Below, one piece after another: positions 1 through 64,000 of a stretch of DNA of 64,000 bases. Under the pieces are notes generated by a model. It saw only the letters and a list, made by a program, of their open reading frames with translations, was not told where the DNA came from and did no database searches. Made by a program: the position numbers and the translations under genes. This DNA comes from Bacteroidales bacterium (lineage in GTDB: Bacteria; Bacteroidota; Bacteroidia; Bacteroidales; UBA3824), in assembly GCA_017962175.1 (NCBI GenBank), contig JAGCVU010000003.1, forward strand, positions 21 to 64,020, given 5' to 3'. Positions within the stretch are counted from its first letter, which is position 1, and every line of letters starts with the position of its first letter.

Positions 1-609
1 AATTTTAACTCGGATTTTGGTGCCGAGGGGTAGAAAAATGTCGGCGCGTGAACCAAATTTTATAAAGCCGAATTGCTGACCTTGTTTTGCAGTGTCGCCT
101 TCGTTGAGCGGGGCTACAATGCGGCGAGCCATAAATCCTGCTATCTGTCGAAACATTATGTCGATGCTGTCTTTGGTGCGTACGGCTATGGTGGTGCGTT
201 CGTTGTCGGTAGATGATTTGGGATGTGCTGCCAAAAGGTATTTGCCTTCGTGATGACGGAAATATACCACCTCGCCGGATACAGGCCAACGGTTTGAGTG
301 AACGTTCCAAACCGACATAAATACCGACACTTGAATGCGTTTGTCTTTGAAATATTCAGGTTCTTCCACTTCCTCTATGGCAACCACTTCACCATCGGCA
401 GGGGAGAGGATAACGTATGGATTCTCAACCACATGGCGTTTGGGGTCGCGGAAAAACTGCAATACTAATATCAGCAGAAACAACGAACCGAGTTGCAATA
501 TGTAGCCCGGAATTTTGTATTCGCCAAAAAAGTGAAAGTATAGCCAATTGACTAAGATTATAAATAATACTACGATTAAAATGGTTATGTATCCTTCTTT
601 GTGTATCAT
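1..609 (-). CDS. psd: phosphatidylserine decarboxylase proenzyme; C-terminal end runs off the window
   Basis: Absent from the ORF track because there is no stop in the window. Hand translation from ATG at 609-607 gives MIHKEGYITILIVVLFIILVNWL...PEYFKDKRIQVSVFMSVWNVHSNRWPVSGEVVYFRHHEGK...GFIKFGSRADIFLPLGTKIRVKI. It has the HxNRxPxxG motif and an FGS self-cleavage-type motif, and lies directly downstream of cdsA. Confidence 0.85.
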   Translation of the reverse strand, partial: MIHKEGYITILIVVLFIILVNWLYFHFFGEYKIPGYILQLGSLFLLILVLQFFRDPKRHVVENPYVILSPADGEVVAIEEVEEPEYFKDKRIQVSVFMSVWNVHSNRWPVSGEVVYFRHHEGKYLLAAHPKSSTDNERTTIAVRTKDSIDIMFRQIAGFMARRIVAPLNEGDTAKQGQQFGFIKFGSRADIFLPLGTKIRVKI

Positions 610-622
610 ATTATGTTTTGTT

Positions 623-1444
623 TTATTCCATTAATATTGTGCAGGCGTAGACTGGTATCGACGCCAAAAGTGCGCTATCGAAACGGTCTAACACTCCGCC
701 GTGTCCGGGTAGGAGAGTGCCTGAGTCTTTGATGCCTACGTTTCGCTTAATCATTGATTCTGCCAAGTCGCCAAGAACCGCAAATGTGATGCATACCGCT
801 GCAATTATCAGCCATTGCGGTAGCGAGTAGATTCCTGCCAAATAGTATACGGGAACGGCTGCTGCAAGTGTGAGAACAATGCCGCCAACAAGTCCCTCAA
901 CCGATTTTTTTGGAGAAATTCGCGGTATAAGTTTGTGTTTGCCAAAGAGCGTACCGGCGCAGTAAGCACCTGTGTCTGCCACCCAGATGAATATGAAAAA
1001 GCACAGTAATATTTTGCCGTTAAATTCGTGAGTGCCGGGCAGATAGAGCATATTGCTAAACAAACCCATCGGCAGAGCGGTATAAAGTACGCCAAATATT
1101 GTGTGCGACCAATTGTCAAGCGGTGTCTCTTTTTTGCGGTAGATTTCAATCACGGGCACAATGCAAAACGCTGCTGCCACAAGCACGAGATATTTTGCCG
1201 GAATGGTGCCGTCGGCTATGAAAAAGAGTGCCGAGAATAGTATAATCGATAATGCAACACCTGTAACCGATTGTGGATCACATCCTTTTGCTCTGCATAT
1301 TCTGTAATATTCAAGCACTCCAGCCACGGTGAAAAAACCGAATACCGCCAAAAATATCCATCGGCTAACTATTGCTGATGATATTACCAACGCCAAAAAT
1401 AGCGCTCCTGTGATTATTCTCGTTACTAAATTATTCGTTTTCAC
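623..1444 (-). CDS. cdsA: phosphatidate cytidylyltransferase (CDP-diglyceride synthase)
   Basis: 273 aa polytopic membrane ORF. The C-terminal block SxxKRxxGxKDSGxLLPGHGGxLDRxDS is the CdsA signature. Confidence 0.9.
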   Translation of the reverse strand: MKTNNLVTRIITGALFLALVISSAIVSRWIFLAVFGFFTVAGVLEYYRICRAKGCDPQSVTGVALSIILFSALFFIADGTIPAKYLVLVAAAFCIVPVIEIYRKKETPLDNWSHTIFGVLYTALPMGLFSNMLYLPGTHEFNGKILLCFFIFIWVADTGAYCAGTLFGKHKLIPRISPKKSVEGLVGGIVLTLAAAVPVYYLAGIYSLPQWLIIAAVCITFAVLGDLAESMIKRNVGIKDSGTLLPGHGGVLDRFDSALLASIPVYACTILME

Positions 1445-2390
1445 TTCCGGGTAGGTTGTTTAGAATCTCAACGGCGGCATCGTAGTTGAGGTCGTCTACA
1501 TAGAGGTCAACGTCGAATATAAAGTTAAAACTACGGTCTAAGCGTGTGATTGTAACTGCCTCAATTCCTGCTTTTTCCAAAACTGCAATGGCGTAGTCGG
1601 CTTCGATTTGCGAGGTGTAGGTGGCAGTTTTTTTCCACTCTTTTTTCTCGTTGATGAGCGAAATGGCTTTCTCCTCATTGCTGCACTCTACATACAAATC
1701 GTAATTGCCGTTGTTGTTGACAATTATAGAGCGAATATCGTGTTTGCCAAGGAGGTTTTCACGAATTTCGGCTCGGTGAAGCATTGTGTATTGGCTTATC
1801 TTAATCCAGCCGATGAGGTCGGCAAGTGTTTGACGTGCGTTTTCAAGGTCGGGAGTCTTAACGTAGATGTCAATTTCCGACTTCATATATTGCTCGTCGC
1901 GTTTTTTGATTACGATTGTAGGAATGTGTTTTTCGGCAAGCAACTCCACACGGAATCTTGTTTGACGTGTGCGGAAGCAGGTTTCCAATAGGCTCCAGCC
2001 TTCAAGTTTTTCTCCGCTGAGGAATGGCTGTGTGCGCTCAATGTCGTCGGTGGGCACAAACAACTCGTAGTTGTTGAGCACGTAGCGGGGGTTGCTGCAT
2101 TTTTTGATTTCTGCCTGAATATTGTTTTGAACAAGTATGTCGCGAAGGTTTTCAAGCGGTTTCGACAGTATAAACGAATCCACTTTGGTAAGGCCGTGAA
2201 ACTCTTCGATTATGGCGTGTGCCATTTTCTCGTCTTCTTTCCTTACATATAGTTCGTATTCGCCAATGAGAAAAAGACTGTCTTTGGCGTTGATTACCAC
2301 TGCGTTGATATTGTTCTGCTCTAATATAGTTTTGCGAATCTCCGCCTGATGCGGGCGGTCGAATGATTCAAGTTTTACCCAATCTTCCAT
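1431..2390 (-). CDS. hypothetical protein built of five tandem DUF2007-like (putative signal-transducing, PII-like) modules
   Basis: 319 aa with five ~60-65 aa repeats. Each repeat ends in a [YI][ED]L[YF]V...[ED]...A motif: YELYVRKEDEKMAHAII, YELFVPTDDIERTQPFL, IDIYVKTPDLENARQTL, YDLYVECSNEEKAISLI, VDLYVDDLNYDAAVEIL. It overlaps the cdsA start by 14 nt. Confidence 0.6.
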   Translation of the reverse strand: MEDWVKLESFDRPHQAEIRKTILEQNNINAVVINAKDSLFLIGEYELYVRKEDEKMAHAIIEEFHGLTKVDSFILSKPLENLRDILVQNNIQAEIKKCSNPRYVLNNYELFVPTDDIERTQPFLSGEKLEGWSLLETCFRTRQTRFRVELLAEKHIPTIVIKKRDEQYMKSEIDIYVKTPDLENARQTLADLIGWIKISQYTMLHRAEIRENLLGKHDIRSIIVNNNGNYDLYVECSNEEKAISLINEKKEWKKTATYTSQIEADYAIAVLEKAGIEAVTITRLDRSFNFIFDVDLYVDDLNYDAAVEILNNLPGSENE

Positions 2391-2434
2391 AATATTACAA
2401 ATTAGTAGTTATGTGTATTTGTACGTATTATTTA

Positions 2435-4483
2435 TTATAATGTTTTAGTAGGCGGCGGAGTATCATCATCGTCGGGATCCTGGAGCGCAGACGGCTCGTC
2501 TGCGTTATTATCAGTATTATTTTTCACTTCATTACTAATCCCATACAATGCTTCTTCCTGTCGTTTATTTGCAAATTTGCGTTTGCCAAATATGCGTTCA
2601 ACGTCTTCGGTGAAGATTACCTCACGTTCCAATAGTTGCTGTGCCAATTGTGCAAGTTGGTCTTTGTGTTCTGCGATAATCTCTTTGGCACGAGTGTAAA
2701 CTTTGTCAACAAGTTCTTTGGCTTCTTCGTCGATAACCTCGGCGGTGCGTTCGCTATAAGGTTTTTGGAATGAGTATTCGCCGTTGTTGGCATTGTAGAA
2801 ACTTATGTTGCCCACTTTGCTGCTCATACCGTAAACCGAAACCATTGCGTAGGCATATTTGGTAACACGTTCAAGGTCGTTGAGTGCGCCAGTGGATATT
2901 TTGCCAAAATTGATTTCTTCGGATGCACGACCTGCTACAAGTGCGCACATTTCGTCTAACATCTGCTCTTTGGTGGTGATTTGACGCTCTTCGGGCAAAT
3001 ACCATGCTGCGCCGAGAGCCTTGCCACGGGGAACAATTGTAACCTTGATAAGTGGTTGAGCATTTTCCAAAAGCCATGATACTGTGGCGTGACCTGCCTC
3101 GTGAAATGCTATGGTGCGTTTTTCTTGCTCGGTGATAATCTTGTTTTTCTTTTCGAGACCACCGATAATGCGGTCAACAGCGTCTAAAAAGTCTTGACGA
3201 CCAACAGTTTCTCTATTGTTGCGAGCGGCTATAAGGGCTGCTTCGTTGCAAACGTTGGCAATGTCGGCGCCTGAGAATCCCGGTGTCTGTTTTGCAAGAA
3301 GATTAACATCGAGTTCGGGGTCGGTTTTCAACGGTTTTAGGTGAACGCCAAATATTTCGCCACGCTCGTTGAGGTCGGGAAGGTCGATGATTATCTGACG
3401 GTCGAAACGTCCGGCACGCATCAATGCAGGGTCTAACACGTCGGAACGGTTTGTGGCGGCTATCATAATAATTCCGTTGTTGGTTTCAAAACCGTCCATT
3501 TCGGTAAGCAACTGGTTGAGAGTGCTTTCGCGTTCGTCGTTGCTGTGGAAACTTAAACTATTGCCACGAGCGCGACCAATTGCGTCAATCTCGTCGATAA
3601 ATATGATACAAGGTGCTTTTTGTTTTGCTTGTGCAAAAAGGTCTCTTACACGCGATGCACCCACGCCCACAAACATCTCCACAAAGTCGCTACCCGACAT
3701 TGAGAAAAACGGCACGTCGGCTTCACCTGCTACGGCTTTTGCCAACAATGTTTTACCTGTACCGGGAGGACCTACGAGCAATGCGCCCTTAGGAATTTTT
3801 CCACCTAAGCGTGTATATTTTTGAGGATTTTTCAAAAAGTCTACTATTTCTGTTACCTCTGTTTTGGCTTCTTTAAGTCCTGCAACATCGGCAAATGTAA
3901 TTTTCGATATAGTTTCGCCCTTGTCGAACATTTTGGCGCGAGATTTTCCCATGCTGAAAATGCCACCTCCGGCACCGCCGCCAATTCTGCGGAACATAAA
4001 AATCCATATTCCCACAATAATCAAAAGCGGTAATACCCAGCCAATTATGTCGCCAATATAGTCGGGACGGCTTTCGCTTTCAAACACAATTCTTTCGCTT
4101 TCGGGAGTATCTTTTTGTGCTTCGGCAAGCCTTGTTCCAAATTCTTCGGGCGACGAAATCTGATAGTAGAAGTGCGGTCCGTTTAATGGAATCTTCTTTT
4201 CGCGAAGGTATTTGTATTTGTCGGTGTTGTAAACATCTTCTTTTAATATAATGTGTGCCTTCTCCTTGTTTACCACCACAATACGTTTGATGTCGTGGTT
4301 TTGGAGCATGGTTTTCATATCTTCCCAGTAGATAGTCTGCGGCGAACCGGCAGGATTGTAAAACTGGAACATTATGATGCATAGCGTGGCTATGGCAAAT
4401 ATCCAAAATATGGCGTTGTTCTTGCCGTTGTTCGGTTTGTTGGGCCTAAACGGCGGGGGAGTGGGTTGTTTATTTTCCTCCAT
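2435..4483 (-). CDS. ftsH: ATP-dependent zinc metalloprotease FtsH
   Basis: 682 aa. It has Walker [14 protein letters not shown], Walker [10 protein letters not shown], the second region of homology, the zinc motif HEAGHA, and two N-terminal TM segments. Confidence 0.95.
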
Positions 4484-4518
4484 TTTTATATATTATATAG
4501 TGTACAGATGTGTTTCGG

Positions 4519-4908
4519 TTATTTTTTGAAATTGTCGTCGTCGGGATAGTCGGTGCGAGGTGCGTCTGCCCAAAGACTTTCTAAGCGGTAAAATTCTCGG
4601 GCCTCTGAAAGAAACACGTGAACCACCACGTTGATATAGTCTAAGAGAATCCATTGTGCATTTTCGCGACCGTGGATATGAACGGGCTTTTCGCCGGAAT
4701 TTTCGCGCACATAGTCGTCTACCTCGTCGGCAATGGCAAGCACCTGACGTGGATTATCGGCTTCGCAAATCACAAAAAAGTCGCAGATGCTACCTGCAGT
4801 CTGCCTCATATCTAACTTTACAGTCTTCTGTCCTTTCTTTTCTTTAATCGCCGCCACTGCTATCTCTGCAAGTACGTCGCTTGTTATCTCTGTTGTTTTT
4901 TTTGTCAT
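4519..4908 (-). CDS. rsfS: ribosomal silencing factor RsfS
   Basis: RsfS/Iojap-like core (KKGxxxxxLDxxxxxxxxDYFVICxxxxxRQVxAIAD...WILLDYxxVVVHVF). The start was trimmed to the MTKKTTEI ATG at 4908; a TATATTTG -7 box lies about 50 nt upstream. Confidence 0.85.
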   Translation of the reverse strand: MTKKTTEITSDVLAEIAVAAIKEKKGQKTVKLDMRQTAGSICDFFVICEADNPRQVLAIADEVDDYVRENSGEKPVHIHGRENAQWILLDYINVVVHVFLSEAREFYRLESLWADAPRTDYPDDDNFKK

Positions 4909-4959
4909 TTTGTAATTATCAATATGTTGGCTGCAATTTGCAACCTTTTTTTCAATCTG

Positions 4960-4967
4960 CAAATATA
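4960..4967 (-). promoter_or_regulatory. Bacteroidota -7 box (TATATTTG on the minus strand) for rsfS-ftsH
   Basis: The plus strand reads CAAATATA, whose reverse complement TATATTTG matches TAnnTTTG. It lies 52 nt upstream of the proposed rsfS start. Confidence 0.5.
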
Positions 4968-5007
4968 CGTTTATTAATTAAAATATAAAAGCAAAGGTTG
5001 AAAATAT

Positions 5008-5790
5008 TTACGATATTGAGTTGGTTAACTCCACAAAATCTTCTACCGACAATTGTTCGGGGCGCAATGTAAGAAACCGTTCTTGTGCGGCACTACCGTT
5101 GAGATGCTGCGACAGTGAATTGCGCAACATTTTTCTGCGCATGCCAAACGATTCTTTTACAATTCGGCGGAAAAGTGCTTCGTCGCAGGGAAGATTTTGA
5201 CGACCGTTGCGTTTTAGGCGAATAACTGCACTCTGAACCTTGGGCGGAGGGTTAAACTTGCTACGGTCTACTCCAAACAGATATTCAATATCGTAATAGG
5301 CTTGTAGAAAAACACTTAAAATGCCGTATTCCTTAGTGCCGGGACCATTGGCAATGCGTTCGGCTACTTCGCGTTGAAGCATGCAAACCACTTCGCGCAC
5401 TTGGTTTTTGTGGTCTAAGATTTTAAAAAATATCTGACTTGAAATGTTGTATGGGAAATTTCCGCAGATTATAGGAAAACTTTTGGGCAACAATTCGTTA
5501 AGGTTTACTTTGAGAAAGTCGCCGCCTATGATTCGGTTTTCGTTGTAAAGTGTTGGGAAATTGGCACAAAGATATTCCACGCTTTCGCGGTCAATTTCTA
5601 TAACGCTGAGGTCGATATCGCTTCGATTAATCAAAAACTGTGTTAAAACACCTGTGCCGGGACCAATCTCTAAACATACAGGTTTATTGCCGTCGGTAGA
5701 GGTGTATGTGATGCTGTCGGCAATGCGCTTGGCTATATTCAGGTCGGTAAGGAAATGCTGACCGAGGTTTTTCTTGGGTTTTACGTACAT
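5008..5790 (-). CDS. rsmA: 16S rRNA (adenine1518/1519-N6)-dimethyltransferase
   Basis: KKxLGQHFL and SAM-binding EIGPGxGxLT motifs. The start was trimmed to MYVKPKKNLGQHFL (ATG at 5790). The upstream extension in the track overlaps the neighbouring gene. Confidence 0.9.
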   Translation of the reverse strand: MYVKPKKNLGQHFLTDLNIAKRIADSITYTSTDGNKPVCLEIGPGTGVLTQFLINRSDIDLSVIEIDRESVEYLCANFPTLYNENRIIGGDFLKVNLNELLPKSFPIICGNFPYNISSQIFFKILDHKNQVREVVCMLQREVAERIANGPGTKEYGILSVFLQAYYDIEYLFGVDRSKFNPPPKVQSAVIRLKRNGRQNLPCDEALFRRIVKESFGMRRKMLRNSLSQHLNGSAAQERFLTLRPEQLSVEDFVELTNSIS

Positions 5791-5810
5791 ATATATTTTT
5801 TTATTGATTG

Positions 5811-5818
5811 CAAAGATA
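5811..5818 (-). promoter_or_regulatory. -7 box (TATCTTTG on the minus strand) for rsmA
   Basis: The plus strand reads CAAAGATA, about 20 nt upstream of the rsmA ATG. Confidence 0.5.
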
Positions 5819-5846
5819 CTATATTTATTGTTTTCCAAAAAAAATT

Positions 5847-8423
5847 TTAGAACGGATATCCGATACCCAAGCAGAATGCCCAATTGCTTTTGCGGAACAT
5901 GAATTTGCTGTCGTCTTTCACAAGCCAACGACTTCCTTCGGCTACTGAGGGGTCGTGAAGTTTGAGACCAAAATCGGTGCGGAAGATGAAGAAATCGAAA
6001 TCAAGTCTAAGTCCCAATCCTGTGCCCACTGCAATCTCTTTGTAGAAACGTTTGAAATCAAAGTCGCCACCTGTACGGCGGTCGTCGGCATTGATGCTCC
6101 AGATGTTGCCGGCATCCACAAACCATGCGCCTTCTATCACCCAGAATACTTTGAAACGATATTCAAGGTTGGCTTCGAGTTTCATATCGGAGGTCATGTT
6201 GGGAAATTGCTTCTGCATTTCTGTTTCGGCATCTTGTTTTGAAGAGTAACAACCCGGACCAACGCTTCTTATCTGCCATGCTCTCAAACTGTTGGCACCA
6301 CCTGAAAAATATTGCTCGGTAAATGGCATTGAGTTGCTGTTGCCGTAGGGGAGACCCACGCCCAAATATCCGCGAAGTGCCATGGTGGTGTTGTCGGAGG
6401 TTTTTACATAGTGACGATAATCTATGTCGGTTTTGATAAATTGTGCGTACATGGTATTGACCAACGGCACGGTGTAAGCGCCTTCATCGTTTTTCTCTGA
6501 TTTAAGTTTGTTGTTGGCAAGTTGCAGAAGGTTGCCTGCCCAACTTACGTTGAGTTTTAGATAGTCGTAGTTTCGTTTGCCGCTACTCTGGTTGTTGAAT
6601 GTGATGCTGTAGGTGCTACCGAGAATAAAATGGTCTTGGTAAGAGTCTTTGATATAGAGTTTTTCGAGCCAACGCATAAAGGTGCTGTCGGTTTTTGAAA
6701 TATGTATTGAACTCAAACGCAACGGTGTGAAAGTGTGAGTGTAATATTTGCCCACTTGCCATTGGTAATAAAGATTGGCATTAACCATAGAACGAGTGTA
6801 GTCGGGACGAGACCGATAGTTGATACCAGCCGAAAAATATGTTCGCGGAGTGTTGTCGCGGAAAAAGTCGCGCAAAAATTTGAATAACAATAGACGGGGG
6901 AAATATAATCTTGCCTCTAATCCGTATTCTTGAGTGTTGAGATGTAGTTTCAACTGTTCGGAGCCGAGGTTGTTTTGACTTTCGAGAGCCACCGACACTT
7001 TCATGTCGAATGTTTCCGCACCGTGAAAAATGTTTTTGTGCTGATATGTGAGCGACGATGCCGCACCGAGGTTTCCCGACGAGTTGGTGCCGCCAATTTC
7101 AAAAATATACGCCTGCAACATATTGTTGGTGAGGTAGATATTGCAGTTGAGCGAATCTCGCGCCGGAGCGGGTGTAAACTCAATGTTTACCATCTTGTAC
7201 ATATTAAATGCCGAAAGGTGTCGGTAGGTGTTGGTAACATCGTTTTGCCTAAACATATCGCCGGGACGTACAAACACCTCATTGGCAACCACATCGGGAC
7301 GAACATCATAACCGCCGTGCCTTACAAAATATATCGGACTACCTTTAAAATTGTACAATGTGGTGTCGGTGTCGTCAAAATAATCATCGCCGTCTACCAA
7401 TGCTTGCTTACCGTTGTGGTTTGGAAACACTGCCACTTGAGAAATGAATTGTCGGCGGTGATTTACAGTAAGGTTGTTGTCAAGAGTGATGGGCATAATT
7501 TGTACTGTGAGGTCGGCTTTATGACCTTTGCCCAAAGTGTCGATTTGATAAGATATGTAACTTTTTGCAAATGAGTAATAACCGTTGTTTTTAAGGTGTG
7601 CGGTAATGCGATCTTGCTCGGCACGCAACACATCGGCATCGAGATTGTTGCCTCGTTTGATAAGGCAATTGATGGTGTCGGCGGCAACGTATTTTCTTAG
7701 AGTGTCTTCTAAAATATCGTAACTGATATTGCTGATAGTGATAGGAGTACCGGCGTGAATGTTGTACACCACTGACATATTACGACGTTTAACTTTTTCG
7801 GTATAATCCACCTTGGCATCGTAAAAACCTTTGTTGCACATATATAAACGTATTTGCTCAGCCGATTTTGCCGACTGTATAGCATTGTATTTTACGGGTT
7901 CTTCGCCGATGTTTTGGATGAAAATGGGCAGGCTAAACTTTTTTGTTTTTTCTGAATAGCCCTTGTTGCGCAGTGCTTTTGATTTTTCGATACACCTTAT
8001 ATATTTATCTTCGTATTTTCTGCCTTTTGACGAATCGCCCTGACGATAGTATGCACTGGCTTTGGCGTTGTAGTCGCGAGCACGGGTTTTGTATGCAGAA
8101 ATTTTGTCTTCGTGTTTAATTCTTAAATTATTGTTTTTTTCATCCAATTCTTTTTGTATCTTTGCCTTGCGGATTTCGTTTTTCTGAGGGTCTACGCTGT
8201 TGTAGATTCGCGAATATAGAGCAAATCCAAAAATTGAGCGTACCGGTTTCTGACGAATGTATTCTTCGGTTTCGGTTGCATCAATTTGTTTAGTGTCGCA
8301 TTCTACCGACACATTGGTGAGCAGTTTATCGTCTTCTGCAAAGTATTTTGTGGGGCTACAACCCCATAACGAGACCGCTGCCGCCGATGCCAATATGGCA
8401 AAATATTTGATAGAACTCTTCAT
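5847..8423 (-). CDS. Omp85 (BamA/TamA) family outer-membrane protein, lipoprotein-type signal
   Basis: 858 aa from MKSSIKYFAILASAAAVSLWGCS (lipobox). The C-terminal bacterial-surface-antigen barrel ends ...CLGIGYPF with a terminal aromatic residue. It carries a Lys/Arg-rich insert near the N-terminus. Confidence 0.75.
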   Translation of the reverse strand: MKSSIKYFAILASAAAVSLWGCSPTKYFAEDDKLLTNVSVECDTKQIDATETEEYIRQKPVRSIFGFALYSRIYNSVDPQKNEIRKAKIQKELDEKNNNLRIKHEDKISAYKTRARDYNAKASAYYRQGDSSKGRKYEDKYIRCIEKSKALRNKGYSEKTKKFSLPIFIQNIGEEPVKYNAIQSAKSAEQIRLYMCNKGFYDAKVDYTEKVKRRNMSVVYNIHAGTPITISNISYDILEDTLRKYVAADTINCLIKRGNNLDADVLRAEQDRITAHLKNNGYYSFAKSYISYQIDTLGKGHKADLTVQIMPITLDNNLTVNHRRQFISQVAVFPNHNGKQALVDGDDYFDDTDTTLYNFKGSPIYFVRHGGYDVRPDVVANEVFVRPGDMFRQNDVTNTYRHLSAFNMYKMVNIEFTPAPARDSLNCNIYLTNNMLQAYIFEIGGTNSSGNLGAASSLTYQHKNIFHGAETFDMKVSVALESQNNLGSEQLKLHLNTQEYGLEARLYFPRLLLFKFLRDFFRDNTPRTYFSAGINYRSRPDYTRSMVNANLYYQWQVGKYYTHTFTPLRLSSIHISKTDSTFMRWLEKLYIKDSYQDHFILGSTYSITFNNQSSGKRNYDYLKLNVSWAGNLLQLANNKLKSEKNDEGAYTVPLVNTMYAQFIKTDIDYRHYVKTSDNTTMALRGYLGVGLPYGNSNSMPFTEQYFSGGANSLRAWQIRSVGPGCYSSKQDAETEMQKQFPNMTSDMKLEANLEYRFKVFWVIEGAWFVDAGNIWSINADDRRTGGDFDFKRFYKEIAVGTGLGLRLDFDFFIFRTDFGLKLHDPSVAEGSRWLVKDDSKFMFRKSNWAFCLGIGYPF

Positions 8424-8468
8424 AGGAGTACGAGATGATGGTTGAAAACTCAATGCAAAATTACAAAT

Positions 8469-9233
8469 ATGCTAAGCAAAAATAGAATAAAACAGATTAA
8501 TTCTCTGCAAATAAAAAAATACCGTCAAGAAAGCGGCACATTTGTGGCTGAAGGTACCAAGGTGGTGCTTGAGCTTCTTCGGTCTGATATGCGTATAAAA
8601 GAGATTTTTGCAGTGCCGGAATGGATTAGCAACTATGCCGACCGGTTTAAGAGCACAGTAATAACGGCTGTTAACGCAGTGGAAATACGTAAACTATCGG
8701 CTATGACCACAGCTTGCAGTGTGGTGGCCGAGGTGTACGCTCCAAAACAACCATCGTTGCCTGAAATCAAACGCGGACAACTTTATCTCGCCCTCGACGG
8801 CGTGCGCGACCCCGGAAATCTTGGAACCATTCTCCGTATTGCCAATTGGTATGGCATAAGTACGGTATTTGCTTCGCGCGATTGTGCCGATATGTTTAAC
8901 CCCAAGGTAGTTCAGGCGGCTATGGGTTCGGCATTTAGAGTAAAACTTGAATATTGCGACCTTCCTCAAGTGCTTGCCACTGCCCGTAGTGCGGGTGTGG
9001 ATGTGTTTGGTACATTTATGGACGGCGAAAATATATACGAAACCAACAAGGAAAACGGTGGAATAATTGTGATGGGCAACGAGGGTCACGGCATTTCGTC
9101 AGAGGTGGAGACCACCGTTTCGCGGCGAATTGCCATACCTTGCGGTTGCGATCCTAAGTTTGCACCCGAAAGTCTCAACGTTTCTTCGGCTGCAGCTATA
9201 GTTTGCAACGAATTTTACCGTTCAAAAAAGTAA
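8469..9233 (+). CDS. TrmH/SpoU-family RNA 2'-O-methyltransferase
   Basis: Substrate-binding N-domain (FVAEGxK) followed by SpoU motifs DGVRDPGNLGTILRIA, GNEGHGIS and SLNVSSAAAI. The start was placed at MLSKNRIKQI. Confidence 0.8.
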   Translation: MLSKNRIKQINSLQIKKYRQESGTFVAEGTKVVLELLRSDMRIKEIFAVPEWISNYADRFKSTVITAVNAVEIRKLSAMTTACSVVAEVYAPKQPSLPEIKRGQLYLALDGVRDPGNLGTILRIANWYGISTVFASRDCADMFNPKVVQAAMGSAFRVKLEYCDLPQVLATARSAGVDVFGTFMDGENIYETNKENGGIIVMGNEGHGISSEVETTVSRRIAIPCGCDPKFAPESLNVSSAAAIVCNEFYRSKK

Positions 9234-9327
9234 AAATTTTGCATTTGTAATTAACTGTATTTCAATGAAAAGTAATTTTTTTTGAAAAAACTTTCAAAAA
9301 AATTGCAACATATTCAAAAATACACCG

Positions 9328-9335
9328 TACATTTG
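9328..9335 (+). promoter_or_regulatory. orphan -7 box TACATTTG with a TTG about 21 nt upstream
   Basis: TACATTTG matches TAnnTTTG. No plus-strand CDS follows; only an intrinsic terminator about 55 nt downstream. Confidence 0.35.
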
Positions 9336-9385
9336 CACAGAGATTGTTTAGAGGTAGTAGATTAGTTAATAGTTAGTTTTTTTTG

Positions 9386-9415
9386 AAGCGGGACTTTTAG
9401 TTCCCGCTTTTTTTA
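9386..9415 (+). terminator. Rho-independent terminator
   Basis: Stem AAGCGGGA / TCCCGCTT (8 bp) with an 8-nt loop, followed by a T run. Confidence 0.7.
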
Positions 9416-9456
9416 TGCCCATCATCAATGTCCTTACGGACATTTTTTATGGGCAT
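9415..9456. repeat. compound palindrome (ATGCCCAT...ATGGGCAT enclosing ATGTCC-TTAC-GGACAT)
   Basis: Read directly from the sequence. Nested inverted repeats in an intergenic region. Confidence 0.6.
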
Positions 9457-9460
9457 AGTT

Positions 9461-9484
9461 ACAGAAATGCCGTCTTCCAGACGG
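9461..9484. repeat. copy 1 of the ACAGAAATRCCGTCTTCCAGACGG palindromic repeat
   Basis: ACAGAAATGCCGTCTTCCAGACGG, with hairpin CCGTCT-TCC-AGACGG. The second copy is at 19843-19866. Confidence 0.7.
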
Positions 9485-9511
9485 AAGGGGGCATGTATAG
9501 AATGAAAAATA

Positions 9512-10216
9512 TTAGAATAAGGGACCTTTGCCGTTGAAGTTTTTCAAGGATAATGTATCAATGTCGATATTGCAGCCGAGGGTGTTGCATTCGCTGAGGG
9601 TTTCGGCTATGGTGCTGAGTATCGGCAGGTCGAGCGGCATTAGCATTGTAAGACGTACACCTGAATTAAAAAATCTTACCTTGGTGTCGGTATGGTGACG
9701 ACAATCCTGAAATGCAAACTCCTTTTTGATAATATCTTTTTGTAGAGGCGAAAATTCGTTTCTCGACAGTGTTCTTACTGTGGCTTTAAACTTGATTTTG
9801 CCGTCAACACTGCCGTAGGGCGAAAGAATGTAAATTTTTACCTCGCCAGTAAGGTCGTATTCCACGCTACCCTTACATTCGTTGCGGGCAATGGCGGGCC
9901 AATAATCGTAAAGTCCTTTGTTGTTTTCGGCGTATTTGGTGAGATATTTCAATGCCTCGATGCTTCCAATTGCCGCCATATCTGAAAGAGCGGTTTTTAC
10001 ATCATCGTCGTTTTGAGATACTTCGAGAATGTCGGCGGTTTGGTGAAAAGAGCGGCAGTTTCGTCCCGCTTCGCGCCTACGTTGTGAAAATTCGGTATAG
10101 TCGATCTGTTCGGCGAGCGGTATTTTTTCGGTTACAAACTCCACCGGTTTGGCGTAGTCGATACCGTATTCTTTTTTGAGGTAATCACGAAACGAGTCGG
10201 TCTTGTTTAGAAGCAT
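9512..10216 (-). CDS. hypothetical protein, tightly coupled downstream of the histidine kinase
   Basis: 234 aa ORF. Its start codon lies 2 nt after the stop of the kinase gene. I recognise no family motif apart from one HEAT-like segment (AAIGSIEALKYLTKYAE). Confidence 0.55.
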   Translation of the reverse strand: MLLNKTDSFRDYLKKEYGIDYAKPVEFVTEKIPLAEQIDYTEFSQRRREAGRNCRSFHQTADILEVSQNDDDVKTALSDMAAIGSIEALKYLTKYAENNKGLYDYWPAIARNECKGSVEYDLTGEVKIYILSPYGSVDGKIKFKATVRTLSRNEFSPLQKDIIKKEFAFQDCRHHTDTKVRFFNSGVRLTMLMPLDLPILSTIAETLSECNTLGCNIDIDTLSLKNFNGKGPLF

Positions 10217-10218
10217 AG

Positions 10219-12189
10219 TTACGACGGTTGTGTGTTATATCCTATGGCAAAGTGAAATAGCGAACCCTTTTGAGGTTCGGATTCAATAGAGATGTTGCCG
10301 CCGAGCATCTGAATGTAGCTGTTGCAAATAGAGAGTCCTACACCAATGCCTCCATGGGTGCGTTCAAGCGATTTTTCATCGCCTTGCTGAAATGTGGAGA
10401 ATATTTTTGACTGCATTTCTTTGCGAATGCCGATGCCGGTGTCTTTTACAAAAAACTCGATGGCGTTGTCTTTGCCTATGTATTTGTAGCCAAACGAAAC
10501 TTCGCCTTTTTCGGTGAATTTCAATCCGTTGTCTACCAACGTGGACATTATACGGTGAATTTTGGAACGGTCGGTGTAGATGTAAGATGCAAATTGATCC
10601 AAGCCTTTTTGTGGTATTAGGGCAAGACCCTTAATTTCAGCTTTGTTTTTAAACAGGTCGAAAACATCGTCGATGAGGTTGTTGAGACAAAACGACGAGT
10701 TTGAAACCTTTACTTGGCGGGTTTCTATCTTGGATAGTTCCACAATGGAAGTAACAATGCTTTCGAGGTTTTTGGCTGCTTTGAATACAGTGTCGGCGTA
10801 TTTAAACTGTTTTGGAGTGAGTTCGCCCGAACGCAAAAGAAGGTCGCTAAATCCGATAACACTGTTGAGCGGTGTGCGAATTTCGTGACTAATGTTGCCA
10901 AGAAATGCTGTTTTGAGTTTCTCGTTTTGCTCGGCTATCTCTTTGGCTTTGATCAGTTCTTTTTTGTAATGATAATCTTTGATTTCGCGTTCCATAAGAG
11001 GAGCAGCGTAATCGGCAATACCGTTTACAAAGTCTTTTTGGCGTTGGTCGTATCCGTTGGGCGCATCGGCGAGACCTATCATTCCCACTAACACATTTTT
11101 GTTGAGTATCGGGGTAATGAGTATATGACTATGTCCGTTGATGTTGGCGCGCAATTGCTGTTGCTTGGTTTTCAAAGCCTCCAAAGCTACGGGAAATATA
11201 GTCAAGTCGGCAATATATTCTCCGTCGGCGTTGGTGAGCGAGTATTCTGTGGCGGGGTCGTCAACCGACAACACCTTTATGCTAGTATCGTCGATTGGGT
11301 AGCCGATAAATCCGCACGGGCTTTGTGTATTGTGCTGAAGCAGAGCAATGATAGCCTTGTAAACGTTGCCGTCGCCACTGAGAGCAAATGCTTTGGATAT
11401 TTCGTTTTTTACCAAAAGGTCGTTGCGCTGTTCTATTTCGGCTTTAATGTCGTTAAACACAGCTGCAGCGTAGCCAATTCGAGGCGAAAACATCTTGATT
11501 TCCAAGTGTCGATGGTTTTGAGGGTTTTCGTACACCTCTTTCATAGCGCGACCGTGCATGGCTATGCGCTCTAATTTCGACGACAATTCTTGGTATATTT
11601 TGGGCAACTGTTTCGATAGGGTGCGACCCACAATGTTGTCGCGTTCTACACCGAAATAAATTTCAAATGTGGAGTTAACGTCCACAATTTCAAAATCTGA
11701 CGAACCGTCGTAATTCTCTGTTTTTTTGAGAAATAAAAAACCCGATGTCATATTCTCAAACAACATTTTAAAGTTGTTGTTGTCTAAGTCGATGTCGGGC
11801 GATAGGGGATTGGTATTTTCGGTGAGTTGCAGAAGTAGCCCGCTAAACATACGTGCCGCCTTGATTCGGTATGTTACTCCGCGTATGCCGCAAAGAAATT
11901 CTGTTACCTTATTGTCGGTCAGTGCTTTTTGTATTTTGCTTTTGACTGTGTCTTCGTGTAGCTCGGGAAAAACTTCGAATAGCGGCATAGGAGTAGAGCC
12001 GGACATAGTATGAGCCGTAATGATAGATGCACTGTGGTTTCGGTTGATGATTTTTAATTCCGAATCGCACAATATCACACCATCCGTATGACTTCCCAAC
12101 AGATTTGACATAATATCCATACCAGCATCTGAAGAAAGTCTTTGCAGACAGTTGCAGTCTGAATTCATATTTTGGTTGTCGGTCTCCAT
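10219..12189 (-). CDS. cytoplasmic PAS/GAF sensor histidine kinase
   Basis: 656 aa with no TM segment. It has two PAS-like regions and a GAF-like region, H-box FLGNISHEIRTPLNSVIGF, N box DNGLKFT, G1 DTGIGI and G2 GGIGVGLSI. Confidence 0.85.
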   Translation of the reverse strand: METDNQNMNSDCNCLQRLSSDAGMDIMSNLLGSHTDGVILCDSELKIINRNHSASIITAHTMSGSTPMPLFEVFPELHEDTVKSKIQKALTDNKVTEFLCGIRGVTYRIKAARMFSGLLLQLTENTNPLSPDIDLDNNNFKMLFENMTSGFLFLKKTENYDGSSDFEIVDVNSTFEIYFGVERDNIVGRTLSKQLPKIYQELSSKLERIAMHGRAMKEVYENPQNHRHLEIKMFSPRIGYAAAVFNDIKAEIEQRNDLLVKNEISKAFALSGDGNVYKAIIALLQHNTQSPCGFIGYPIDDTSIKVLSVDDPATEYSLTNADGEYIADLTIFPVALEALKTKQQQLRANINGHSHILITPILNKNVLVGMIGLADAPNGYDQRQKDFVNGIADYAAPLMEREIKDYHYKKELIKAKEIAEQNEKLKTAFLGNISHEIRTPLNSVIGFSDLLLRSGELTPKQFKYADTVFKAAKNLESIVTSIVELSKIETRQVKVSNSSFCLNNLIDDVFDLFKNKAEIKGLALIPQKGLDQFASYIYTDRSKIHRIMSTLVDNGLKFTEKGEVSFGYKYIGKDNAIEFFVKDTGIGIRKEMQSKIFSTFQQGDEKSLERTHGGIGVGLSICNSYIQMLGGNISIESEPQKGSLFHFAIGYNTQPS

Positions 12190-12473
12190 ACCCTTAGCTT
12201 ATTTTTTCCTACCCCAAATATAATCATTATTCTTTTATTATGTGTCACATTTTTATAAAAAAATCACAGAATTTACAATTATTTTACATCAAAGCACTCT
12301 CATCTATCGATGCTATCTGTCACGGTGATAAAAAAATACACTGTAAAAGTGATGATAAATATATTTTATTCTTTGACAATTATTTTCTTTGGAACGTTCT
12401 TTGTAAGTCAGATACAGAACACATTATTTAATAGTAAGAACAGGAAACAAATAGAAATATATACTCGAAGATC

Positions 12474-14447
12474 ATGAAAAGGCTGAAAATCTGTATAGTG
12501 GCGTTACCAATATTACTGGCGTCGTGTGGCGGAGGCGGCGAATCGCAACCGTCGGGTGCCAACATCTACCGCGATGCCACGCTTCAGAGGATATACAATT
12601 GCCGTTTTACAGGAAGCTCGTCAGACGTGGTAAAATACATTGGCAGTGAGCTTCCAGAATACCGCAAGGCGGCTGCGTATACCATCGGTGCTATGCGCGA
12701 CAGCCTTAATATCATGGGAGTGATTTCGCTTTTAAACGATGAAGATTCTGGCGTGCGTCTTGCCGCTGTAAATGCTCTCGGACATGTGGGACATCGTGCC
12801 GCTGCCGCTCATCTTCAGCTTGTGTCGGCTTCCGACAAAGACGACGGTGTGCGTCAGGCTGCTTTGGTGGCTCTTGGTCAATGTGGAACAGCCGACGACC
12901 TCAATTATATTTGTTCGCAAAACTATATGCCGCAACATCCTCAGATGGCTATGGCTCAGGCTGAAGCTCTGTGTATGATGCAACGTCGCGGAGTGCAACT
13001 GCCTCAAGCTTTGGCAAAGGCTGCCGAAATACTTGCCGACAAAAAAGCCGATGCTCATATCAAGAGTGTGGCTGCAGAGTTTTTTGCACAATATACCGGC
13101 GACCTTGCTCCATATACCGATATGCTGGCTACTGCTTATAAATATGCCGAATTGGTGTCGGTGCAAACTGCCATTGCCCGTGCATTAAGAAATTGTAATA
13201 CCGAACGTGCTCAATATCTTTTGCAACGAATTATTACTCAAGATACATGCGACTACCGTGTGCGAATTGCCGCCATTGAATCGTGTGCGGCGTTTCGCTA
13301 TCGTGATTTTAAGGAAGATATGGTAAAACTTGCCTTCGACACCGACGACCGCATTGCCTCAAAAGCTGCCGAGTTTATACTTAATAAAGGTGTCAAGGCT
13401 GACACATTGCTTTATCGCGATATGGCGGATAAAGTGCCTTGCTGGAAATCGCGTGCGATTATGCGCGGCGCTGTGCTCAAATATTCAAAGGATATCAAGG
13501 CTCTTACCGAGGCTATTGTGGAGGGCATTGGCGTTACCAACAATATTATTGAGCGTGAGGCTTTAACACTGGCGCTGGGTTCAAGTATCCAGAGTTTTAG
13601 GTTTGTGGAATGGGATATTCTCTATTCTGAAAACCGTGTTACACGAATGTCGGCGTTGCGTGCTCTTATAGCAATGTTTGAGCAACCCGAGTTTGATGCC
13701 GAAAGTCGCAAAAGGGTAAAAGAGGGTAATGCTTCGTTGTACAAGGAGTTTTACGAGATATTTCGCAAAACTGTGGTGCGTGGCACTGCCGAAACTGCAG
13801 CCCTTGCCGCCTACACCATTGCACAAAATTACGACAAGTTTTATCTTTTTGTGGGCAACACATATTTTCTCAATCAAGCTCTCGACAAATGCAGTTTGCC
13901 TGAAGACGAAAAATATTACCGTATGATATTGTCGGCTATCAAAACTGTTAACGGACAGGATATTGAATACAACGGACCGTCTACAGCCGTGATGCCCGAT
14001 TGGGATTATATCAAACGTATAGAACCCGATCAACGTGTAAAAATCAAGACCTCGCGCGGTGATATTGTGCTGCAACTCAGGGTCAACAATGCTCCTGTGG
14101 CTGTGCAATATTTCTTGAAATTGGTGGATTGCGGATATTTCAACAACACCACACTTTATTTCCGTTCGCCCGGTACGGTTGCCAACGACGGCAGTCTTTC
14201 TGAATTTGAGCAGACCCGCGAGGTGGTAATACCTTGCGAACCGTTTTATGGCAGTGTTACCGAGGGATGTGTGGCTTTGGCGCCCAACACCGATATGAAT
14301 GTGTATTCAAACAAATGGTACGTGTCGCTTATGCCCGATGCTTCTACAAGTTATGTAAGCACCGTATTCGCCTCGGTGATTGAGGGTATCGACAATCTGC
14401 ACAATATCCAAGATGGCGATGTGGTGATAATGGCTGAAAAGTTGTAG
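12474..14447 (+). CDS. lipoprotein with N-terminal HEAT repeats fused to a C-terminal cyclophilin-type peptidyl-prolyl isomerase domain
   Basis: Lipobox LLASCGG. HEAT/PBS-lyase-like repeats (RKAAAYTIGAMRD, GVRLAAVNALGHVG, GVRQAALVALGQCG). The C-terminus (VKIKTSRGDIVLQLRVNNAPVAVQYFLKLVDCGYFNNTTLYFRS) is cyclophilin-like. Confidence 0.75.
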   Translation: MKRLKICIVALPILLASCGGGGESQPSGANIYRDATLQRIYNCRFTGSSSDVVKYIGSELPEYRKAAAYTIGAMRDSLNIMGVISLLNDEDSGVRLAAVNALGHVGHRAAAAHLQLVSASDKDDGVRQAALVALGQCGTADDLNYICSQNYMPQHPQMAMAQAEALCMMQRRGVQLPQALAKAAEILADKKADAHIKSVAAEFFAQYTGDLAPYTDMLATAYKYAELVSVQTAIARALRNCNTERAQYLLQRIITQDTCDYRVRIAAIESCAAFRYRDFKEDMVKLAFDTDDRIASKAAEFILNKGVKADTLLYRDMADKVPCWKSRAIMRGAVLKYSKDIKALTEAIVEGIGVTNNIIEREALTLALGSSIQSFRFVEWDILYSENRVTRMSALRALIAMFEQPEFDAESRKRVKEGNASLYKEFYEIFRKTVVRGTAETAALAAYTIAQNYDKFYLFVGNTYFLNQALDKCSLPEDEKYYRMILSAIKTVNGQDIEYNGPSTAVMPDWDYIKRIEPDQRVKIKTSRGDIVLQLRVNNAPVAVQYFLKLVDCGYFNNTTLYFRSPGTVANDGSLSEFEQTREVVIPCEPFYGSVTEGCVALAPNTDMNVYSNKWYVSLMPDASTSYVSTVFASVIEGIDNLHNIQDGDVVIMAEKL

Positions 14448-14448
14448 A

Positions 14449-15078
14449 TTAATTAAAGTATCTACTCCAATGGTAGAGGTTGTCGTCTTTGTGCCACATT
14501 TTAACTTCCCAGCGTGAAATGCCTTCAGCAACATTGCTTTTCACTTTTTGCTTGGTTCCGGGTTTGGTATACCAGCACCAACGCATAAATTCGCGGTCGA
14601 TGTCGCCGTTGAGGGCTATTTCTTTGCGGAGAGTGCTGCGGGTAAAAGCTCCACAGCCTTTGCTGAAGATAAAGTGTGCAACAGCCAATTTGCGGCTACC
14701 TTTAAGGTTGGTGAGCTTTTCGGCAGTGCGTATGGCCTGACGAAAATCGCTTCTGAGTAAGCTGTCGGCTTGCTGTTTGGTAATTTGAGCAGGGAAATGC
14801 TCACCTTTGCGAATGATGTGGCCGTAGCCGATTGTGAGGTTTCCTGAGGCACAGCGGTAAGCGTGACCGTTGGCAAATCCCTCGTGGTGTTTGATAAATG
14901 CTATAACTTCTTCGTAGTTTTTTTGCCAACTTTGTTCAAGAGCTTCATCAAGATTGAACGGTTCTACAGTTTTAATTTGGTGCCTAACGTTTTCAGATTG
15001 CTCAGACATTAGGTTGCCTCCTGTGGTGGCAAATGTCAGCACGACTACCATCGCGCCGGTTTTTAATAGGTTATTCAT
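14449..15078 (-). CDS. GH24 (T4/lambda-type) lysozyme with an N-terminal signal or signal-anchor
   Basis: IKHHEGFxxxxYxCxSGxLTIGYGH matches the catalytic-Glu block of the lysozyme family. The start was trimmed to MNNLLKTGAMVVVLTFATTGG. Confidence 0.75.
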   Translation of the reverse strand: MNNLLKTGAMVVVLTFATTGGNLMSEQSENVRHQIKTVEPFNLDEALEQSWQKNYEEVIAFIKHHEGFANGHAYRCASGNLTIGYGHIIRKGEHFPAQITKQQADSLLRSDFRQAIRTAEKLTNLKGSRKLAVAHFIFSKGCGAFTRSTLRKEIALNGDIDREFMRWCWYTKPGTKQKVKSNVAEGISRWEVKMWHKDDNLYHWSRYFN

Positions 15079-15230
15079 TGTTTTGTTTGTCTGGTTAAAT
15101 CGGCTGCAAAGTAACGGCGTTTTTACAAACTGCCCAAACAAAAGGCGTTAAGCATTCGCAAAGTTTTGATTAAGACCAATATATAATGCGTAATGCAAAA
15201 TTTATAATAAATAGTACTTTTTGTAAGCCG

Positions 15231-15294
15231 TAATTTGTAATGCATAATTCATAATGCATAATTCATAATTATTACTTCATAATGAATAATTATC
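15231..15294. repeat. heptanucleotide microsatellite (CATAATK)n, left arm of a composite palindrome
   Basis: TAATTTGTAATGCATAATTCATAATGCATAATTCATAATT...CATAATGAATAATTAT has a 7-nt period. Confidence 0.85.
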
Positions 15295-15310
15295 CACACA
15301 CAAAAAATAT

Positions 15311-15334
15311 AGGGACGCGGCGTGCCGCATCCCT
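15311..15334 (-). terminator. GC-rich hairpin downstream of yajC (terminator-like)
   Basis: AGGGACGCGG-CGTG-CCGCATCCCT forms a 10-bp stem with one G-U-type mismatch. It contains ACGCGGCGTGCC, whose reverse complement recurs at 17391-17402. Confidence 0.5.
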
Positions 15335-15350
15335 ACATCTGGTAAAATTA

Positions 15351-15396
15351 TTGTGCATTATGCATTGTGCATTATGCATTATGCATTATGCATTAT
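15351..15396. repeat. heptanucleotide microsatellite in inverted orientation (GCATTRT)n, right arm
   Basis: TTGTGCATTATGCATTGTGCATTATGCATTATGCATTATGCATTAT abuts the yajC stop codon. Confidence 0.85.
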
Positions 15397-15732
15397 CTAC
15401 TGCTGCTGTGGCATGTCGGTGGTATCTTTGATGATAGCCGACTTTTCGAAACTTACGTTAACGCCTTCGGCGATAGCAACGATGATGGTGTTGTCGTTTA
15501 CCGACTGTACCACGCCGTGAATGCCGCCTATGGTAACGATTTTGTCGCCTTGCTTGAGTTCGTTGCGAAATTCGGCAAGTTCTTTTTGACGTTTTTGCTG
15601 AGGACGAATCGTGAAAAAGTAGAATACGGCTATCATAGCCACGATCATGATGATGAACGAGAAGTTCATACCCTGGGGTTGTTCGCCAGCCGCGCCGGTG
15701 GTGGCTGTAAGTATTGTCAAAAGAGTGTTCAT
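15397..15732 (-). CDS. yajC: preprotein translocase subunit YajC
   Basis: 111 aa with a single TM segment, then RPQQKRQKE...LKxGDKIVTIGGIHGxV, the YajC signature. Confidence 0.9.
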   Translation of the reverse strand: MNTLLTILTATTGAAGEQPQGMNFSFIIMIVAMIAVFYFFTIRPQQKRQKELAEFRNELKQGDKIVTIGGIHGVVQSVNDNTIIVAIAEGVNVSFEKSAIIKDTTDMPQQQ

Positions 15733-15753
15733 TGCTGTATGTGTTTATGGGGT

Positions 15754-16191
15754 TTATAATTCGTTTTTAACTTCGCCTGTGATCACCAGCTCAAAGATGT
15801 CTTCTTCGCTGTTGGAGAATATCCTGATGGTTTTGTATTGAGTGCCGGCTTTGCCGTTTGAGTCGAATCTAACTCTTACCGAACCTCTCTCGCCGGGTTT
15901 TACGGGGTCTTTGTCGTATTCGGGCACTGTGCAGCCGCACGATGTTTCTATTTTTGAAATCACAATGTCGGCTTTGCCTTGGTTGGTGTATTTAAATTCG
16001 GTACTAACTTGTTCACCTTCGAGAATTGTTCCGAAGTTGTATACCGTGGTATCAAACTTAAAACTGCCTTTGAGTGTGGAGTCGGCTTCGATTGTTTGGC
16101 TGTCGGCATTTTCGTTGCCCTTGGGGGTACTTGTGCATGCCGCTGCCATCACTGCAATTGCCGCTATATATAATATAAGGTGTTTCTTCAT
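15754..16191 (-). CDS. DUF1573 domain lipoprotein
   Basis: Lipobox AAACTS. FKFDTTVYNFGTIxEGE...SCGCTVPEY...PGE is typical of DUF1573. It occupies the conserved position between nusB and yajC. Confidence 0.8.
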   Translation of the reverse strand: MKKHLILYIAAIAVMAAACTSTPKGNENADSQTIEADSTLKGSFKFDTTVYNFGTILEGEQVSTEFKYTNQGKADIVISKIETSCGCTVPEYDKDPVKPGERGSVRVRFDSNGKAGTQYKTIRIFSNSEEDIFELVITGEVKNEL

Positions 16192-16213
16192 TTTAATTAT
16201 AATTAAAAATTAA

Positions 16214-16234
16214 GCATTGTGCATTATGCATTAT
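16214..16234. repeat. short heptanucleotide array (GCATTGT GCATTAT GCATTAT)
   Basis: Three units spanning the nusB stop codon region. Confidence 0.7.
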
Positions 16235-17165
16235 TTTCAGCCACTTTCATTATGCGTTTTTGTTCGCGGAGCACTTGTGTTATTTTGTCGAGCACTCCGT
16301 TGATAAATGTGCAACTACGCGATGTAGAATAGTTTTTGGCAAGCTCGATATATTCGTTGAATGTTACTTTGAGCGGTATTTCGGGGAAACATTCAATTTC
16401 GGCTGTAGCTGTTTGCAAAATTAATATATCTAAGAATGCAATGCGCTCGATGTCCCAGTTGGTGGTGCACTCTTGAATTAGTTTGCGGTATTCTTCGCTT
16501 GAAGCCACTGTTTTGTCGAAAAGACGACGGGCAAATGCTGCGTCTTCTTCGTTTTTGTACATTGGCATAAGTGCGTACTCGCTGCTGTATCCTATTCTGT
16601 AACGTTCAATAGTGCGAAGTACCATTCCTATGATAAATTCGGCACTGTCGGTCCAGTAAATGCTCATTTCTTCGAGAGTTTGATAAAGAAGGTCGCATTC
16701 GCATATAACTTGCGAGTAAAGGTATTCGGCAATTTTTTTGTCCGCCTCGTACGATGCCTTGGGAGCTTCCATATAAGAAATGTATTCTTGGCTCTGCACA
16801 AGGTCGTTGTATAATCGTTTGATGAGTTCGGGGTATTTGTTCCACGACAGTTTAGAGGCTGTCATTTGTTTTTGGAGGGTGGTGTTTTCTCTCCACTGCG
16901 CAAAGAGTTTATTGTCGGCAAACTTGGTGTTTGGGTTCAGATCGCTCTGTGTGGCAAGGAGTTTCTGCTTGTTGTTTTCGATACGGGTGGCAGCATAGTC
17001 GCATATGTCTACGCCAAGCTGCATCAGGAAAAAGTAAAGGCTATAAGAGCGTCCGATGCTGAAGTCTAACTCTTTTTCGTATTTGGCGATGTCGCCGTCG
17101 CCGTTTTGATAGTAGGAATAAATGGTTTGAAGCACCTTTATCCTAAGTATTCGCCTGCTAATCAT
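16224..17165 (-). CDS. nusB: transcription antitermination factor NusB (long Bacteroidota form)
   Basis: SRRILRIKVLQTIYSYY at the N-terminus and a NusB fold signature near the C-terminus (RIAFLDILILQTATAEI...INEYIELAKxYS). The start was trimmed to MISRR (ATG at 17165). The track extension MHYELCI... is translated repeat DNA. Confidence 0.85.
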   Translation of the reverse strand: MISRRILRIKVLQTIYSYYQNGDGDIAKYEKELDFSIGRSYSLYFFLMQLGVDICDYAATRIENNKQKLLATQSDLNPNTKFADNKLFAQWRENTTLQKQMTASKLSWNKYPELIKRLYNDLVQSQEYISYMEAPKASYEADKKIAEYLYSQVICECDLLYQTLEEMSIYWTDSAEFIIGMVLRTIERYRIGYSSEYALMPMYKNEEDAAFARRLFDKTVASSEEYRKLIQECTTNWDIERIAFLDILILQTATAEIECFPEIPLKVTFNEYIELAKNYSTSRSCTFINGVLDKITQVLREQKRIMKVAENNA

Positions 17166-17207
17166 TTCTGTTAAAGAACTATGTTTTATCGTTTTGTTTT
17201 CAGGGGG

Positions 17208-17215
17208 CAAAGTTA
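17208..17215 (-). promoter_or_regulatory. -7 box (TAACTTTG on the minus strand) for nusB
   Basis: The plus strand reads CAAAGTTA, about 43 nt upstream of the nusB ATG, directly downstream of the heptamer array. Confidence 0.5.
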
Positions 17216-17240
17216 TAAAAAGAAATGTTAATGCAATATT

Positions 17241-17312
17241 AATAATGCATAATTCATAATGCATAATTCATAATGCATAATTCATAATGCATAATTCATA
17301 ATTCATAATAAA
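17241..17312. repeat. longest heptanucleotide microsatellite, about 10 units of CATAATK
   Basis: AATAATGCATAATTCATAATGCATAATTCATAATGCATAATTCATAATGCATAATTCATAATTCATAATAAATA. Confidence 0.9.
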
Positions 17313-17313
17313 T

Positions 17314-17356
17314 AACCCCGGACATCAGCGCCGATGGCGTATTGATGTGCGGGGCT
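17314..17356 (-). terminator. long GC hairpin downstream of the 17405-19639 gene (terminator-like; repeat family member)
   Basis: AACCCCGGACATC...GATGTGCGGGGCT. A homologous hairpin lies at 19796-19842. Confidence 0.55.
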
Positions 17357-17404
17357 ACAAATATACTGTCTTACTGAAGGGTTGTGACGTGGCACGCCGC
17401 GTAG

Positions 17405-19639
17405 CTACAATGATACTTTAAATCCTTTGTTGTTGATTATTACTACGAAAACACCTGATTTTGAGATTTGGATTTCTTCGTGTGTAGATTTAGTTGTTGA
17501 TGATTTGATGATTCGTCCGTTGAGGTCGATGATGTTGTATTTGGCGTCGGGGGTAGATTCGATGTAGATGGTGCTGTTAAACGACCAAACTTTGGTGTTG
17601 TCGGTAGCTTGAGGTGTGCTGCTAACGGGTGTGCCGGGGTCTATTTCAAACTCGGCTGCTACTGTTACGTTGCTTTCGGGCATAGTAAATTGATTGTTGG
17701 TAACAGTAATGGCTTTGCCGCCTTTGTCTTTTACAATGAATTCTTTGAGCTTGTAACCTGCGGCGGGATAAGTGGTGAGTGTAATAGTTTCGCCGTTGAA
17801 TGCTTTCAAGGGTGATGCTTTTACAACGCCGTTCTGCGCGTCGGATACTGTGATGCTGAAGTATGATGAGGGAGAGGGAACGAGTTTCTTGCCGTTTAAT
17901 GCTGCCCACTCGTCAGCGGTGATGCTGGTTCTGGTGTAGGTCTTGGTAGAGTTGCCTTCCACTATAAATGTTTTATCTTCAGCGATGGTGATTTTATCTG
18001 CGATATAACCGTTGGCAATAATATAGTCGGATGCTTTGGTATAGCCGAGTATTACTTTAGAACAAGTTGCATCTTGACCTTTGCCTATTCCGGCAGCTTT
18101 GTTTCCGCTTGCATCTACCATAGTTTTGCCCATAGCGGTAATTTGACCACCTTTGATGGTGATGTCGCCGCACGAACTATAACGTCCTCCGCCAATACCT
18201 GCTGCACCATTTCCGCCGGTAGCTTTGATAGTGCCACTTTCAATGACGATATTGCCGCAAGGTATTTTACTCCATCCTGCACCTATGCCGGCAGCTACTC
18301 CGTTGCTGCTTGCATCGAGCGCACCTGTGCCTTTGATGGTTAAAGTTTTGTCTTCAGGTACATAGATGCCCGGATATTCAGAATCGAAACCTTTGACAAT
18401 GTTTTTAGCTACTATATTGATAGTGGCATCGCCTAAGCAAGTAATGCCTGCCCATGCGTAGTTGTCATCGTTTTCTCCTTCAATTGTAACACCGTGGAGT
18501 GTGACTGTGGCACCGTCTTTAATGGTGATTTTGTAGTTGCCATTGAGTGTGCCTGTGAGAATATCGTTGTTTTTAGCTTCGTAATTGCCGGTTAATGTAG
18601 ATAAATCTATAGCATCGCCTTGATACCATTGAGCATACAGTGTTAATGTGCTACCCGGTGTGCTGATGTCGGTAACAAATTCGGCATTGGCGTATGAAGT
18701 GCCTGAGCCGTCTTTTTCGGTGTTCCAACCGATAAATTTATAACCCGAACGAGTAAATGCATTTTGCGGCATATGAGTTGGGAATCCGGGCAATAGAGTT
18801 ACACTTGCCATTTCGCCTGAGCCGCCATTGGCTTCAAATGCTACATTGTATGATTTTAATGACGGAGTGAATGTTACAGATTCACCTTCGATACTTTCGT
18901 CGGTGGTAAAATCGCCAAGTGTGATAGTGCCGCAAGTGCTAGATTTGCTGCCAGCTACACCAATGCAATATGGAGCATATTCGCCTTTGGTGGCAGTTAC
19001 AGAAGTAACGGTGTTAGTAATGATGATGTTGCCGCCTTTGTTGCCTTCTCCGCTGCCTATGCCCGGAGCATTATTGCCACCTGTGGCGGTTACAGTGCCT
19101 CCCTTGATGGTGATGTTGCCGCTTGTTAGGTTTTTGCCACCGCCTATACCTGGTGCATAATTTCCACCTGTGGCATTGATAATGCCGCCTTCGATAAGAA
19201 TGTTGCCGCTGGCTTTGTTGAATAAACCGCCTATGCCGCAAGCATTTGACTTGCCGTAAGCATTAAGTTTGCCAGATCCTGTAATGGTTAATGTAGAGCC
19301 ATCGGGCACAAAAATACCCGCACTTTCGTAAAATCCCTTAACAGTGTTTTCACCTTCTAAGATGATGGTGGCGTTACCTAAGCATGTGAGTCCAGAATAA
19401 TTGAAGCTCTGGTTTAATTCTTCAGTTCCATTGATAATAGCGTTATTGAGGGTGATGGAGGCACCGTCGGCGATTGTGATTCTGCAGTTGATGCCGAGCG
19501 TGCCGGTGAGTATTTGTCCGTTGGTAACGGGTAATGTGTTTGCTGAAACCTTCGAAAGGTCTACTGTGTTGTTTTGAGCCTGCCCCGCTGTGGCGGCAAA
19601 CACTAATGCTGATAGCATTAAAATTGGTAGTTTTTTCAT
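17405..19639 (-). CDS. T9SS-secreted surface protein: duplicated GxGIGGG beta-helix-like module, Listeria-Bacteroides repeat, Ig-like domain and T9SS C-terminal sorting domain
   Basis: Signal peptide MKKLPILMLSALVFAATAGQAQ. Flg_new-type repeat YNVAFEANGGSG...GYKFIGWNTEKDGSGTSY...LYAQW. CTD KVWSFNSTIYIESTPDAKYNIIDLNGRIIKSSTT...FVVIINNKGFKVSL. Confidence 0.8.
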   Translation of the reverse strand: MKKLPILMLSALVFAATAGQAQNNTVDLSKVSANTLPVTNGQILTGTLGINCRITIADGASITLNNAIINGTEELNQSFNYSGLTCLGNATIILEGENTVKGFYESAGIFVPDGSTLTITGSGKLNAYGKSNACGIGGLFNKASGNILIEGGIINATGGNYAPGIGGGKNLTSGNITIKGGTVTATGGNNAPGIGSGEGNKGGNIIITNTVTSVTATKGEYAPYCIGVAGSKSSTCGTITLGDFTTDESIEGESVTFTPSLKSYNVAFEANGGSGEMASVTLLPGFPTHMPQNAFTRSGYKFIGWNTEKDGSGTSYANAEFVTDISTPGSTLTLYAQWYQGDAIDLSTLTGNYEAKNNDILTGTLNGNYKITIKDGATVTLHGVTIEGENDDNYAWAGITCLGDATINIVAKNIVKGFDSEYPGIYVPEDKTLTIKGTGALDASSNGVAAGIGAGWSKIPCGNIVIESGTIKATGGNGAAGIGGGRYSSCGDITIKGGQITAMGKTMVDASGNKAAGIGKGQDATCSKVILGYTKASDYIIANGYIADKITIAEDKTFIVEGNSTKTYTRTSITADEWAALNGKKLVPSPSSYFSITVSDAQNGVVKASPLKAFNGETITLTTYPAAGYKLKEFIVKDKGGKAITVTNNQFTMPESNVTVAAEFEIDPGTPVSSTPQATDNTKVWSFNSTIYIESTPDAKYNIIDLNGRIIKSSTTKSTHEEIQISKSGVFVVIINNKGFKVSL

Positions 19640-19670
19640 TTTTTTTAGTTATTGTAGTTTTTAGAAAATG

Positions 19671-19678
19671 CAAAGGTA
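19671..19678 (-). promoter_or_regulatory. -7 box (TACCTTTG on the minus strand)
   Basis: The plus strand reads CAAAGGTA, about 32 nt upstream of the ATG at 19639. Confidence 0.5.
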
Positions 19679-19743
19679 TAATAATCAATGTATAAAAGAG
19701 ATTGGTTTTGTCAATGAGGGATTGATGATTTCGTTTGTGGAGT

Positions 19744-19760
19744 GCAGACGGCTCGTCTGC
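19744..19760. repeat. GC palindrome GCAGACG-GCT-CGTCTGC (family copy 1)
   Basis: Perfect 7-bp stem with a 3-nt loop, embedded in the shared 25-mer GTGGAGTGCRGACGGCTCGTCYGCC. Confidence 0.8.
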
Positions 19761-19795
19761 CTACATGCACACCTACATACCCACTGCACACAGAT

Positions 19796-19842
19796 AACCC
19801 CGCACATCGAGCCGCCCCCTGGCGGCGATGATGTGCGGGGTT
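19796..19842 (-). terminator. long nested GC hairpin downstream of the LRR gene
   Basis: AACCCCGCACATC / GATGTGCGGGGTT form a 13-bp outer stem enclosing GCCGCC-CCCT-GGCGGC. Confidence 0.6.
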
Positions 19843-19866
19843 ACAGAAATACCGTCTTCCAGACGG
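19843..19866. repeat. copy 2 of the ACAGAAATRCCGTCTTCCAGACGG repeat
   Basis: ACAGAAATACCGTCTTCCAGACGG abuts the stop codon of the 19867-21972 gene. Confidence 0.7.
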
Positions 19867-21972
19867 TTATAATGATACCTTAAATGATTGGTTATCGATA
19901 ATTACTAGGTAAATGCCTGAGTGGTTGATGTTGATTTGTTCTTTGGAAGATTTTGTTGTTGATGATTTTATTGTACGACCGTTGAGGTCGATGATTGTGT
20001 ATTTGGCGTTGGGTGCTGATTCGATATAGATGGTGCTGTTATATGACCATACTTTAACAGGGGTGTTGTCGGTGATGGTGGCGATGGGGGTGGAGGTGGT
20101 TTTAATAGTGAATGTTTTTTCTACTGTGCCGGTGTAGTTGCCTTTGCCTGCGATGGTTATCTTGGCTGTGCCGGCGGCGGTGTTGTCGGCGTAGGTGATG
20201 GTGTAATCGGTATTGAGTTTGAGTGTGGCATCGCCGTCTTTTACAGTTGCCTCGGGGGTGATAGCCTTGCCGGTGTATTCGTATTCGGCTTGGCTGAGTG
20301 TGATAGTGGCTGAGCTGATTTGCTTGGGTGCGATGGTGAACTCTACCTCTTTTGTAAAGATGTATAGTTTAATACCTTCGATAGTGGCTTTGGCTGTACC
20401 TACGTTGATGTTGTTGGTGTAGGTGATTGTGTAGTCGGTGCCGAGTTCAAGAGTTTTGTCGCCATCGGCAACAACGATAGGCTCTACCGCTTTGCCTGTA
20501 TAGGTTACGTTAGAGATGCCCGAAATTGTAATATCGTTAGATGATACTTCTTTAATATCGCCAACGAATGTTACGTTTACGAAGTTTTTGAACTTGTCTT
20601 CATATTTATCTCGATAATCAGCATACACGTGGCATTTGGTTGCTTTGCTTGCTTTAAAATCATTGCAGTCTGCTTCTGCCCAACTAAGGTTATCAGGGTC
20701 AGCGTAGAGGTATACGTTGTCTACATTTATACATTGATAGAATACATCATTTCCGATAAAATATACGTCCTTGGTGATTGTTACGGAGGAGAGAGCCGGA
20801 CAATATGCGAACGCTAATTTTGCGATAGTTGTTGCTCCCTCGATTGTTACGGAGGTGAGATTCGGGCAATATGAGAACGCATGCATTCCGATAGAAGTCA
20901 TGCTCTCGGGGAATGTTACAGAGGTGAGATTTTTGCAATCACTGAACGCATACTGTCCGATAGATGCTGTACCATCTGGGATTGTAACATTACCGCCTTT
21001 GCCTATGTATGCTAATATCTTTTCCTTTTTGTTATCTTCATAAACGAAATCCCCTACTACTGTTCCGTTTTCTGCAAATGCGCCCCAATGGTCATAGTCT
21101 ATACATTGACTCTTGTTTATGATATGTTTAACAAAAAAGAATGCATCACTTCCGATAGATGTTACGCTCTCGGGGATTGTTACGGAGGTGCAATTAGTGC
21201 AATTATAGAACACATTCTTTCCGATAGATGTTACACTTTTGGGGATTGTAACATCGCCGCCTTTGCCTATGTATGCTATTAGCTTTGTTTTTGTATTATT
21301 TTCGTAAACGAAATCGCCTTCTACTGTTCCGTTTTCTGCAATTGCGCCCCAATGGTCATCGTCAGTGCATTGACTCTTGTTTATGATATGTTTAACAAAA
21401 AAGAATGCATCACTTCCGATAGATGTTACGTTCTTGGGAATTGTTACGGATGTAAGTCTAAAGCATTTGTTAAACGCATACATTCCGATAGCTGTTACGC
21501 TCTCGGGGATTGTTACGGAAGTAAGGCTTGTGCAATTGTAGAACAGTGATAGTTCGATTTTTGTTACGCCCTCGGGAATTGTAGCAGATGTGAGGCTTGT
21601 GCATTCACGGAACGCATTATCTCCGATAGATGTTACGCCCTTGGGAATTGTTACGGATGTGAGGCTTGAGCAACCATCGAAGGCATACTCTCTGATAGCA
21701 GTTACGTTGTAAGTAATATTATTGTTGGTTACGGTGGCGGGGATTATTAGCTCGCCTGATGGTTCGTTACTTTTGTCGTATCCTGCAAGTGTAACGGTTT
21801 TTTCGTCGCCGTTGATAATGTATCCAAGATTGTCGATAACAAAATTGTAACTTATGACGGCTCGTGCTGTGTTTGATGTTGTGGTTATCAGCAGCATAAT
21901 AAATGCTGCAAGCAGGGTGGATAATTTTCTTCCACCGGTTGTCATTTGGTGAAGTGTAAAAGTTTTTTTCAT
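19867..21972 (-). CDS. BspA-type leucine-rich-repeat surface protein with Ig-like repeats and a T9SS C-terminal sorting domain
   Basis: About 23-aa repeats IPxxVTSIGxxAFxxCxxLTSVTIP. Two YTGKAxxP...GTDYTITYxxNxxxGTA modules. CTD VKVWSYNSTIYIESAPNAKYTIIDLNGRTIKSS...LVIIDNQSFKVSL. Confidence 0.85.
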   Translation of the reverse strand: MKKTFTLHQMTTGGRKLSTLLAAFIMLLITTTSNTARAVISYNFVIDNLGYIINGDEKTVTLAGYDKSNEPSGELIIPATVTNNNITYNVTAIREYAFDGCSSLTSVTIPKGVTSIGDNAFRECTSLTSATIPEGVTKIELSLFYNCTSLTSVTIPESVTAIGMYAFNKCFRLTSVTIPKNVTSIGSDAFFFVKHIINKSQCTDDDHWGAIAENGTVEGDFVYENNTKTKLIAYIGKGGDVTIPKSVTSIGKNVFYNCTNCTSVTIPESVTSIGSDAFFFVKHIINKSQCIDYDHWGAFAENGTVVGDFVYEDNKKEKILAYIGKGGNVTIPDGTASIGQYAFSDCKNLTSVTFPESMTSIGMHAFSYCPNLTSVTIEGATTIAKLAFAYCPALSSVTITKDVYFIGNDVFYQCINVDNVYLYADPDNLSWAEADCNDFKASKATKCHVYADYRDKYEDKFKNFVNVTFVGDIKEVSSNDITISGISNVTYTGKAVEPIVVADGDKTLELGTDYTITYTNNINVGTAKATIEGIKLYIFTKEVEFTIAPKQISSATITLSQAEYEYTGKAITPEATVKDGDATLKLNTDYTITYADNTAAGTAKITIAGKGNYTGTVEKTFTIKTTSTPIATITDNTPVKVWSYNSTIYIESAPNAKYTIIDLNGRTIKSSTTKSSKEQININHSGIYLVIIDNQSFKVSL
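20970..21450. repeat. in-frame tandem duplication, 2 x 264 nt (88 aa), inside the LRR gene
   Basis: SIGSDAFFFVKHIINKSQC occurs at aa 184-202 and 272-290. The plus-strand shadow ORFs at 21088 and 21352 are near-identical and offset by 264 nt. The boundaries given are approximate. Confidence 0.75.
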
Positions 21973-22010
21973 TTTAATAACGTTTAAATTATTTGATTTT
22001 TTTAGTACCG

Positions 22011-22018
22011 CAAAGATA
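22011..22018 (-). promoter_or_regulatory. -7 box (TATCTTTG on the minus strand) for the LRR gene
   Basis: The plus strand reads CAAAGATA, about 39 nt upstream of the ATG at 21972. The paralogous position at 25693-25700 reads TATCATTG. Confidence 0.5.
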
Positions 22019-22028
22019 CGAAATTTAA

Positions 22029-22073
22029 TTCATAATGTTTAATGAATAATGCATAATTCATAATGCATAGTTA
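22029..22073. repeat. heptanucleotide array upstream of LRR paralog 1
   Basis: TTCATAATGTTTAATGAATAATGCATAATTCATAATGCATAGTTA. Confidence 0.8.
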
Positions 22074-22087
22074 TTGGAGTGTGGAGT

Positions 22088-22104
22088 GCGGACGGCTCGT
22101 CCGC
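22088..22104. repeat. GC palindrome GCGGACG-GCT-CGTCCGC (family copy 2, compensatory variant), followed by T10
   Basis: Same 25-mer context as 19736-19761. The A-to-G and T-to-C changes keep the stem paired. A T run lies at 22109-22118. Confidence 0.8.
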
Positions 22105-22139
22105 CAAATTTTTTTTTTGCAATTTACAAAACAGTTTTG

Positions 22140-22147
22140 TAGTTTTG
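22140..22147 (+). promoter_or_regulatory. -7 box TAGTTTTG for the Rpn-family gene
   Basis: Matches TAnnTTTG, 20 nt upstream of the ATG at 22167. Confidence 0.5.
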
Positions 22148-22166
22148 CAGTATAATAATAAAAGTA

Positions 22167-23108
22167 ATGACCGAAGAAGAAAAACATAACAAGGATCCTC
22201 AACCGGCGGTGTTTATAGATTTAACCACCGACTTTGGCTTTAAACGCATATTTGAGCGCAAGGAGTTTATGATACCGTTTCTTAACGACCTTTTAAAAAC
22301 ATATAACAAGGAAGGCGTTATTAAAGATATTAAATATCTCAACACTGAGAATATTGGCGATGTTCGTAAAGATAAACGTATTGTGTTTGACCTAAAATGC
22401 GAAACGCAAGACGGTGACATAATATTAGTGGAGATGCAGAAACGCGACCAAGAATATTTCGACGACCGCGTAATCTATTATATGAACCGCAATGTAGCAA
22501 TGCAGGGCGAAATTGGCGACGACCTTTGGAAGTTCGGTATAAAAAAAGTCTACGGTGTATTTCTAATGGATTTTAACGAAAAAAATCCGCTCAACAACAA
22601 ATCCGTTCGTCACTGTGGACTATACGACTATACCAACCAATGCACTTATTCTGATAAACAAGAATTTTGGCTTGTTAACTTGCCGCAATATCGCCACTAC
22701 AAAAAAGAAGACTGCCAAACAAATTTAGACAAATGGTTATACATTATATCAAATATTAAAAATATGGAAACGATGCCTTTTACAATGGAGATGCCGGTTT
22801 TTAAAGGACTTAAAACCGCCGCCGAGATAGCCAATATGACCCGCAACGAACGTGAGAGTTATATATTGGAATACGATGCTTACCGCACCGACCTTGCGGC
22901 GTGGGACTATGCTATAAAAGAAGGTCGCGCCAAAGGATTGCAAGAAGGTCGCGAGGAAGGACGCGCCAAAGGTCGCGAGGAAGGTCGCGCCGAAGGCGAA
23001 CACAATGCGTTGCTTGCTACTGCCCGCCGTATGAAATCTAAAGGTTACTCTGTTGACATCATTGCCGATGTTACAAAATTACCACCATCTGAAATAGAAT
23101 CGTTGTAA
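22167..23108 (+). CDS. Rpn-family recombination-promoting nuclease / PD-(D/E)XK putative transposase
   Basis: N-terminal DLTTDFGFKRIF, then VFDLKCETQDGDIILVEMQ (a PD-(D/E)XK core). The C-terminal low-complexity tail EGRAKGLQEGREEGRAKGREEGRAEGE is typical of this family. Confidence 0.8.
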   Translation: MTEEEKHNKDPQPAVFIDLTTDFGFKRIFERKEFMIPFLNDLLKTYNKEGVIKDIKYLNTENIGDVRKDKRIVFDLKCETQDGDIILVEMQKRDQEYFDDRVIYYMNRNVAMQGEIGDDLWKFGIKKVYGVFLMDFNEKNPLNNKSVRHCGLYDYTNQCTYSDKQEFWLVNLPQYRHYKKEDCQTNLDKWLYIISNIKNMETMPFTMEMPVFKGLKTAAEIANMTRNERESYILEYDAYRTDLAAWDYAIKEGRAKGLQEGREEGRAKGREEGRAEGEHNALLATARRMKSKGYSVDIIADVTKLPPSEIESL

Positions 23109-23125
23109 TATCTTACAATAAAAAC

Positions 23126-23155
23126 AAAGGCGGATTGTACAATCCGCCTTTTGTT
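23126..23155. terminator. bidirectional Rho-independent terminator between the convergent Rpn and LRR genes
   Basis: AAAGGCGGATT-GTAC-AATCCGCCTTT forms a perfect 11-bp stem, A-rich before and T-rich after. Confidence 0.8.
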
Positions 23156-23171
23156 TATTATTGTCGTGCCC

Positions 23172-25655
23172 CTATAATGATAATTTAAATGCCTTATTAT
23201 CAATTATCACAATTACTACTCCTTTATTATTAATATTCACCTCCTCGTATGTAGATTTTGTTGTTGCTGATTTTATTGTGCGACCGTTGAGGTCGATGAT
23301 TGTGTATTTGGCGTCGGGTGCAGATTCGATATAGATGGTGCTGTTATATGACCATACTTTTACAGGGGTGTTGTCAGTGATGGTGGCGATGGGGGTGGAA
23401 GGGTTGGCAGGGTCGGTGGGGTTGGTTGGGTTGACCTCTAATTTATCAATATCTTCTACCTCCTTGGTCTGTGTAGTAAAGATTGAGTTTTGGAATTTGG
23501 CAGTGTAGGTGGTTTTGCCTTTGGCTTCGGTGGTGGCAGGGGTGGTTACCTCGCTTGAGATTAAAGCTGTTTCGGTGATATCGTGTGATTCGTCGTTTTG
23601 GCATGCTAATGTGGCGGTGCAGGTTTTGCCATCATCGCTCCAAGTGTATGTTGGTTTGCTGTAAGAGTGGCTTAACGTGATTGTAACCTCTATTCCTGTT
23701 ACAGTTTCGTAATGTGTTTCGTCAGGGTTATAAGAAAGGGTAATGTTGTTTTCTCCGATAGAGAGATTAGTTTCGGTATTTTCAAATTTGAAACCGTTGG
23801 GCAGAATAATGTCGGAAGGTTTGGCGTTGCATTTCTGCACTGAAATTGTGGGAATTGTATATTCCGGAATGCCTTTGACAATGGTGAACGATGTTTCTTT
23901 GGTAAATTTATACCTTGTGCCATAAATCGTGACAGAAGCTGTTCCAAGGTCAACGTTGTTAGTGAAAACGAGTGTGTAATCTTCTCCCTTTGTTAGAATG
24001 CTGTTGTTGTATTTTACCGTTATTGTTGGTTCCACAGCCTTGCCTGTGTATTTTGCATCGTCGATTTCTGATATGGTTATTTCGTTGTCGGAGGGGATTA
24101 CCAAATCTGCTATGTATTTAATTTTATAATGAGATTCTTGAAATTTATTAGAATACTTTTGTTTATATTCTGCCAAAACGTGACAATTGGTTCCCCAGGC
24201 CTTTGCCTTGAAGTTGTAATTACTTTGATCCCATGTAAGATTTTCAGGGTTGGGATAGAAATAAGCATCGTTGAGCGAGTAGCAGCAATAGAATGCATCA
24301 CCTTTTATCCTTGTAACGTTTTGTGGAATTGTTATAGTCGTCAGATTTGTATGTGCAAACGCAAGAATTTCTATTGTTTTAACGCTTTCGGGTATTGTTA
24401 CCGATGTTACTTCTTTACATTCATTAAATAATCTGTCACCAATCAATGTAACGCCATCGGGTATTGTTACGTGCCCCCCTTTGCCTATGTAAGCGCCAAG
24501 TTGTGTCTTTTGGTTGTCTTCGAATATGAAATCTCCGTCAACAATACCATTGACCACGAGTGCTCCCCACGGGCAGCCCGACAGATTGCCCGAGTAGTTG
24601 ATGTTTTTTACATCATAGAATGCTTCGGTTTCAATTGTTGTTATAGTTGTCGGTATAGTTACATCTATTAATTGTTTACAGTGTGAAAATGCCCATTCCT
24701 TTATGGTTGTAACCGATTGGGGTATGGTTAAGGATGTGATGGTTGAGCAGTATGAAAATGCATATTTTCCGATGGTTGTTACTCCTGATGGTATTGTTAC
24801 ATTGCTGCCCTTGCCCATATATACTAATAGTTCTTTTTTGGTGTTGTCGCTGTATACAAAATCTCCTTCGACATACCCTCCATTTGCTGTAGCACCAAAA
24901 GGAGACCCTTCTGCGTTTCCGTCGTAGGTAATCAATTTAACATTAGTAAATGCATTTTTTTCAATTGTAGTAACGCTGCTTGGAACATACAAATATGAAA
25001 GACTCTTGCACTGACAAAATGCATATGTGCCTATATATGTAACGCTTTCGGGTATTGTTACTGAGGATAGTTTGTCGCAATACATGAATGCATATCCACC
25101 AATCGAAGTTACGCCTTGTGGAATTGTTATTGATGTTAGGCTCTCGCACTGATAAAATGTATGATCCAAAATTTTAGTAACGCCATTGGGAATGTTTACG
25201 GAAGTTAGATTATGGCAATAGATGAACGTATCTTTTCCAATATAAGTTACGCCATCGGGTATTGTAGCAGATTTGAGGTTTGTGCAATCATTGAACGCAT
25301 TATCTCCGATAGATGTTACGCCCTTGGAAATTGTTACGGAGGTGAGGCTTTTGCATTTTGAGAACGCAGACGCTCCGATAGCTGTTACGCTGTAAGTAAT
25401 ATTATTGTTGGTTACGGTGGCGGGGATTTCAATATTGCCAGATGGTTTGTCACCATTGTATCCTACGAGCTCAACGGTTTTTGGGTCTTCGGAGGTGATT
25501 TTGTATTTGAGGATGCCTTCGGTGAAGTTGTCGCCTACGGCGGCGCTGGCGGCGTTAGATGATGCAGCTATCAGCAGCATGATAAGTGCTGCAAGAAGGG
25601 TGGATAATTTTCTTCCACCGGTTGTCATTTGGTGAAGTGTAAAAGATTTTTTCAT
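23172..25655 (-). CDS. BspA-type leucine-rich-repeat surface protein (paralog 2) with a T9SS C-terminal sorting domain
   Basis: 827 aa. The signal peptide MKKSFTLHQMTTGGRKLSTLLAALIMLLI is almost identical to paralog 1. LRR units IPxGVTxIGxxAFxxCxxLTS. CTD VKVWSYNSTIYIESAPDAKYTIIDLNGRTIKSA...IVIIDNKAFKLSL. Confidence 0.85.
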   Translation of the reverse strand: MKKSFTLHQMTTGGRKLSTLLAALIMLLIAASSNAASAAVGDNFTEGILKYKITSEDPKTVELVGYNGDKPSGNIEIPATVTNNNITYSVTAIGASAFSKCKSLTSVTISKGVTSIGDNAFNDCTNLKSATIPDGVTYIGKDTFIYCHNLTSVNIPNGVTKILDHTFYQCESLTSITIPQGVTSIGGYAFMYCDKLSSVTIPESVTYIGTYAFCQCKSLSYLYVPSSVTTIEKNAFTNVKLITYDGNAEGSPFGATANGGYVEGDFVYSDNTKKELLVYMGKGSNVTIPSGVTTIGKYAFSYCSTITSLTIPQSVTTIKEWAFSHCKQLIDVTIPTTITTIETEAFYDVKNINYSGNLSGCPWGALVVNGIVDGDFIFEDNQKTQLGAYIGKGGHVTIPDGVTLIGDRLFNECKEVTSVTIPESVKTIEILAFAHTNLTTITIPQNVTRIKGDAFYCCYSLNDAYFYPNPENLTWDQSNYNFKAKAWGTNCHVLAEYKQKYSNKFQESHYKIKYIADLVIPSDNEITISEIDDAKYTGKAVEPTITVKYNNSILTKGEDYTLVFTNNVDLGTASVTIYGTRYKFTKETSFTIVKGIPEYTIPTISVQKCNAKPSDIILPNGFKFENTETNLSIGENNITLSYNPDETHYETVTGIEVTITLSHSYSKPTYTWSDDGKTCTATLACQNDESHDITETALISSEVTTPATTEAKGKTTYTAKFQNSIFTTQTKEVEDIDKLEVNPTNPTDPANPSTPIATITDNTPVKVWSYNSTIYIESAPDAKYTIIDLNGRTIKSATTKSTYEEVNINNKGVVIVIIDNKAFKLSL

Positions 25656-25708
25656 TTTAATTACGTTTAAAGTATTTATTTTTTTAGTACCACAATGATA
25701 CGAAATTA

Positions 25709-25744
25709 TAATTCATAATGTTTGATGAATAATGCATAATTATT
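25709..25744. repeat. heptanucleotide array upstream of LRR paralog 2
   Basis: TAATTCATAATGTTTGATGAATAATGCATAATTATT. Confidence 0.75.
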
Positions 25745-25750
25745 TGGATC

Positions 25751-25767
25751 GCAGACGAGCCGTCTGC
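25751..25767. repeat. GC palindrome GCAGACG-AGC-CGTCTGC (family copy 3, inverted orientation)
   Basis: Exact reverse complement of the copy at 19744-19760. Confidence 0.8.
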
Positions 25768-25780
25768 GCCCCTCGCCTCC

Positions 25781-25814
25781 AAAAAAAAAGAGCGGGTGCC
25801 GCAGCAGCCCGCCC
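25781..25814 (-). terminator. terminator of the 239-aa gene
   Basis: The minus strand reads GGGCGGGCTGCTGCGGCACCCGCTC followed by T9. Confidence 0.6.
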
Positions 25815-25840
25815 ATTTCAAGGAAAGAATGGAATATTTT

Positions 25841-26560
25841 TTATTGTTCTTTTTTCTTAGCTCTAACTGTTGCCATAAATTTAAGTGTGGTGGCAGTTTC
25901 GGCAAAGATGGTGTTGTATGATTTTACCAATTCGGTTTCGCTGCCGCCAAGGCAGTCCTGGGCATATTTTATTGATGTGAGCAGTTTTTGAATATTTTTT
26001 ACCACCGTGTCGCGGGCTGTTACCACGGCCTTGCTTTTATCTACTTTAACATCCACGCGCGAATTGATTGTGGAGCGGTATTCCTCCACTATCGACTCCA
26101 TGTCGGCAAGAATGGCGGCGGCGCCTATGGTTTCAAAATCTTCGGCGGGAAGTTGCTTCAAACTTGAAAGCACGTTTTCCAACTTTGAAATAGCCTCGCT
26201 TTTGAGCGCAAACACTGTGGTGATTTTTATAAATTTGGGTTCAATTTTGGCAGCAGCCTTGCCCTGAGCCTCAATGCCGCTGTTTTTAGCTGTGGTGATG
26301 CAGCCGTTGAGCGCAGTGTAACGTTTTTTGAGCGTGTCTAAGTACTGTTGCGAAAGCACTGTGGTTTGTGTAGTTTTTTCCTTGGTTTTGGCATCGGTAA
26401 ATATGGTAGCCGATTTTTTAAGCTCGGCAATCATCTCTTTGGTCACCTTTTCTTTGGCAACTCCACCAGCCTTTACAAGTTTTGCTACTAATTCGGAGAG
26501 CATGTCTGTTCTCATTCGGTGTATTGATACACCTGACATTGATATTTGTACGTTTGACAT
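25841..26560 (-). CDS. hypothetical all-helical Lys/Ala/Thr-rich protein
   Basis: 239 aa ORF with no signal peptide or TM segment and its own terminator. It is divergent from the giant adhesin gene. No motif recognised. Confidence 0.55.
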   Translation of the reverse strand: MSNVQISMSGVSIHRMRTDMLSELVAKLVKAGGVAKEKVTKEMIAELKKSATIFTDAKTKEKTTQTTVLSQQYLDTLKKRYTALNGCITTAKNSGIEAQGKAAAKIEPKFIKITTVFALKSEAISKLENVLSSLKQLPAEDFETIGAAAILADMESIVEEYRSTINSRVDVKVDKSKAVVTARDTVVKNIQKLLTSIKYAQDCLGGSETELVKSYNTIFAETATTLKFMATVRAKKKEQ

Positions 26561-26680
26561 AAATTAATTTTAATAATTAAATTATAAATTTCATTTGCTA
26601 CAAAAGTAAAACAAATAATAATTATATGCAAATAAAATGTACAAAATATTAAAAATAAATTAATTTTTTTTGAGTCAGGT

Positions 26681-26694
26681 GATACAATGTATAG
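26681..26694. promoter_or_regulatory. operator-like 14-mer GATACAATGTATAG (palindromic core ATACA-A-TGTAT), copy 1
   Basis: An exact second copy lies at 26852-26865. ATACAAT half-sites also occur near 26724 and 27023. Confidence 0.35.
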
Positions 26695-26805
26695 TCTCGC
26701 TTGTAATTTTGCTCATTTTATCTTATACAATATACTGATTTATATAATTTTTGATTAATTGTATTATATGATTGGTATAGTCTAATATATTAATATTTAG
26801 TTGCA

Positions 26806-26813
26806 TACATTTG
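26806..26813 (+). promoter_or_regulatory. candidate -7 box TACATTTG in the long AT-rich region upstream of the giant gene
   Basis: The only exact TAnnTTTG match I found on the plus strand in 26561-27215. It would imply a leader of about 400 nt. Confidence 0.3.
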
Positions 26814-26851
26814 TGTTTGTAGATTGTGTTTAAAATATTATAAATACATTA

Positions 26852-26865
26852 GATACAATGTATAG
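26852..26865. promoter_or_regulatory. operator-like 14-mer GATACAATGTATAG, copy 2
   Basis: Exact repeat of 26681-26694, 171 bp downstream. Confidence 0.35.
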
Positions 26866-27215
26866 ATAATTATGTTGTATGATAAATGCACCCCTTTGCG
26901 TGCGTAACTGACAGACACTTATTGATTTTGTATATAATGCAATCCTTTATAATGCTCCGCCTACTATATATGCATATAATTGCGCCACGAAAACGATATA
27001 ATTGTTTATATCTTGCTGTAAATACAATAGGTTAGCGTTTTTGGCTTGCTGTATTTTGTATGTTTTGCTCAACCATTAGTACACTGCGTTTTACGCGTTG
27101 TATTGATGGCGTCAATTAACCTAAATTTCAAACAGCAGGTGCAACAATTTGCACATAAATTGTGTTTATACCTATAGAATAGATTGTGCAAATTCATAAC
27201 CTTGTGTTTAACATA

Positions 27216-27275
27216 ATGAAAACAACCATGAAAACGACCAAATATACAACCATGAAGACTATCATGAAAATATTA
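27216..27275 (+). repeat. 12-nt tandem repeat carrying four in-frame ATG-AAR starts
   Basis: ATGAAAACAACC ATGAAAACGACC AAATATACAACC ATGAAGACTATC ATGAAAATATTA encodes MKTT MKTT KYTT MKTI MKIL. Confidence 0.85.
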
Positions 27276-30200
27276 GCCGTGATGATGATTACAGGCATCT
27301 GTAGCGGCGTATACGCACAGCAAGTGTATTACTCGTGGAACTCGGGCGATTGGAATGCTACCGGAGCTAACGGCACTTGGAGCCTTAATTCTTCCGAGAT
27401 GCTTCCTGCTACAGTGCCCCCCACAGCCAACGACGAAGTATATATAGATGAGTCAGTTACCATTTCCACAGCAAATGCTGTTGCCAAAAAAGTGCATCTT
27501 AATTCTAGCCTCACGATAAGTGGCGGAGTACCACAATTTGAAGAACTTGTGGGCAATGGCAATATATTTCTTACCGGCGACAATTATCCTCAAGTGTCGG
27601 GTAATGATTATTTTACCGGAATGGTGGCACTTACAGGTCCGTTTGCAATGAACCGATATGTAGAAAATTACAAAAACCTATCGTTCAACATTCTGAGCGG
27701 AGTGGTTGAATTCAAAAACTCCAACCTCCAAATTGGTACTCTCCGTATAACCGGCGGCGGTGCTACTATTAGCAAAGCCTTAGAGGTAATGGACGATATT
27801 GCGGTGGCTGAAGGTTGCACCTTTTCAAGCTCTGCAACATTGAAACTAAACGGCAATTTATGGTCATCAGGTTCTTCTGTGTCGTTTGACGGCGATTTTG
27901 TCTTTGCCTCGCAAGACCGCAACCAAACTCTTACACTTAAGTCGGCAGCACATTTCTCAAAAATTATAATCAACAAAGGCACTACCAACTATTACGCCGA
28001 CATTATGGCAGATGCCACCGGTTTGCTTGATTTGTCAGATGATGCTATTGATTTGCAAAGCGGCTCTTTTGTGGTTGGATCTAATATCACAATAAATGAC
28101 TTGAGCAAAAATAGAGATTTTACCATTCCTGCCAATGCTGAATTAAAAGTATCAGGCGGTACGGTAAACTCTACTCGTGATATAAATGTGTCGGGAGCTT
28201 TGAGCGTAACAAGTGGTTCGTTAAACACCAGCAACAATACTATCAAACTCAACGGCGGTTCGTTTAACATCAACGGCGGACAATCTTCTGTTAAAGATGT
28301 TATGGACAATAATCAAGCAAGTATTTTCTCGCAGTCGGCAGGCACTATTACAATGGAAAAGTTGGAGCTTACCTCTGCTAACTCTACATTCAAAACTTCG
28401 GGCGGTAGTATGACTATCAGTCGAGATCTTAAACTCACCTGCAACCACGCCGTTACAGGAGGTACTATTATTAAAGATGTCAACGATGGTAATTTTACCA
28501 TTAGCGTTCCGCTTTATAACCTTACTATTAATAAAGGTGTGAACTTCAACAACAGCAGCTTCGAAATCAGAGGCAACCTTTCCATTGCCGACAACCTCAA
28601 TATCGGATTCAACGACAGGGACATCTCTATTGCCGGCAACCTGACATTGGGCACTGGCGCACAGATGTCGAATATGCGCTCCATCACTTTCGAAGGCTCG
28701 CGAAACTCTGAAATCAATATTCCGGCGGCGTTCACATTCCCCAAAAAAATGATTGTGGATAAATCGGGCAACCATTCTGTGATTATCAATGGCGCTGACG
28801 TAACAGTTACCGAAGATTTAAGCGTACTTGCCGGCAATCTCAATGCCAACGGCAACGCAATTAATGCGCTTAGCAACGTAACCAACGATGGCAATATAGT
28901 AGGAACATTAAATCTTAATGGCGACAACAAAACCATCTCCGGCTCTGGTACATTCGATATTATCAATCAAAATGTAGCCACAATAACACTTGACAGCAGG
29001 ATAACAGCCAACAGATACGATTTCACCGCTGGCAAATGTTATCTCAATTCGTATGTAGTTACCCTTAAAGAGGGCACCAACGGAGGCGCCGACCATTATT
29101 TTGTAAACGATGGCGACAAGGCTTCGGCGGGTCTCTGCCTTAATGTGCAAGGAGGCAGCTTCAACGCAAATCAAAATGTTGCAGAATGGCCTATTGGTAC
29201 AAGCACATACTACGCTCCGGCTTATGTGGTGGCAAAAGAATCCGCCACATTCTTCAATGAGTATATCACTATGGGCGCGGTTGGCAAGCAGCATCCGTGC
29301 TTGAAAACCGCTAACGGCGAAAACCTTCCGTGCTATTGGACTGTAAAAACAGAGAACAAGAATACTTGTCAGTTTATTTTGAAGTTCGACTATCCTAGCC
29401 AGGTAGTTCAACCGTTAACATCATTGGCATTGTTAGACAATTCTGAATGGGTTGAGTCTGATATAATGCGGCAAGATTATGAAGGCGACCCAGTACCCTG
29501 TGGAGTTAAAACGACTTCAAAAAAAGGATGGGTGTATACCGTTGCTACAGGTAATTATTCTAAAAAGACGACCACCGTGAAAAATGTATATGAATGTGGC
29601 GAAGGACCTGCTGATTATATTGTTTATACTGATCGTACTCTAACTTTTAGTGGTTGGTCTTACCAAACACCCACATCTTATTGGAATCAACCGAAAATGA
29701 ACCCAACATCTGCCACTACATTTGGTATTGACAACACATCTATTAATTTTAATAATTGTACGGAGAGCGCAACTCTTAAATCCGGCGACTATACCGCCGG
29801 TGTGAAGAAGAATTCTGAAGGAATGCGCATTTTGATTGCATCTGCTGAATCTAATACCTCCGCAACTGTCATAGGATTTTATTCCAGCGATTGGAGAATA
29901 TATGGAACCAGCACTCCTGCTACACCACAGGCTGGCGATATTTGTATTATCGAAGGATATACCTTTGTAAATGCAGCTGATGCTATCAACAATGTAGGTA
30001 AAATTATTTTTCAATATCGTGAAGGTCAATCAGAATTGGGTCGTCTCCGTATTAGTGTAACAGGCTGTAAGGCAGGTTCAATATCGGGCAAGGGCGAAAT
30101 TCAGTTTATGAACGACAATTCGTTCTATCTTGATGCCGACTGTTCGGAGTTTGATGCCAATGATGAAAGTTTCTACCATTTTTCACCTAACAGCTCCAAC

Positions 30201-33200
30201 AATTATAGATTCCATCTTGATCATGATGGAGTCTTCCCGAATGTTACCATAGAGCATAATAGTGATGATGAAAATGCCATATTTATTTATGACAGAGATC
30301 TTTATGTTAGGAATATACTCAACCTTATGGGAACCTCTTCGCTCAAGCTTGATGGTCATAATGTTTATTGTGGCACATTGGCTATGGGTGGCTATGGCGG
30401 TGCTAACGTTTATTTTACCCCCGGCAACAGCGATGAGCTCGTTGTTGGCGATATCGACTTTGATTTCAAACATAATGTTAGTGCCGACAATGGCAGATAT
30501 AATAACAAACTTATTTCTTTAGCAGCAACAGGTAATGGTGGTAACTCGCACAACAAACTTATTATTACAGGCAATATTGTTAACAAAATACAAGAGCCTT
30601 TAAAGAACGAAAGACTTAATAATAAACCAAATATTTATGTTGGTTTAGATTTGTACAACACCAACGACTATGTAGAGCTTTGGTTTGCAGGTGATGAAAA
30701 TCAAATTGTTGATGTTAAAACCTCAAACTTCAAGTTCAACGTCAAGCAGATGGTCATCGACAAAGAACCAGGTAGTTCCATAAAACTTTCGGATGTTAAG
30801 GTTAATTTCAACGATGGTCTTGCTGGTGGCGAAACCGACAAAAAAACTCTTGTCTTGAAGAGCGGCGAAGTTATTTTTGACGTCGAGGGTCAGACTGTTC
30901 CGTTGAGCAAAGAAGGACAGAATAATAAACATTACGACTTTGTTATTCCCGAAGACGCAACTTTAACAGCCAACAAAGGTGTTACTCTCAATGTTACAAG
31001 CTGCAAAACGGGTATAACACTGGCAGGCACTCTCAATCTCAACGATGATGCTAAGTTGAAAAACGAAGGACATTTCTATTATCGACTTACCAACAAAACC
31101 ATTCTTAATATTGCCAAGGCTGAATTTGAATCTAAGGGAGATTTTTGCCCCGATCCGTCTACTGCTTCTGGTAGAATTAAGTGGAATATAACATCTCAAA
31201 ATGCTTTGGTTAAAATTGGCGGTGCTGAATGTGGATACGTTACATCAAATTCTCAGATAGATATCGCAGAGGAAAGCGAAATAACTATTCCAGAGGGTGC
31301 TGAAATCAATTTTATAGGCAATTCTCAAAATACTACTATCTTTAATGTGGGTATTGCTACCGATGCGGATTGTAAATTTGGACCCGACGGTGATCCTATT
31401 GCTACTAAATTCGTATTCCAAAATGGTAAGTTTGAGATTACATCAACACCATCATTGCCTAATTTGCTTATGCAAAATACAGAAGTAATTTTGCAAACTC
31501 TTCCGCTCAAAGTGTTAGGCGATTTGACTTTGAAAAATACTGCCACTCTTGATGCTAATGGTAAAGATATTGATTTCAAAGGTCAATATTTTACCATCGA
31601 AGGTGAAGATACTTTTACACCCCACGGTAATAAAGTGACTTTCAGCGGTACAGATCAGTCGGTGAGTGGTTCTACTATCAAATTCTATGATGTTACTATA
31701 TCTAATACGAGTGGACAAGTAGAATTTATATATCCTCACATTATTACCAATGAATTGAAAATTACCGAAGGTGCTAATCTTCACGACACCGGCGCAGGAT
31801 TTCCCATCACTGTAGAAACCAAGTACACAAATAATCACGGTACATATTCAGGCGAGGGTGGTATTGCTCTCAACAGTGGCGATCAAGATCATACTATAAA
31901 TGTGTTGTGCAGTGGCAACACTTCTAAACTTATTGTCAACAACGAAGAAGGCGTGGTTGTAAATGACAGCGGTGAAGACCTCACAATTGATAAATCTCTC
32001 GTTATCCAAAACGGTGTGCTCGATATGATGACCACCACTCTTGTACTTGGTAAAGAGGTGACTACCGTTGAAGGAGAGAACTTCGGTATTAACAAAATGA
32101 TTGTGTTTGAATCGTCAAACACACGAAGCGGTGTTAAAAAAATATTCAGCGGCGATGGTACTGAGTCCGAAGTTTTGATGCCTATTGGCGTTACCGGCAA
32201 GTACACACCCGCCACTATCCACCTGTCAGCAATTACCCCCGATGCATCTATCATGATTTCACCGGTTGACGGCTATCATCCTGCTATTGTGGAAGATCAA
32301 GAGTATGGCGATGAAGATTTTAACTTGCCCGACCAAGCTAACTCATTGAAATTTTATTGGGATGTTGTTGCCAATGGAGTGCAAAATTTTAACGGTTGGC
32401 TTGTGTTCCACAACCACAAGGAAGACTATTCAGCACCCAATAAGGGACAATATGGTTACGACCATTATGTGGCAGCACGTCTGCTACATGACTATGTGGA
32501 GTGGGATAAAGATCATATTCTTACCGATTCGTACGATAAGGGTGAAATTATTTTCAAAGATAATTTCACCATGGAGAATGATGCCACCATCACTGGTCAG
32601 TATACTGCAGGTCTTGTTGACGATAACGGTATTGGCTCTATTCCCGGCAAACTCAAAGTATACGTAACCAAACAAAGCGGTGATTGGAACAAAGCTGCTA
32701 CTTGGGCTGTTGCCAAACTTAATGGAAGCAAGATTTATCTCGAAGATGGTGATGCTGTGGAAGATAATAATACAAATCTTACAGTACCTGTAGAAGGTCC
32801 TGAACGCGGCTCTATTGTATTCGTATACCATAATGTTGACGTTAAGCACAATGGTATCAATGTGTTTAGAACCACTATCGGACGAAATTCTGATGAAGAA
32901 CAAGGCAAGGTTTTCCTTAATAAAACCAAGAGCCACCGTTTTGGCGTAGTAGCCGGCAAGGGTCGCCTTATCACTGAGTCGGGATCGCTTCCCCGCGGAT
33001 TCTACAATTTGTTTGTGGAAGCCGGCGGCGGCACTATCGAGTATGCTGGCTCGGAAAATTATGATGTTAGCATGAATGTATTCAATAATGTTGAGTTCTC
33101 GGGTTCGGGCAATCGCACCCTTGGTCCCGCCGACTTGATGGTTAACGGTAATTTTACAGCCAATGGCACTATGAGTATCATCAACTTAAGTGGTGCTACA

Positions 33201-36011
33201 TGGAATCTTCATGGCAACTTGGTTTACAATGGTGGTACTTTTATTGCTCCCACCGAGGGTACTATTAGTGTCATCAGAATGTGTGGCAACAATGAACAAA
33301 AAATTTATTCTAAAGATTTAAGTAAGATTGAAAAATTGCAAATCAATATTTTAGAGATTAATAACTCATCGCCTGAGGGTGTGGATGTTGTAATACCTAT
33401 TGATATTGTTCAGCATATCACGTTCGACAAAGGCGTGCTTAATGTCGACGACTTAAATGGTGGTGAGTTGCGTATTGTTGAATCTAATCCGGATGTTGAC
33501 GAAACTGTTAAAAATTACGATGTTAATAAGTTTATCAACGGTCCGCTTACCAAAAAGATACTTGCCAACGACTCTTGGACATTCCCTGTGGGTAGCCATT
33601 TAAACTGCGAAAAGATGACTGAGGTAAATCGTCTTGGACATTTTACGGTATACAACTATATTCCTACCGACAATAGTGGTTTTGGTTATGTAACAGTGCG
33701 TTACTTGTACAAACCTCACGACGAGAGTGGCAATACCGAAAAGTATGGCGCAGGTATTCTCGGTGTGGATAAATCTGAATATTGGACTGTAACTCCTACT
33801 ACAGCATCTACATTCGGTCTTAAGCTTCGTTGGGACGAAGTTAGCAATATTGCTAACACTGAAGCAGATATTAAGAATGTCTGCATTACCAATTACGATG
33901 GTGATTTGTGGAATAAGATAGAATCTGATGTTCATGCCAACTCTGCATATACTGGTCTTGTTACATCTATTCCTTCTGATATAGAACATCTTAAAGATCA
34001 AGCATATGTTTACACACTTGCCCATACTGGTGCATTAACATTCAATTGGGAAGGTAGTGTTAGCTCCAATTGGTTTGATAGCGACAACTGGAGCGGTCGT
34101 CAAGTGCCTTCGGAATCTGACTATGTAATTGTAGGCAGCCTTGGTCAACCTGATTGGAAATATCCTGTTATCAATACATCTGATAAAGCTAAGGCTAAAT
34201 ATCTGAAACTTACCGGCAATGCCAAACTTACTATTGATCCGCGTGCTCAACTTACAGTTATTACCGATGTGGTGGTAGACAACACAAGTTCACTTTTGCT
34301 TGCTGCTCCTAAAACATCTGTAGACGGCTCAGGCGATCAATCTATCAATCCTGCCGGTTCGTTGATTTACAAAGGTACATTTACCGGCAAACTCACCTTC
34401 CAGCGTTTTGTTCGTTGTTGGGAATATGAGCGTATGTGTGTGCCTGTTACAGGGTACAATGCTAACGTATCTAGCTTTAAATACGCTGCTTATCTCTATG
34501 GATACGACGAAACGTTTGATGTAGGCGGTGATAAATTTACCTATTCTTACGACGATACAGAATACTCAACAGACGATAATCCCTTGATTTTGGCTAAGGG
34601 TTGGTACAAATACGGTAATGATTATCCCAAAACTAACGATGTTACCGTGCCTTACCGCTATTTGAGCAGCAGCAAGTTGCCTGCTCATATACTCTCGTTT
34701 ACAGGTACACCTTTGCCTGATGGTAGCCAAAGCATTGTTACTACGGTTAATTTCACCAGCAACGACCGTGTGACTTCTTCGGGTTCTGCTCAAGATATGC
34801 TCGACGGATGGAACTTTGTGGCCAACCCGTTTGTATCGGCAGTGGATGCCGAGGCTCTCAAATTCCACAATGTGGATGCCACTATCTATCTGCACAATAG
34901 CAAAACAAATACTCCTATAGCATATTCGATCAACGGTGGTTTGCAACTTGGCGTTGTTACCGAAGATGAATATCGTTATATTCCCGCAGGTCAAAGCTTC
35001 TTTGTACATGCTACCGCTCAGGCTGCTCAAAACAATGGTACTGTAGAGTTCCCCAAAGAGAGCCGCAGTCATGGCAATTCAAAAACCGTGTTGAAATCAG
35101 GCAACCAACCGAGCAACAAAGGCATTGAAAAAATAGTATTCAAGACCACCGGCGGCGATTATGATTATCAAAGCTTGGTATATTTTGCAGCTGATGCTAC
35201 CGAGGCATTCGACTCTAAGTACGATGCTTATATGGTTTCGGCTTCTGCACCCAAATTACTCTCGTTTTACACTTACGGAAGCGACGAGAAAGTGGCTCTC
35301 ACTGCCAACGGTCTTCCTTTTGAGGTAAAAGACGGCGGCGAAGTTCGTATAGGATATTCTACCGTTACAGCAGGCACATACCGACTCACATTTCCGGTGT
35401 TGACTGTTGACGATGTTGATGTATATTTAGAAGATGCTCAAGAAGGTACTTCTACCAAACTTTCTGAAGGATTCTCTACTAAGATTGATGTGGAGGCTGG
35501 AAGCAACAAAACAAGATTTAAACTTGTTTTCCGCCAGAAACCCGAAGAACCTGTAGTGGTAGATCCTATTGTGGTAATACCCAGCGATCCTATTGAGGTT
35601 CCTGAAGAGCCTGTAATTGTTGACCCTGTGGTTATCAATCCGACGGTTCCCGATGTTACCGAGCCTGAAGATTTGCAGCCTGAAGTTAAACCTCTTCCCG
35701 AACCCTTCGACGATGGCGAATTGATGCATCTTTATCCGTCAGACCAGAGCGAAACCGACGTTGAGCGCGACATTCGTGTGAATGTTTACCCTGTGCCTTC
35801 GTATGGTGTGGTAACAGTTTCGCTTGGCGAGCTTATTCAGGAGACAGGCTCTGTCAAGATAGTAGTGGCAAGCATCTCGGGTCGTGTGGTTGTCAACAAG
35901 ACCGTAGCCGACGACCTTGTGGAAATTGACCTGACAGGTCGCCCGGGAGTATACATCGTAAGGATGATGACACCCACCAAGACAATAGTGAAGCGGATAG
36001 TAATTGAATAG
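27216..36011 (+). CDS. giant (about 2,930 aa) T9SS-secreted adhesin-like protein, predicted beta-helical, with a Pro/Val/Glu linker and a T9SS C-terminal sorting domain
   Basis: Uninterrupted 8.8 kb ORF. Signal peptide MKILAVMMITGICSGVYAQQ. SWNSGDWN...W and NWFDSDNWSGRQVPSESDYVIV motifs, and many short G/N/T/L-rich turns. Linker EEPVVVDPIVVIPSDPIEVPEEPVIVDPVVINP. CTD VNVYPVPSYGVVTVSL...GVYIVRMMTPTKTIVKRIVIE. The exact start (27216, 27228, 27252 or 27264) is uncertain. Confidence 0.85.
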   Translation: MKTTMKTTKYTTMKTIMKILAVMMITGICSGVYAQQVYYSWNSGDWNATGANGTWSLNSSEMLPATVPPTANDEVYIDESVTISTANAVAKKVHLNSSLTISGGVPQFEELVGNGNIFLTGDNYPQVSGNDYFTGMVALTGPFAMNRYVENYKNLSFNILSGVVEFKNSNLQIGTLRITGGGATISKALEVMDDIAVAEGCTFSSSATLKLNGNLWSSGSSVSFDGDFVFASQDRNQTLTLKSAAHFSKIIINKGTTNYYADIMADATGLLDLSDDAIDLQSGSFVVGSNITINDLSKNRDFTIPANAELKVSGGTVNSTRDINVSGALSVTSGSLNTSNNTIKLNGGSFNINGGQSSVKDVMDNNQASIFSQSAGTITMEKLELTSANSTFKTSGGSMTISRDLKLTCNHAVTGGTIIKDVNDGNFTISVPLYNLTINKGVNFNNSSFEIRGNLSIADNLNIGFNDRDISIAGNLTLGTGAQMSNMRSITFEGSRNSEINIPAAFTFPKKMIVDKSGNHSVIINGADVTVTEDLSVLAGNLNANGNAINALSNVTNDGNIVGTLNLNGDNKTISGSGTFDIINQNVATITLDSRITANRYDFTAGKCYLNSYVVTLKEGTNGGADHYFVNDGDKASAGLCLNVQGGSFNANQNVAEWPIGTSTYYAPAYVVAKESATFFNEYITMGAVGKQHPCLKTANGENLPCYWTVKTENKNTCQFILKFDYPSQVVQPLTSLALLDNSEWVESDIMRQDYEGDPVPCGVKTTSKKGWVYTVATGNYSKKTTTVKNVYECGEGPADYIVYTDRTLTFSGWSYQTPTSYWNQPKMNPTSATTFGIDNTSINFNNCTESATLKSGDYTAGVKKNSEGMRILIASAESNTSATVIGFYSSDWRIYGTSTPATPQAGDICIIEGYTFVNAADAINNVGKIIFQYREGQSELGRLRISVTGCKAGSISGKGEIQFMNDNSFYLDADCSEFDANDESFYHFSPNSSNNYRFHLDHDGVFPNVTIEHNSDDENAIFIYDRDLYVRNILNLMGTSSLKLDGHNVYCGTLAMGGYGGANVYFTPGNSDELVVGDIDFDFKHNVSADNGRYNNKLISLAATGNGGNSHNKLIITGNIVNKIQEPLKNERLNNKPNIYVGLDLYNTNDYVELWFAGDENQIVDVKTSNFKFNVKQMVIDKEPGSSIKLSDVKVNFNDGLAGGETDKKTLVLKSGEVIFDVEGQTVPLSKEGQNNKHYDFVIPEDATLTANKGVTLNVTSCKTGITLAGTLNLNDDAKLKNEGHFYYRLTNKTILNIAKAEFESKGDFCPDPSTASGRIKWNITSQNALVKIGGAECGYVTSNSQIDIAEESEITIPEGAEINFIGNSQNTTIFNVGIATDADCKFGPDGDPIATKFVFQNGKFEITSTPSLPNLLMQNTEVILQTLPLKVLGDLTLKNTATLDANGKDIDFKGQYFTIEGEDTFTPHGNKVTFSGTDQSVSGSTIKFYDVTISNTSGQVEFIYPHIITNELKITEGANLHDTGAGFPITVETKYTNNHGTYSGEGGIALNSGDQDHTINVLCSGNTSKLIVNNEEGVVVNDSGEDLTIDKSLVIQNGVLDMMTTTLVLGKEVTTVEGENFGINKMIVFESSNTRSGVKKIFSGDGTESEVLMPIGVTGKYTPATIHLSAITPDASIMISPVDGYHPAIVEDQEYGDEDFNLPDQANSLKFYWDVVANGVQNFNGWLVFHNHKEDYSAPNKGQYGYDHYVAARLLHDYVEWDKDHILTDSYDKGEIIFKDNFTMENDATITGQYTAGLVDDNGIGSIPGKLKVYVTKQSGDWNKAATWAVAKLNGSKIYLEDGDAVEDNNTNLTVPVEGPERGSIVFVYHNVDVKHNGINVFRTTIGRNSDEEQGKVFLNKTKSHRFGVVAGKGRLITESGSLPRGFYNLFVEAGGGTIEYAGSENYDVSMNVFNNVEFSGSGNRTLGPADLMVNGNFTANGTMSIINLSGATWNLHGNLVYNGGTFIAPTEGTISVIRMCGNNEQKIYSKDLSKIEKLQINILEINNSSPEGVDVVIPIDIVQHITFDKGVLNVDDLNGGELRIVESNPDVDETVKNYDVNKFINGPLTKKILANDSWTFPVGSHLNCEKMTEVNRLGHFTVYNYIPTDNSGFGYVTVRYLYKPHDESGNTEKYGAGILGVDKSEYWTVTPTTASTFGLKLRWDEVSNIANTEADIKNVCITNYDGDLWNKIESDVHANSAYTGLVTSIPSDIEHLKDQAYVYTLAHTGALTFNWEGSVSSNWFDSDNWSGRQVPSESDYVIVGSLGQPDWKYPVINTSDKAKAKYLKLTGNAKLTIDPRAQLTVITDVVVDNTSSLLLAAPKTSVDGSGDQSINPAGSLIYKGTFTGKLTFQRFVRCWEYERMCVPVTGYNANVSSFKYAAYLYGYDETFDVGGDKFTYSYDDTEYSTDDNPLILAKGWYKYGNDYPKTNDVTVPYRYLSSSKLPAHILSFTGTPLPDGSQSIVTTVNFTSNDRVTSSGSAQDMLDGWNFVANPFVSAVDAEALKFHNVDATIYLHNSKTNTPIAYSINGGLQLGVVTEDEYRYIPAGQSFFVHATAQAAQNNGTVEFPKESRSHGNSKTVLKSGNQPSNKGIEKIVFKTTGGDYDYQSLVYFAADATEAFDSKYDAYMVSASAPKLLSFYTYGSDEKVALTANGLPFEVKDGGEVRIGYSTVTAGTYRLTFPVLTVDDVDVYLEDAQEGTSTKLSEGFSTKIDVEAGSNKTRFKLVFRQKPEEPVVVDPIVVIPSDPIEVPEEPVIVDPVVINPTVPDVTEPEDLQPEVKPLPEPFDDGELMHLYPSDQSETDVERDIRVNVYPVPSYGVVTVSLGELIQETGSVKIVVASISGRVVVNKTVADDLVEIDLTGRPGVYIVRMMTPTKTIVKRIVIE

Positions 36012-36036
36012 TGATAAATTAGATTTAATAATGAAG

Positions 36037-36070
36037 AAGCGCAGGCTGTTATGGTCTGCGCTTTTGTTTT
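36037..36070 (+). terminator. Rho-independent terminator of the giant gene
   Basis: AAGCGCAG / CTGCGCTT stem with an 11-nt loop, then TTTTGTTTT. Confidence 0.75.
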
Positions 36071-36087
36071 ATTGGTATGAATTATCT

Positions 36088-38454
36088 TTATGCCCTGAAT
36101 CCAAATATTGTGATATCGTCGGTCTGCTTGCGAGTTCCCCGCCAGATGATAAGTTCCTCTTCCAGACGCTGTTTCTGCTGCTGGCAGGGCAGTGTGGCTA
36201 TCTGAGCCAGCAGTGCGTTGAAGTCGCGGCGCGAGTATTTGCGGTTTTCGCTGATACCAAACTGGTCGGGGTATCCGTCGGAGGCGATGTACACCATATC
36301 GCCCTTTTGCAGCTCTATCTCCTCGTTGGTAAATTTGAGCTGCATCGGGTGTATGCCGATAGGGCATTTTGTGGGCGAGTATAGCGATAGTTCGCCGTCG
36401 CGCACCACCACAAGCGGAATGTTAGCGCCAGAGTACTGCATCTTTGTGCCGTTGATAAACACCAGGGCTATGTCGAGTCCGTCGCGCAGTATCACGGAGT
36501 TTTGCAGGGCTTCGATAATCTTTTGTCTTAGCAGTTCCAGCATCGTGGCGGGCGAGAATCCCTCCTCACCGAAGTGTGTGTTGAGAATGTTTTGCAATAT
36601 GCTAGCCGAAAGGACGCTCATAAGGGCACCCGGCACGCCGTGCCCCGTACAATCCGCCACCACGCACACCTTGGTTTCGTTTATGTTGGTAACAAAGTAG
36701 AAGTCGCCACCCACAATCTCGCACGGCTGGTACATCACAAAGCTGTCGGGGAACACCTTGGTGGTTTTTTCCGACGAAGGATAGAAAAGCGCGTCTTGAA
36801 TGCGTTTGGCGTAGGTGAGGCTCTCCTCCATGCGGCGGTGAACGTTCTCAAGCTGGTTTTTCTTCTCCTCGGTTTGCTCAAGCGACGCCATAAGGTTTTC
36901 GGTGAGGGCCTTGAGCTGCTGTTCGTACTGCTTGTGTTCTGTTATGTTGCGCACGATACCCTCGTATCCTGCGGGAGCACCGTCGTTGTCGTAGAAAGTG
37001 TTGATGTTGGCCTCGCAGTGGATTGTCTTTCCCTTGTGGTTCTTAATCTTGAACGAAAATTCCTTTACATATCCTGTGCGAGCAATAGCCTCCCAGTCAA
37101 CTGAAGATGAAGCCACCTCTGTGATGTTGTGTCCGATAATATCGTCGAGCTTGTCGTATCCCAAGGCTTCGCAGCACGAGCGGCTAGCCTGGATGATAAC
37201 GCCGTTGAGGTCGGTGCGCAGGTATAGGTCGGTGAGGTTGTCGATAGTGCTCTGCAGCATACGGTTCTGCTCTATGATGTTCTTTTCGTGTTCGCGACCT
37301 TTTGAAATATCCATCATAGCGCAGTATATGCCGCGCTTGCCGCTGTATTCGAGAGGGATTTTCGACACCGAGTAGCATTTCTGCACATCGTCCTGAAACT
37401 TGAGGAAATGCATCTTGAGCATCCTGCTCTTGTTGTTGGCAAATACTATTCGGTCTTCGTCGAATATCGGAGTCAGCTCGTCGGGCAGCCCCATCTGGCG
37501 CTCGTCTTTGCCGATGAAGTCCTCGGGCTTGAGACCGAACGACGATGCGAAAAGGTTGTTAACAAAGTCGAATTTCAGGTTGCTGTCCTTAACGTACACC
37601 CTTGCCGGCATAGCCTCAAGAAACACCTTCAGCTTGCTTACTTTGTCTATCTCGTCTTTAAGTTCTTTCTCGTTTACGGCGCAGTTGATAAAAATGCAGC
37701 CTAAAAGCAGCAGGCTCGCTATAGCTATGTACCATATCCAGAAACGGCTTCCGATAATGGCATCGCTTCCGCTAAACGAGAATTGCAGCACGCCGTAGTC
37801 CACATTGTTGATGTCGGTGATAAACTCGTTTACAAGCACTGGGTTGATTCCTTGCAGCAGGTTGTCTCTGTGCTTTACGTATTCCACCGACCAGAGGTCA
37901 GGCGGAAGGGTCTGCGCTGCGATGTCCTGTAGATATCCGATGGCGAGAAGGTAGCCGCCCGAGTCGATACGTTTCTTCTCGGCGTTTTTTACCGGCACAC
38001 CGTACACTACAAACAGCGAATCGTTGAAGTATTTGAAATACTTAAAATGATTGTAGTACTCTATCTTGCTCGAAATGATGCCCTTGTCGGCCTTGAGCAT
38101 ATAGGGGTTGATTTTTCCCGCGCGGGCTACTATGTCTTCTTGCTGGCTCATCAGCACAACGGCGTGGATGTGGTTGTCGTGTACCACGTCTTCCATTTCA
38201 AGAGCTTCCCACAGCTCGTCGGGATTTTCGCTGTCTACCACCTCGGCAAGCTCGTCGTAGCTGCCGTAGTCTTCCAGAAGGTCGAAGTATTTCTGGTCGG
38301 TGATCTTGGAAAACGACTGCACCCATGCGCCCGCAGTGAAATATGTGGAGCGGGAAATGGCGTTTCTAAACATAATAAAAATCACCGTGGCGACCGTAAA
38401 CAGCAATAGAAACACGATGATCGATCTTTGTTTCAAATTAATCTTCTTGCACAT
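36088..38454 (-). CDS. membrane sensor with PAS domains and a C-terminal SpoIIE/PP2C-type serine phosphatase (RsbU-like)
   Basis: 788 aa. Order: N-terminal TM segment, about 200-aa extracytoplasmic region, second TM segment, two PAS regions, a coiled coil, then a PP2C core GGDFYF...VVADCTGHGVPGALMS...ASDGYPDQFG. Confidence 0.85.
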   Translation of the reverse strand: MCKKINLKQRSIIVFLLLFTVATVIFIMFRNAISRSTYFTAGAWVQSFSKITDQKYFDLLEDYGSYDELAEVVDSENPDELWEALEMEDVVHDNHIHAVVLMSQQEDIVARAGKINPYMLKADKGIISSKIEYYNHFKYFKYFNDSLFVVYGVPVKNAEKKRIDSGGYLLAIGYLQDIAAQTLPPDLWSVEYVKHRDNLLQGINPVLVNEFITDINNVDYGVLQFSFSGSDAIIGSRFWIWYIAIASLLLLGCIFINCAVNEKELKDEIDKVSKLKVFLEAMPARVYVKDSNLKFDFVNNLFASSFGLKPEDFIGKDERQMGLPDELTPIFDEDRIVFANNKSRMLKMHFLKFQDDVQKCYSVSKIPLEYSGKRGIYCAMMDISKGREHEKNIIEQNRMLQSTIDNLTDLYLRTDLNGVIIQASRSCCEALGYDKLDDIIGHNITEVASSSVDWEAIARTGYVKEFSFKIKNHKGKTIHCEANINTFYDNDGAPAGYEGIVRNITEHKQYEQQLKALTENLMASLEQTEEKKNQLENVHRRMEESLTYAKRIQDALFYPSSEKTTKVFPDSFVMYQPCEIVGGDFYFVTNINETKVCVVADCTGHGVPGALMSVLSASILQNILNTHFGEEGFSPATMLELLRQKIIEALQNSVILRDGLDIALVFINGTKMQYSGANIPLVVVRDGELSLYSPTKCPIGIHPMQLKFTNEEIELQKGDMVYIASDGYPDQFGISENRKYSRRDFNALLAQIATLPCQQQKQRLEEELIIWRGTRKQTDDITIFGFRA

Positions 38455-38573
38455 AGCTATTTTTTATAAGTTGTACTTGTATCATTATTCAAAAAGTGAA
38501 CCTTTGATAACAAATATATCTCAAATATACGATAATTTTTTGATAAATATACGCATAATAACAAAAAACGCAA

Positions 38574-38581
38574 TAACTTTG
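38574..38581 (+). promoter_or_regulatory. -7 box TAACTTTG for alaS
   Basis: About 40 nt upstream of the alaS start. A T10 run lies in the leader. Confidence 0.5.
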
Positions 38582-38619
38582 CGCCATAAAATTTTTTTTT
38601 AAAAACATAGCATTAACAC

Positions 38620-41247
38620 ATGATGACCTCAAAGGAAATACGCAAAGCCTTTTTGGATTTTTTTGCGTCGAAGCAGCATAAGATTGTGCCCTCGGCACCT
38701 ATGGTTGTGAAAAACGACCCTACCCTGATGTTTACCAACGCAGGTATGAACCAGTTTAAAGACATTTTCCTCGGCAACGAACCCGCGGCAAGCAAGCGTG
38801 TGGCCGACAGTCAAAAATGTCTCCGCGTGTCGGGAAAACACAACGACCTCGAAGAGGTTGGTCACGATACCTATCACCACACTATGTTTGAAATGCTTGG
38901 CAACTGGAGTTTCGGCGATTATTTCAAAAAAGAGATTATCGACTGGGCGTGGGAATTTCTTGTAGATGTGCTTCATCTCGACACCAGCCGCCTCTATGCC
39001 ACTGTATTTGAGGGCGCTAAAGACGAAAACCTTGAACCCGACGAAGAGGCTAAGGGATATTGGCTCAAACACTTGCCCGCCGACCGTGTAATTATGGGCA
39101 ACAAACACGACAATTTCTGGGAAATGGGTGCTACAGGTCCTTGTGGCCCTTGTAGCGAAATTCACATCGACCTTCGTAGCGATGAGGAACGTGCAAAACT
39201 CCCCGGCGTAAAACTCGTTAACCAAAGTCATCCCCAAGTAATTGAAATTTGGAACCTTGTGTTTATGCAGTTCAACCGTTGCGCCGACGGTCACCTTGAA
39301 CCCCTTCCTGCAAAACATGTGGATACAGGTATGGGTTTTGAACGTCTCTGCATGGCTCTCCAAGGCAAACAGAGCAACTACGACACTGATATTTTCCAAC
39401 CCGTAATACAAGAAATCAGCCGTCTCACCGGCATCAAGTACGGTGCAAAACAAGAAACCGACGTGGCTATGCGCGTTATTGCCGACCATATTCGTGCTAT
39501 TTCGTTTGCCATTGCCGACGGTCAATTGCCCGCAAATGCTAAGGCAGGATACGTTATTCGCCGTATTCTCCGCCGTGCTGTAAGATACGCTTACACATTC
39601 CTCGGACAGGCTGAACCTTTTATGTATAAACTTCTTCCTGTGTTGCGTTCGGTTATGGGCGAGGCTTATCCCGAACTCAATGCTCAAAAAGATATCATCG
39701 AAAAGGTGATGGTAGAGGAAGAATCATCATTCCTCCGTACTTTGGAAACAGGTATTCGCCTTTTGGACAAGGTGGTGGAGCAAGCCCAAAAAGCCGGCAA
39801 AAAAGAAATCGACGGCAAAACAGTGTTTGTGCTTTACGATACTTACGGTTTCCCGCTCGACCTTACCGAACTTATTCTCAAAGAGAAAGGTCTTACACAC
39901 AATCAAGCCGAATTTGAACAAGAACTCAATGCTCAAAAAGAGCGCAGCCGCAACGATGCTAAAATCGAAAGTAGCGACTGGCAAGAGGTTAACAATTTCT
40001 CTACCGAAGAGTTCACCGGCTACGATGAAACCGCTTCTGAGGTTAAAATCTGGCGTTATCGCAAGGTGGAAGCCAAAGGCAAAAACTTCTATCAAATAGT
40101 ATTCAACCAAACTCCTTTCTATGGAGAAATGGGCGGTCAGGTAGGCGACTGCGGCTATATTGAGGCCAACGGCAAAAAGACCTACATCACCGACACTCAA
40201 AAAGAAAACGGTCTTTCAATTCATATTGTTAAGGAACTTCCCGAAGACCTTAAAGCCACATTCCACGCTGTTGTGGATGCCGAAAAACGTACTGCAATTG
40301 AACGTAACCACAGCGCAACTCACCTTTTAGACGAGGCTCTCCGTTCAATTCTCGGAACTCATGTAGAGCAAAAAGGTTCTATGGTTTGTAGCGATTATCT
40401 CCGTTTCGACTTTAGCCATTTTAGCAAAATGACCGACGAGGAAATTGCTAAAGCAGAGGCTTTTGTAAATGAAAAAATCCGTGAAGGCATTGCCCTCGAA
40501 GAACATCGCGATATGCCTATCAAAGATGCTCAGGCTTTGGGAGCAATTGCACTTTTCGGCGAAAAATATGGCGACAAGGTGCGTGTGGTAAAATTTGGCA
40601 ACAGCATCGAACTTTGCGGTGGTACACACATCAGCAACACCGGTCGCATTGGATATTTTAAAATAATCACCGAAACAGCAGTGGCAGCCGGAATACGTCG
40701 TATAGAGGCTCTCACTGGCAAGGCAGCCGAAGAATATGCTGCTAAACAGTGCGCTGTAGCATCGGCTCTTAAACTTATGTTTAAGGCTAAAACCGAGGCT
40801 GACGCTCTCAAATCTGTTGAGGCTCTCATTGCCGACAACGCTGCTCTCAAAAAACAGATTGATATTCTTGAACACGAGAAACTTGCAGGCGTTAAAGACG
40901 CTCTCATTGCCAAAGCACAGAATATCAACGGTGTAAACGTGATTGCAGAGCGTGTAAGCGTTGGCAACAAAGATTTGTTGAAAGACCTCTCGTTCCAGAT
41001 TCGTCAGCAATTAGACAACTCTTTCATTGTTCTCGGCGCATTGTTCGACGGCAAACCTTTGCTCTCTGTAATTATGAGCGAAAACCTTGTAAAAGAGCGC
41101 AACCTTAATGCAGGAGCCATTGTAAAAGAGGCAGGCAAAGAGATACTCGGCGGTGGCGGCGGACAGCCCTTCTACGCTACAGCAGGCGGCAAAAATCCTG
41201 ATGGATTAGACAAGGCTATTGCCGCAGCCAAAGCATTTATCAAGTAG
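38620..41247 (+). CDS. alaS: alanine--tRNA ligase
   Basis: 875 aa. [19 protein letters not shown], [10 protein letters not shown], class II motifs, editing-domain HSATHLL and CGGTH, and a C-terminal DHHA1-like GGGGGQPxxA. Confidence 0.95.
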
Positions 41248-41267
41248 ATAGATTGCAAGATTATAAT

Positions 41268-41299
41268 AAAAAAAGGGAGCGAATTTCGCTCCCTTTTTT
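41268..41299. terminator. bidirectional terminator between the convergent alaS and ompA-family genes
   Basis: A7-GGGAGCG-AATTT-CGCTCCC-T6. Confidence 0.85.
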
Positions 41300-41303
41300 A
41301 TTA

Positions 41304-42797
41304 CTACTCGTTTTTTTGATTTTTTAGTTTCGTTTCGTCTAATGCTAATATCACAAATTCCACTCGTCGGTTGATATCTCGCATAGCCTCGGTGGAGTTG
41401 TCGTTGAGGGGACGGCTTTCGCCATATCCAACAGGTACAAGACGTTCGGGTTCAACACCTTGTCTAATCAAGTAGTTGACCACAGTGCGGGCACGGCGTT
41501 TCGACAGGTCGAGGTTGTAAGCATCTGAACCAATGTTGTCGGTGTGAGCCGAAACTTCCATTTTAATTACGTCAGGGTTCTTTTTCAGGAACGTTACCAC
41601 AGTGTCCATAAGAGTGTGCGATGTGTCGGCAAGTTGGTCGCTATTGAGTGCAAAGTGAATTGGCACGCCAATAGGGTCGCCCACTTTCTTGAGTTCGAGT
41701 TGCTTGGTCATATCAAGTCCCGAATTTACAAACGTGTAGCCCATAGGCATAATGTTTACGCCAAAATCGTCGGCATCGCGGTTGTACCAGTTGTCGGTGG
41801 TATCTTCCTCCACAACTATATTTTCAAGCGGAGGCAGCACGCGCTCTATAATCTGCGGTTGAGGTTTCTTTGCAAAACGATAGCGGAGACCGATGGTGCC
41901 GCCTACGTTTACCAAATTTACATTTTTGCTGTATTGGGTTTGGGTAACTCCCACATACGCAGTGGTAGTGTATCCGGTGTCGAGGTCGTTCCAAAGTTTT
42001 TCATCGTTTCTGTTCTTAATGTCGCCTAAACGATAAGAGCCACTGAGATTGAATGTTAAATCCAATTGGCTTGTTAGCGCATAGTGTAGCGACACTTCAG
42101 CACCCGCTCCAATAATTGTGGTTTTGAAGTCAGGTTTGCCTTTTAGGTTAGAATACGTATAAATGCCGTATTCTTCCAGATTGTCGATAGTTAAAGCATG
42201 TTGGGGAACAACCATTGCATTAGATGCTCCGGCACCTTCTTCAGCTGATGTTTTAAACTTTTTGGTGATTATTTGCGATACGCTTAAATTGACACCTGCA
42301 CCAATGCGGAATTTTGACCCTAAAGCATGTTGGTAGTAAAGACCTATAGGAAGGTCGATAGCCGACACCGTAACTGTTTCTTTTAAATCAAAAATAGTGC
42401 AGAAAGTGCGGGTCTTGTCTTCCAATAAAATTTTGGGGTCTTCACCATTAGCAATTACTTTGGTAAATTGGAGTTTGGCAATACCTTGGTAGGTGTTGTA
42501 ATTTAATCCAACACCAATGCCCCAATTGGGCGCAAAAAAGTATCTGTAGCCAAAACGAGCCGAAATACCAAGTCCGGGCGATTTTGTGCCGCAAGTGTCT
42601 TCAACGCTAAACGCCACATTGTTTAAGCCTCCGCCAAGGTCGAAGAATACAAAATGACCTTTGCGGGCGGCGTTGATGGCAAGTGTGTCGGGCGGCGCCG
42701 GAATGGTGTCGTACGTGATACGTGGCGCCGGATCTCCTGTTTGTGCCAACGTGTGTGCAGCTATCAGTACAAATAATACTGTGATTAATTTTTTCAT
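41304..42797 (-). CDS. OmpA-family outer-membrane protein (N-terminal beta-barrel, C-terminal peptidoglycan-binding OmpA domain)
   Basis: Signal peptide. Alternating-hydrophobic barrel region. The OmpA_C block is VSAHTDNIGSDAYNLDLSKRRARTVVNYLIRQGVEPERLVPVGYGESRPL...NRRVEFV. Confidence 0.85.
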   Translation of the reverse strand: MKKLITVLFVLIAAHTLAQTGDPAPRITYDTIPAPPDTLAINAARKGHFVFFDLGGGLNNVAFSVEDTCGTKSPGLGISARFGYRYFFAPNWGIGVGLNYNTYQGIAKLQFTKVIANGEDPKILLEDKTRTFCTIFDLKETVTVSAIDLPIGLYYQHALGSKFRIGAGVNLSVSQIITKKFKTSAEEGAGASNAMVVPQHALTIDNLEEYGIYTYSNLKGKPDFKTTIIGAGAEVSLHYALTSQLDLTFNLSGSYRLGDIKNRNDEKLWNDLDTGYTTTAYVGVTQTQYSKNVNLVNVGGTIGLRYRFAKKPQPQIIERVLPPLENIVVEEDTTDNWYNRDADDFGVNIMPMGYTFVNSGLDMTKQLELKKVGDPIGVPIHFALNSDQLADTSHTLMDTVVTFLKKNPDVIKMEVSAHTDNIGSDAYNLDLSKRRARTVVNYLIRQGVEPERLVPVGYGESRPLNDNSTEAMRDINRRVEFVILALDETKLKNQKNE

Positions 42798-42831
42798 TAT
42801 AGTTCGATGTTATTATGTTATAATATGGCTG

Positions 42832-44538
42832 TTAATCTCGGTAGTTGTAACGTGTAACTTCAACGGTTTGACCCTTGTTGATTGTGCCACGATGGTCTTT
42901 ACGTCCGTATTTGTCTACTATTGATACGTTGAAACTTAGGCTCTGTGCTGTTTTTTCGCGGTATTTGAAACATACCACTTTAACGGTGTATGTGCCGGCT
43001 TTGGGTTTCAACCAATAGATGTTTTCTTGCGGACGGTTGGTAGTACCGATAATGGCGTTGGCATCAAGGTCGAGGTTGCCTGTACCGCTACCGCAACTTG
43101 CTTTACGACGGCTGAAGAAAATTTCATTGCCGCATGGGTCGATAACGTGAAGGTCAAGGTCGGTTTTTGAATACCATTGAAGGTTGATACGAAGGTCGCC
43201 GCTCTGTCCTTTCAAATCGTTTTGAGGCGGATTGTTGGGTGTGGGAGTGGGCGATGGGGTAGGAGCGGGAGGAGGTGTGGGCTTAACATTTAGCGGAATA
43301 GTGCGGCTCTCTTTGGTGTTTAACTGCGACAACAAGGCATTTTTAACCTTGGTGCTGTTGGTGATGTAGCCGGTTTTTGATGCTGTGATAGAAATCTTAT
43401 CGTTTTCGCCAATGCCAAGCACTGTAAATTCACCTTGAGCGTTGCTGTATTCGGTGGCTTTGAGGCTGCCGTTTATACGAATTTCGTTTTTAACACCTGC
43501 CAACGGTTTGCTGCCGTCGGTATTGTAGAATACAAGCGAAGTGGTAAGCGGACGAAGATACATTGTGCGCTCTTCTTCAGAAAGTTCCATAAATTTCTGC
43601 ACTGTGCCGCCGTCTAATGTGGTGTCGGCATATCCGGCTTTTGATGCCTTGAAACTTAATGTGTTGGATATGCGAAGCGAATCAAAAAGTCCCACGCCAA
43701 CGCCGTTGGTATTGGTTTGCAACGATGAAGATGCTCCGTTGATAGTAAGAGTTACAGTAGCATCGGGCAAAAGGCTCTTGGTTTTGAGGTTTTTTACAAT
43801 CACCTTTACGCTGCCTTTGATGGGCGAAAGTTTGAGGCTTTTTTCAAAGTCGGACATATTGGCAAGGTCAAATAGCGATGCTTCGATAGTGTCGTTAAGG
43901 TATCCCTCTTTAGAAGCCACGCATTTAACGCTTCCGCATTTGGGCATATTGAGATTGAATCCGCCAGAGGGGTCGGTTGTAGCCGAAGAACCGTCTTGCG
44001 AATTGTTGACAATGGATATAATCTCAACACCTGCGCCGGGGAGAGGTTCGTTGTTGTCGATGTCGATAACTTTCATGTCAACACTTGTAAACAACGGCGG
44101 AATTTGCACCTCTTTGAAATCAGATTTTGGGAACGAACTATAAAGGTCGCCAATGCCGTCGGCGTTGTAACACTCGTTTCCGGCGGTTACGTATGCCGAA
44201 TCGTTAAACATTCCGCCAAAAAGCACGTACCAAAGTGGTTCTTTAATGCCGTCGAACTCTACTTTGCCATCGTTGTCGGTGGTGCCGGTTTTGGTTTCGG
44301 GAGTATGTCCTCCAAATAGTCCAATGGCAGGATACGAAAATTTGGTTTCGGCTGCGGCTATCGAAAGTCCGGTTTGTTTTTCGCTAAGATGGATTCTTAC
44401 CGTGCGACCTATCGGTATAATAAATACAAATAGGAGCAAGAATAGAAAAATCCACCACGGAAATTTCTTTTTCTTTATTACAAGTGTTATTTCGGAATCT
44501 TCTTCGCCCGAAACAACGGTTGCTTTGTTTGTACCCAT
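42832..44538 (-). CDS. N-terminally membrane-anchored protein with CarboxypepD_reg-like Ig repeats, a Pro-rich linker and a Cys-containing YfaP/DUF2135-like C-terminal domain
   Basis: N-terminus MGTNKATVVSGEEDSEITLVIKKKKFPWWIFLFLLLFVFIIP. Repeats carry NDGKVEF, DPSGGFNL, KEGY, KAGY and SNAQGEFTV motifs. The C-terminus reads GDLRINLQWYSKTDLDLHVIDPCGNEIFFSRRKASCGSGTGNLDLDAN...GTYTVKVVCFKY. Confidence 0.65.
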   Translation of the reverse strand: MGTNKATVVSGEEDSEITLVIKKKKFPWWIFLFLLLFVFIIPIGRTVRIHLSEKQTGLSIAAAETKFSYPAIGLFGGHTPETKTGTTDNDGKVEFDGIKEPLWYVLFGGMFNDSAYVTAGNECYNADGIGDLYSSFPKSDFKEVQIPPLFTSVDMKVIDIDNNEPLPGAGVEIISIVNNSQDGSSATTDPSGGFNLNMPKCGSVKCVASKEGYLNDTIEASLFDLANMSDFEKSLKLSPIKGSVKVIVKNLKTKSLLPDATVTLTINGASSSLQTNTNGVGVGLFDSLRISNTLSFKASKAGYADTTLDGGTVQKFMELSEEERTMYLRPLTTSLVFYNTDGSKPLAGVKNEIRINGSLKATEYSNAQGEFTVLGIGENDKISITASKTGYITNSTKVKNALLSQLNTKESRTIPLNVKPTPPPAPTPSPTPTPNNPPQNDLKGQSGDLRINLQWYSKTDLDLHVIDPCGNEIFFSRRKASCGSGTGNLDLDANAIIGTTNRPQENIYWLKPKAGTYTVKVVCFKYREKTAQSLSFNVSIVDKYGRKDHRGTINKGQTVEVTRYNYRD

Positions 44539-44557
44539 TTTATTGTGTTTTAGTTGG

Positions 44558-45673
44558 TTATTCTACTATGTGTGTTGTAACTTCTACTGTTTGACGGTGT
44601 TTAACCTTGCCCGAAAAATCTTTACGTCCTTTGCGGTCGATGATGGTGAGGTTAAATTCCTCTTCGGCACTTGTGTTGCCACGTTTTTCAAAGCACATTA
44701 CTTTTACTCTGTAATTACCGGACGAGGGCTTGATGAAGAAAATGTTTTCTTGCGGCTCGTCGGTAAATACCGAACGTTTGTTGTTGTACTTGGCGTTTGC
44801 GTCCACGTCGAGAGTGCCTTCGCCTTCGCCACATTCATATTGACGACGTTCGTAGAAGATTTCGTGTCCGCAGGGGTCGTAAACGTGCAGGTCGAGGTCG
44901 GTTTTTGAATACCATTGAAGGTTAAAACGCAGGTCGCCGCCTTCACCTTGGAATATTGGTTTTAGGCGCAATACACGCGAAGTGTCGTTGAGCTGCGCAA
45001 TTGCATCGGCTCCTCCGAAGAGAGTGTCGTTTTCGTAACCCTCTTTTGAACCAATGAGGTTGATTTGTGCACAAAGCGATGCGTTGAGCATAATGATGCC
45101 GGTGCTGTCGGTAAATACCGAATCAATGGTAGCGCTACCGTCTAAGTTTCTAATAATCTCTACTTTGGCATGGTCGATGGGTTCTTTTGTGTCGGTGTCA
45201 ATTACCGTTACCGGAACGTTGATTTCCTGTTCGGGAATTTCTATCACTTTAAATGTAAAGCGAGGGAAATCGGCGTAAGGATATTCCATACCATCCTCTG
45301 AAAGACAGCCTCCGTGAACCGTTACTTTGGCGGTGTAGCCCAAGAATTTATCAAACAACACGTACCAAAGAGGCTCTGAAATACCTTCGTAAATCACTTT
45401 GCCTTCGTTGTCGGTGTCATGTTTTTGTGTAACGTACACTTTTGCGCCAAACGAGCCAATTTCGGGATAATAAAATTCTGTGGTTGTGCCTGTTACCGGG
45501 TTTTGAGTGTTTTGTTGCAACACTTGTATGCGCACCGTGCGGCTTATGGGTATAAGTAGCAACAGCGGCAACAGCAACAATAATATCCACCACGGAAATT
45601 TTTTCTTTTTAAGCACGAGGACTGTTTCGTCGCCCTCTTGTCCCGATACTACGGTTACTTTGTCTGCTTTCAT
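44558..45673 (-). CDS. shorter paralog of the preceding gene, with the same anchor and the same YfaP/DUF2135-like C-terminal domain
   Basis: N-terminus MKADKVTVVSGQEGDETVLVLKKKKFPWWILLLLLPLLLLIP. C-terminus GDLRFNLQWYSKTDLDLHVYDPCGHEIFYERRQYECGEGEGTLDVDAN...GNYRVKVMCFEK. Confidence 0.65.
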   Translation of the reverse strand: MKADKVTVVSGQEGDETVLVLKKKKFPWWILLLLLPLLLLIPISRTVRIQVLQQNTQNPVTGTTTEFYYPEIGSFGAKVYVTQKHDTDNEGKVIYEGISEPLWYVLFDKFLGYTAKVTVHGGCLSEDGMEYPYADFPRFTFKVIEIPEQEINVPVTVIDTDTKEPIDHAKVEIIRNLDGSATIDSVFTDSTGIIMLNASLCAQINLIGSKEGYENDTLFGGADAIAQLNDTSRVLRLKPIFQGEGGDLRFNLQWYSKTDLDLHVYDPCGHEIFYERRQYECGEGEGTLDVDANAKYNNKRSVFTDEPQENIFFIKPSSGNYRVKVMCFEKRGNTSAEEEFNLTIIDRKGRKDFSGKVKHRQTVEVTTHIVE

Positions 45674-45719
45674 GTGGGTTAGGTTTTATTAGGTGTTACA
45701 ATATTTATATTATAAGGTG

Positions 45720-46664
45720 TTAGTGAACAAGTGCGGCGGCTCCAAGTACTGCTATGTTTGTGCCGAGCAATGCCGATGGTAGCACCTTGATTTTGCCACG
45801 GTAAACTGGTAAGAGGTTTTCTTCCATGTATTTTTTAGTGGGTTCTACTATCAAATCTTTGGCAAGGGCAAGACCTCCAAACAAAAATACTGCCTCGGGA
45901 GAGAGTATTGTGGCAAGGTCGGCTAATTTTTTGCCGAGAATTTCTGCCGTAAAGTCAAATGCCTTTAATGCTATTTGGTCGCCTTGTTTTGCAAAATCGT
46001 AAATGTCTTTGCTGGTGAGAGTTTCAAAAGGAATTGAACGCATTTTTGATTCGTCGCGATAGGTGGCAAGTAATTCAAATACAGTGCGTTTTATGCCCGT
46101 AGCTGAACAATAGGTTTCTAAGCAACCGCGACGTCCGCAGCCACATACGCGACCGTTTTCGATGGCAATGCAGTGTCCATATTCGCCGGCAAAACCGTCG
46201 GCACCATATATTAATTGTCCGTTGGCAACAATGCCACTGCCCAGACCCGTGCCAAGGGTTATCATTACAAAGTTTTTCATTCCTTTGGCACCGCCGTAAA
46301 CCATTTCGCCAATGGTTGCAGCTTTAGCATCGTTGGTAACAATCACCTTGCACGAAAAATATTTATTGATTTCGTCGGCAAGATGCACCACACCTTTCCA
46401 AGGTAGGTTGGGTGCACATTCGATTGTGCCGTTGTAATAATTGCCGTTGGGAGCGCCAACGCCTATGCCTCTGAGTTCGAGACCGTCGCCTGCCTTCTTG
46501 AGAAGAGAGTTGATGGTGTCGGCAAGAGTCTTTACATAATCTTCTAAAACTGAGTGGCTTGAAGTGGGAAACGATGTTTCTGCCAATATTTTGGCGTTGT
46601 CGTCTACAATGCCTACAGCCGTGTTGGTGCCGCCAATGTCGATGCCTGCGGATACTTTTTGCAT
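45720..46664 (-). CDS. ROK-family glucokinase
   Basis: GIDIGGTNTAVGIV, the ROK signature, and the zinc motif GHCIAIENGRVCGCGRRGCLETYCSATG. The start was trimmed to MQKVSAGIDIGG (ATG at 46664). Confidence 0.85.
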   Translation of the reverse strand: MQKVSAGIDIGGTNTAVGIVDDNAKILAETSFPTSSHSVLEDYVKTLADTINSLLKKAGDGLELRGIGVGAPNGNYYNGTIECAPNLPWKGVVHLADEINKYFSCKVIVTNDAKAATIGEMVYGGAKGMKNFVMITLGTGLGSGIVANGQLIYGADGFAGEYGHCIAIENGRVCGCGRRGCLETYCSATGIKRTVFELLATYRDESKMRSIPFETLTSKDIYDFAKQGDQIALKAFDFTAEILGKKLADLATILSPEAVFLFGGLALAKDLIVEPTKKYMEENLLPVYRGKIKVLPSALLGTNIAVLGAAALVH

Positions 46665-46810
46665 AATAATGTTTCTTTTTTTGGTTTTTATCACTAGTAA
46701 ATATTGGCGTAAAGGTACAAATAATAATTTATTGGCATACCTTAAAATAGTTTTTTTTTTGACATCGCTGCAAAAAATCGGCATTGTATTTGTTTTATTA
46801 AAAAAAACGC

Positions 46811-46818
46811 TAACTTTG
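46811..46818 (+). promoter_or_regulatory. -7 box TAACTTTG; implies a leader of about 155 nt for the sigma-factor gene
   Basis: Exact TAnnTTTG match. The next plus-strand CDS starts at 46981. Confidence 0.4.
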
Positions 46819-46980
46819 CGGCGTGGAAATCGCAAATGTTAATTTTTATCAAAAGTTGAAACATTGATGCGTATTTGCCGTAAAAGATAACATAAATTAC
46901 AAACAAAATAATGTTAAACTAAAATTTTAAGGAGGACTGCCTATCGGAACAACACTACTCAAACTATAAACTTTACAACA

Positions 46981-47571
46981 ATGAACTACAAAGAACTATC
47001 AGAACAAGAACTCATCGATCTCTTTATCTCGGGAGATGAGACATGTATCAAGGAATTGTTCCGCCGCCATAAGAGCCGCGTGTATACATACATAATGCTG
47101 ATTGTAAAAGACCGCGAATTGGCTGAGGACATCTTTCAAGAAACCTTCATAAAGGTTATCAAATCGCTCCGCAAAGGTCGTTATATGGACAAGGGTATAT
47201 TCCTATCTTGGGTGATGAGAATAGCTCACAACTTGATTATCGACCATTACCGCAAATTAAAACACCTCAAAGTTACTTCAGCCGACCAAGGTGATGCCGA
47301 CTTGTTTAATAGTCGCAAGTTTGCCGAAGGCAACATCGAAGACACTATGGTTCAAAACCGTATCGAGCAGGAGGTTCGTCAACTTATCAACCTTCTTCCC
47401 GACGACCAAAAAGAGGTTATTTTGCTAAGACATTACGGCGATATGAGTTTCAAAGAGATAGCAGATCTTACTAATGTAAGCATCAACACCGCTCTCGGTC
47501 GTATGCGCTACGCTCTTATCAACCTCAGAAAGATTATTGAGGAAAAGAAACTTTCGCTTACAGCATTTTAG
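46981..47571 (+). CDS. RNA polymerase sigma-70 family (ECF-type) sigma factor
   Basis: 196 aa. Region 2 (DIFQETFIKVIKSLRKGRY...FLSWVMRIAHNLIIDHYRK) and region 4 (EVILLRHYGDMSFKEIADLTNVSINTALGRMRYAL). Confidence 0.85.
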   Translation: MNYKELSEQELIDLFISGDETCIKELFRRHKSRVYTYIMLIVKDRELAEDIFQETFIKVIKSLRKGRYMDKGIFLSWVMRIAHNLIIDHYRKLKHLKVTSADQGDADLFNSRKFAEGNIEDTMVQNRIEQEVRQLINLLPDDQKEVILLRHYGDMSFKEIADLTNVSINTALGRMRYALINLRKIIEEKKLSLTAF

Positions 47572-47616
47572 ATGATTATTGAAGATTTTTATTTTTGTTA
47601 ATTTTTTGAGGGTTAT

Positions 47617-47645
47617 AGCCGCGCTGAGAAGTGCGGCTTTTTTTT
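47617..47645 (+). terminator. Rho-independent terminator of the sigma-factor gene
   Basis: AGCCGC-GCTGAGAAGT-GCGGCT followed by T8. Confidence 0.75.
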
Positions 47646-47646
47646 G

Positions 47647-48303
47647 TTAGTTTAATTTGTCGGGGAAAACTGTTACCATAAAAATTACCGATGCACCAAA
47701 TAGCATAACACACACACCTGTAATTTTATTAATCCACATTATATGACGCGGACCTATTTTGTTGCGGAAAATATTTACCACCAATGCCAAAAATGCCCAC
47801 CAAAGCACAGCTCCGATGATAACACCGAGCAAGAGAAATGATGTTTCGAGCGGAGGAGTTTCGTTGCTAATGGCTCCCGATGCGGTAAACAATATACCAA
47901 AGGAAAGAATGGTTAACGGATTTGATATCGTGAGTCCAAAACTCGCTGCAAAATCGCCCAATACTCTGGCTTTTGATGTGGTATTATTTAGTTTTTTGTT
48001 CTCTTTCCACTGTTTTACAGGATTTTTTCTAAAAATATTGAACCCTAAAGCTAACATCAAAATGCCGCCGATAATGCCGATTACCATGCGGTGATTAACA
48101 AAAAAATCGGAGATAAACGAAAGACTGAATCCTGTTACCACAGCGTAGAAAAAGTCGCCAAACGCTGAGCCTACGCCCATAAGGAAACCTTGCCAAAAAC
48201 CTTTCTGAATAGTTTTCTGTACGCATAATATTGCAACTGCCCCTATGGGACAGGCGGCTAAAAAGCCAATGCTAATTCCTCGTGTAAATACTGTAGGATC
48301 CAA
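47647..48303 (-). CDS. LysE-family amino-acid exporter
   Basis: 218 aa with about six TM segments. The N-terminal GxxxGxxxAxPIGAV block is LysE/RhtB-like. Confidence 0.75.
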   Translation of the reverse strand: MDPTVFTRGISIGFLAACPIGAVAILCVQKTIQKGFWQGFLMGVGSAFGDFFYAVVTGFSLSFISDFFVNHRMVIGIIGGILMLALGFNIFRKNPVKQWKENKKLNNTTSKARVLGDFAASFGLTISNPLTILSFGILFTASGAISNETPPLETSFLLLGVIIGAVLWWAFLALVVNIFRNKIGPRHIMWINKITGVCVMLFGASVIFMVTVFPDKLN

Positions 48304-48393
48304 TTTCGTATTATTTTATTTCGGGCGTCAAATATAATGAACTATTGAATGTAGTAAAAATATATCGTGTTATTTTTTTCTAAATAATACAAG

Positions 48394-48423
48394 AAAACGG
48401 GCAGAAATATTTCCGCCCGTTTT
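48394..48423. terminator. terminator downstream of gldJ
   Basis: AAAACGGGC...GCCCGTTTT stem-loop, A-rich before and T-rich after. Confidence 0.65.
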
Positions 48424-48459
48424 CAACTGTCATTTTATTTATAAAACTTTTGCTGTTTT

Positions 48460-49995
48460 TTATTTCTTGCCAACACCGCCCGGGCTACCTACGCGGATCA
48501 TAGCACAACGGAAACCGAGGTCATCAGATGATTTGTCTTGCTGCAAGAATCTTCTTGTGCCGGGAACCATCCAGTATACGCGGTCTCTCCATCCACCACC
48601 TTTGTAAACTCTTACACGGTCGTTTACAAGAGATGTAATTTGGTTTTGAGCACCTGTGGTGTCGATTTTGTTGTGATACATACGCTCAGAACCTACGTCT
48701 GTTGCACCAGACTGACCAGCCCAATCGAGACGGTTGCTACTTGAACGAAGGTCACCGTCTTTGTAGTTGATGTTGTCAGCGGTTTGATAGTTGATGCGAT
48801 CGTTGCTCTCTTCGGGAGTCATATTGCGGTAGATGATACGTCCTGTTACTTCGTCGAGCTCGTATTCGTTGTCTTCGTTTTTAACGGGAACTTGGAACAC
48901 GTTACCACGGAAGGGGTTGAACTCGTCTAAGTCGAGGTTTGTGCAAGCACGGTAAACGTCGAGAACCCATTCGTTAACGTTACCAGCCATACAGTATAGA
49001 CCGTAATCGTTTGGCCAGTAGCTGTCAACAGGAGCTGTAGGAGCGGCGTTGTCGTTGAGGTATCCTGCTACACCCATAAGGTCGCCTCGTCCACGCTGCA
49101 TATTGGCACGGAAAAGACCGCGGTTGGCTTTTTCGTCGTTACGAACATAGTGTCCGTTCCAAGGATAAAGACGTTGGTTAACGATACGTTCGGGTGATGT
49201 AGCAGAGTTGCCGATGAGGGCGAGTGCTGCATATTCCCATTCAGCCTCGGTGGGCAAACGGTAGGAGGGAAGCATAATACCGTCCTCCATTGTAGCGTGA
49301 CGTTCACCGTCGGGCGAGTTGGGACTCTTGATGTTGTTTTTAACTGTACCGATGTATTTGCCGGCTACGTAAGCTTCAGAGTTGAAGTTGTTGGCGCCTT
49401 TTTGCTCGGGGTCGTATTCGAGAATACCGTAGTCGATAAGGGCTTTCTCGTTAACGCGGTCGGTACGCCAAATGCAGTATTCGTTTGCTTGTTCCCAAGT
49501 AACACCTACTACGGGATAATCGTTGTAGGCAGGGTGACGGAAGTAGAACTGAACATACGGTTCGTTGTATGCCAAACGTCTACGCCAGCACAAAGTGTCG
49601 GGTACTGCCTTGTTGTAGAGCTCGGGGGTCTCGTCGTAAAATACGCGGTATACCCAGTAGAGGTATTCGCGGTAGTCGAGGTTGCTAACTTCGGTTTCGT
49701 CCATGTAGTACGACGAAACTGTTACGCGACGCCTCATACTGTTCCAGTCGCTCATAATGTCTTGCTCGGCGCTACCCATGGTAAATGTACCGCCTTCGAT
49801 CAGTACCAAACCCGGTCCTGCTTCCTGCTCAACATATTCAGCAACTTCGAAACCGCCCATCTTGGGGTCGTTGTAGCCCCATCCGGTCTTGCCGGACGAG
49901 CCGCTGCGCAGCGCTACTTTGGGTCCGCACGATGATAGTACGGTTGCTCCTGCGAGTATGCCTGCCAGCATTATTATCTTCAATTGCACTTTCAT
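48460..49995 (-). CDS. gldJ: gliding-motility/T9SS-associated lipoprotein GldJ (FGE-sulfatase/SUMF1 fold)
   Basis: Lipobox LSSCG. The blocks TGWGYNDPKMGGF...GPGLVLIEGGTFTMGS...YYMDETEVSN...PDTLCWRRRLAYNE...RHPAYNDYPVVGVTWEQANEYCIWRTDRVNE match my memory of Flavobacterium GldJ better than GldK/PorK. No porLMN genes follow. Confidence 0.75.
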   Translation of the reverse strand: MKVQLKIIMLAGILAGATVLSSCGPKVALRSGSSGKTGWGYNDPKMGGFEVAEYVEQEAGPGLVLIEGGTFTMGSAEQDIMSDWNSMRRRVTVSSYYMDETEVSNLDYREYLYWVYRVFYDETPELYNKAVPDTLCWRRRLAYNEPYVQFYFRHPAYNDYPVVGVTWEQANEYCIWRTDRVNEKALIDYGILEYDPEQKGANNFNSEAYVAGKYIGTVKNNIKSPNSPDGERHATMEDGIMLPSYRLPTEAEWEYAALALIGNSATSPERIVNQRLYPWNGHYVRNDEKANRGLFRANMQRGRGDLMGVAGYLNDNAAPTAPVDSYWPNDYGLYCMAGNVNEWVLDVYRACTNLDLDEFNPFRGNVFQVPVKNEDNEYELDEVTGRIIYRNMTPEESNDRINYQTADNINYKDGDLRSSSNRLDWAGQSGATDVGSERMYHNKIDTTGAQNQITSLVNDRVRVYKGGGWRDRVYWMVPGTRRFLQQDKSSDDLGFRCAMIRVGSPGGVGKK

Positions 49996-50025
49996 ATTAC
50001 AAGAGTTTTTTACTAAATTATACTA

Positions 50026-50033
50026 CAAATATA
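50026..50033 (-). promoter_or_regulatory. -7 box (TATATTTG on the minus strand) for gldJ
   Basis: The plus strand reads CAAATATA, about 31 nt upstream of the gldJ ATG. Confidence 0.45.
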
Positions 50034-50034
50034 A

Positions 50035-50994
50035 CTAAAATGCCGGACAAATTATTGTTTCACGCCGGTTATTTTTTTTGCCGTCGTTTAATTTGTATTT
50101 TACGGCTATCTCATGCGAGCCGTAAGTGCTTTTGGTTATGGCTGATAGGTCGAAATCGTGTCCGTATCCTATTTGTATATGCTTTATTGTGGTGCCTATT
50201 GTGGCAATTAATGTATGCTGTTTGTTGTCGTTGGTTTGTATTCGGTACGAAATACCTCCCATTACTGGTGTGTTGTCGATGTATACGCCTGCCTGAATGG
50301 TATTTATGTCGTTTTGTCGTCGATACATTAGGCTTGGAATAAGGCATGGTGTGCCGTCTTCTATTTTTTTAACACCTTTTACCAATGATATTTTATGGTT
50401 GGCAAATACCGTAAATACAGTAGGAACAACGTCGTCGCCCTCAATTTTGAATTTGGCAATATTAAATGCCGCTACGCCTACTGCAGTGTGCGGTGTGCAT
50501 AGAGCCAAAGCCGCTGATGCTGATGCTGTGCTCGGCGGTGTGTAATCTATTGAGGGTTGGTTGCTATTGACACTGCCGTTGAGCGGGTCGAGCATGCTGT
50601 AATATACGAGTTCGTTTTGCTTTAGGTTGCCGATGGAATATGAACCTTCGATGGCAGCACTGCATTTGAGGTTTCGGGCAATGGTAACGGCATTGGCGTA
50701 TGATGCCGAAAAATGATGACGCCGAAATGCTCCACCGGCTGTGCCGTATGCTCTAACTCCCACGCCGCAACGTCCGAGGTTTTGAAGATATGAGGCACAA
50801 TATGTTTTGTAGCCTCCGTCGGCTGTTGGAAATTGATGACGAAGTATCATTGATATTTCGCTATTGCTGGGAATAGCTGATAATGCAGGATTGAGCGACA
50901 ACTTGTCGGCATAATATTGCGAAAAATATATGCTTTGTGCATTGATTGTTAATACGGTAAAAATCAGCGCAATGGTAGTAATCAGTGTTTTCAT
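50035..50994 (-). CDS. PorP/SprF-family type IX secretion system membrane protein
   Basis: Signal peptide, then QSIYFSQYYADKLSLNPALSA (the family QY...NPA motif). Beta-barrel-like, and ends in an aromatic residue. Confidence 0.8.
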   Translation of the reverse strand: MKTLITTIALIFTVLTINAQSIYFSQYYADKLSLNPALSAIPSNSEISMILRHQFPTADGGYKTYCASYLQNLGRCGVGVRAYGTAGGAFRRHHFSASYANAVTIARNLKCSAAIEGSYSIGNLKQNELVYYSMLDPLNGSVNSNQPSIDYTPPSTASASAALALCTPHTAVGVAAFNIAKFKIEGDDVVPTVFTVFANHKISLVKGVKKIEDGTPCLIPSLMYRRQNDINTIQAGVYIDNTPVMGGISYRIQTNDNKQHTLIATIGTTIKHIQIGYGHDFDLSAITKSTYGSHEIAVKYKLNDGKKNNRRETIICPAF

Positions 50995-51003
50995 GTAGTC
51001 AGT

Positions 51004-51627
51004 TTATTGAGTAACGCTTGTTTCGGTGCAAAAATTATTTATGCCGAATTCTTTTGCTACAGCATCGAGTATTGATTGAAAAAACTGATTGAAATCGTTG
51101 CCTATTGCATCGTAGTTTTGATTGAGAGTGTCGATGGTTTCGTCTGTTTTGGCAGGAAACGATGTTTTGCCTTCCATTATCTTGAATGCAGCTGCTACAC
51201 CTTTTATATTATAGTAACTTTTTAGACGGTTGCTTATTATAAGGTGAGGAATCAACGGCTGAAGATTTTTGGGCAGTATATCGTAATACCTAATGCAACT
51301 GCTGTAAAAATTTTGTGCAAAAAGATCGAGATCTATTTTGGAATAATTATTCCAATCTTTTGCTAAAAAATGGTCGTAGATAACGTCAACAGCCACACCC
51401 GCATATTTTCCCAGCACGGGACGAAACAGCGCAATGCTTCTTGCGGCGATAGGATGGCTGTCGGTGTAGCTGTCGATAAAACGGTGCAACCTTATTCCCA
51501 GAGCCATTTCGGGTGGGTATTTGGCGTTTACCGATATCATGCTTCCCTTGACCCAGTCGCCAACAAAGTTGCCTACCTGAGTAAGCGCATTGCTGCCAGA
51601 TAAAAATATGTGGGCAAGAAAGTTCAT
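51004..51627 (-). CDS. acpH: acyl carrier protein phosphodiesterase
   Basis: MNFLAHIFLSG...VGNFVGDWVKG...HRFIDSYTDSH is the AcpH signature. Confidence 0.8.
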   Translation of the reverse strand: MNFLAHIFLSGSNALTQVGNFVGDWVKGSMISVNAKYPPEMALGIRLHRFIDSYTDSHPIAARSIALFRPVLGKYAGVAVDVIYDHFLAKDWNNYSKIDLDLFAQNFYSSCIRYYDILPKNLQPLIPHLIISNRLKSYYNIKGVAAAFKIMEGKTSFPAKTDETIDTLNQNYDAIGNDFNQFFQSILDAVAKEFGINNFCTETSVTQ

Positions 51628-51667
51628 TCAAAGGTCTGTTTTGGTTTATAACGTATAAATACAAAAT

Positions 51668-53041
51668 CTATTCCCTTCTTAATGCGTTGAGCGGGTCAAT
51701 TTTTGCTGCTTTGTGAGCCGGATAAATTGATGCCGCAATGGTGGTGCATACTGCAATGGCTATCGACAGGAGTGCTAATTGCCACGAAAATACGAAAAAG
51801 TCGTTTTGTGTGCTAATGATGTTTGCCAATTGGTTGCGTACCAGCGATGATGCTGATTTTGCCGCCCAATATCCTGCAAATGAGCCAAAAATACCTCCTA
51901 TGGCACCGGTGATAGACGATTCGATGTAAAAAATGAGTTTGATCTGCCATTGTGTAGCTCCGATGGCTTTCATTATGCCTATCTCTTTTCTTCGTTCGTA
52001 TATTGCCATGGTCATTGTGTTGATTATGCCAAATACCGAAACCATTATGGCTATTATGCCAATGGCGGCAAGAAGCATATCAATGAGCATAAATATTTTT
52101 TCGATGTCTTCGAGTTTGTCGCCTACCGAAAATACTACAAAGCCCATCTCCTCTATTTTGTTTTTTACTGTTTTTAACTCTTTGAAATTGTATACTTTAA
52201 CGTATACCGAGTTGTATTGGTAAAGGTCGTTGTCGATGCCGTGCGATATGTCGTAAATTAGTTTTACATCTACCGAAGGAATTCTTTCACAAGTGGTGGA
52301 AGGCAAGAAAAATCCGCCCGAGAGCATTCCGGCAGTGAGGGTATTGTTTTCGGTGATGCCCACTATTTGCAATATTGTGGTATCGTTTTTAACAGGTATT
52401 TCGGGTGTGTTGAGGTCCATTTTTGACGGGTCGAACACTTTGGTGACGATTTGGATGTTGTGATTGATGATAGAATCGGCAGGAAGGGTGATGCCTCCGC
52501 TTACTTTGCCAAAATCGCCGTCGCCCTCGATTTTTATTCCAAGTTTAAACAATGCCGACTTGCTAATCACTATGCTTTGTTCGTTGTCTTTGGTGTAAAA
52601 ATGTCCGTAAGCCATATTGTCAAACGGCTTGAATGTGCCCATCAGAGCGGGAACCGATTTCATATTGGCTTTGGTGCTGCGACCGTTGAATATTACTTCG
52701 GCGTATTTGATGATTTCCGGAAAAACTACTGTTACCTGAGGAATTTTTTCAAATTCTATCACAGCCGAGTCGTTGAGCGGAACAATTTGTTCATTGTAAA
52801 TGGCGTTGCCGAGCGAACCGTAGTTTGAATAGTCGGCATCGCGGCGGCTAACTGTCATGCCGGTAAATATGTCGTTGCTTACCAGCGTGTTTGAAATATT
52901 TTGGCTGATGCCTTGTCCTATCGACACCATTGAACTGAGCGAGCCTATGCCGATAGCCACTCCGATGATGGTTACAGCGGTTCGAAACTTGTTCTGGGTC
53001 ATATTGTTGACCGCGAGCGATATGATGTCTGAAAATTTCAT
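51668..53041 (-). CDS. ABC transporter permease, FtsX/MacB-LolC type
   Basis: 457 aa. Order: N-terminal TM segment, large periplasmic domain, then the C-terminal FtsX domain (RRKEIGIMKAIGAT...). Confidence 0.85.
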   Translation of the reverse strand: MKFSDIISLAVNNMTQNKFRTAVTIIGVAIGIGSLSSMVSIGQGISQNISNTLVSNDIFTGMTVSRRDADYSNYGSLGNAIYNEQIVPLNDSAVIEFEKIPQVTVVFPEIIKYAEVIFNGRSTKANMKSVPALMGTFKPFDNMAYGHFYTKDNEQSIVISKSALFKLGIKIEGDGDFGKVSGGITLPADSIINHNIQIVTKVFDPSKMDLNTPEIPVKNDTTILQIVGITENNTLTAGMLSGGFFLPSTTCERIPSVDVKLIYDISHGIDNDLYQYNSVYVKVYNFKELKTVKNKIEEMGFVVFSVGDKLEDIEKIFMLIDMLLAAIGIIAIMVSVFGIINTMTMAIYERRKEIGIMKAIGATQWQIKLIFYIESSITGAIGGIFGSFAGYWAAKSASSLVRNQLANIISTQNDFFVFSWQLALLSIAIAVCTTIAASIYPAHKAAKIDPLNALRRE

Positions 53042-53733
53042 TGTCGGACGTTTGTGGTGGTTTTGATAATTTCGCCGTCTGATAAGAGAATCGTTTTGTG
53101 CGATACTCTGTAAGCGGTTTCTTTGTCGTGAGTTACCATTACTATGGTGATATTGTGCTTGCTGTTAAACATCTGCAAAAGCGCCATAATGTCGGCAGAT
53201 GTGGACGTGTCAAGGTTGCCGGTGGGTTCGTCGGCAAGTATTATTTTGGGTTTGTTGGCAAGTGCGCGGGCTATTGCCACACGTTGAGCTTCGCCGCCCG
53301 AAAGTTCTGAAGGATAGTGCAATGCGCGTTTGTAAAGTCCCATGTTGTATAGTAGTTCGCAGGCACGAGTTTCACGAAGTCGTTTTGGATAACCGCTAAA
53401 CATGAGTGGCAGTTTTACATTGTCGATAGCTGTGCGCCACGGTATTAGGTTAAACGATTGAAATATCATACCTACAGTAAAAGTGCGGTAGCGAGCCAAG
53501 CGTCGTTCGTTCATTTTCAATATGTTGCTGCCTTCGAATAGCACTTCGCCATCGGCACACGTGTCCATTCCGCCCAAAATATTGAGCAGAGTGGATTTGC
53601 CAGATCCCGATTTGCCTACAATTGACACAAATTCGCCTTCTTCGATGTCGAAATTTATGTCGCGCAGTGCGAAAATTTTGTTCTCTCCTTTCTTGTAAGT
53701 TTTAGAAAGTTTTTCTATTTTTATTAGTACCAA
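53038..53733 (-). CDS. ABC transporter ATP-binding protein (LolD/MacB-type)
   Basis: Walker A GKSGSGKST, signature LSGGEAQRVAIARAL, Walker B ILADEPTGNLD. It overlaps the permease gene by 4 nt. Confidence 0.9.
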   Translation of the reverse strand: MVLIKIEKLSKTYKKGENKIFALRDINFDIEEGEFVSIVGKSGSGKSTLLNILGGMDTCADGEVLFEGSNILKMNERRLARYRTFTVGMIFQSFNLIPWRTAIDNVKLPLMFSGYPKRLRETRACELLYNMGLYKRALHYPSELSGGEAQRVAIARALANKPKIILADEPTGNLDTSTSADIMALLQMFNSKHNITIVMVTHDKETAYRVSHKTILLSDGEIIKTTTNVRQ

Positions 53734-53805
53734 TTTTTTTGCTATTTTTACACCGTAAAATTACGAAAATTTTGTAACTTGTGATGCAAAAAAATATTAA
53801 TTAAT

Positions 53806-54690
53806 ATGCAGTTTAAAGATTATTACAAAATATTGGAGGTAGACAAGAATGCTACTGCCGATCAAATAAAGAAAGCTTACCGCCGTTTGGCAATGACTTA
53901 TCACCCCGACCGTAATCCGGGAGATGCCTCTGCCGAAGAAAAATTTAAGGAGATCAACGAGGCTTATGATGTGCTGAGCGATGCCGAAAAGCGCAAAAAA
54001 TTTGACCTTATGGCGGATGGTAAGGAAAATACCGAGGACTTTTACACCCGTTCGTCGCAAAAAACAACTTCGCATACCGATGATAGTTGGTTTTCAAGAG
54101 CGTCGAAAGGTGGATATTCGGAATTTTTCAACAACTTTTTTCGCAACAGTTCATTTTTCAAGGGCGACAACTTTACGGGCAAAATCACAATTTCGCTCGA
54201 GGAGGCTTATAAAGGTTCTACGCGCATTATCAAGGTGCTCGGCAAAGAGTTGCGCATAAAAATTAAACCCGGTATTCAAGACGATACTTTGTTAAAAATT
54301 CCCGAACAAGGCTATCCCGGCGTGGCAGGCGGACGAAATGGCGACCTTTATGTGCGTGTGGGCGTTGACAATAAGAGTCCGCTATTTATTCGTCGCGGCG
54401 ATGAGTTGTTTTCGGAGGTTTATGTTGATATTTATACCGTTATGTTGGGTGGATATATTATGATTTCTACTTTTAGCGGTAATATCAAGATTGCCGTTCC
54501 CGCCGGAGTAGAATATGGCAAACAGTTGAGAATCAAAGGTAAAGGTATGCCTGTATACAATACTCCCGGAGCTTTTGGCGACCTTTTTGTGAAAATAAAA
54601 TACTCGCTGCCTAAAAATATTACCGACAAGGAGCGTGCTCTTATAGAGCAACTTCGCGAGATGCGTACTAATTATGTTAAAGGCAGTTGA
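53806..54690 (+). CDS. J-domain protein, CbpA-like (no zinc-finger domain)
   Basis: J domain DYYKILEVDKNATADQIKKAYRRLAMTYHPDRN plus DnaJ C-terminal domains. The CxxCxGxG repeats are absent. Confidence 0.85.
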   Translation: MQFKDYYKILEVDKNATADQIKKAYRRLAMTYHPDRNPGDASAEEKFKEINEAYDVLSDAEKRKKFDLMADGKENTEDFYTRSSQKTTSHTDDSWFSRASKGGYSEFFNNFFRNSSFFKGDNFTGKITISLEEAYKGSTRIIKVLGKELRIKIKPGIQDDTLLKIPEQGYPGVAGGRNGDLYVRVGVDNKSPLFIRRGDELFSEVYVDIYTVMLGGYIMISTFSGNIKIAVPAGVEYGKQLRIKGKGMPVYNTPGAFGDLFVKIKYSLPKNITDKERALIEQLREMRTNYVKGS

Positions 54691-54739
54691 TTTTAGATGC
54701 AAATGTGTATATTTGCAAAAATTTTTTTACGATACAACT

Positions 54740-55348
54740 ATGAAAAATATTAGAATTATAGCACTGCTGATATTGGCATTGTCGGCTCAGACAACGTTTG
54801 CGCAGTTTGAAGATTTTGAAGACGAGGAAAAATCAACCGTTAAGGTAAACACCGACGGCACTCGCAAAACCGACCGTTCTTTTATGGATAAATATGCCTT
54901 TGGCGGCAGTTTTGGCTTTGGTTTCTCGTCGCAATTTGGGTATATTGAACTTGTTCCGTTTTTCGGCTATCGATTTAATAATTATGTAACCGCCGGAGTA
55001 ACTGCTACTTATATGTACTCGTATTATAGCACAAGCTGGAGTTACGAAGCGTTTGACAGTTCGGTATATGGCGGAGGCGTTTTTACAGATGTTTATCCGT
55101 TTAAGTTTCTTGTAGTTCACGCCGAAGCACAAGTGCTCAATTTCGACAATATTTCCGATGGTTACACTCTTAACTTTGACAACGGTCGTGAATGGGACGT
55201 GCCTTTGATCGTAGGTTTGGGTTACCACCAAAGTTTCAACGAGCGTTGCGGCATCAACTATATGTTGTTGTTTAATATAAACGATTCCAATAAGTTGCGC
55301 TACAACGTTTACTCTAATCCTATCGTTAGGATTACCTTTGTATTTTAG
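54740..55348 (+). CDS. small outer-membrane beta-barrel protein (hypothetical)
   Basis: Signal peptide MKNIRIIALLILALSAQTTFAQ. Alternating aromatic/Gly strands and a C-terminal ...VRITFVF beta-signal. Confidence 0.55.
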   Translation: MKNIRIIALLILALSAQTTFAQFEDFEDEEKSTVKVNTDGTRKTDRSFMDKYAFGGSFGFGFSSQFGYIELVPFFGYRFNNYVTAGVTATYMYSYYSTSWSYEAFDSSVYGGGVFTDVYPFKFLVVHAEAQVLNFDNISDGYTLNFDNGREWDVPLIVGLGYHQSFNERCGINYMLLFNINDSNKLRYNVYSNPIVRITFVF

Positions 55349-57168
55349 AAGAATTCTACGTCGTTGTCGTCGTCGGTGCCTTCGGGTGTGAGTCCGTCGT
55401 TGAGGTCGGGTGTTTCCTCGTTGAGTGCCTGACGGTGTACAATGCGTTCTGTTTCCATAGTGTAACGGTCTTCGAGACTCTTGAGGTTTTCAGCCTTATT
55501 GTGACGTAGCACGTTGATAGTATCGCTGTCGAGTTTGGCGTATATGCTGTTGAGTTGAGTTACAATTTCGAGCATAATCTTTTCGAAGAAATCGTAGTAT
55601 TTAACCTGCTCAACCGACGACTTGATTTCGCTCGAGAGATTGAGACTGAGTTTTGAGTTTTCGATAAGTACGGTTTCGATTTTTTCGTTGTGCTCGGCTA
55701 TTGATTCGAGTATGCCTGCAATCTTAGCCGACAATTCTTTTAGATTGTCGTTGATTTGATTGCCGTCTTCCTCGTGATTGATTTCCTGAAGTTTTTTGCT
55801 GATGTTCTGAGCCTGACGGAAGAATAGTGTTACATCGTTGAGGTTTTCAGAGATGGTGTCGGTGAGTGATTTGATCTCCTCGATGATGCGGTTGATGCCG
55901 CGTTCGTCGTTTTGGTTGGTGAAATTGCCAAGTACCTCCTTGATTTTGCCTTCCAACGACACGTGAACGGTTTGAATTTCGTTTATTTTGTCGTTTTTCT
56001 CCTCGATGGTCTGGCTTATGGTGTTGATTTCGTTGCCAAAATCTTCGTTGGCTGCAATAAGGCGTTTAAGTACCGAAGTGGTGCCTTTAAGATGGTCTTC
56101 AACATCTTTGAAGTAGCAATCGGTGAGGTCGTTGTTGCCCACAAATTCGTTGCTGAGCTGCGAAATCACGCTCATATCTTCGCTGATATCCCAGAATTTG
56201 CGCATAATAACGGCAAATGCTTTTTGGTATTCTTTGTTGGTGTTGATAAGTTGTGCCACCTGAATACCAGCAATGTCGCGTATTTGTAGAAACTGTTGTG
56301 CCGATTCTGAAAGGTCCATTTTGCCGTCGCTTCCGGTTTTGATGTCCATAGCGGCAAGTTCCTTGATGATATTTTTGTGGGTAGCCTGCACGTGTTCCAT
56401 TTTTTGACGAATAATGTCGTGGTATTGCAGGTTGGTAATTATCTTGTTAACGCTGTCGAAATAGTTTTGAGTGCGTTTGGTGAGTTCGGGAAGTTTCTGT
56501 GCAGCAACAGCTTGCTTGTTTTTGAGCATAATAATGCTGTCGTTGATTTGTCCCGTTACTCGGTCGATGTCGAGAATATTTTTTTTGCGTATTTCGATTA
56601 ACTTGCCCGACGAAAGGCGCGTAACGTTTTTTACCATCAACATCGATTCTGAAATTTTGGGAAGAATAATTTTCAACTTGTTGATTTCGTCGGTGATGCT
56701 GTCGATAAGGTCACTCACTTTTTTGATGTTCTCGCTTTCGGAGTAAGCCACGTTGAGTTTGAGGTTTACAAGCAAGAAGTTGAGTGTAAGTATGTTGAGG
56801 TTGAAGTTCTTTAACGGCACAAACACAAGATTGAGCGCGGTGTGCATTTTTTCAAGTCCGCGTATGCTCTTTAAAATCTTGTTTTTGAGCATATTAATCT
56901 TGTTGTTGAGCGAATCTTGCAAGCCGAGCAACTCGTCGAAAAATTTTTCGTGAGCATCGCCGGCTATTATGTCGTATATTTGTTCGGTTTGACCCGAAAT
57001 TACTTTTGCGTCTTTGTAAAACTTTTTGAGATAGTTGTTGAGAGATAGAAAATCTTCGGCAGAACATTCGTTCAATGCAGTGATTTTTACGTCGATATCC
57101 GAAAATACCAGTATTATCTCCTTTATAGATTTTTGCGATTTTTCGTCGGTTATATTTTCCATTTGCAT
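55345..57168 (-). CDS. large coiled-coil hypothetical protein with a chemoreceptor-like LQYHDIIRQKMEHV motif and an acidic tail
   Basis: 607 aa ORF, highly helical and heptad-like, with no TM segment. The C-terminus reads PEGTDDDNDVEFF. Confidence 0.55.
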   Translation of the reverse strand: MQMENITDEKSQKSIKEIILVFSDIDVKITALNECSAEDFLSLNNYLKKFYKDAKVISGQTEQIYDIIAGDAHEKFFDELLGLQDSLNNKINMLKNKILKSIRGLEKMHTALNLVFVPLKNFNLNILTLNFLLVNLKLNVAYSESENIKKVSDLIDSITDEINKLKIILPKISESMLMVKNVTRLSSGKLIEIRKKNILDIDRVTGQINDSIIMLKNKQAVAAQKLPELTKRTQNYFDSVNKIITNLQYHDIIRQKMEHVQATHKNIIKELAAMDIKTGSDGKMDLSESAQQFLQIRDIAGIQVAQLINTNKEYQKAFAVIMRKFWDISEDMSVISQLSNEFVGNNDLTDCYFKDVEDHLKGTTSVLKRLIAANEDFGNEINTISQTIEEKNDKINEIQTVHVSLEGKIKEVLGNFTNQNDERGINRIIEEIKSLTDTISENLNDVTLFFRQAQNISKKLQEINHEEDGNQINDNLKELSAKIAGILESIAEHNEKIETVLIENSKLSLNLSSEIKSSVEQVKYYDFFEKIMLEIVTQLNSIYAKLDSDTINVLRHNKAENLKSLEDRYTMETERIVHRQALNEETPDLNDGLTPEGTDDDNDVEFF

Positions 57169-57260
57169 CGTTTTTTTAATTCATTTCTACAAATATACGG
57201 AAAAATTTACAAAGTGTATGCTTTTTTCCAAAATTTTTTAATGCAAAAAAAATACCAATC

Positions 57261-58202
57261 CTATTCTTGTTCCGCAGTGCTTTCTATAAGATAACTATTT
57301 CGATCTGACGATGAGCGTGCTACCAATTCGGCAGTAAAACCAGTTAAAAATAGCTGTGTGCCGAATATTATGGTCAAAAGTCCAAAGTAAAACAGCGGAC
57401 GGTCGGTCATTTGATATTGGTTCCACGCAAATTTTGCTATACTTAAATAGGTGAGAATGCCAAAGCCGATGAGGAAACTTAGTGAACCTAACAATCCAAA
57501 AAAGTGCATGGGACTTTTGCCAAATTTGCTTACTATGCTAACCGTTAATAAATCAAGATAACCGTTTACAAAGCGTTCAAGACCAAATTTTGTAACGCCG
57601 TATTTGCGTTTGCGGTGCTGAACCACTTTTTCGCCAATGCGACGGAAACCGGCTTGTTTTGCCAATACAGGTATGTAGCGGTGCATTTCGCCGTAAACTT
57701 CGATACTTTTTACCACGGTGTTGCGATAGGCTTTGAGTCCGCAGTTGAAGTCGTGAAGTTTGATGCCCGTAACCAAGCGTGCTGTAAAATTGAAAAATTT
57801 GCTCGGAACTGTCTTGCTGATAGGGTCGTAACGTTTTTTCTTCCAACCAGATACTACGTCAAATTTTTCTTCTTTTACCATGCGGTAGAGTTCGGGAATT
57901 TCGTCGGGACTATCTTGCATATCGGCGTCCATGGTTATTACCACATCGCCCTGAGCTTTTTTGAATCCTGTGTTGAGAGCGGCAGATTTGCCATAGTTGC
58001 GACGAAATTTTATGCCTTTTATATGACTGTCGGTAGAAGACATTTTCTCTATGATTTCCCACGAGGTATCGGTGCTGCCGTCGTCTACCATTATAACTTC
58101 GTAGCTAAAATTGTTTTCGTTCATTACGCGGGTAATCCACTCGCGGAGTTCGGGTAAAGATTCGTCTTCGTTGTATACGGGTACTATAACTGAAATGTCC
58201 AT
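57261..58202 (-). CDS. family 2 glycosyltransferase (polyprenyl-phosphate glycosyltransferase, GtrB/DPM1-like)
   Basis: VIVPVYNE...IMVDDGSTD...TMDADMQD, with two C-terminal TM segments. Confidence 0.9.
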   Translation of the reverse strand: MDISVIVPVYNEDESLPELREWITRVMNENNFSYEVIMVDDGSTDTSWEIIEKMSSTDSHIKGIKFRRNYGKSAALNTGFKKAQGDVVITMDADMQDSPDEIPELYRMVKEEKFDVVSGWKKKRYDPISKTVPSKFFNFTARLVTGIKLHDFNCGLKAYRNTVVKSIEVYGEMHRYIPVLAKQAGFRRIGEKVVQHRKRKYGVTKFGLERFVNGYLDLLTVSIVSKFGKSPMHFFGLLGSLSFLIGFGILTYLSIAKFAWNQYQMTDRPLFYFGLLTIIFGTQLFLTGFTAELVARSSSDRNSYLIESTAEQE

Positions 58203-58208
58203 TTTAAG

Positions 58209-58721
58209 TTACTTCTTTTGAAATTGTGAAATCCAAGCGCTGAATAGTGAAAACAGCGCGATAATAAACAAGTTGTATGTAAAATACGAGATTATCGTGA
58301 TAGGAATTTTTAATGCTTCAATGATACCAGCTGCATTTTGTAAGTCTTGCTCAGAAAAGGCTTTCATCTGTTTCATCATCTCCATCGACTGTTCTGTGAT
58401 AGTGTCTAAGGCGCTTGTATGAACAAATTTGAGGTCAACAACCAAATAGAGTGATGCAATTATTGTTGCACCAATGCCACACACTATGCCGTATAATGTA
58501 AGTTGCATAAACGGAGTAGGGTCAGGTTTCCTGAATGCCGACCATACTTTTTGACCAAAAAGGATTCCTGACGACAAGGCTATGTATACTATTATTCCCC
58601 CGAATGATATTTGTTTGGTAATCAGTTCGGTAATGAACATAGCTAATGTCATTCCAATTCCAGTGTATGCGCCGTAGGTAAGTGCGTGACGGAGAAAGTC
58701 TATTTTTGCCGGTTTCTGCAT
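58209..58721 (-). CDS. DUF4199-like membrane protein
   Basis: 170 aa with four TM segments. It is the conserved Bacteroidota partner immediately upstream of the GT2 gene. Confidence 0.65.
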   Translation of the reverse strand: MQKPAKIDFLRHALTYGAYTGIGMTLAMFITELITKQISFGGIIVYIALSSGILFGQKVWSAFRKPDPTPFMQLTLYGIVCGIGATIIASLYLVVDLKFVHTSALDTITEQSMEMMKQMKAFSEQDLQNAAGIIEALKIPITIISYFTYNLFIIALFSLFSAWISQFQKK

Positions 58722-58809
58722 TATGTTTTGAATGTTTCAGTGCGCAAAATTATAAAAATATCGAAAAATATCACTATCTTTACACCGAAATAACCAACAT
58801 AAGCAAATT

Positions 58810-59334
58810 ATGGCAAAATTGTTAAAATATATTCCGTCGCTCTTGTCGGTATTGGCTGTGGTAGCCATTGTGTTGCCCACCGGTTGCGGATTTATGGGCG
58901 CGGGTAGGAGTGGACAAATGAAGGATTCGCTCCAAAATGATAGTGCGGCTCGAGCACAAAAATTGTTAGAAATAGATACTTGTACAGCATATTTCCGCCG
59001 TCATACGTGGGCAGACAAAAAACACAATATCACTTTTGACCGTATTGAAATTCTCTCGGATAGTGCAGCTATTGAATATGCCGCCACTCGACACGGTTTT
59101 GAGGGGCGTAAGCATATCATTATAAATTTGGAACCTACCACAGCCACAATGGCGGTGACTGATACTACAGAAATATGGATTGTAAACCCTGCTTTTAGAT
59201 CAGGCAAGTCAAAAACCCATTATATTCAAGGTAAAGTGGGCGATGTGTCTGATTTTGAGTATAATACCATTATCAAACTTGCCACACAGGGTAAAATAAT
59301 TCTTTATCTTCAACAACTCGATATTGAACTATGA
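58810..59334 (+). CDS. hypothetical lipoprotein
   Basis: Signal peptide and lipobox (LPTGCGF). No further motif recognised. Confidence 0.5.
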   Translation: MAKLLKYIPSLLSVLAVVAIVLPTGCGFMGAGRSGQMKDSLQNDSAARAQKLLEIDTCTAYFRRHTWADKKHNITFDRIEILSDSAAIEYAATRHGFEGRKHIIINLEPTTATMAVTDTTEIWIVNPAFRSGKSKTHYIQGKVGDVSDFEYNTIIKLATQGKIILYLQQLDIEL

Positions 59335-61128
59335 AACCGCTCCTACGCTGTAAATATCATCGATAAGAGCGGCGTATTTTTCGGTAACGGCTTTGCGTTT
59401 AAGTTTTTGGGTTTGAGATAGTTCGCCGGTTTCTGCACTCCAAACATCGGGTACAAGACGATAACGCTTAACCTCTTCGTGCTTGCCGTTGAGTTTGTTG
59501 ATGCGTTTTACCTCGCTGTCGATAAGGGCAACAACTGTGGGGTTGGAGATTATCTCTTCGTTTGAAGCGAATTTTACGCCCGACTGAGCCATATAAGCCG
59601 CAAGTTCCTCAAAATTAGGCGAAATCACTGCGCTTGCAAATTTTTGGTTTTCGCCCACAATCATTATTTGCGAAATGTATTTTGATTCTTTAAACTTGCC
59701 TTCAAGCATTTGAGGAGCAATATATTTGCCGCCTGAGGTTTTGAAAACGTCTTTTTTGCGGTCGGTGATGTGGAGGCAGTTGCCCGCCGAAATGTAGCCG
59801 ATGTCGCCGGTGCGGAAATATCCGTCTTCGGTAAACACTTGTGCGGTGAGTTCGGGGTTTTTGTAATAGCCTTTCATCACGTTGGGACCCTTTACAAGTA
59901 TCTCGCCGTCCTCGTCGGTCTTAACATCCTCGTTGCTTACGATAGGACCAACCGATGTGAACTTGTGTCCGCCTTTACCGGGAACAGAGTGCGCAATAAT
60001 GGGCGATGTTTCGGTAAGTCCGTATCCCTCTTGCACTTTGATGCCCGCAGCCCAAAGCAGACGGCTGAGCGAGATAGGTAATGCAGCACCGCCGCAGCCA
60101 AAGAATTTCATCTCGCCACCAAAATAGTATTTGCGCCAACGACGATAGACAAACGCATCGTAAACACGGTTCATTATGTTGTAAATTAAACCGTTAGCGT
60201 TGTAGTGCTCAAAACGGTAGCCGGCTTCTACTGCGCGGTCGAACATTTTTTTGCGCCATCCTGTAAGTTTTGCGCCCTCTTTCATAATGTTCTCGATAAT
60301 CTTTTCGGCAATACGCGGAACGGTGTTGCAACCGTTGGCGTGAATGTCGCAAATGTCGCGGACAATAGTTCCGAGGTTTTGCGCATAGTAGATTCCTATG
60401 CCGTTGTATTGGTACATATAGCAGAAACAGCGTTCGTAAACGTGGCAGAGGGGCAAAATCGAGATGATTTTGTCTTTGCCCTGCTCCAAAGCGCCGATAA
60501 CGTTGCTTGCTGCGGTAAAGTTGCTTACAAAATTCTTGTGGGTGAGCATCACGCCTTTTGAAAGTCCTGTTGTGCCTGATGTGTAGATGATTGACACCAC
60601 GTCGTCTTCGTTGACCGATGCTTTGATGTTTTCAAGTTCTTTTTGGTAATAAACCTTGCTTTTTTCGCCGAGAGCCAAAACTGTTTCCATATTCTCAACG
60701 CCTTCGACATCGGTAAATGAAAACACCTTTTCTATTGTTTTGATTTTTGGAACAACCGACGACATACGACGGTAAGCCGAAGCGTCTGCCACAAACACCA
60801 TTTTGCACTCGCAGTGGTTGAAGATATATTCGTAATCATCGGCACCAATGGTTGGATATACAGGCACGTGAATAGCACCAGTTTGCGCAATTGCCATATC
60901 TACAAAGTTCCACTCGGGACGGTTGTTGGATACTGTAACCACAGTGTCGCCTTTTTTGATGCCGAGAGCCAACAGACCGTAACTCAATAGGTTAACCTTA
61001 TTGCGATAATCGTTGTAACTATATGTGCGCCATCCGTTGCCCGAAACTTTGCAGGCAAGAGCGTCGTTGCGATTGTATTTTTCGCAGCAATAGTCCAAAA
61101 TGTCGAATATTCTTTTTACGTCTGTCAT
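59329..61128 (-). CDS. long-chain-fatty-acid--CoA ligase (AMP-dependent synthetase)
   Basis: AMP-binding motif IIYTSGTTGLSKGVMLTHKN, plus GYGLTETS and TGDIG...DRKKD. Confidence 0.9.
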   Translation of the reverse strand: MTDVKRIFDILDYCCEKYNRNDALACKVSGNGWRTYSYNDYRNKVNLLSYGLLALGIKKGDTVVTVSNNRPEWNFVDMAIAQTGAIHVPVYPTIGADDYEYIFNHCECKMVFVADASAYRRMSSVVPKIKTIEKVFSFTDVEGVENMETVLALGEKSKVYYQKELENIKASVNEDDVVSIIYTSGTTGLSKGVMLTHKNFVSNFTAASNVIGALEQGKDKIISILPLCHVYERCFCYMYQYNGIGIYYAQNLGTIVRDICDIHANGCNTVPRIAEKIIENIMKEGAKLTGWRKKMFDRAVEAGYRFEHYNANGLIYNIMNRVYDAFVYRRWRKYYFGGEMKFFGCGGAALPISLSRLLWAAGIKVQEGYGLTETSPIIAHSVPGKGGHKFTSVGPIVSNEDVKTDEDGEILVKGPNVMKGYYKNPELTAQVFTEDGYFRTGDIGYISAGNCLHITDRKKDVFKTSGGKYIAPQMLEGKFKESKYISQIMIVGENQKFASAVISPNFEELAAYMAQSGVKFASNEEIISNPTVVALIDSEVKRINKLNGKHEEVKRYRLVPDVWSAETGELSQTQKLKRKAVTEKYAALIDDIYSVGAVS

Positions 61129-61193
61129 GGTTTATTACTTTTTATAATTTTAGTTTTTGAAAAATCACTCGGTCGATTTTTTTTATTACGCTG

Positions 61194-61201
61194 CAAAGGT
61201 A
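61194..61201 (-). promoter_or_regulatory. -7 box (TACCTTTG on the minus strand) for the acyl-CoA ligase gene
   Basis: The plus strand reads CAAAGGTA, about 66 nt upstream of the ATG at 61128. Confidence 0.45.
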
Positions 61202-61441
61202 TTATTATTTTTCGAATTTGAAAAATATTTATTTCAAAAATTTTTCTTTAATTTATGTTAAATATTTTATTATTAGTTATTTATCTTGGTGTAAAATTAT
61301 AAAGATTTTTAGAATATTAATTTTCTGCAAACAAAAGTCGAAATTTTTTAACGTACTATTTTGGACTTCAAAAATCTTTCGGTCGAAAAAATCGGAGTGT
61401 AAAATCCTATGCAAAATGTTTTTTTATACAAAAAAATACGA

Positions 61442-61449
61442 TATTTTTG
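61442..61449 (+). promoter_or_regulatory. -7 box TATTTTTG for argR
   Basis: 29 nt upstream of the trimmed argR ATG. Confidence 0.5.
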
Positions 61450-61477
61450 CAGTCGAAAGTGCATAAATATACACCTT

Positions 61478-61948
61478 ATGAACAGCAAGCAAAACCGCAT
61501 ATCTATTATTAGTCAGATAATTGAGAGCGAAACAGTGCGCTCTCAAAACGACATAATCGATCGCCTTCGCGAACGTGGTATAACCCTTACACAAGCAAGC
61601 CTAAGTCGCTATCTCAAAGAGATTCAAGCCTCGCGCATACCCGACGGCAACAACGGATATATTTATAAAATTCCGCCCGAAACCGCCAAATCAACCGCCG
61701 TGCTCAGCAACGAAGTGGTTTCGGTAGAGTTTTCGGGTAACAATATGGCAGTGTTGAAAACCATTTCGGGTTATGCCAACGCTGTTTCGGCGCAAATAGA
61801 TGCCAAAATGCTTCCTCCCATTGCCGGCACCATCTCTGGCGATGATACTATCCTTATCATCATCCGCGACGGGTTTTCAAAACGTCAGGTTAAGGAATAT
61901 TTGGTAAAGGAATTTCAGTATATCAAGAATAAGTTTTTGAATGAATAG
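61478..61948 (+). CDS. argR: arginine repressor
   Basis: Winged-helix N-domain (QNDIIDRLRERGITLTQASLSRYLKEI) and C-terminal oligomerisation/arginine-binding domain (GTISGDDTILIIIRD). The start was trimmed to MNSKQNRISI. Confidence 0.85.
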   Translation: MNSKQNRISIISQIIESETVRSQNDIIDRLRERGITLTQASLSRYLKEIQASRIPDGNNGYIYKIPPETAKSTAVLSNEVVSVEFSGNNMAVLKTISGYANAVSAQIDAKMLPPIAGTISGDDTILIIIRDGFSKRQVKEYLVKEFQYIKNKFLNE

Positions 61949-61976
61949 GAGCGAGGTAATCCTCTCTCCCGTTTTG

Positions 61977-62010
61977 ATCATACATATATATAATGTGTAT
62001 GATTTTTTTT
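61977..62010 (+). terminator. Rho-independent terminator of argR
   Basis: ATCATACA...TGTATGAT stem followed by T8. Confidence 0.7.
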
Positions 62011-62101
62011 GCTTCTTACTTTATTTGTTAATAAATGTTAAAACCTACTTTTTGGTAGAAAAATCTTTTAAAATAATTTGGATAGTATACTTTTTAGTTG
62101 T

Positions 62102-62109
62102 TATCTTTG
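62102..62109 (+). promoter_or_regulatory. -7 box TATCTTTG upstream of the toxin-like gene (about 115-nt structured leader)
   Basis: Exact TAnnTTTG match. The leader contains the 8-bp hairpin GTCAAAAG/CTTTTGAC (62114-62141). Confidence 0.45.
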
Positions 62110-62231
62110 CACCGTCAAAAGAAATGAAACCGACTTTTGACAGAGGTTCTTTGATGGATGGTTTTATGAGTATTGGTTTGAGTTAACAATTTGCCAAAAG
62201 GCGATATTGCCTTAATTAAAACCTTAAAGAT

Positions 62232-62582
62232 ATGAATAAAATCATTTTACAGGACTTTTTGTCCTACGTAGTTACTAACCTTAACGGTGTTTTTGTTGTT
62301 CCCCGTTCACACTCGTTTGACCCGGAAGACAGACACAAAGACCCGAAGGCAGTTTGCGCAAGGCACGAACTCGGAGAGGTAAGGAAGGTAGTAAAAACAG
62401 TTGTAAGGTCTTTGACCGTTGGCGACTTTGTTACTATCCAACCCGACTTGAAGAACAACCTCGGCGACCTTTACGTTTTTCGCAAAAGGTTCAAAGGGGT
62501 GATGCTTTACGTAAAACTTCAAATTAGTACACGAACCGGACAGGTTATCTGCCACTCGTTTCACGAGTGGACCAACAGGTAA
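62232..62582 (+). CDS. MqsR-like toxin (putative ribosome-independent mRNA interferase)
   Basis: The C-terminal half aligns by eye with E. coli MqsR. VVRSLTVGDFVTIQ matches VIIGLSESDFYKSM, LGDLYVFRKRFKGVMLYVKLQI matches WQDVYRPRLVTGQVYLKITV, and VICHSFHEW matches LIVSFKEK. The toxin gene precedes its partner, as in mqsRA. Confidence 0.5.
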   Translation: MNKIILQDFLSYVVTNLNGVFVVPRSHSFDPEDRHKDPKAVCARHELGEVRKVVKTVVRSLTVGDFVTIQPDLKNNLGDLYVFRKRFKGVMLYVKLQISTRTGQVICHSFHEWTNR

Positions 62583-62596
62583 CCGAGCAGGTTTCA

Positions 62597-62629
62597 GGAG
62601 CGGTTATAGAAAACCGCTCCATTTTTTTT
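62597..62629 (+). terminator. strong intrinsic terminator between the toxin-like and antitoxin-like genes
   Basis: GGAGCGGTT-ATAGAA-AACCGCTCC forms a perfect 9-bp stem followed by A-T8. Confidence 0.7.
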
Positions 62630-62650
62630 AACTTTTTAAAACTAACAAAA

Positions 62651-63613
62651 ATGGAAAGCCCGTTTACCGGCGGAAAAGCCGAGTTGGTAATCTCAAAAGA
62701 GGTTTTTGAGTACCGCAAAGAAAAATTCACTTACTACAACATTCAGTACAAGTGTGTGGATACAGGCGAGTTTTTTGCCCCGTTAGAAATCGAAAACTCC
62801 AACCTTTTGCAGGTGTACAACCAATACCGCGCTCTGCACGGTATTCCCTTCCCCGACGAAATTACCGCAATTAGAAAACGTTACGGACTTTCGCGCCCTC
62901 AGATGTCAAAAATCCTTGGTTTTGGCGAGCATCAACTTAAACGCTACGAAGACGACGGCGAAGTGCCGAGCGAAAGCAACGGAAAAACCCTTTCGGCTAT
63001 CAAAAACCCGAAAGTTTTTGAAGTCTACTTGCTCAACGCTAAAAACCAACTTACTACCAAAGAGTTTGATAATATTCTATCAAACCTCAAACACGTAACC
63101 AATTACGATACTACTATATATAAAAGTGTTGTCCGCAGCAAGCAAAACGGCTTGGGCGAACTTAATGCCCAAAAGGCTGTGCAAGCGGCTGAGTATGTTA
63201 TCGACCGTGGACAATCGGTATCTGCCCAAAAACTCAATGCCACGCTTTTGTATGCCGATATGCTTGCCTACGCTGTTAGCGCCAAGTCGATTACGGGGTT
63301 GCTCTATCAAAAAAATGTCCGCAACAATATCGACCCTCACAACTTTTTTGACTTTTACAGAGCCATTCCCGAAGTTGATTTTGCCTTAGACAGCAACGGC
63401 AGAATTACCCTCTCGCTCAATTCTATCCAAATATTTTTTGAGGAACTCACCAAAAAAGAGACTGAAATTTTGGATTATGTGCTATCCATCTTTAACGATA
63501 TGGACGAAACCGCAATTTCTGAAAAAATCAAAAACGATTTTGCCAATATCAAGCCTGATAATTTCGACTTTGATATTGCTTTTTCGCTTGACTTAGTAAA
63601 AAACTTTTTGTAA
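62651..63613 (+). CDS. MqsA-like HTH (XRE) protein with a degenerate zinc ribbon and an approximately 200-aa C-terminal extension (possibly Panacea/DUF4065-like)
   Basis: The N-terminal 120 aa are collinear with MqsA. SPFTGGKAEL matches CPVCHQGEMV, YKCVDTGEFF matches YCVHCEESI, and IRKRYGLSRPQMSKILGFGEHQLKRYEDDGEVPS matches VRKKLSLTQKEAAEIFGGGVNAFSRYEKGNAQPH. The C-terminal KLNATLLYADMLAYAVSAKSITGLLYQK resembles the KLQKLLYYA...ITG..Y block of DUF4065. The start was set at MESPF (62651). Confidence 0.5.
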   Translation: MESPFTGGKAELVISKEVFEYRKEKFTYYNIQYKCVDTGEFFAPLEIENSNLLQVYNQYRALHGIPFPDEITAIRKRYGLSRPQMSKILGFGEHQLKRYEDDGEVPSESNGKTLSAIKNPKVFEVYLLNAKNQLTTKEFDNILSNLKHVTNYDTTIYKSVVRSKQNGLGELNAQKAVQAAEYVIDRGQSVSAQKLNATLLYADMLAYAVSAKSITGLLYQKNVRNNIDPHNFFDFYRAIPEVDFALDSNGRITLSLNSIQIFFEELTKKETEILDYVLSIFNDMDETAISEKIKNDFANIKPDNFDFDIAFSLDLVKNFL

Positions 63614-63643
63614 ATTTGAAAACAACATTAAAACTAAACTATT

Positions 63644-64000
63644 ATGGCAGATTTCATTTTCGACAACATTGATGCAGACAAAAGCAGACGCTACATTTAC
63701 GGTACTTATATCGAAATGGCGTTTCATAATTTTTTCATCACCCTCCAACATATTTATAAATGTGTCAAAGGTGTTTATCCTCCTCTTCAAGACGAAGATT
63801 TTGGCAAAGACGAAAACACCGAGTTTATCTTCGATGATTTTAAACAGGCCGAAGAAAAAGAACGTCTTAAATTGCTGTTGAATAAGCACTTCCCCTTTTT
63901 AAGAGTAATTGAAGACGATTTTAACGAATCCAACAAAATAGACATTATCAAAAAGTTTTTGGAGTTCTTAAAAGTGCTTCGCAATGCGGCTGAGCACGAT
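63644..64000 (+). CDS. cas13b: Cas13b-like (type VI-B CRISPR effector) N-terminal fragment; the ORF continues beyond the window
   Basis: Absent from the ORF track because there is no stop in the window. It has 119 codons from ATG 63644: MADFIFDNIDADKSRRYIYGTYIEMAFHNFFITLQHIYK...LLLNKHFPFLRVIEDD...FLEFLKVLRNAAEHD. The block order YGxYxxMAxxN / HFPFL / RNxxxH (R113, H118) matches remembered Cas13b N-termini and the Bergeyella HEPN1 pair R116/H121. Confidence 0.65.
   Translation, partial: MADFIFDNIDADKSRRYIYGTYIEMAFHNFFITLQHIYKCVKGVYPPLQDEDFGKDENTEFIFDDFKQAEEKERLKLLLNKHFPFLRVIEDDFNESNKIDIIKKFLEFLKVLRNAAEHD

What the first reader, a model, noticed from the sequence alone, without database searches (positions are those of the whole stretch)
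62232..63613. Atypical MqsR/MqsA-like pair abutting the Cas13b-like gene
Two genes immediately upstream of the Cas13b-like ORF resemble an mqsRA module with the toxin gene first. The last gap to the Cas13b-like ORF is 30 nt. The pair departs from the canonical module in several ways.

- The putative antitoxin keeps the MqsA architecture (ribbon, linker, XRE HTH). However, it has lost three of the four zinc-ligand cysteines: CPVC becomes SPFT and CVHC becomes CVDT.
- The antitoxin is extended by about 200 aa. The extension has a KLNATLLYADMLAY...ITGLLYQK block that is reminiscent of Panacea/DUF4065 antitoxin domains.
- The toxin candidate keeps the MqsR C-terminal beta-strand pattern, including the Tyr of LYVKL. 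It replaces the SFKEK lysine with SFHEW.

Placing an RNase toxin module next to an RNA-targeting CRISPR effector suggests a small RNA-centred defence island. It could even be an accessory or regulatory module for the type VI effector. As far as I know, that pairing has not been described for Cas13b, whose known accessories are Csx27 and Csx28.
Basis: partly seen in the sequence, partly recalled or inferred. Interest (0 to 1): 0.65.

Follow-up and report, generated by a model that had tools for sequence, protein, structure and literature searches.

The report
Toxin-antitoxin pair tied to Cas13b
The two genes are a real toxin-antitoxin pair of an already published type (an MqsR-like RNA-cutting toxin with an MqsA-Panacea antitoxin), but this branch of the family sits beside RNA-targeting CRISPR-Cas13b loci wherever its surroundings can be read, and its toxin message is made separately and is abundant in rumen samples.

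Summary
Window 62232-62582 encodes a 116-aa MqsR-fold protein. Window 62651-63613 encodes a 320-aa antitoxin: a zinc-less MqsA-like head, an HTH, and a divergent Panacea domain. cas13b starts 30 nt downstream.

The architecture is not new. MqsR:PanA pairs were validated by Ernits et al. 2023. The lost cysteines and the Lys-to-His change are shared by the related MqsR:PanA proteins sampled here.

Three things are new.
- **Linkage to type VI-B.** In every contig with readable flanks, this toxin clade (40-100% identity) lies next to a cas13b gene and/or a 36-nt-repeat array. Two gene orders occur, in at least five flanking contexts, and one MAG carries two such loci. The antitoxins form one clade, and the two linked Cas13b groups are sisters. 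This fits one ancient capture followed by long retention.
- **Transcript layout.** A covarying intrinsic terminator separates toxin from antitoxin. In 12 rumen metatranscriptome runs laid (8 on the window, 4 on L023), only the roughly 500-nt toxin RNA is assembled, at high depth.
- **Panacea domain.** The linked antitoxins have lost the Panacea hallmark residues.

A functional tie to Cas13b, as a dormancy back-up or a locus stabiliser, is plausible but untested. One related Cas13b lacks the pair.

The parts
62077..62109 (+). Bacteroidota-type promoter of the toxin gene: -33 TTTG (62077-62080) and -7 TATCTTTG (62102-62109)
   Evidence: Read from the sequence. A TAnnTTTG box sits at a similar distance from the ATG in all nine lineage representatives. 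RNA contigs start 17-19 nt downstream, at 62126-62128. That this motif is a promoter rests on established knowledge of Bacteroides promoters.
62114..62141 (+). Inverted repeat GTCAAAAG-N12-CTTTTGAC at or just after the transcription start. It is either the operator for the HTH antitoxin or a 5'-terminal RNA hairpin.
   Evidence: The pairing is kept with changed letters in other lineages (7 of 9 pairs vary, 3 with changes on both sides). The second subclade has a different inverted repeat at the same place. Which of the two roles it has is not resolved.
62126..62645 (+). Abundant monocistronic toxin transcript: about 105-nt leader, toxin ORF and 3' end at the terminator
   Evidence: Metatranscriptome contigs from 8 runs of several studies cover only this stretch of 61900-64000. 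Depths are 13-133 in four runs, against 12 or less for other same-organism pieces in 44001-64000; other runs reach several hundred.
62232..62582 (+). MqsR-fold toxin gene (116 aa; conserved KDPKAVC, GDLYVFRK, LYVKLQ, SFHEW)
62597..62629 (+). Intrinsic terminator between toxin and antitoxin genes: 9-bp GC-rich stem (62597-62620) followed by T8
   Evidence: A hairpin plus T-run is present at this position in all 11 clade loci examined, with unrelated stem sequences. RNA contigs end at 62590-62645.
62651..63613 (+). PanA-type antitoxin gene (320 aa): zinc-less MqsA-like beta head (about aa 1-45), XRE HTH (about aa 65-130), divergent Panacea domain (about aa 170-320)
63644..64000 (+). 5' end of cas13b (1029 aa in the identical locus L001). 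It is followed outside the window by an 18-repeat, 36-nt-repeat CRISPR array.

Best explanation
**What it is.** The pair is a type II toxin-antitoxin module of the published MqsR:PanA kind.
- The 116-aa protein is an MqsR/RelE-fold endoribonuclease. Its candidate catalytic residues are Tyr93, Lys95 and His111.
- The 320-aa protein is its antitoxin. By analogy with the tested Bacillus fungorum system, the zinc-less MqsA-like head would bind and neutralise the toxin. The HTH dimer would bind the inverted repeat at the toxin promoter. The Panacea-derived C-terminal domain would act as a sensor or adaptor.

**What is shown about this branch.** It has been inherited as part of a type VI-B CRISPR-Cas13b locus since before two Cas13b groups diverged to about 30% identity. 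The toxin gene has its own promoter, a conserved structured leader and its own terminator. Its mRNA is abundant in vivo, while antitoxin and cas13b RNA are too rare to be assembled.

**What is inferred.**
- The antitoxin is made only by terminator read-through and must be resynthesised continually.
- When Cas13b is activated and its collateral RNase activity shuts down translation, or when the locus is deleted, the antitoxin runs out. The stockpiled toxin or toxin mRNA then imposes a second, Cas13b-independent RNA-cleavage arrest.
- The module would thus serve both as a hard-wired dormancy back-up and as a stabiliser of the cas13b-CRISPR locus.
For: **Identity**
- Fold hits to MqsR and MqsA.
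- 36 of 46 remote toxin relatives match PF15723.
- Close antitoxin relatives score 70-75 bits on Panacea.
- The architecture was experimentally validated elsewhere (PMC10440598).

**Linkage**
- Order TA-cas13b-CRISPR in the window and in L001-L012, L022 and L025.
- Order TA-CRISPR in L029.
- Order cas13b-CRISPR-TA in L023 and L034-L036.
- Order CRISPR-TA in L030, L032, L033 and L037.
- L022 and L023 are two such loci in one MAG.
- At least five different flanking contexts occur.
- Generic MqsR:PanA pairs (L014, L018) are not next to cas13b.
- No relative of this toxin clade was found in IMG/VR viral contigs.

**Phylogeny**
- The linked antitoxins are monophyletic (SH-aLRT 99).
- The two linked Cas13b groups are sisters (SH-aLRT 99).

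**Transcripts**
- Toxin-only contigs with matching ends in 8 runs on the window and 4 runs on L023.
- Covarying terminators at the same position.

**Panacea domain**
- The linked clade keeps 86% of the family-conserved positions in the N-terminal half but only 41% in the Panacea half.
- T193, K197, G211, A221, P226 (V227 is 97%), H294, E296 and W299 are 100% conserved in generic members and are replaced in all eight linked sequences.

**Precedent**
- Cas13a activation indirectly switches on chromosomal type II TA RNases (PMC11042736).
Against: - No experiment exists on this pair. Toxicity, neutralisation and any cross-talk with Cas13b are all inferred.
- The linkage traces to a single origin, so the many loci are not independent events. 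Co-inheritance alone could produce the pattern.
- A Cas13b 53% identical to the window's, using the identical repeat, has no such pair within 7 kb. The pair is therefore dispensable.
- One strain lineage keeps both TA genes intact although cas13b carries an in-frame TAG.
- A second TA (ParE-like) flanks the same array, as expected for an ordinary defence island.
- The RNA evidence comes from assembled contigs. These show presence, not absence, so the true toxin:antitoxin RNA ratio is unknown.
- A highly expressed toxin message with a weakly expressed antitoxin is hard to reconcile with a simple stoichiometric TA, unless translation rates or protein stabilities differ greatly.
Confidence: 0.5

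Rival explanations
1. **Passive neighbour.** The pair is an ordinary selfish or phage-defence MqsR:PanA cassette. It landed once beside an ancestral cas13b-CRISPR locus and has since been carried along. Linkage persists because the block moves as a compact defence islet, not because the two systems interact.
For: - Single origin of the linked antitoxin clade and sister Cas13b clades.
- The pair is absent from a related Cas13b locus.
- The TA is intact next to a cas13b with a premature TAG.
- A ParE-like TA sits on the other side of the array.
- Other agents' notes report MqsR:PanA cassettes in many unrelated contexts (leads only).
Against: - Adjacency survived divergence of Cas13b to about 30% identity, of the antitoxin to about 38-40% and of the toxin to about 56-59%.
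- It also survived a change of gene order and relocation to at least five genomic contexts.
- No member of the clade was seen away from a VI-B locus.
- The clade has derived features that generic members lack: the terminator and a remodelled Panacea domain.
Confidence: 0.3
2. **Transcriptional regulator of the CRISPR locus.** The HTH antitoxin, with the toxin as co-repressor or anti-repressor, mainly controls cas13b and/or array expression. In the window, cas13b lies 30 nt downstream of the antitoxin gene and could be co-transcribed by terminator read-through. Toxin promoter activity and terminator efficiency would then set Cas13b levels.
For: - The 30-nt gap with no terminator between antitoxin and cas13b.
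- An inverted repeat at the toxin promoter that differs between the two antitoxin subclades.
- A known analogy: MqsA is a DNA-binding autoregulator (PMC10440598).
Against: - In the other subclade the pair lies downstream of cas13b and the array, where it cannot drive them by read-through.
- A TAAATTTG box overlapping the antitoxin stop codon could give cas13b its own promoter (sequence reading).
- No copy of the promoter inverted repeat was seen near cas13b or the array.
Confidence: 0.1
3. **CreTA-like addiction through the effector.** Cas13b loaded with a crRNA-like guide binds the abundant toxin mRNA and keeps it silent. Losing Cas13b would then unleash the toxin.
For: - High-level toxin mRNA with a conserved structured leader.
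- Strict adjacency to the array.
- Precedent of CreTA for type I systems (cited in PMC13187072).
Against: - No spacer or array-flanking unit in nine loci has more than 8-11 nt of complementarity to the toxin transcript, which is chance level.
- A protein antitoxin is present and conserved.
- The TA is intact beside a cas13b with a stop codon.
Confidence: 0.04

Closest known systems
MqsR(D2):PanA toxin-antitoxin systems of Bacillus fungorum and Lactobacillus rossiae (Ernits et al. 2023, PNAS, PMC10440598)
   Same: - The toxin gene comes first.
- The toxin is an MqsR-fold RNase with an essential Tyr.
- The antitoxin is an MqsA-type head plus HTH plus a C-terminal Panacea domain.
- In that work the head, not Panacea, neutralises the toxin, and Panacea is proposed to be a sensor.
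   Different: - The head here has lost three of its four zinc ligands.
- The Panacea hallmark residues are replaced.
- A terminator separates the two genes.
- The module is embedded in type VI-B CRISPR loci.
Escherichia coli MqsR/MqsA (PDB 3HI2, 3GN5)
   Same: - These are the best structural matches of both proteins.
- The gene order is toxin first.
- The Tyr of the (V/L)Y(L/V)K strand is conserved.
   Different: - About 19-23% identity.
- E. coli Lys96 is His111 here.
- There is no zinc site.
- The antitoxin carries an extra 190-aa C-terminal domain.
- The E. coli genes are adjacent, without an intervening terminator (own knowledge).
Csx27 and Csx28, the known Cas13b accessory proteins (Smargon et al. 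2017; VanderWal et al. 2023, as cited in PMC12669027)
   Same: Small genes that are facultatively but recurrently encoded next to cas13b in particular Cas13b lineages.
   Different: - No sequence relation: Pfam, NCBIfam and PADLOC give no Csx27 or Csx28 hit.
- Csx27 and Csx28 are membrane proteins.
- This is a soluble RNase with a DNA-binding antitoxin.
Indirect activation of chromosomal type II TA RNases by Cas13a (Sci Adv 2024, PMC11042736)
   Same: It shows that Cas13 collateral activity can release TA RNases as a back-up layer.
   Different: There the TA loci are unlinked host genes in E. coli. Here the TA is physically part of the CRISPR locus.
CreTA RNA toxin-antitoxin pairs that safeguard type I CRISPR-Cas (Li et al. 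2021, cited in PMC13187072)
   Same: A toxin-antitoxin module is embedded in a CRISPR-cas locus and could make the locus hard to lose.
   Different: CreTA is RNA-based and needs the effector plus a crRNA-like guide. No such complementarity is found here, and both partners are proteins.

Membership tests
MqsR toxin (Pfam PF15723) | Profile score at or above the curated gathering score | tested here: not met
   20.0 bits against a cut-off of 26.2, E 9e-4. However, 36 of 46 remote relatives match PF15723 at E<=0.01, best 6.5e-10.
MqsR toxin (Pfam PF15723) | MqsR/RelE fold | tested here: met
   The AF2 model has pLDDT 89.5. The top PDB hit is 3hi2_B (E. coli MqsR): prob 1.00, TM 0.70, rmsd 2.9 A. 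RelE and YoeB come next.
MqsR toxin (Pfam PF15723) | Catalytic residues: Tyr81 and Lys96 of E. coli MqsR; Tyr97 tested in B. fungorum | tested here: inconclusive
   The Tyr is kept (Y93, invariant in the clade apart from one divergent variant). Lys96 aligns with His111, which is invariant across the wider family. RNase activity was not tested.
MqsA antitoxin (TIGR03830 / PF15731) | Profile score at or above the curated cut-off | tested here: not met
   TIGR03830 scores 53.4 against 61.8. PF15731 scores 19.2 against 30.
MqsA antitoxin (TIGR03830 / PF15731) | Two CxxC pairs that bind zinc in the N-terminal domain | tested here: not met
   Only Cys35 remains (SPFT and CVDT). The same holds for all 48 aligned antitoxin homologues.
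MqsA antitoxin (TIGR03830 / PF15731) | Beta-rich head plus XRE-type HTH fold | tested here: met
   Foldseek gives 3gn5_A (full-length MqsA) at E 8e-5, prob 1.00. It also hits 3ga8 (head), 3fmy (HTH) and the HigA2 HTH.
Panacea / SocA domain (PF13274) | Profile score at or above the curated cut-off | tested here: not met
   22 bits against 25.7. Full-length homologues at 39-41% identity score 70-75 bits, so homology holds by transitivity.
Panacea / SocA domain (PF13274) | Family-conserved residues (TK.NK, YGPVP, SH.E..W) | tested here: not met
   Positions that are 100% conserved in 40 generic members are replaced in all 8 Cas13b-linked sequences. Only 41% of conserved C-terminal columns are kept.
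MqsR:PanA type II TA (Ernits et al. 2023) | Toxin-first bicistron of an MqsR-like toxin and a ZBD-HTH-Panacea antitoxin | tested here: met
   Gene order and domain order match. The exception is the terminator between the genes. Toxicity and neutralisation cannot be tested with these tools.
Type VI-B CRISPR-Cas locus | Cas13b effector with two HEPN motifs, a 36-nt-repeat array, and no cas1/cas2 | tested here: met
   NF038190 scores 411.6 bits (cut-off 150). RNAAEH and RNCFAH motifs are present. There are 18 repeats of 36 nt with 29-30-nt spacers. No cas1 or cas2 lies in the 16-kb locus.
Csx27 / Csx28 accessory proteins | Sequence similarity to Csx27 or Csx28 | tested here: not met
   No such hit in Pfam, NCBIfam or PADLOC for either protein.
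CreTA-like CRISPR-guarding module | crRNA-like guide complementary to the toxin gene or mRNA | tested here: not met
   The longest complementarity of any spacer or flanking unit to the toxin transcript is 8-11 nt in nine loci.

The most novel reading that the evidence does not exclude
A sub-lineage of type VI-B systems has a third kind of accessory module besides Csx27 and Csx28: a dedicated MqsR-type RNase held by a PanA-derived antitoxin.
- The remodelled Panacea domain would sense Cas13b activity, its cleavage products, or Cas13b itself.
- Target recognition by Cas13b would release a second RNase.
- That RNase would be translated from a stockpiled, unusually stable, separately terminated toxin mRNA.
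- This would make dormancy robust to anti-Cas13 measures and make the locus hard to delete.
Probability: 0.3. Interest if true: 0.8.

Novelty: new variant of a known kind. Interest (0 to 1): 0.62.

Why it matters
- **Accessory repertoire.** The experimentally characterised Cas13b accessory proteins I found described are Csx27 and Csx28; the 2025 classification notes further associated genes. A conserved, locus-embedded RNase toxin-antitoxin would add a different logic, a second RNase layer or an addiction device. It would also give a natural system for testing the long-standing idea that CRISPR immunity and toxin-driven dormancy are coupled.
[quoted passage not shown] This clade offers a natural variant in which the hallmark residues are replaced while the fold is kept.
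- **Transcript layout.** A toxin message with its own terminator, far more abundant in vivo than its antitoxin message, is unusual for type II systems. It is directly testable.
- **If the link is passive.** The finding would then be an ordinary new branch of a published TA type.

Tried and rejected
- **RNA runs for L034.** L023 was used instead.
- **PDB by sequence.** The clade profile finds nothing. The wider-family profile finds MqsR only at E 0.39. The fold search was needed.
- **CreTA-like guide.** No spacer is complementary to the toxin mRNA. Rejected.
- **Self-immunity of the toxin mRNA.** I looked for a missing cleavage motif. No trinucleotide is absent, and only palindromic tetramers typical of restriction avoidance are depleted. 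Rejected.
- **Rfam.** No family matches the leader or terminator region.
- **Viral contigs.** No relative of this toxin clade was found.
- **20-codon uORF in the leader.** Its ATG is not conserved in L029 or in the second subclade. Rejected.
- **81-aa ORF 61941-62186.** Most of it lies upstream of the RNA contigs, which begin at about 62126. It is not called in related loci and is AT-rich. It is probably not a gene.
- **GTG start at 62567.** Rejected in favour of the ATG at 62651.
- **Context look-ups.** These were exhausted (12 of 12). The contexts of P0010, P0012 and P0088 remain unresolved. P0088 and Cas13b P0237 both report a 13,037-nt longest contig, which hints at another linked locus but was not verified.
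Full report
**1. Observation**

The window holds two co-directional ORFs directly upstream of a truncated ORF at its edge.
- The first ORF is 62232-62582 (116 aa, P0001).
- The second ORF ends at 63613. Its listed GTG start (62567) is unlikely. The aligned homologues begin at or upstream of a conserved (M)xSPFTGG motif, which puts the start at the ATG at 62651 (320 aa, P0003).
- The third ORF begins 30 nt later, at 63644.

**2. The toxin**
- P0001 matches Pfam MqsR_toxin only below the gathering score (20 against 26.2 bits, E 9e-4).
- It has few close relatives: 10 clusters at 55-92% identity, none annotated.
- A profile of these relatives, searched against 1.8 billion representatives, finds 53 proteins. 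Of 46 family members scanned (P0001, the phage copy P0134 and 44 of the 53 hits), 36 match PF15723 at E<=0.01, best 6.5e-10.
- An AlphaFold model from the 11-sequence alignment is confident (pLDDT 89.5, pTM 0.82).
- Its best PDB match is E. coli MqsR (3hi2_B, prob 1.00, TM 0.70, rmsd 2.9 A). RelE and YoeB follow far behind.
- In the profile alignment to E. coli MqsR, the Tyr of VYLK aligns with Y93 of LYVKL. Lys96 of SFKEK aligns with His111 of SFHEW.
- The Ser-Phe-His motif is invariant across the whole wider family. The Lys-to-His change is therefore a family trait, not a peculiarity of this gene. A C-terminal His is a usual catalytic residue in RelE-superfamily RNases (established knowledge).

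**3. The antitoxin**
- P0003 scores below cut-off on NCBIfam MqsA (53.4 against 61.8 bits), Pfam MqsA, HTH_19 and Panacea (22 against 25.7 bits).
- It has more than 350 full-length homologues. Most carry a significant PF13274 hit and many also PF15731. Some are annotated 'SocA domain-containing antitoxin' or 'DUF4065'. Two at about 40% identity score 70-75 bits on Panacea.
- The model is confident (pLDDT 92.3, pTM 0.90).
- Its top PDB hits are full-length E. coli MqsA (3gn5_A, E 8e-5), the MqsA head (3ga8), the MqsA HTH (3fmy) and HigA2 HTH domains. No solved structure matches the C-terminal domain.
- In all 48 aligned family members only Cys35 is conserved. The zinc site is therefore lost in all 48 aligned homologues.

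**4. Already published**

Ernits et al. 2023 (PMC10440598) dissected B. fungorum MqsR:PanA, whose antitoxin is ZBD-HTH-Panacea.
- The ZBD alone neutralises the toxin. Panacea alone does not.
- The toxin's Tyr97 is essential.
- Panacea is proposed to be a sensor.

Earlier notes of this scan reach the same filing for other genomes, including a zinc-less case. I used those notes as leads only. The architecture is thus a known kind.

**5. The locus**

Identical and near-identical contigs extend the window. The order is:
- argR
- toxin
- antitoxin
- cas13b (1029 aa; NF038190 411.6 bits)
- an array of 18 repeats of 36 nt (GTTGTGGAAACCTGCGTTTTGGTAGGGAATTACAAC) with 29-30-nt spacers
- a ParE-like pair
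- argH

No cas1, cas2, csx27 or csx28 is present.

**6. Linkage to type VI-B**

I collected every locus I could reach that encodes a relative of the toxin. The sources were genome contigs, metagenome contigs and exact-match contig look-ups. I then scanned them for Cas13b and for VI-B repeats.
- **Relatives at 81% identity or more:** toxin-antitoxin-cas13b-array, between argR and argH.
- **L029 (toxin 64%, antitoxin 59%):** the pair is followed within 80 nt by an array with the same repeat.
- **L023 (56% / 40%):** a second Cas13b (1064 aa, 30% identical to the first), an 11-repeat array with a different repeat, then toxin and antitoxin. L023 comes from the same yak-rumen Bacteroidales MAG as L022, which carries the first type.
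- **L034-L036:** dnaX, then a 1071-aa Cas13b (71% identical to L023's), an array of 2 to 27 repeats, toxin, antitoxin and a DUF3791 gene.
- **L030, L032, L033, L037:** these begin inside such an array, with the pair following.
- **Uninformative contigs:** L013/L027, L024, L026, L028 and L031 are too short on the relevant side. L013/L027 end inside the antitoxin gene.
- **Flanking genes:** they differ in at least five ways (argR/argH; cobW-rluD-like; a SufB-like gene; dnaX/DUF3791; AAA-ATPase).
- **Generic members of the big family:** these sit elsewhere. One is in a prophage tail region with a 4-nt gap between the genes (L018). One is a solo antitoxin beside a GAPS4-type system (L014).
- **Viral contigs:** no relative occurs in IMG/VR.
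- **The counter-example:** a Cas13b 53% identical to the window's, with the identical repeat, has no such pair within 7 kb.

**7. Phylogeny**
- On the ZBD-HTH region, the 12 Cas13b-linked antitoxins form one clade (SH-aLRT 99). It has two deep subclades that match the two gene orders.
- On a 45-sequence Cas13b tree, the two linked Cas13b groups are sisters (SH-aLRT 99), apart from 34 other Cas13b proteins. The tool warns that long branches meet there.
- The simplest history is one capture, long co-inheritance through a rearrangement and several relocations, and at least one loss.
- This argues for selection on linkage but does not prove it. The loci are not independent events.

**8. Transcript architecture**
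- In every locus of the clade, 60-85 nt separate the two genes. That spacer holds a GC-rich hairpin followed by a T-run.
- The stems are unrelated in sequence between lineages, at -16 to -24 kcal/mol. In the window the stem is 62597-62620 followed by T8. Another first-stage note had flagged it.
- Upstream, a -33 TTTG / -7 TAnnTTTG promoter lies at a similar distance in all lineages. So do an inverted repeat at the start site, a conserved AGAGGTTCTTTGA motif and a small covarying hairpin about 15 nt before the ATG. No Rfam family matches.

Public rumen metatranscriptomes confirm the layout.
- In 8 runs from several studies (cattle and sheep), the only contigs on window 61900-64000 span about 62126 to 62590-62645.
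- Across 44001-64000 this piece has depth 133, 39, 13.5 and 46 in four runs. Other same-organism pieces have depth 12 or less.
- In four further runs, L023 shows the same pattern: contigs cover only 5942-6431. That stretch runs from about 110 nt upstream of the toxin ATG to just after its stop. It excludes the array, the antitoxin and cas13b.
- Contigs show presence, not absence. Still, the matching ends at promoter and terminator in both subclades indicate a discrete, abundant, monocistronic toxin mRNA.
- I saw no promoter motif in the 21 nt between the T-run and the antitoxin ATG. The antitoxin probably depends on read-through (inference).

**9. Panacea domain**

I took the alignment columns that are at least 85% conserved in 40 generic members.
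- The eight linked antitoxins keep 86% of these in the ZBD-HTH half but only 41% in the Panacea half.
- T193, K197, G211, A221, P226, H294, E296 and W299 are 100% conserved in generic members (V227 is 97%). All are replaced or deleted in the linked clade.
- The fold is still predicted with high confidence.
- The domain has therefore been remodelled rather than lost.

**10. Mechanism**

*Shown:*
- the identity of the folds
- the conserved linkage
- the separate, abundant toxin transcript
- the terminator

*Inferred from the tested B. fungorum system:*
- the head neutralises the toxin
- the HTH autoregulates
- the C-terminal domain senses something

*Inferred from Cas13 biology:* Cas13a activation indirectly releases type II TA RNases in E. 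coli (PMC11042736). Translation arrest caused by Cas13b would likewise deplete a scarce antitoxin and free the MqsR-like RNase. Deletion of the locus would have the same effect. I rate this combined back-up/stabiliser reading at about 0.5.

*Rivals:*
- Passive hitch-hiking (0.3).
- HTH control of cas13b (0.1). This is weakened by the subclade in which the pair lies downstream of the array.
- A CreTA-like guide mechanism (0.04). This is rejected for lack of complementarity.

**11. Novelty**
- The TA type is known.
- I found no paper linking MqsR, PanA or any protein TA to Cas13b loci.
- I file the finding as a new variant of a known kind. The novelty lies in the CRISPR linkage, the split transcript and the remodelled sensor domain.

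**12. Limits**
- No complex prediction was possible.
- All functional statements are untested.

Noticed in passing
L007:11410-14319 (also L008, L009; split gene call in L010): In one strain lineage cas13b carries an in-frame TAG at codon 580, where the window's protein has Ser. The stop was read directly in L007-L009, which come from three independent assemblies; L010 shows the same split gene call. The toxin, the antitoxin and a 22-repeat array stay intact. This is either a recent pseudogene or a read-through.
   Followed up: partly
L030:381-740 compared with L034:7289-7645: Two loci have 93%-identical antitoxins but toxins only 46% identical. The L030 toxin has Leu in place of the catalytic Tyr (LLVKIQ). 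In that lineage the toxin looks replaced or decaying.
   Followed up: partly
L001:15383-15966: A second small pair (91 aa plus a 103-aa weak ParE_toxin hit) lies between the CRISPR array and argH. The Cas13b locus is therefore flanked by toxin-antitoxin modules on both sides.
   Followed up: no
L038:7001-10798: A 1265-aa Cas13b relative matches residues 1-225 of the window's Cas13b twice in tandem, which looks like an N-terminal duplication. It uses the identical 36-nt repeat. It lies between a Mu-like prophage end and a cas6b gene, with no MqsR:PanA pair.
   Followed up: partly
L012:10306-10513: In this relative the array after cas13b is reduced to a single repeat, and the ParE-like pair follows directly.
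   Followed up: no
window 62150-62165 and the matching place in all lineages: The motif AGAGGTTCTTTGA in the toxin leader is conserved in sequence across both deep subclades, unlike the surrounding hairpins, which covary. A second conserved motif, AAGG(T/A)T(T/G)TCAG, lies between the toxin stop codon and the terminator. The function of both is unknown.
   Followed up: no
window 63611-63618: TAAATTTG overlaps the antitoxin stop codon and fits the Bacteroides -7 consensus TAnnTTTG, 25 nt before the cas13b ATG. It may be a separate cas13b promoter. No RNA evidence is available.
   Followed up: no
window 61941-62186: The listed 81-aa ORF between argR and the toxin gene is AT-rich and hydrophobic. 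It is not called in related loci. Most of it lies upstream of the RNA contigs, which begin at about 62126. It is probably not a gene.
   Followed up: partly

Follow-up and report, generated by a model that had tools for sequence, protein, structure and literature searches.

The analysed stretch of DNA, 64,000 nucleotides long and called the window below, ends within an open reading frame on the plus strand (63644-64000). The frame is composed of an ATG and 118 further sense codons, 119 open codons in total, and is still open at the window edge. Since an in-frame TAA occupies positions 63635-63637, the ATG at 63644 is the first possible start. The frame is missing from the mechanical ORF list because ORFs running off the source are not listed. 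It had been pointed out in an initial annotation of the window as 119 uninterrupted codons reaching position 64000, and its sequence and translation are exactly as given there. Profile and PDB matches, together with identical contigs, mark this region as the start of cas13b; it encodes residues 1-119 of 1029 and takes in most of the N-terminal HEPN1 domain. The HEPN1 motif RNAAEH (R113, N114, H118) can be read directly from the sequence at 63980-63997 (plus strand). The initial annotation had interpreted it as a HEPN motif near the Bergeyella pair; the HEPN1 pair of BzCas13b is R116/H121 (bioRxiv 10.1101/092577), at about the same position as R113/H118.

The 119-residue fragment matches the NCBIfam Cas13b profile NF038190, with residues 15-118 aligned to model positions 4-118 of 1066 (37.5 bits, E = 6.9e-10). 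Its score is under the profile cutoff solely because the fragment represents 11% of the protein. Two PADLOC Cas13b models also match it (E = 4.6e-12 and 7.4e-12). In a phmmer search of PDB sequences, the sole match is the N-terminus of PbuCas13b (6DTD, E = 7e-4), and the HFPFL block is present in the alignment. The proposal that the frame encodes a Cas13b N-terminus is borne out by these matches, with profile E-values from 7e-10 to 5e-12. No Pfam family matches the fragment or the full-length Cas13b, and the missing Pfam match of the fragment is therefore uninformative. Judged by its sequence, the 119-codon ORF is a genuine gene start and not a chance ORF. A protein search with the fragment returned one match, the 110-residue protein P0001, and it took a search with the extended protein to bring up the full-length relatives. 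P0001 is encoded on an ENA contig of 1154 bp, in which the Cas13b N-terminal peptide MADFIFDKIDSDKSKRYIYGTYIEMAFH follows 67 unrelated residues and is succeeded by divergent sequence; this short contig is probably rearranged or mis-assembled.

Everything past codon 119 was read from other assemblies. An exact-protein look-up of the 116-residue upstream neighbour (window 62232-62582) recovered four metagenome contigs, L002-L005, that extend beyond the window edge. In BLASTN comparisons, L002 overlaps the window over 11,769 bp (window 52232-64000) at 99.98% identity, with two mismatches. The overlaps of the other contigs with the window are 2,998 bp at 99.97% identity (L004), 2,194 bp at 100% (L005), and 1,931 bp at 100% (L003). 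All four contigs encode the same 119 N-terminal residues as the window and read on to one identical protein of 1029 residues. These overlaps argue strongly that the 1029-residue protein is the product of the window's own gene, and the contigs evidently belong to the same strain.

The conceptual translation of the complete gene shows a 1029-residue Cas13b with intact HEPN1 (R113/N114/H118) and HEPN2 (R963/N964/H968) motifs. The ORF continues past the window as had been predicted, but it is slightly shorter than the 1,050-1,250 residues expected; its length lies inside the family range. On NF038190, the protein scores 411.6 bits against a curated cutoff of 150 (E = 7e-123, model positions 4-1037 of 1066), and the PADLOC Cas13b match has an E-value of 7e-120. 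The protein contains exactly two RxxxxH motifs, RNAAEH at 113-118 and RNCFAH at 963-968, located towards opposite ends; the second one is the motif that the initial annotation had anticipated near the C-terminus. In a 32-sequence Cas13b alignment including 31 diverse relatives, R113, H118, R963, and H968 are invariant, and N964 occurs in at least 90% of the sequences. E117 is positioned directly before the catalytic histidine of HEPN1, where other Cas13b proteins have serine or threonine.

The relative P0002, which is 97% identical overall and shares 115 of the 119 window residues, served as a structural proxy. Its AlphaFold2 model has a mean pLDDT of 79.7 and a pTM of 0.67. In a Foldseek comparison with the PDB, the model has 11 significant matches, every one in the Cas13b lineage (PspCas13b, PbuCas13b, BzCas13b, and also Cas13bt3 and Cas13h1), and the next match has an E-value above 2. 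The model indicates that the protein carries the Cas13b fold. Both checks that had been put forward for the full ORF, a Cas13b profile search and a structure prediction, point to Cas13b.

A CRISPR array is located outside the window, starting 25 bp past the cas13b stop codon in L002. It is formed by 18 copies of a 36-nt repeat, GTTGTGGAAACCTGCGTTTTGGTAGGGAATTACAAC, on the cas13b strand, with a period of 65-66 bp and 17 spacers of 29-30 nt each; four of the 18 repeats contain point mutations. The initial annotation had suggested looking downstream for such an array, with a 36-nt repeat and spacers close to 30 nt in length. As it had also stated, the window itself contains no array: the repeat has no copies there, and no other CRISPR-like array is present. 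For the repeat RNA, a hairpin is predicted in which GUUG pairs with CAAC at the base and GUUUUG forms the loop (-13.1 kcal/mol, z = -3.8). Smargon et al. describe VI-B arrays by a 36-nt repeat, a poly-U open loop, GUUG/CAAC ends, 30-nt protospacers, and no cas1/cas2 (bioRxiv 10.1101/092577), and the L002 array conforms to this description. An Rfam scan of the window and L002 identified no family.

The gene order of the locus is argR, an 81-residue ORF, a gene for a 116-residue MqsR-like protein, a gene for a 320-residue MqsA-like/Panacea protein, cas13b, the array, a gene for a 91-residue protein, a gene for a weakly ParE-like protein of 103 residues, and argH. The 116-residue putative toxin (62232-62582, plus strand) has a weak similarity to MqsR (PF15723, E = 9e-4, under the cutoff). 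Its partner, the 320-residue putative antitoxin (62651-63613, plus strand), is composed of an MqsA-like zinc-ribbon/HTH N-terminus (TIGR03830, E = 2e-14) and a Panacea (SocA-like) C-terminus (PF13274, E = 3e-4), both matches being under the curated cutoffs. The mechanical ORF for this gene is 348 residues long and starts from a GTG at 62567. The two genes constitute a toxin-antitoxin-like pair (window 62232-63613) on the same strand as cas13b, with gaps of 68 and 30 bp. The gap between the 320-residue gene and cas13b, an A+T-rich spacer spanning 63614-63643 (plus strand) according to the gene coordinates, is compatible with co-transcription of cas13b and the upstream pair. The 103-residue protein is weakly ParE-like and, with the 91-residue protein, forms a second toxin-antitoxin-like pair.

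The unit of cas13b and the array is thereby flanked by two toxin-antitoxin-like pairs within the argR-argH interval (window 61409-64000, L002 9247-16837), and it resembles a small islet of defence genes that has been inserted among arginine genes. Loci L001, L006, L007, and L010 have the same arrangement. The Cas13b proteins of the last three are 70-77% identical to the one described here. L001, found by a contig scan, belongs to a GTDB yak-rumen Bacteroidales MAG and has an identity of 82%. The same neighbourhood in these four loci indicates that the locus is a stable chromosomal feature of the lineage.

Elsewhere in the window, the genes sampled are housekeeping and surface-protein genes. 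The latter include BspA-type LRR proteins encoded at 19867-21972 and 23172-25655, and a Listeria-Bacteroides-repeat protein at 17405-19639, for which an exact-protein look-up gave no match. Short tandem repeats of 7/14 nt, TAATGCATAATTCA and its variants, are located in intergenic regions around the surface-protein genes (15220-15396, 17229-17309, and 22026-22069). The LRR array itself accounts for the 69/264-nt coding repeat at 20874-21706. An ORF of 2941 residues with a GTG start (27186-36011, plus strand) has no Pfam match at E 1e-5.

Adaptation genes were searched for around the array. No Cas Pfam family, including those of cas1/cas2, was detected in the called genes of L002, which reach about 11 kb upstream and about 2.3 kb downstream, in those of L006 to 8 kb downstream, or among the window ORFs scanned. 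None of the neighbouring proteins (179, 81, 116, 348/320, 91, and 103 residues) matches csx27 or csx28 in PADLOC, a collection that may hold no such models. The remark of the initial annotation that these genes are not visible upstream holds, and none was found downstream either. The 116-, 320-, 91-, and 103-residue neighbours contain neither a hydrophobic/transmembrane segment nor an RxxxxH motif. The sole hydrophobic neighbour is the 81-residue ORF. It is separated from cas13b by the genes of the upstream pair, and L001 has no ORF of 60 residues or more at that place. On these grounds, the 81-, 116-, and 320-residue proteins were rejected as candidates for Csx27/Csx28. VI-B loci without Csx27/Csx28 have been documented (PMC11662929), and the missing genes are therefore not disqualifying for a type VI-B assignment as a whole.

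We conclude that the window very probably breaks off after the first 357 bases of cas13b, within a chromosomal type VI-B CRISPR-Cas locus of a rumen-type Bacteroidales bacterium. The upstream pair allows for an extended reading, in which Cas13b is working and the MqsR-like and MqsA-Panacea proteins are its functional accessory in the regulatory role of Csx27/Csx28, so that the locus would represent a distinct VI-B variant. The pair is on the same strand at short distances from cas13b and is retained beside it in relatives at 70-88% protein identity, and neither csx27 nor csx28 was found. However, all the loci that bear the pair also retain the whole argR-argH neighbourhood, and the linkage may reflect shared descent only. 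Toxin-antitoxin genes, moreover, commonly cluster with defence genes. The 53% identical relative P0012 has the same repeat and lacks the pair, which shows that the pair is not an obligate partner of cas13b, and VI-B loci without Csx27/Csx28 are documented, as noted above. We consider the accessory role improbable. There is similarly little probability that the clade is a VI-B variant of distinct function, either because a toxin-antitoxin module, in place of a membrane protein, modulates Cas13b or serves as its backup, or because the RNase itself behaves differently, for instance in its collateral activity. The features that inspire this reading are the acidic HEPN1 residue, the missing Csx27/Csx28, the repeat that is invariant down to 53% protein identity, and the possible co-transcription with the pair.

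Searches with the full-length protein delineate a tight clade, P0002-P0013, with identities of 51-97% and lengths mostly of 969-1096 residues. Past the clade, the identity drops sharply to about 30% for the Cas13b proteins of Prevotella, Dysgonomonas, and Tannerella. The HEPN1 signature of the clade is RN[AST][AVL]EH[DN], as opposed to R[ND]-x-[YFH]-[ST]-H in most other aligned Cas13b proteins, with the catalytic R, N, and H kept. The initial annotation had proposed a possible divergent subtype from the AAE residues of the motif. RNAAEH does mark a divergent clade, but the profile, fold, repeat, and locus plan are those of an ordinary type VI-B system, and a new subtype is unsupported. Members P0005 and P0006 are named "type VI-B CRISPR-associated RNA-guided ribonuclease Cas13b" by NCBI. 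A literature search on rumen Cas13b and on the repeat sequence found nothing specific to the clade or the repeat.

Several relatives differ in the state of their loci. P0012 (1265 residues, 53% identical; L008 11855-13967 and L009 5722-7900) is accompanied by exactly the same 36-nt repeat, an unusually strong conservation for such protein divergence. Its locus has Mu-like genes (DUF3164, AAA_22) on one side and, some 0.8 kb beyond the array, a cas6b gene on the other, and the L009 array has one extra spacer, at position 2, relative to that of L008. In L006/L007 (11316-12667), the loci of a 77% identical relative, one repeat is 35 nt long due to a 1-nt deletion, and spacers 13 and 14 are a tandem duplicate. 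In L010, a single repeat (10350-10385) follows the cas13b gene of P0009 (969 residues, 70% identical); the array is collapsed and the gene is open. The HEPN1 arginine of P0004 (82% identity) is changed from R to C. P0013 (L011 365-3964) is Cas13b-like over about 830 residues at 51% identity. Its HEPN1 motif is destroyed, with LRNAAEH changed to LQKASIN, and an AAA_23/AAA_15/AAA_21 ATPase (Pfam E = 1e-18) takes the place of HEPN2 at the C-terminus. L011 is a 4.7-kb contig on which a 244-residue ORF without a Pfam match comes after the P0013 gene, and no repeat is present on it. Two readings of P0013 are offered: a remnant in decay to which an inserted defence ATPase has become fused, or a nuclease-dead Cas13b scaffold that has been exapted.

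The repeat is identical across all the clade loci, and of the 50 unique spacers none is common to different lineages. The combination of the same repeat with wholly different spacers argues for spacer turnover and continuing acquisition. Outside the arrays, neither the window nor the retrieved loci contain a match to any spacer, and self-targeting was rejected. Exact matches to viral contigs were sought with eight 24-nt spacer cores, seven of which had none, and a BLAST comparison of the complete array with phage and plasmid records produced chance-level matches only. Spacer 13 matches the IMG/VR contig L013 (IMGVR_UViG_3300031998_002172) at 28 of 29 positions (3745-3773), where the flanks are not repeats. 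The protospacer is located in a gene of the head module, an ORF of 239 residues on the minus strand (phrog_5824). The major head protein gene (phrog_29, E = 3e-38) is two genes downstream of this ORF, and all the long ORFs of L013 are on the minus strand. Because of this placement, a crRNA transcribed in the direction of cas13b would be antisense to the phage mRNA, as RNA targeting requires. The orientation agrees with RNA targeting, and as a single case with a 50% chance of arising by accident it is suggestive rather than statistical. In the target RNA, the protospacer is directly preceded by a C, and its 3' flank reads GAA.

These observations bear on the possibility that the Cas13b homologue is an inactive or decaying remnant, a pseudogene or a gene beside a fossil array, instead of a working defence. 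Decay does occur in the relatives, as exemplified by the single repeat of L010, the R to C change in P0004, and the loss of both HEPN motifs in P0013; in addition, the locus has no adaptation or accessory genes, and the repeat mutations of L002 described above could be signs of erosion. Opposed to this, the 1029-residue ORF is intact in four independent assemblies with all the catalytic residues present, the spacer sets of lineages with a common repeat are wholly different, which implies ongoing acquisition, and one spacer has a near-perfect phage protospacer. A remnant is therefore very unlikely. The notion that the ORF is a non-CRISPR HEPN RNase, an abortive-infection or toxin protein that merely resembles the Cas13b N-terminus, could appeal to the RxxxxH motifs common to many HEPN proteins and to the toxin-antitoxin genes beside the ORF, but it is refuted by the end-to-end Cas13b profile match well over the curated cutoff, the fold that matches Cas13b-lineage structures only, and the adjacent canonical VI-B array, and retains almost no probability.

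For the type VI-B locus that we favour, a mode of action can be outlined from the systems characterized by Smargon et al. (bioRxiv 10.1101/092577). The array would be transcribed in the direction of cas13b, and Cas13b itself would cut the transcript into crRNAs, in each of which the spacer is at the 5' end and the repeat hairpin at the 3' end. When the spacer pairs with a phage transcript complementary to it, the two HEPN domains would join into one RNase site, which would cut the target and bystander RNA and halt the infection. Since the locus is without adaptation genes, new spacers are presumably acquired in trans via the Cas1/Cas2 proteins of another CRISPR system.

The locus adds a verified and fairly compact (1029 residues) Cas13b lineage from rumen Bacteroidales. 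Its identity to other Cas13b proteins is only about 30%, and that to the nearest one of solved structure about 22%. The repeat, a set of spacers, and a phage target of one of them are available together with the lineage, which provides raw material for the discovery of RNA-targeting tools and for linking rumen phages to their hosts. The understanding of type VI systems is unchanged. The recognition of Cas13b from the raw sequence alone proved sound.

The closest known systems include the loci of two Cas13b proteins of the same clade from Bacteroidales MAGs, P0005 (GCA_017540625.1, 77% identity) and P0006 (yak-rumen MAG RGIG10234, 76% identity), which share the argR-argH site, the flanking genes, and the repeat. 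They differ in their spacers, which are entirely distinct, and in the lengths of their Cas13b proteins, 1096 and 1023 residues. The VI-B1 variants without Csx27 (Prevotella sp. MA2016 group, associated with RT-Cas1/CorA; PMC11662929) are VI-B systems of gut Bacteroidota in which the small membrane gene is likewise missing; the RT-Cas1, Cas2, and CorA of these variants were not detected here within about 10 kb upstream and about 2.3 kb downstream of cas13b and the array. The compact Cas13bt/Cas13X proteins, miniature effectors in which parts of the helical domains are missing, were rejected as an assignment, as the solved Cas13bt3 chains have about 690-740 residues, compared to 1029 residues here, and TM-scores of 0.26-0.31, compared to 0.64-0.71 for PspCas13b and PbuCas13b.

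The best match of solved structure is PspCas13b of Prevotella sp. P5-125 (8WF8/8WF9), both in sequence (E = 2.6e-63) and in fold (TM-score 0.68-0.71). The two proteins have in common the two terminal HEPN motifs and a 36-nt repeat in the crRNA, whereas the identity in the structural alignment is about 22% and the deposited PspCas13b chain has 1094 residues. The interior of the HEPN1 motif is AAE here and x-[YFH]-[ST] in other Cas13b proteins. BzCas13b of Bergeyella zoohelcum (6AAY; VI-B1, Csx27) is not detected with the 1029-residue query in phmmer at E 1e-3 and has the same fold with a TM-score of 0.51; csx27 does not adjoin the gene described here. PbuCas13b of Prevotella buccae (6DTD; VI-B2, Csx28), the second nearest structure by sequence (E = 1.6e-24), also has the same fold (TM-score 0.64), and here no csx28 is adjoining. 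The architecture of the Pbu- and Bz-type repeats, 36 nt in length with a GUUG...CAAC frame and a poly-U loop, is shared by the array of the rumen Bacteroidales locus.
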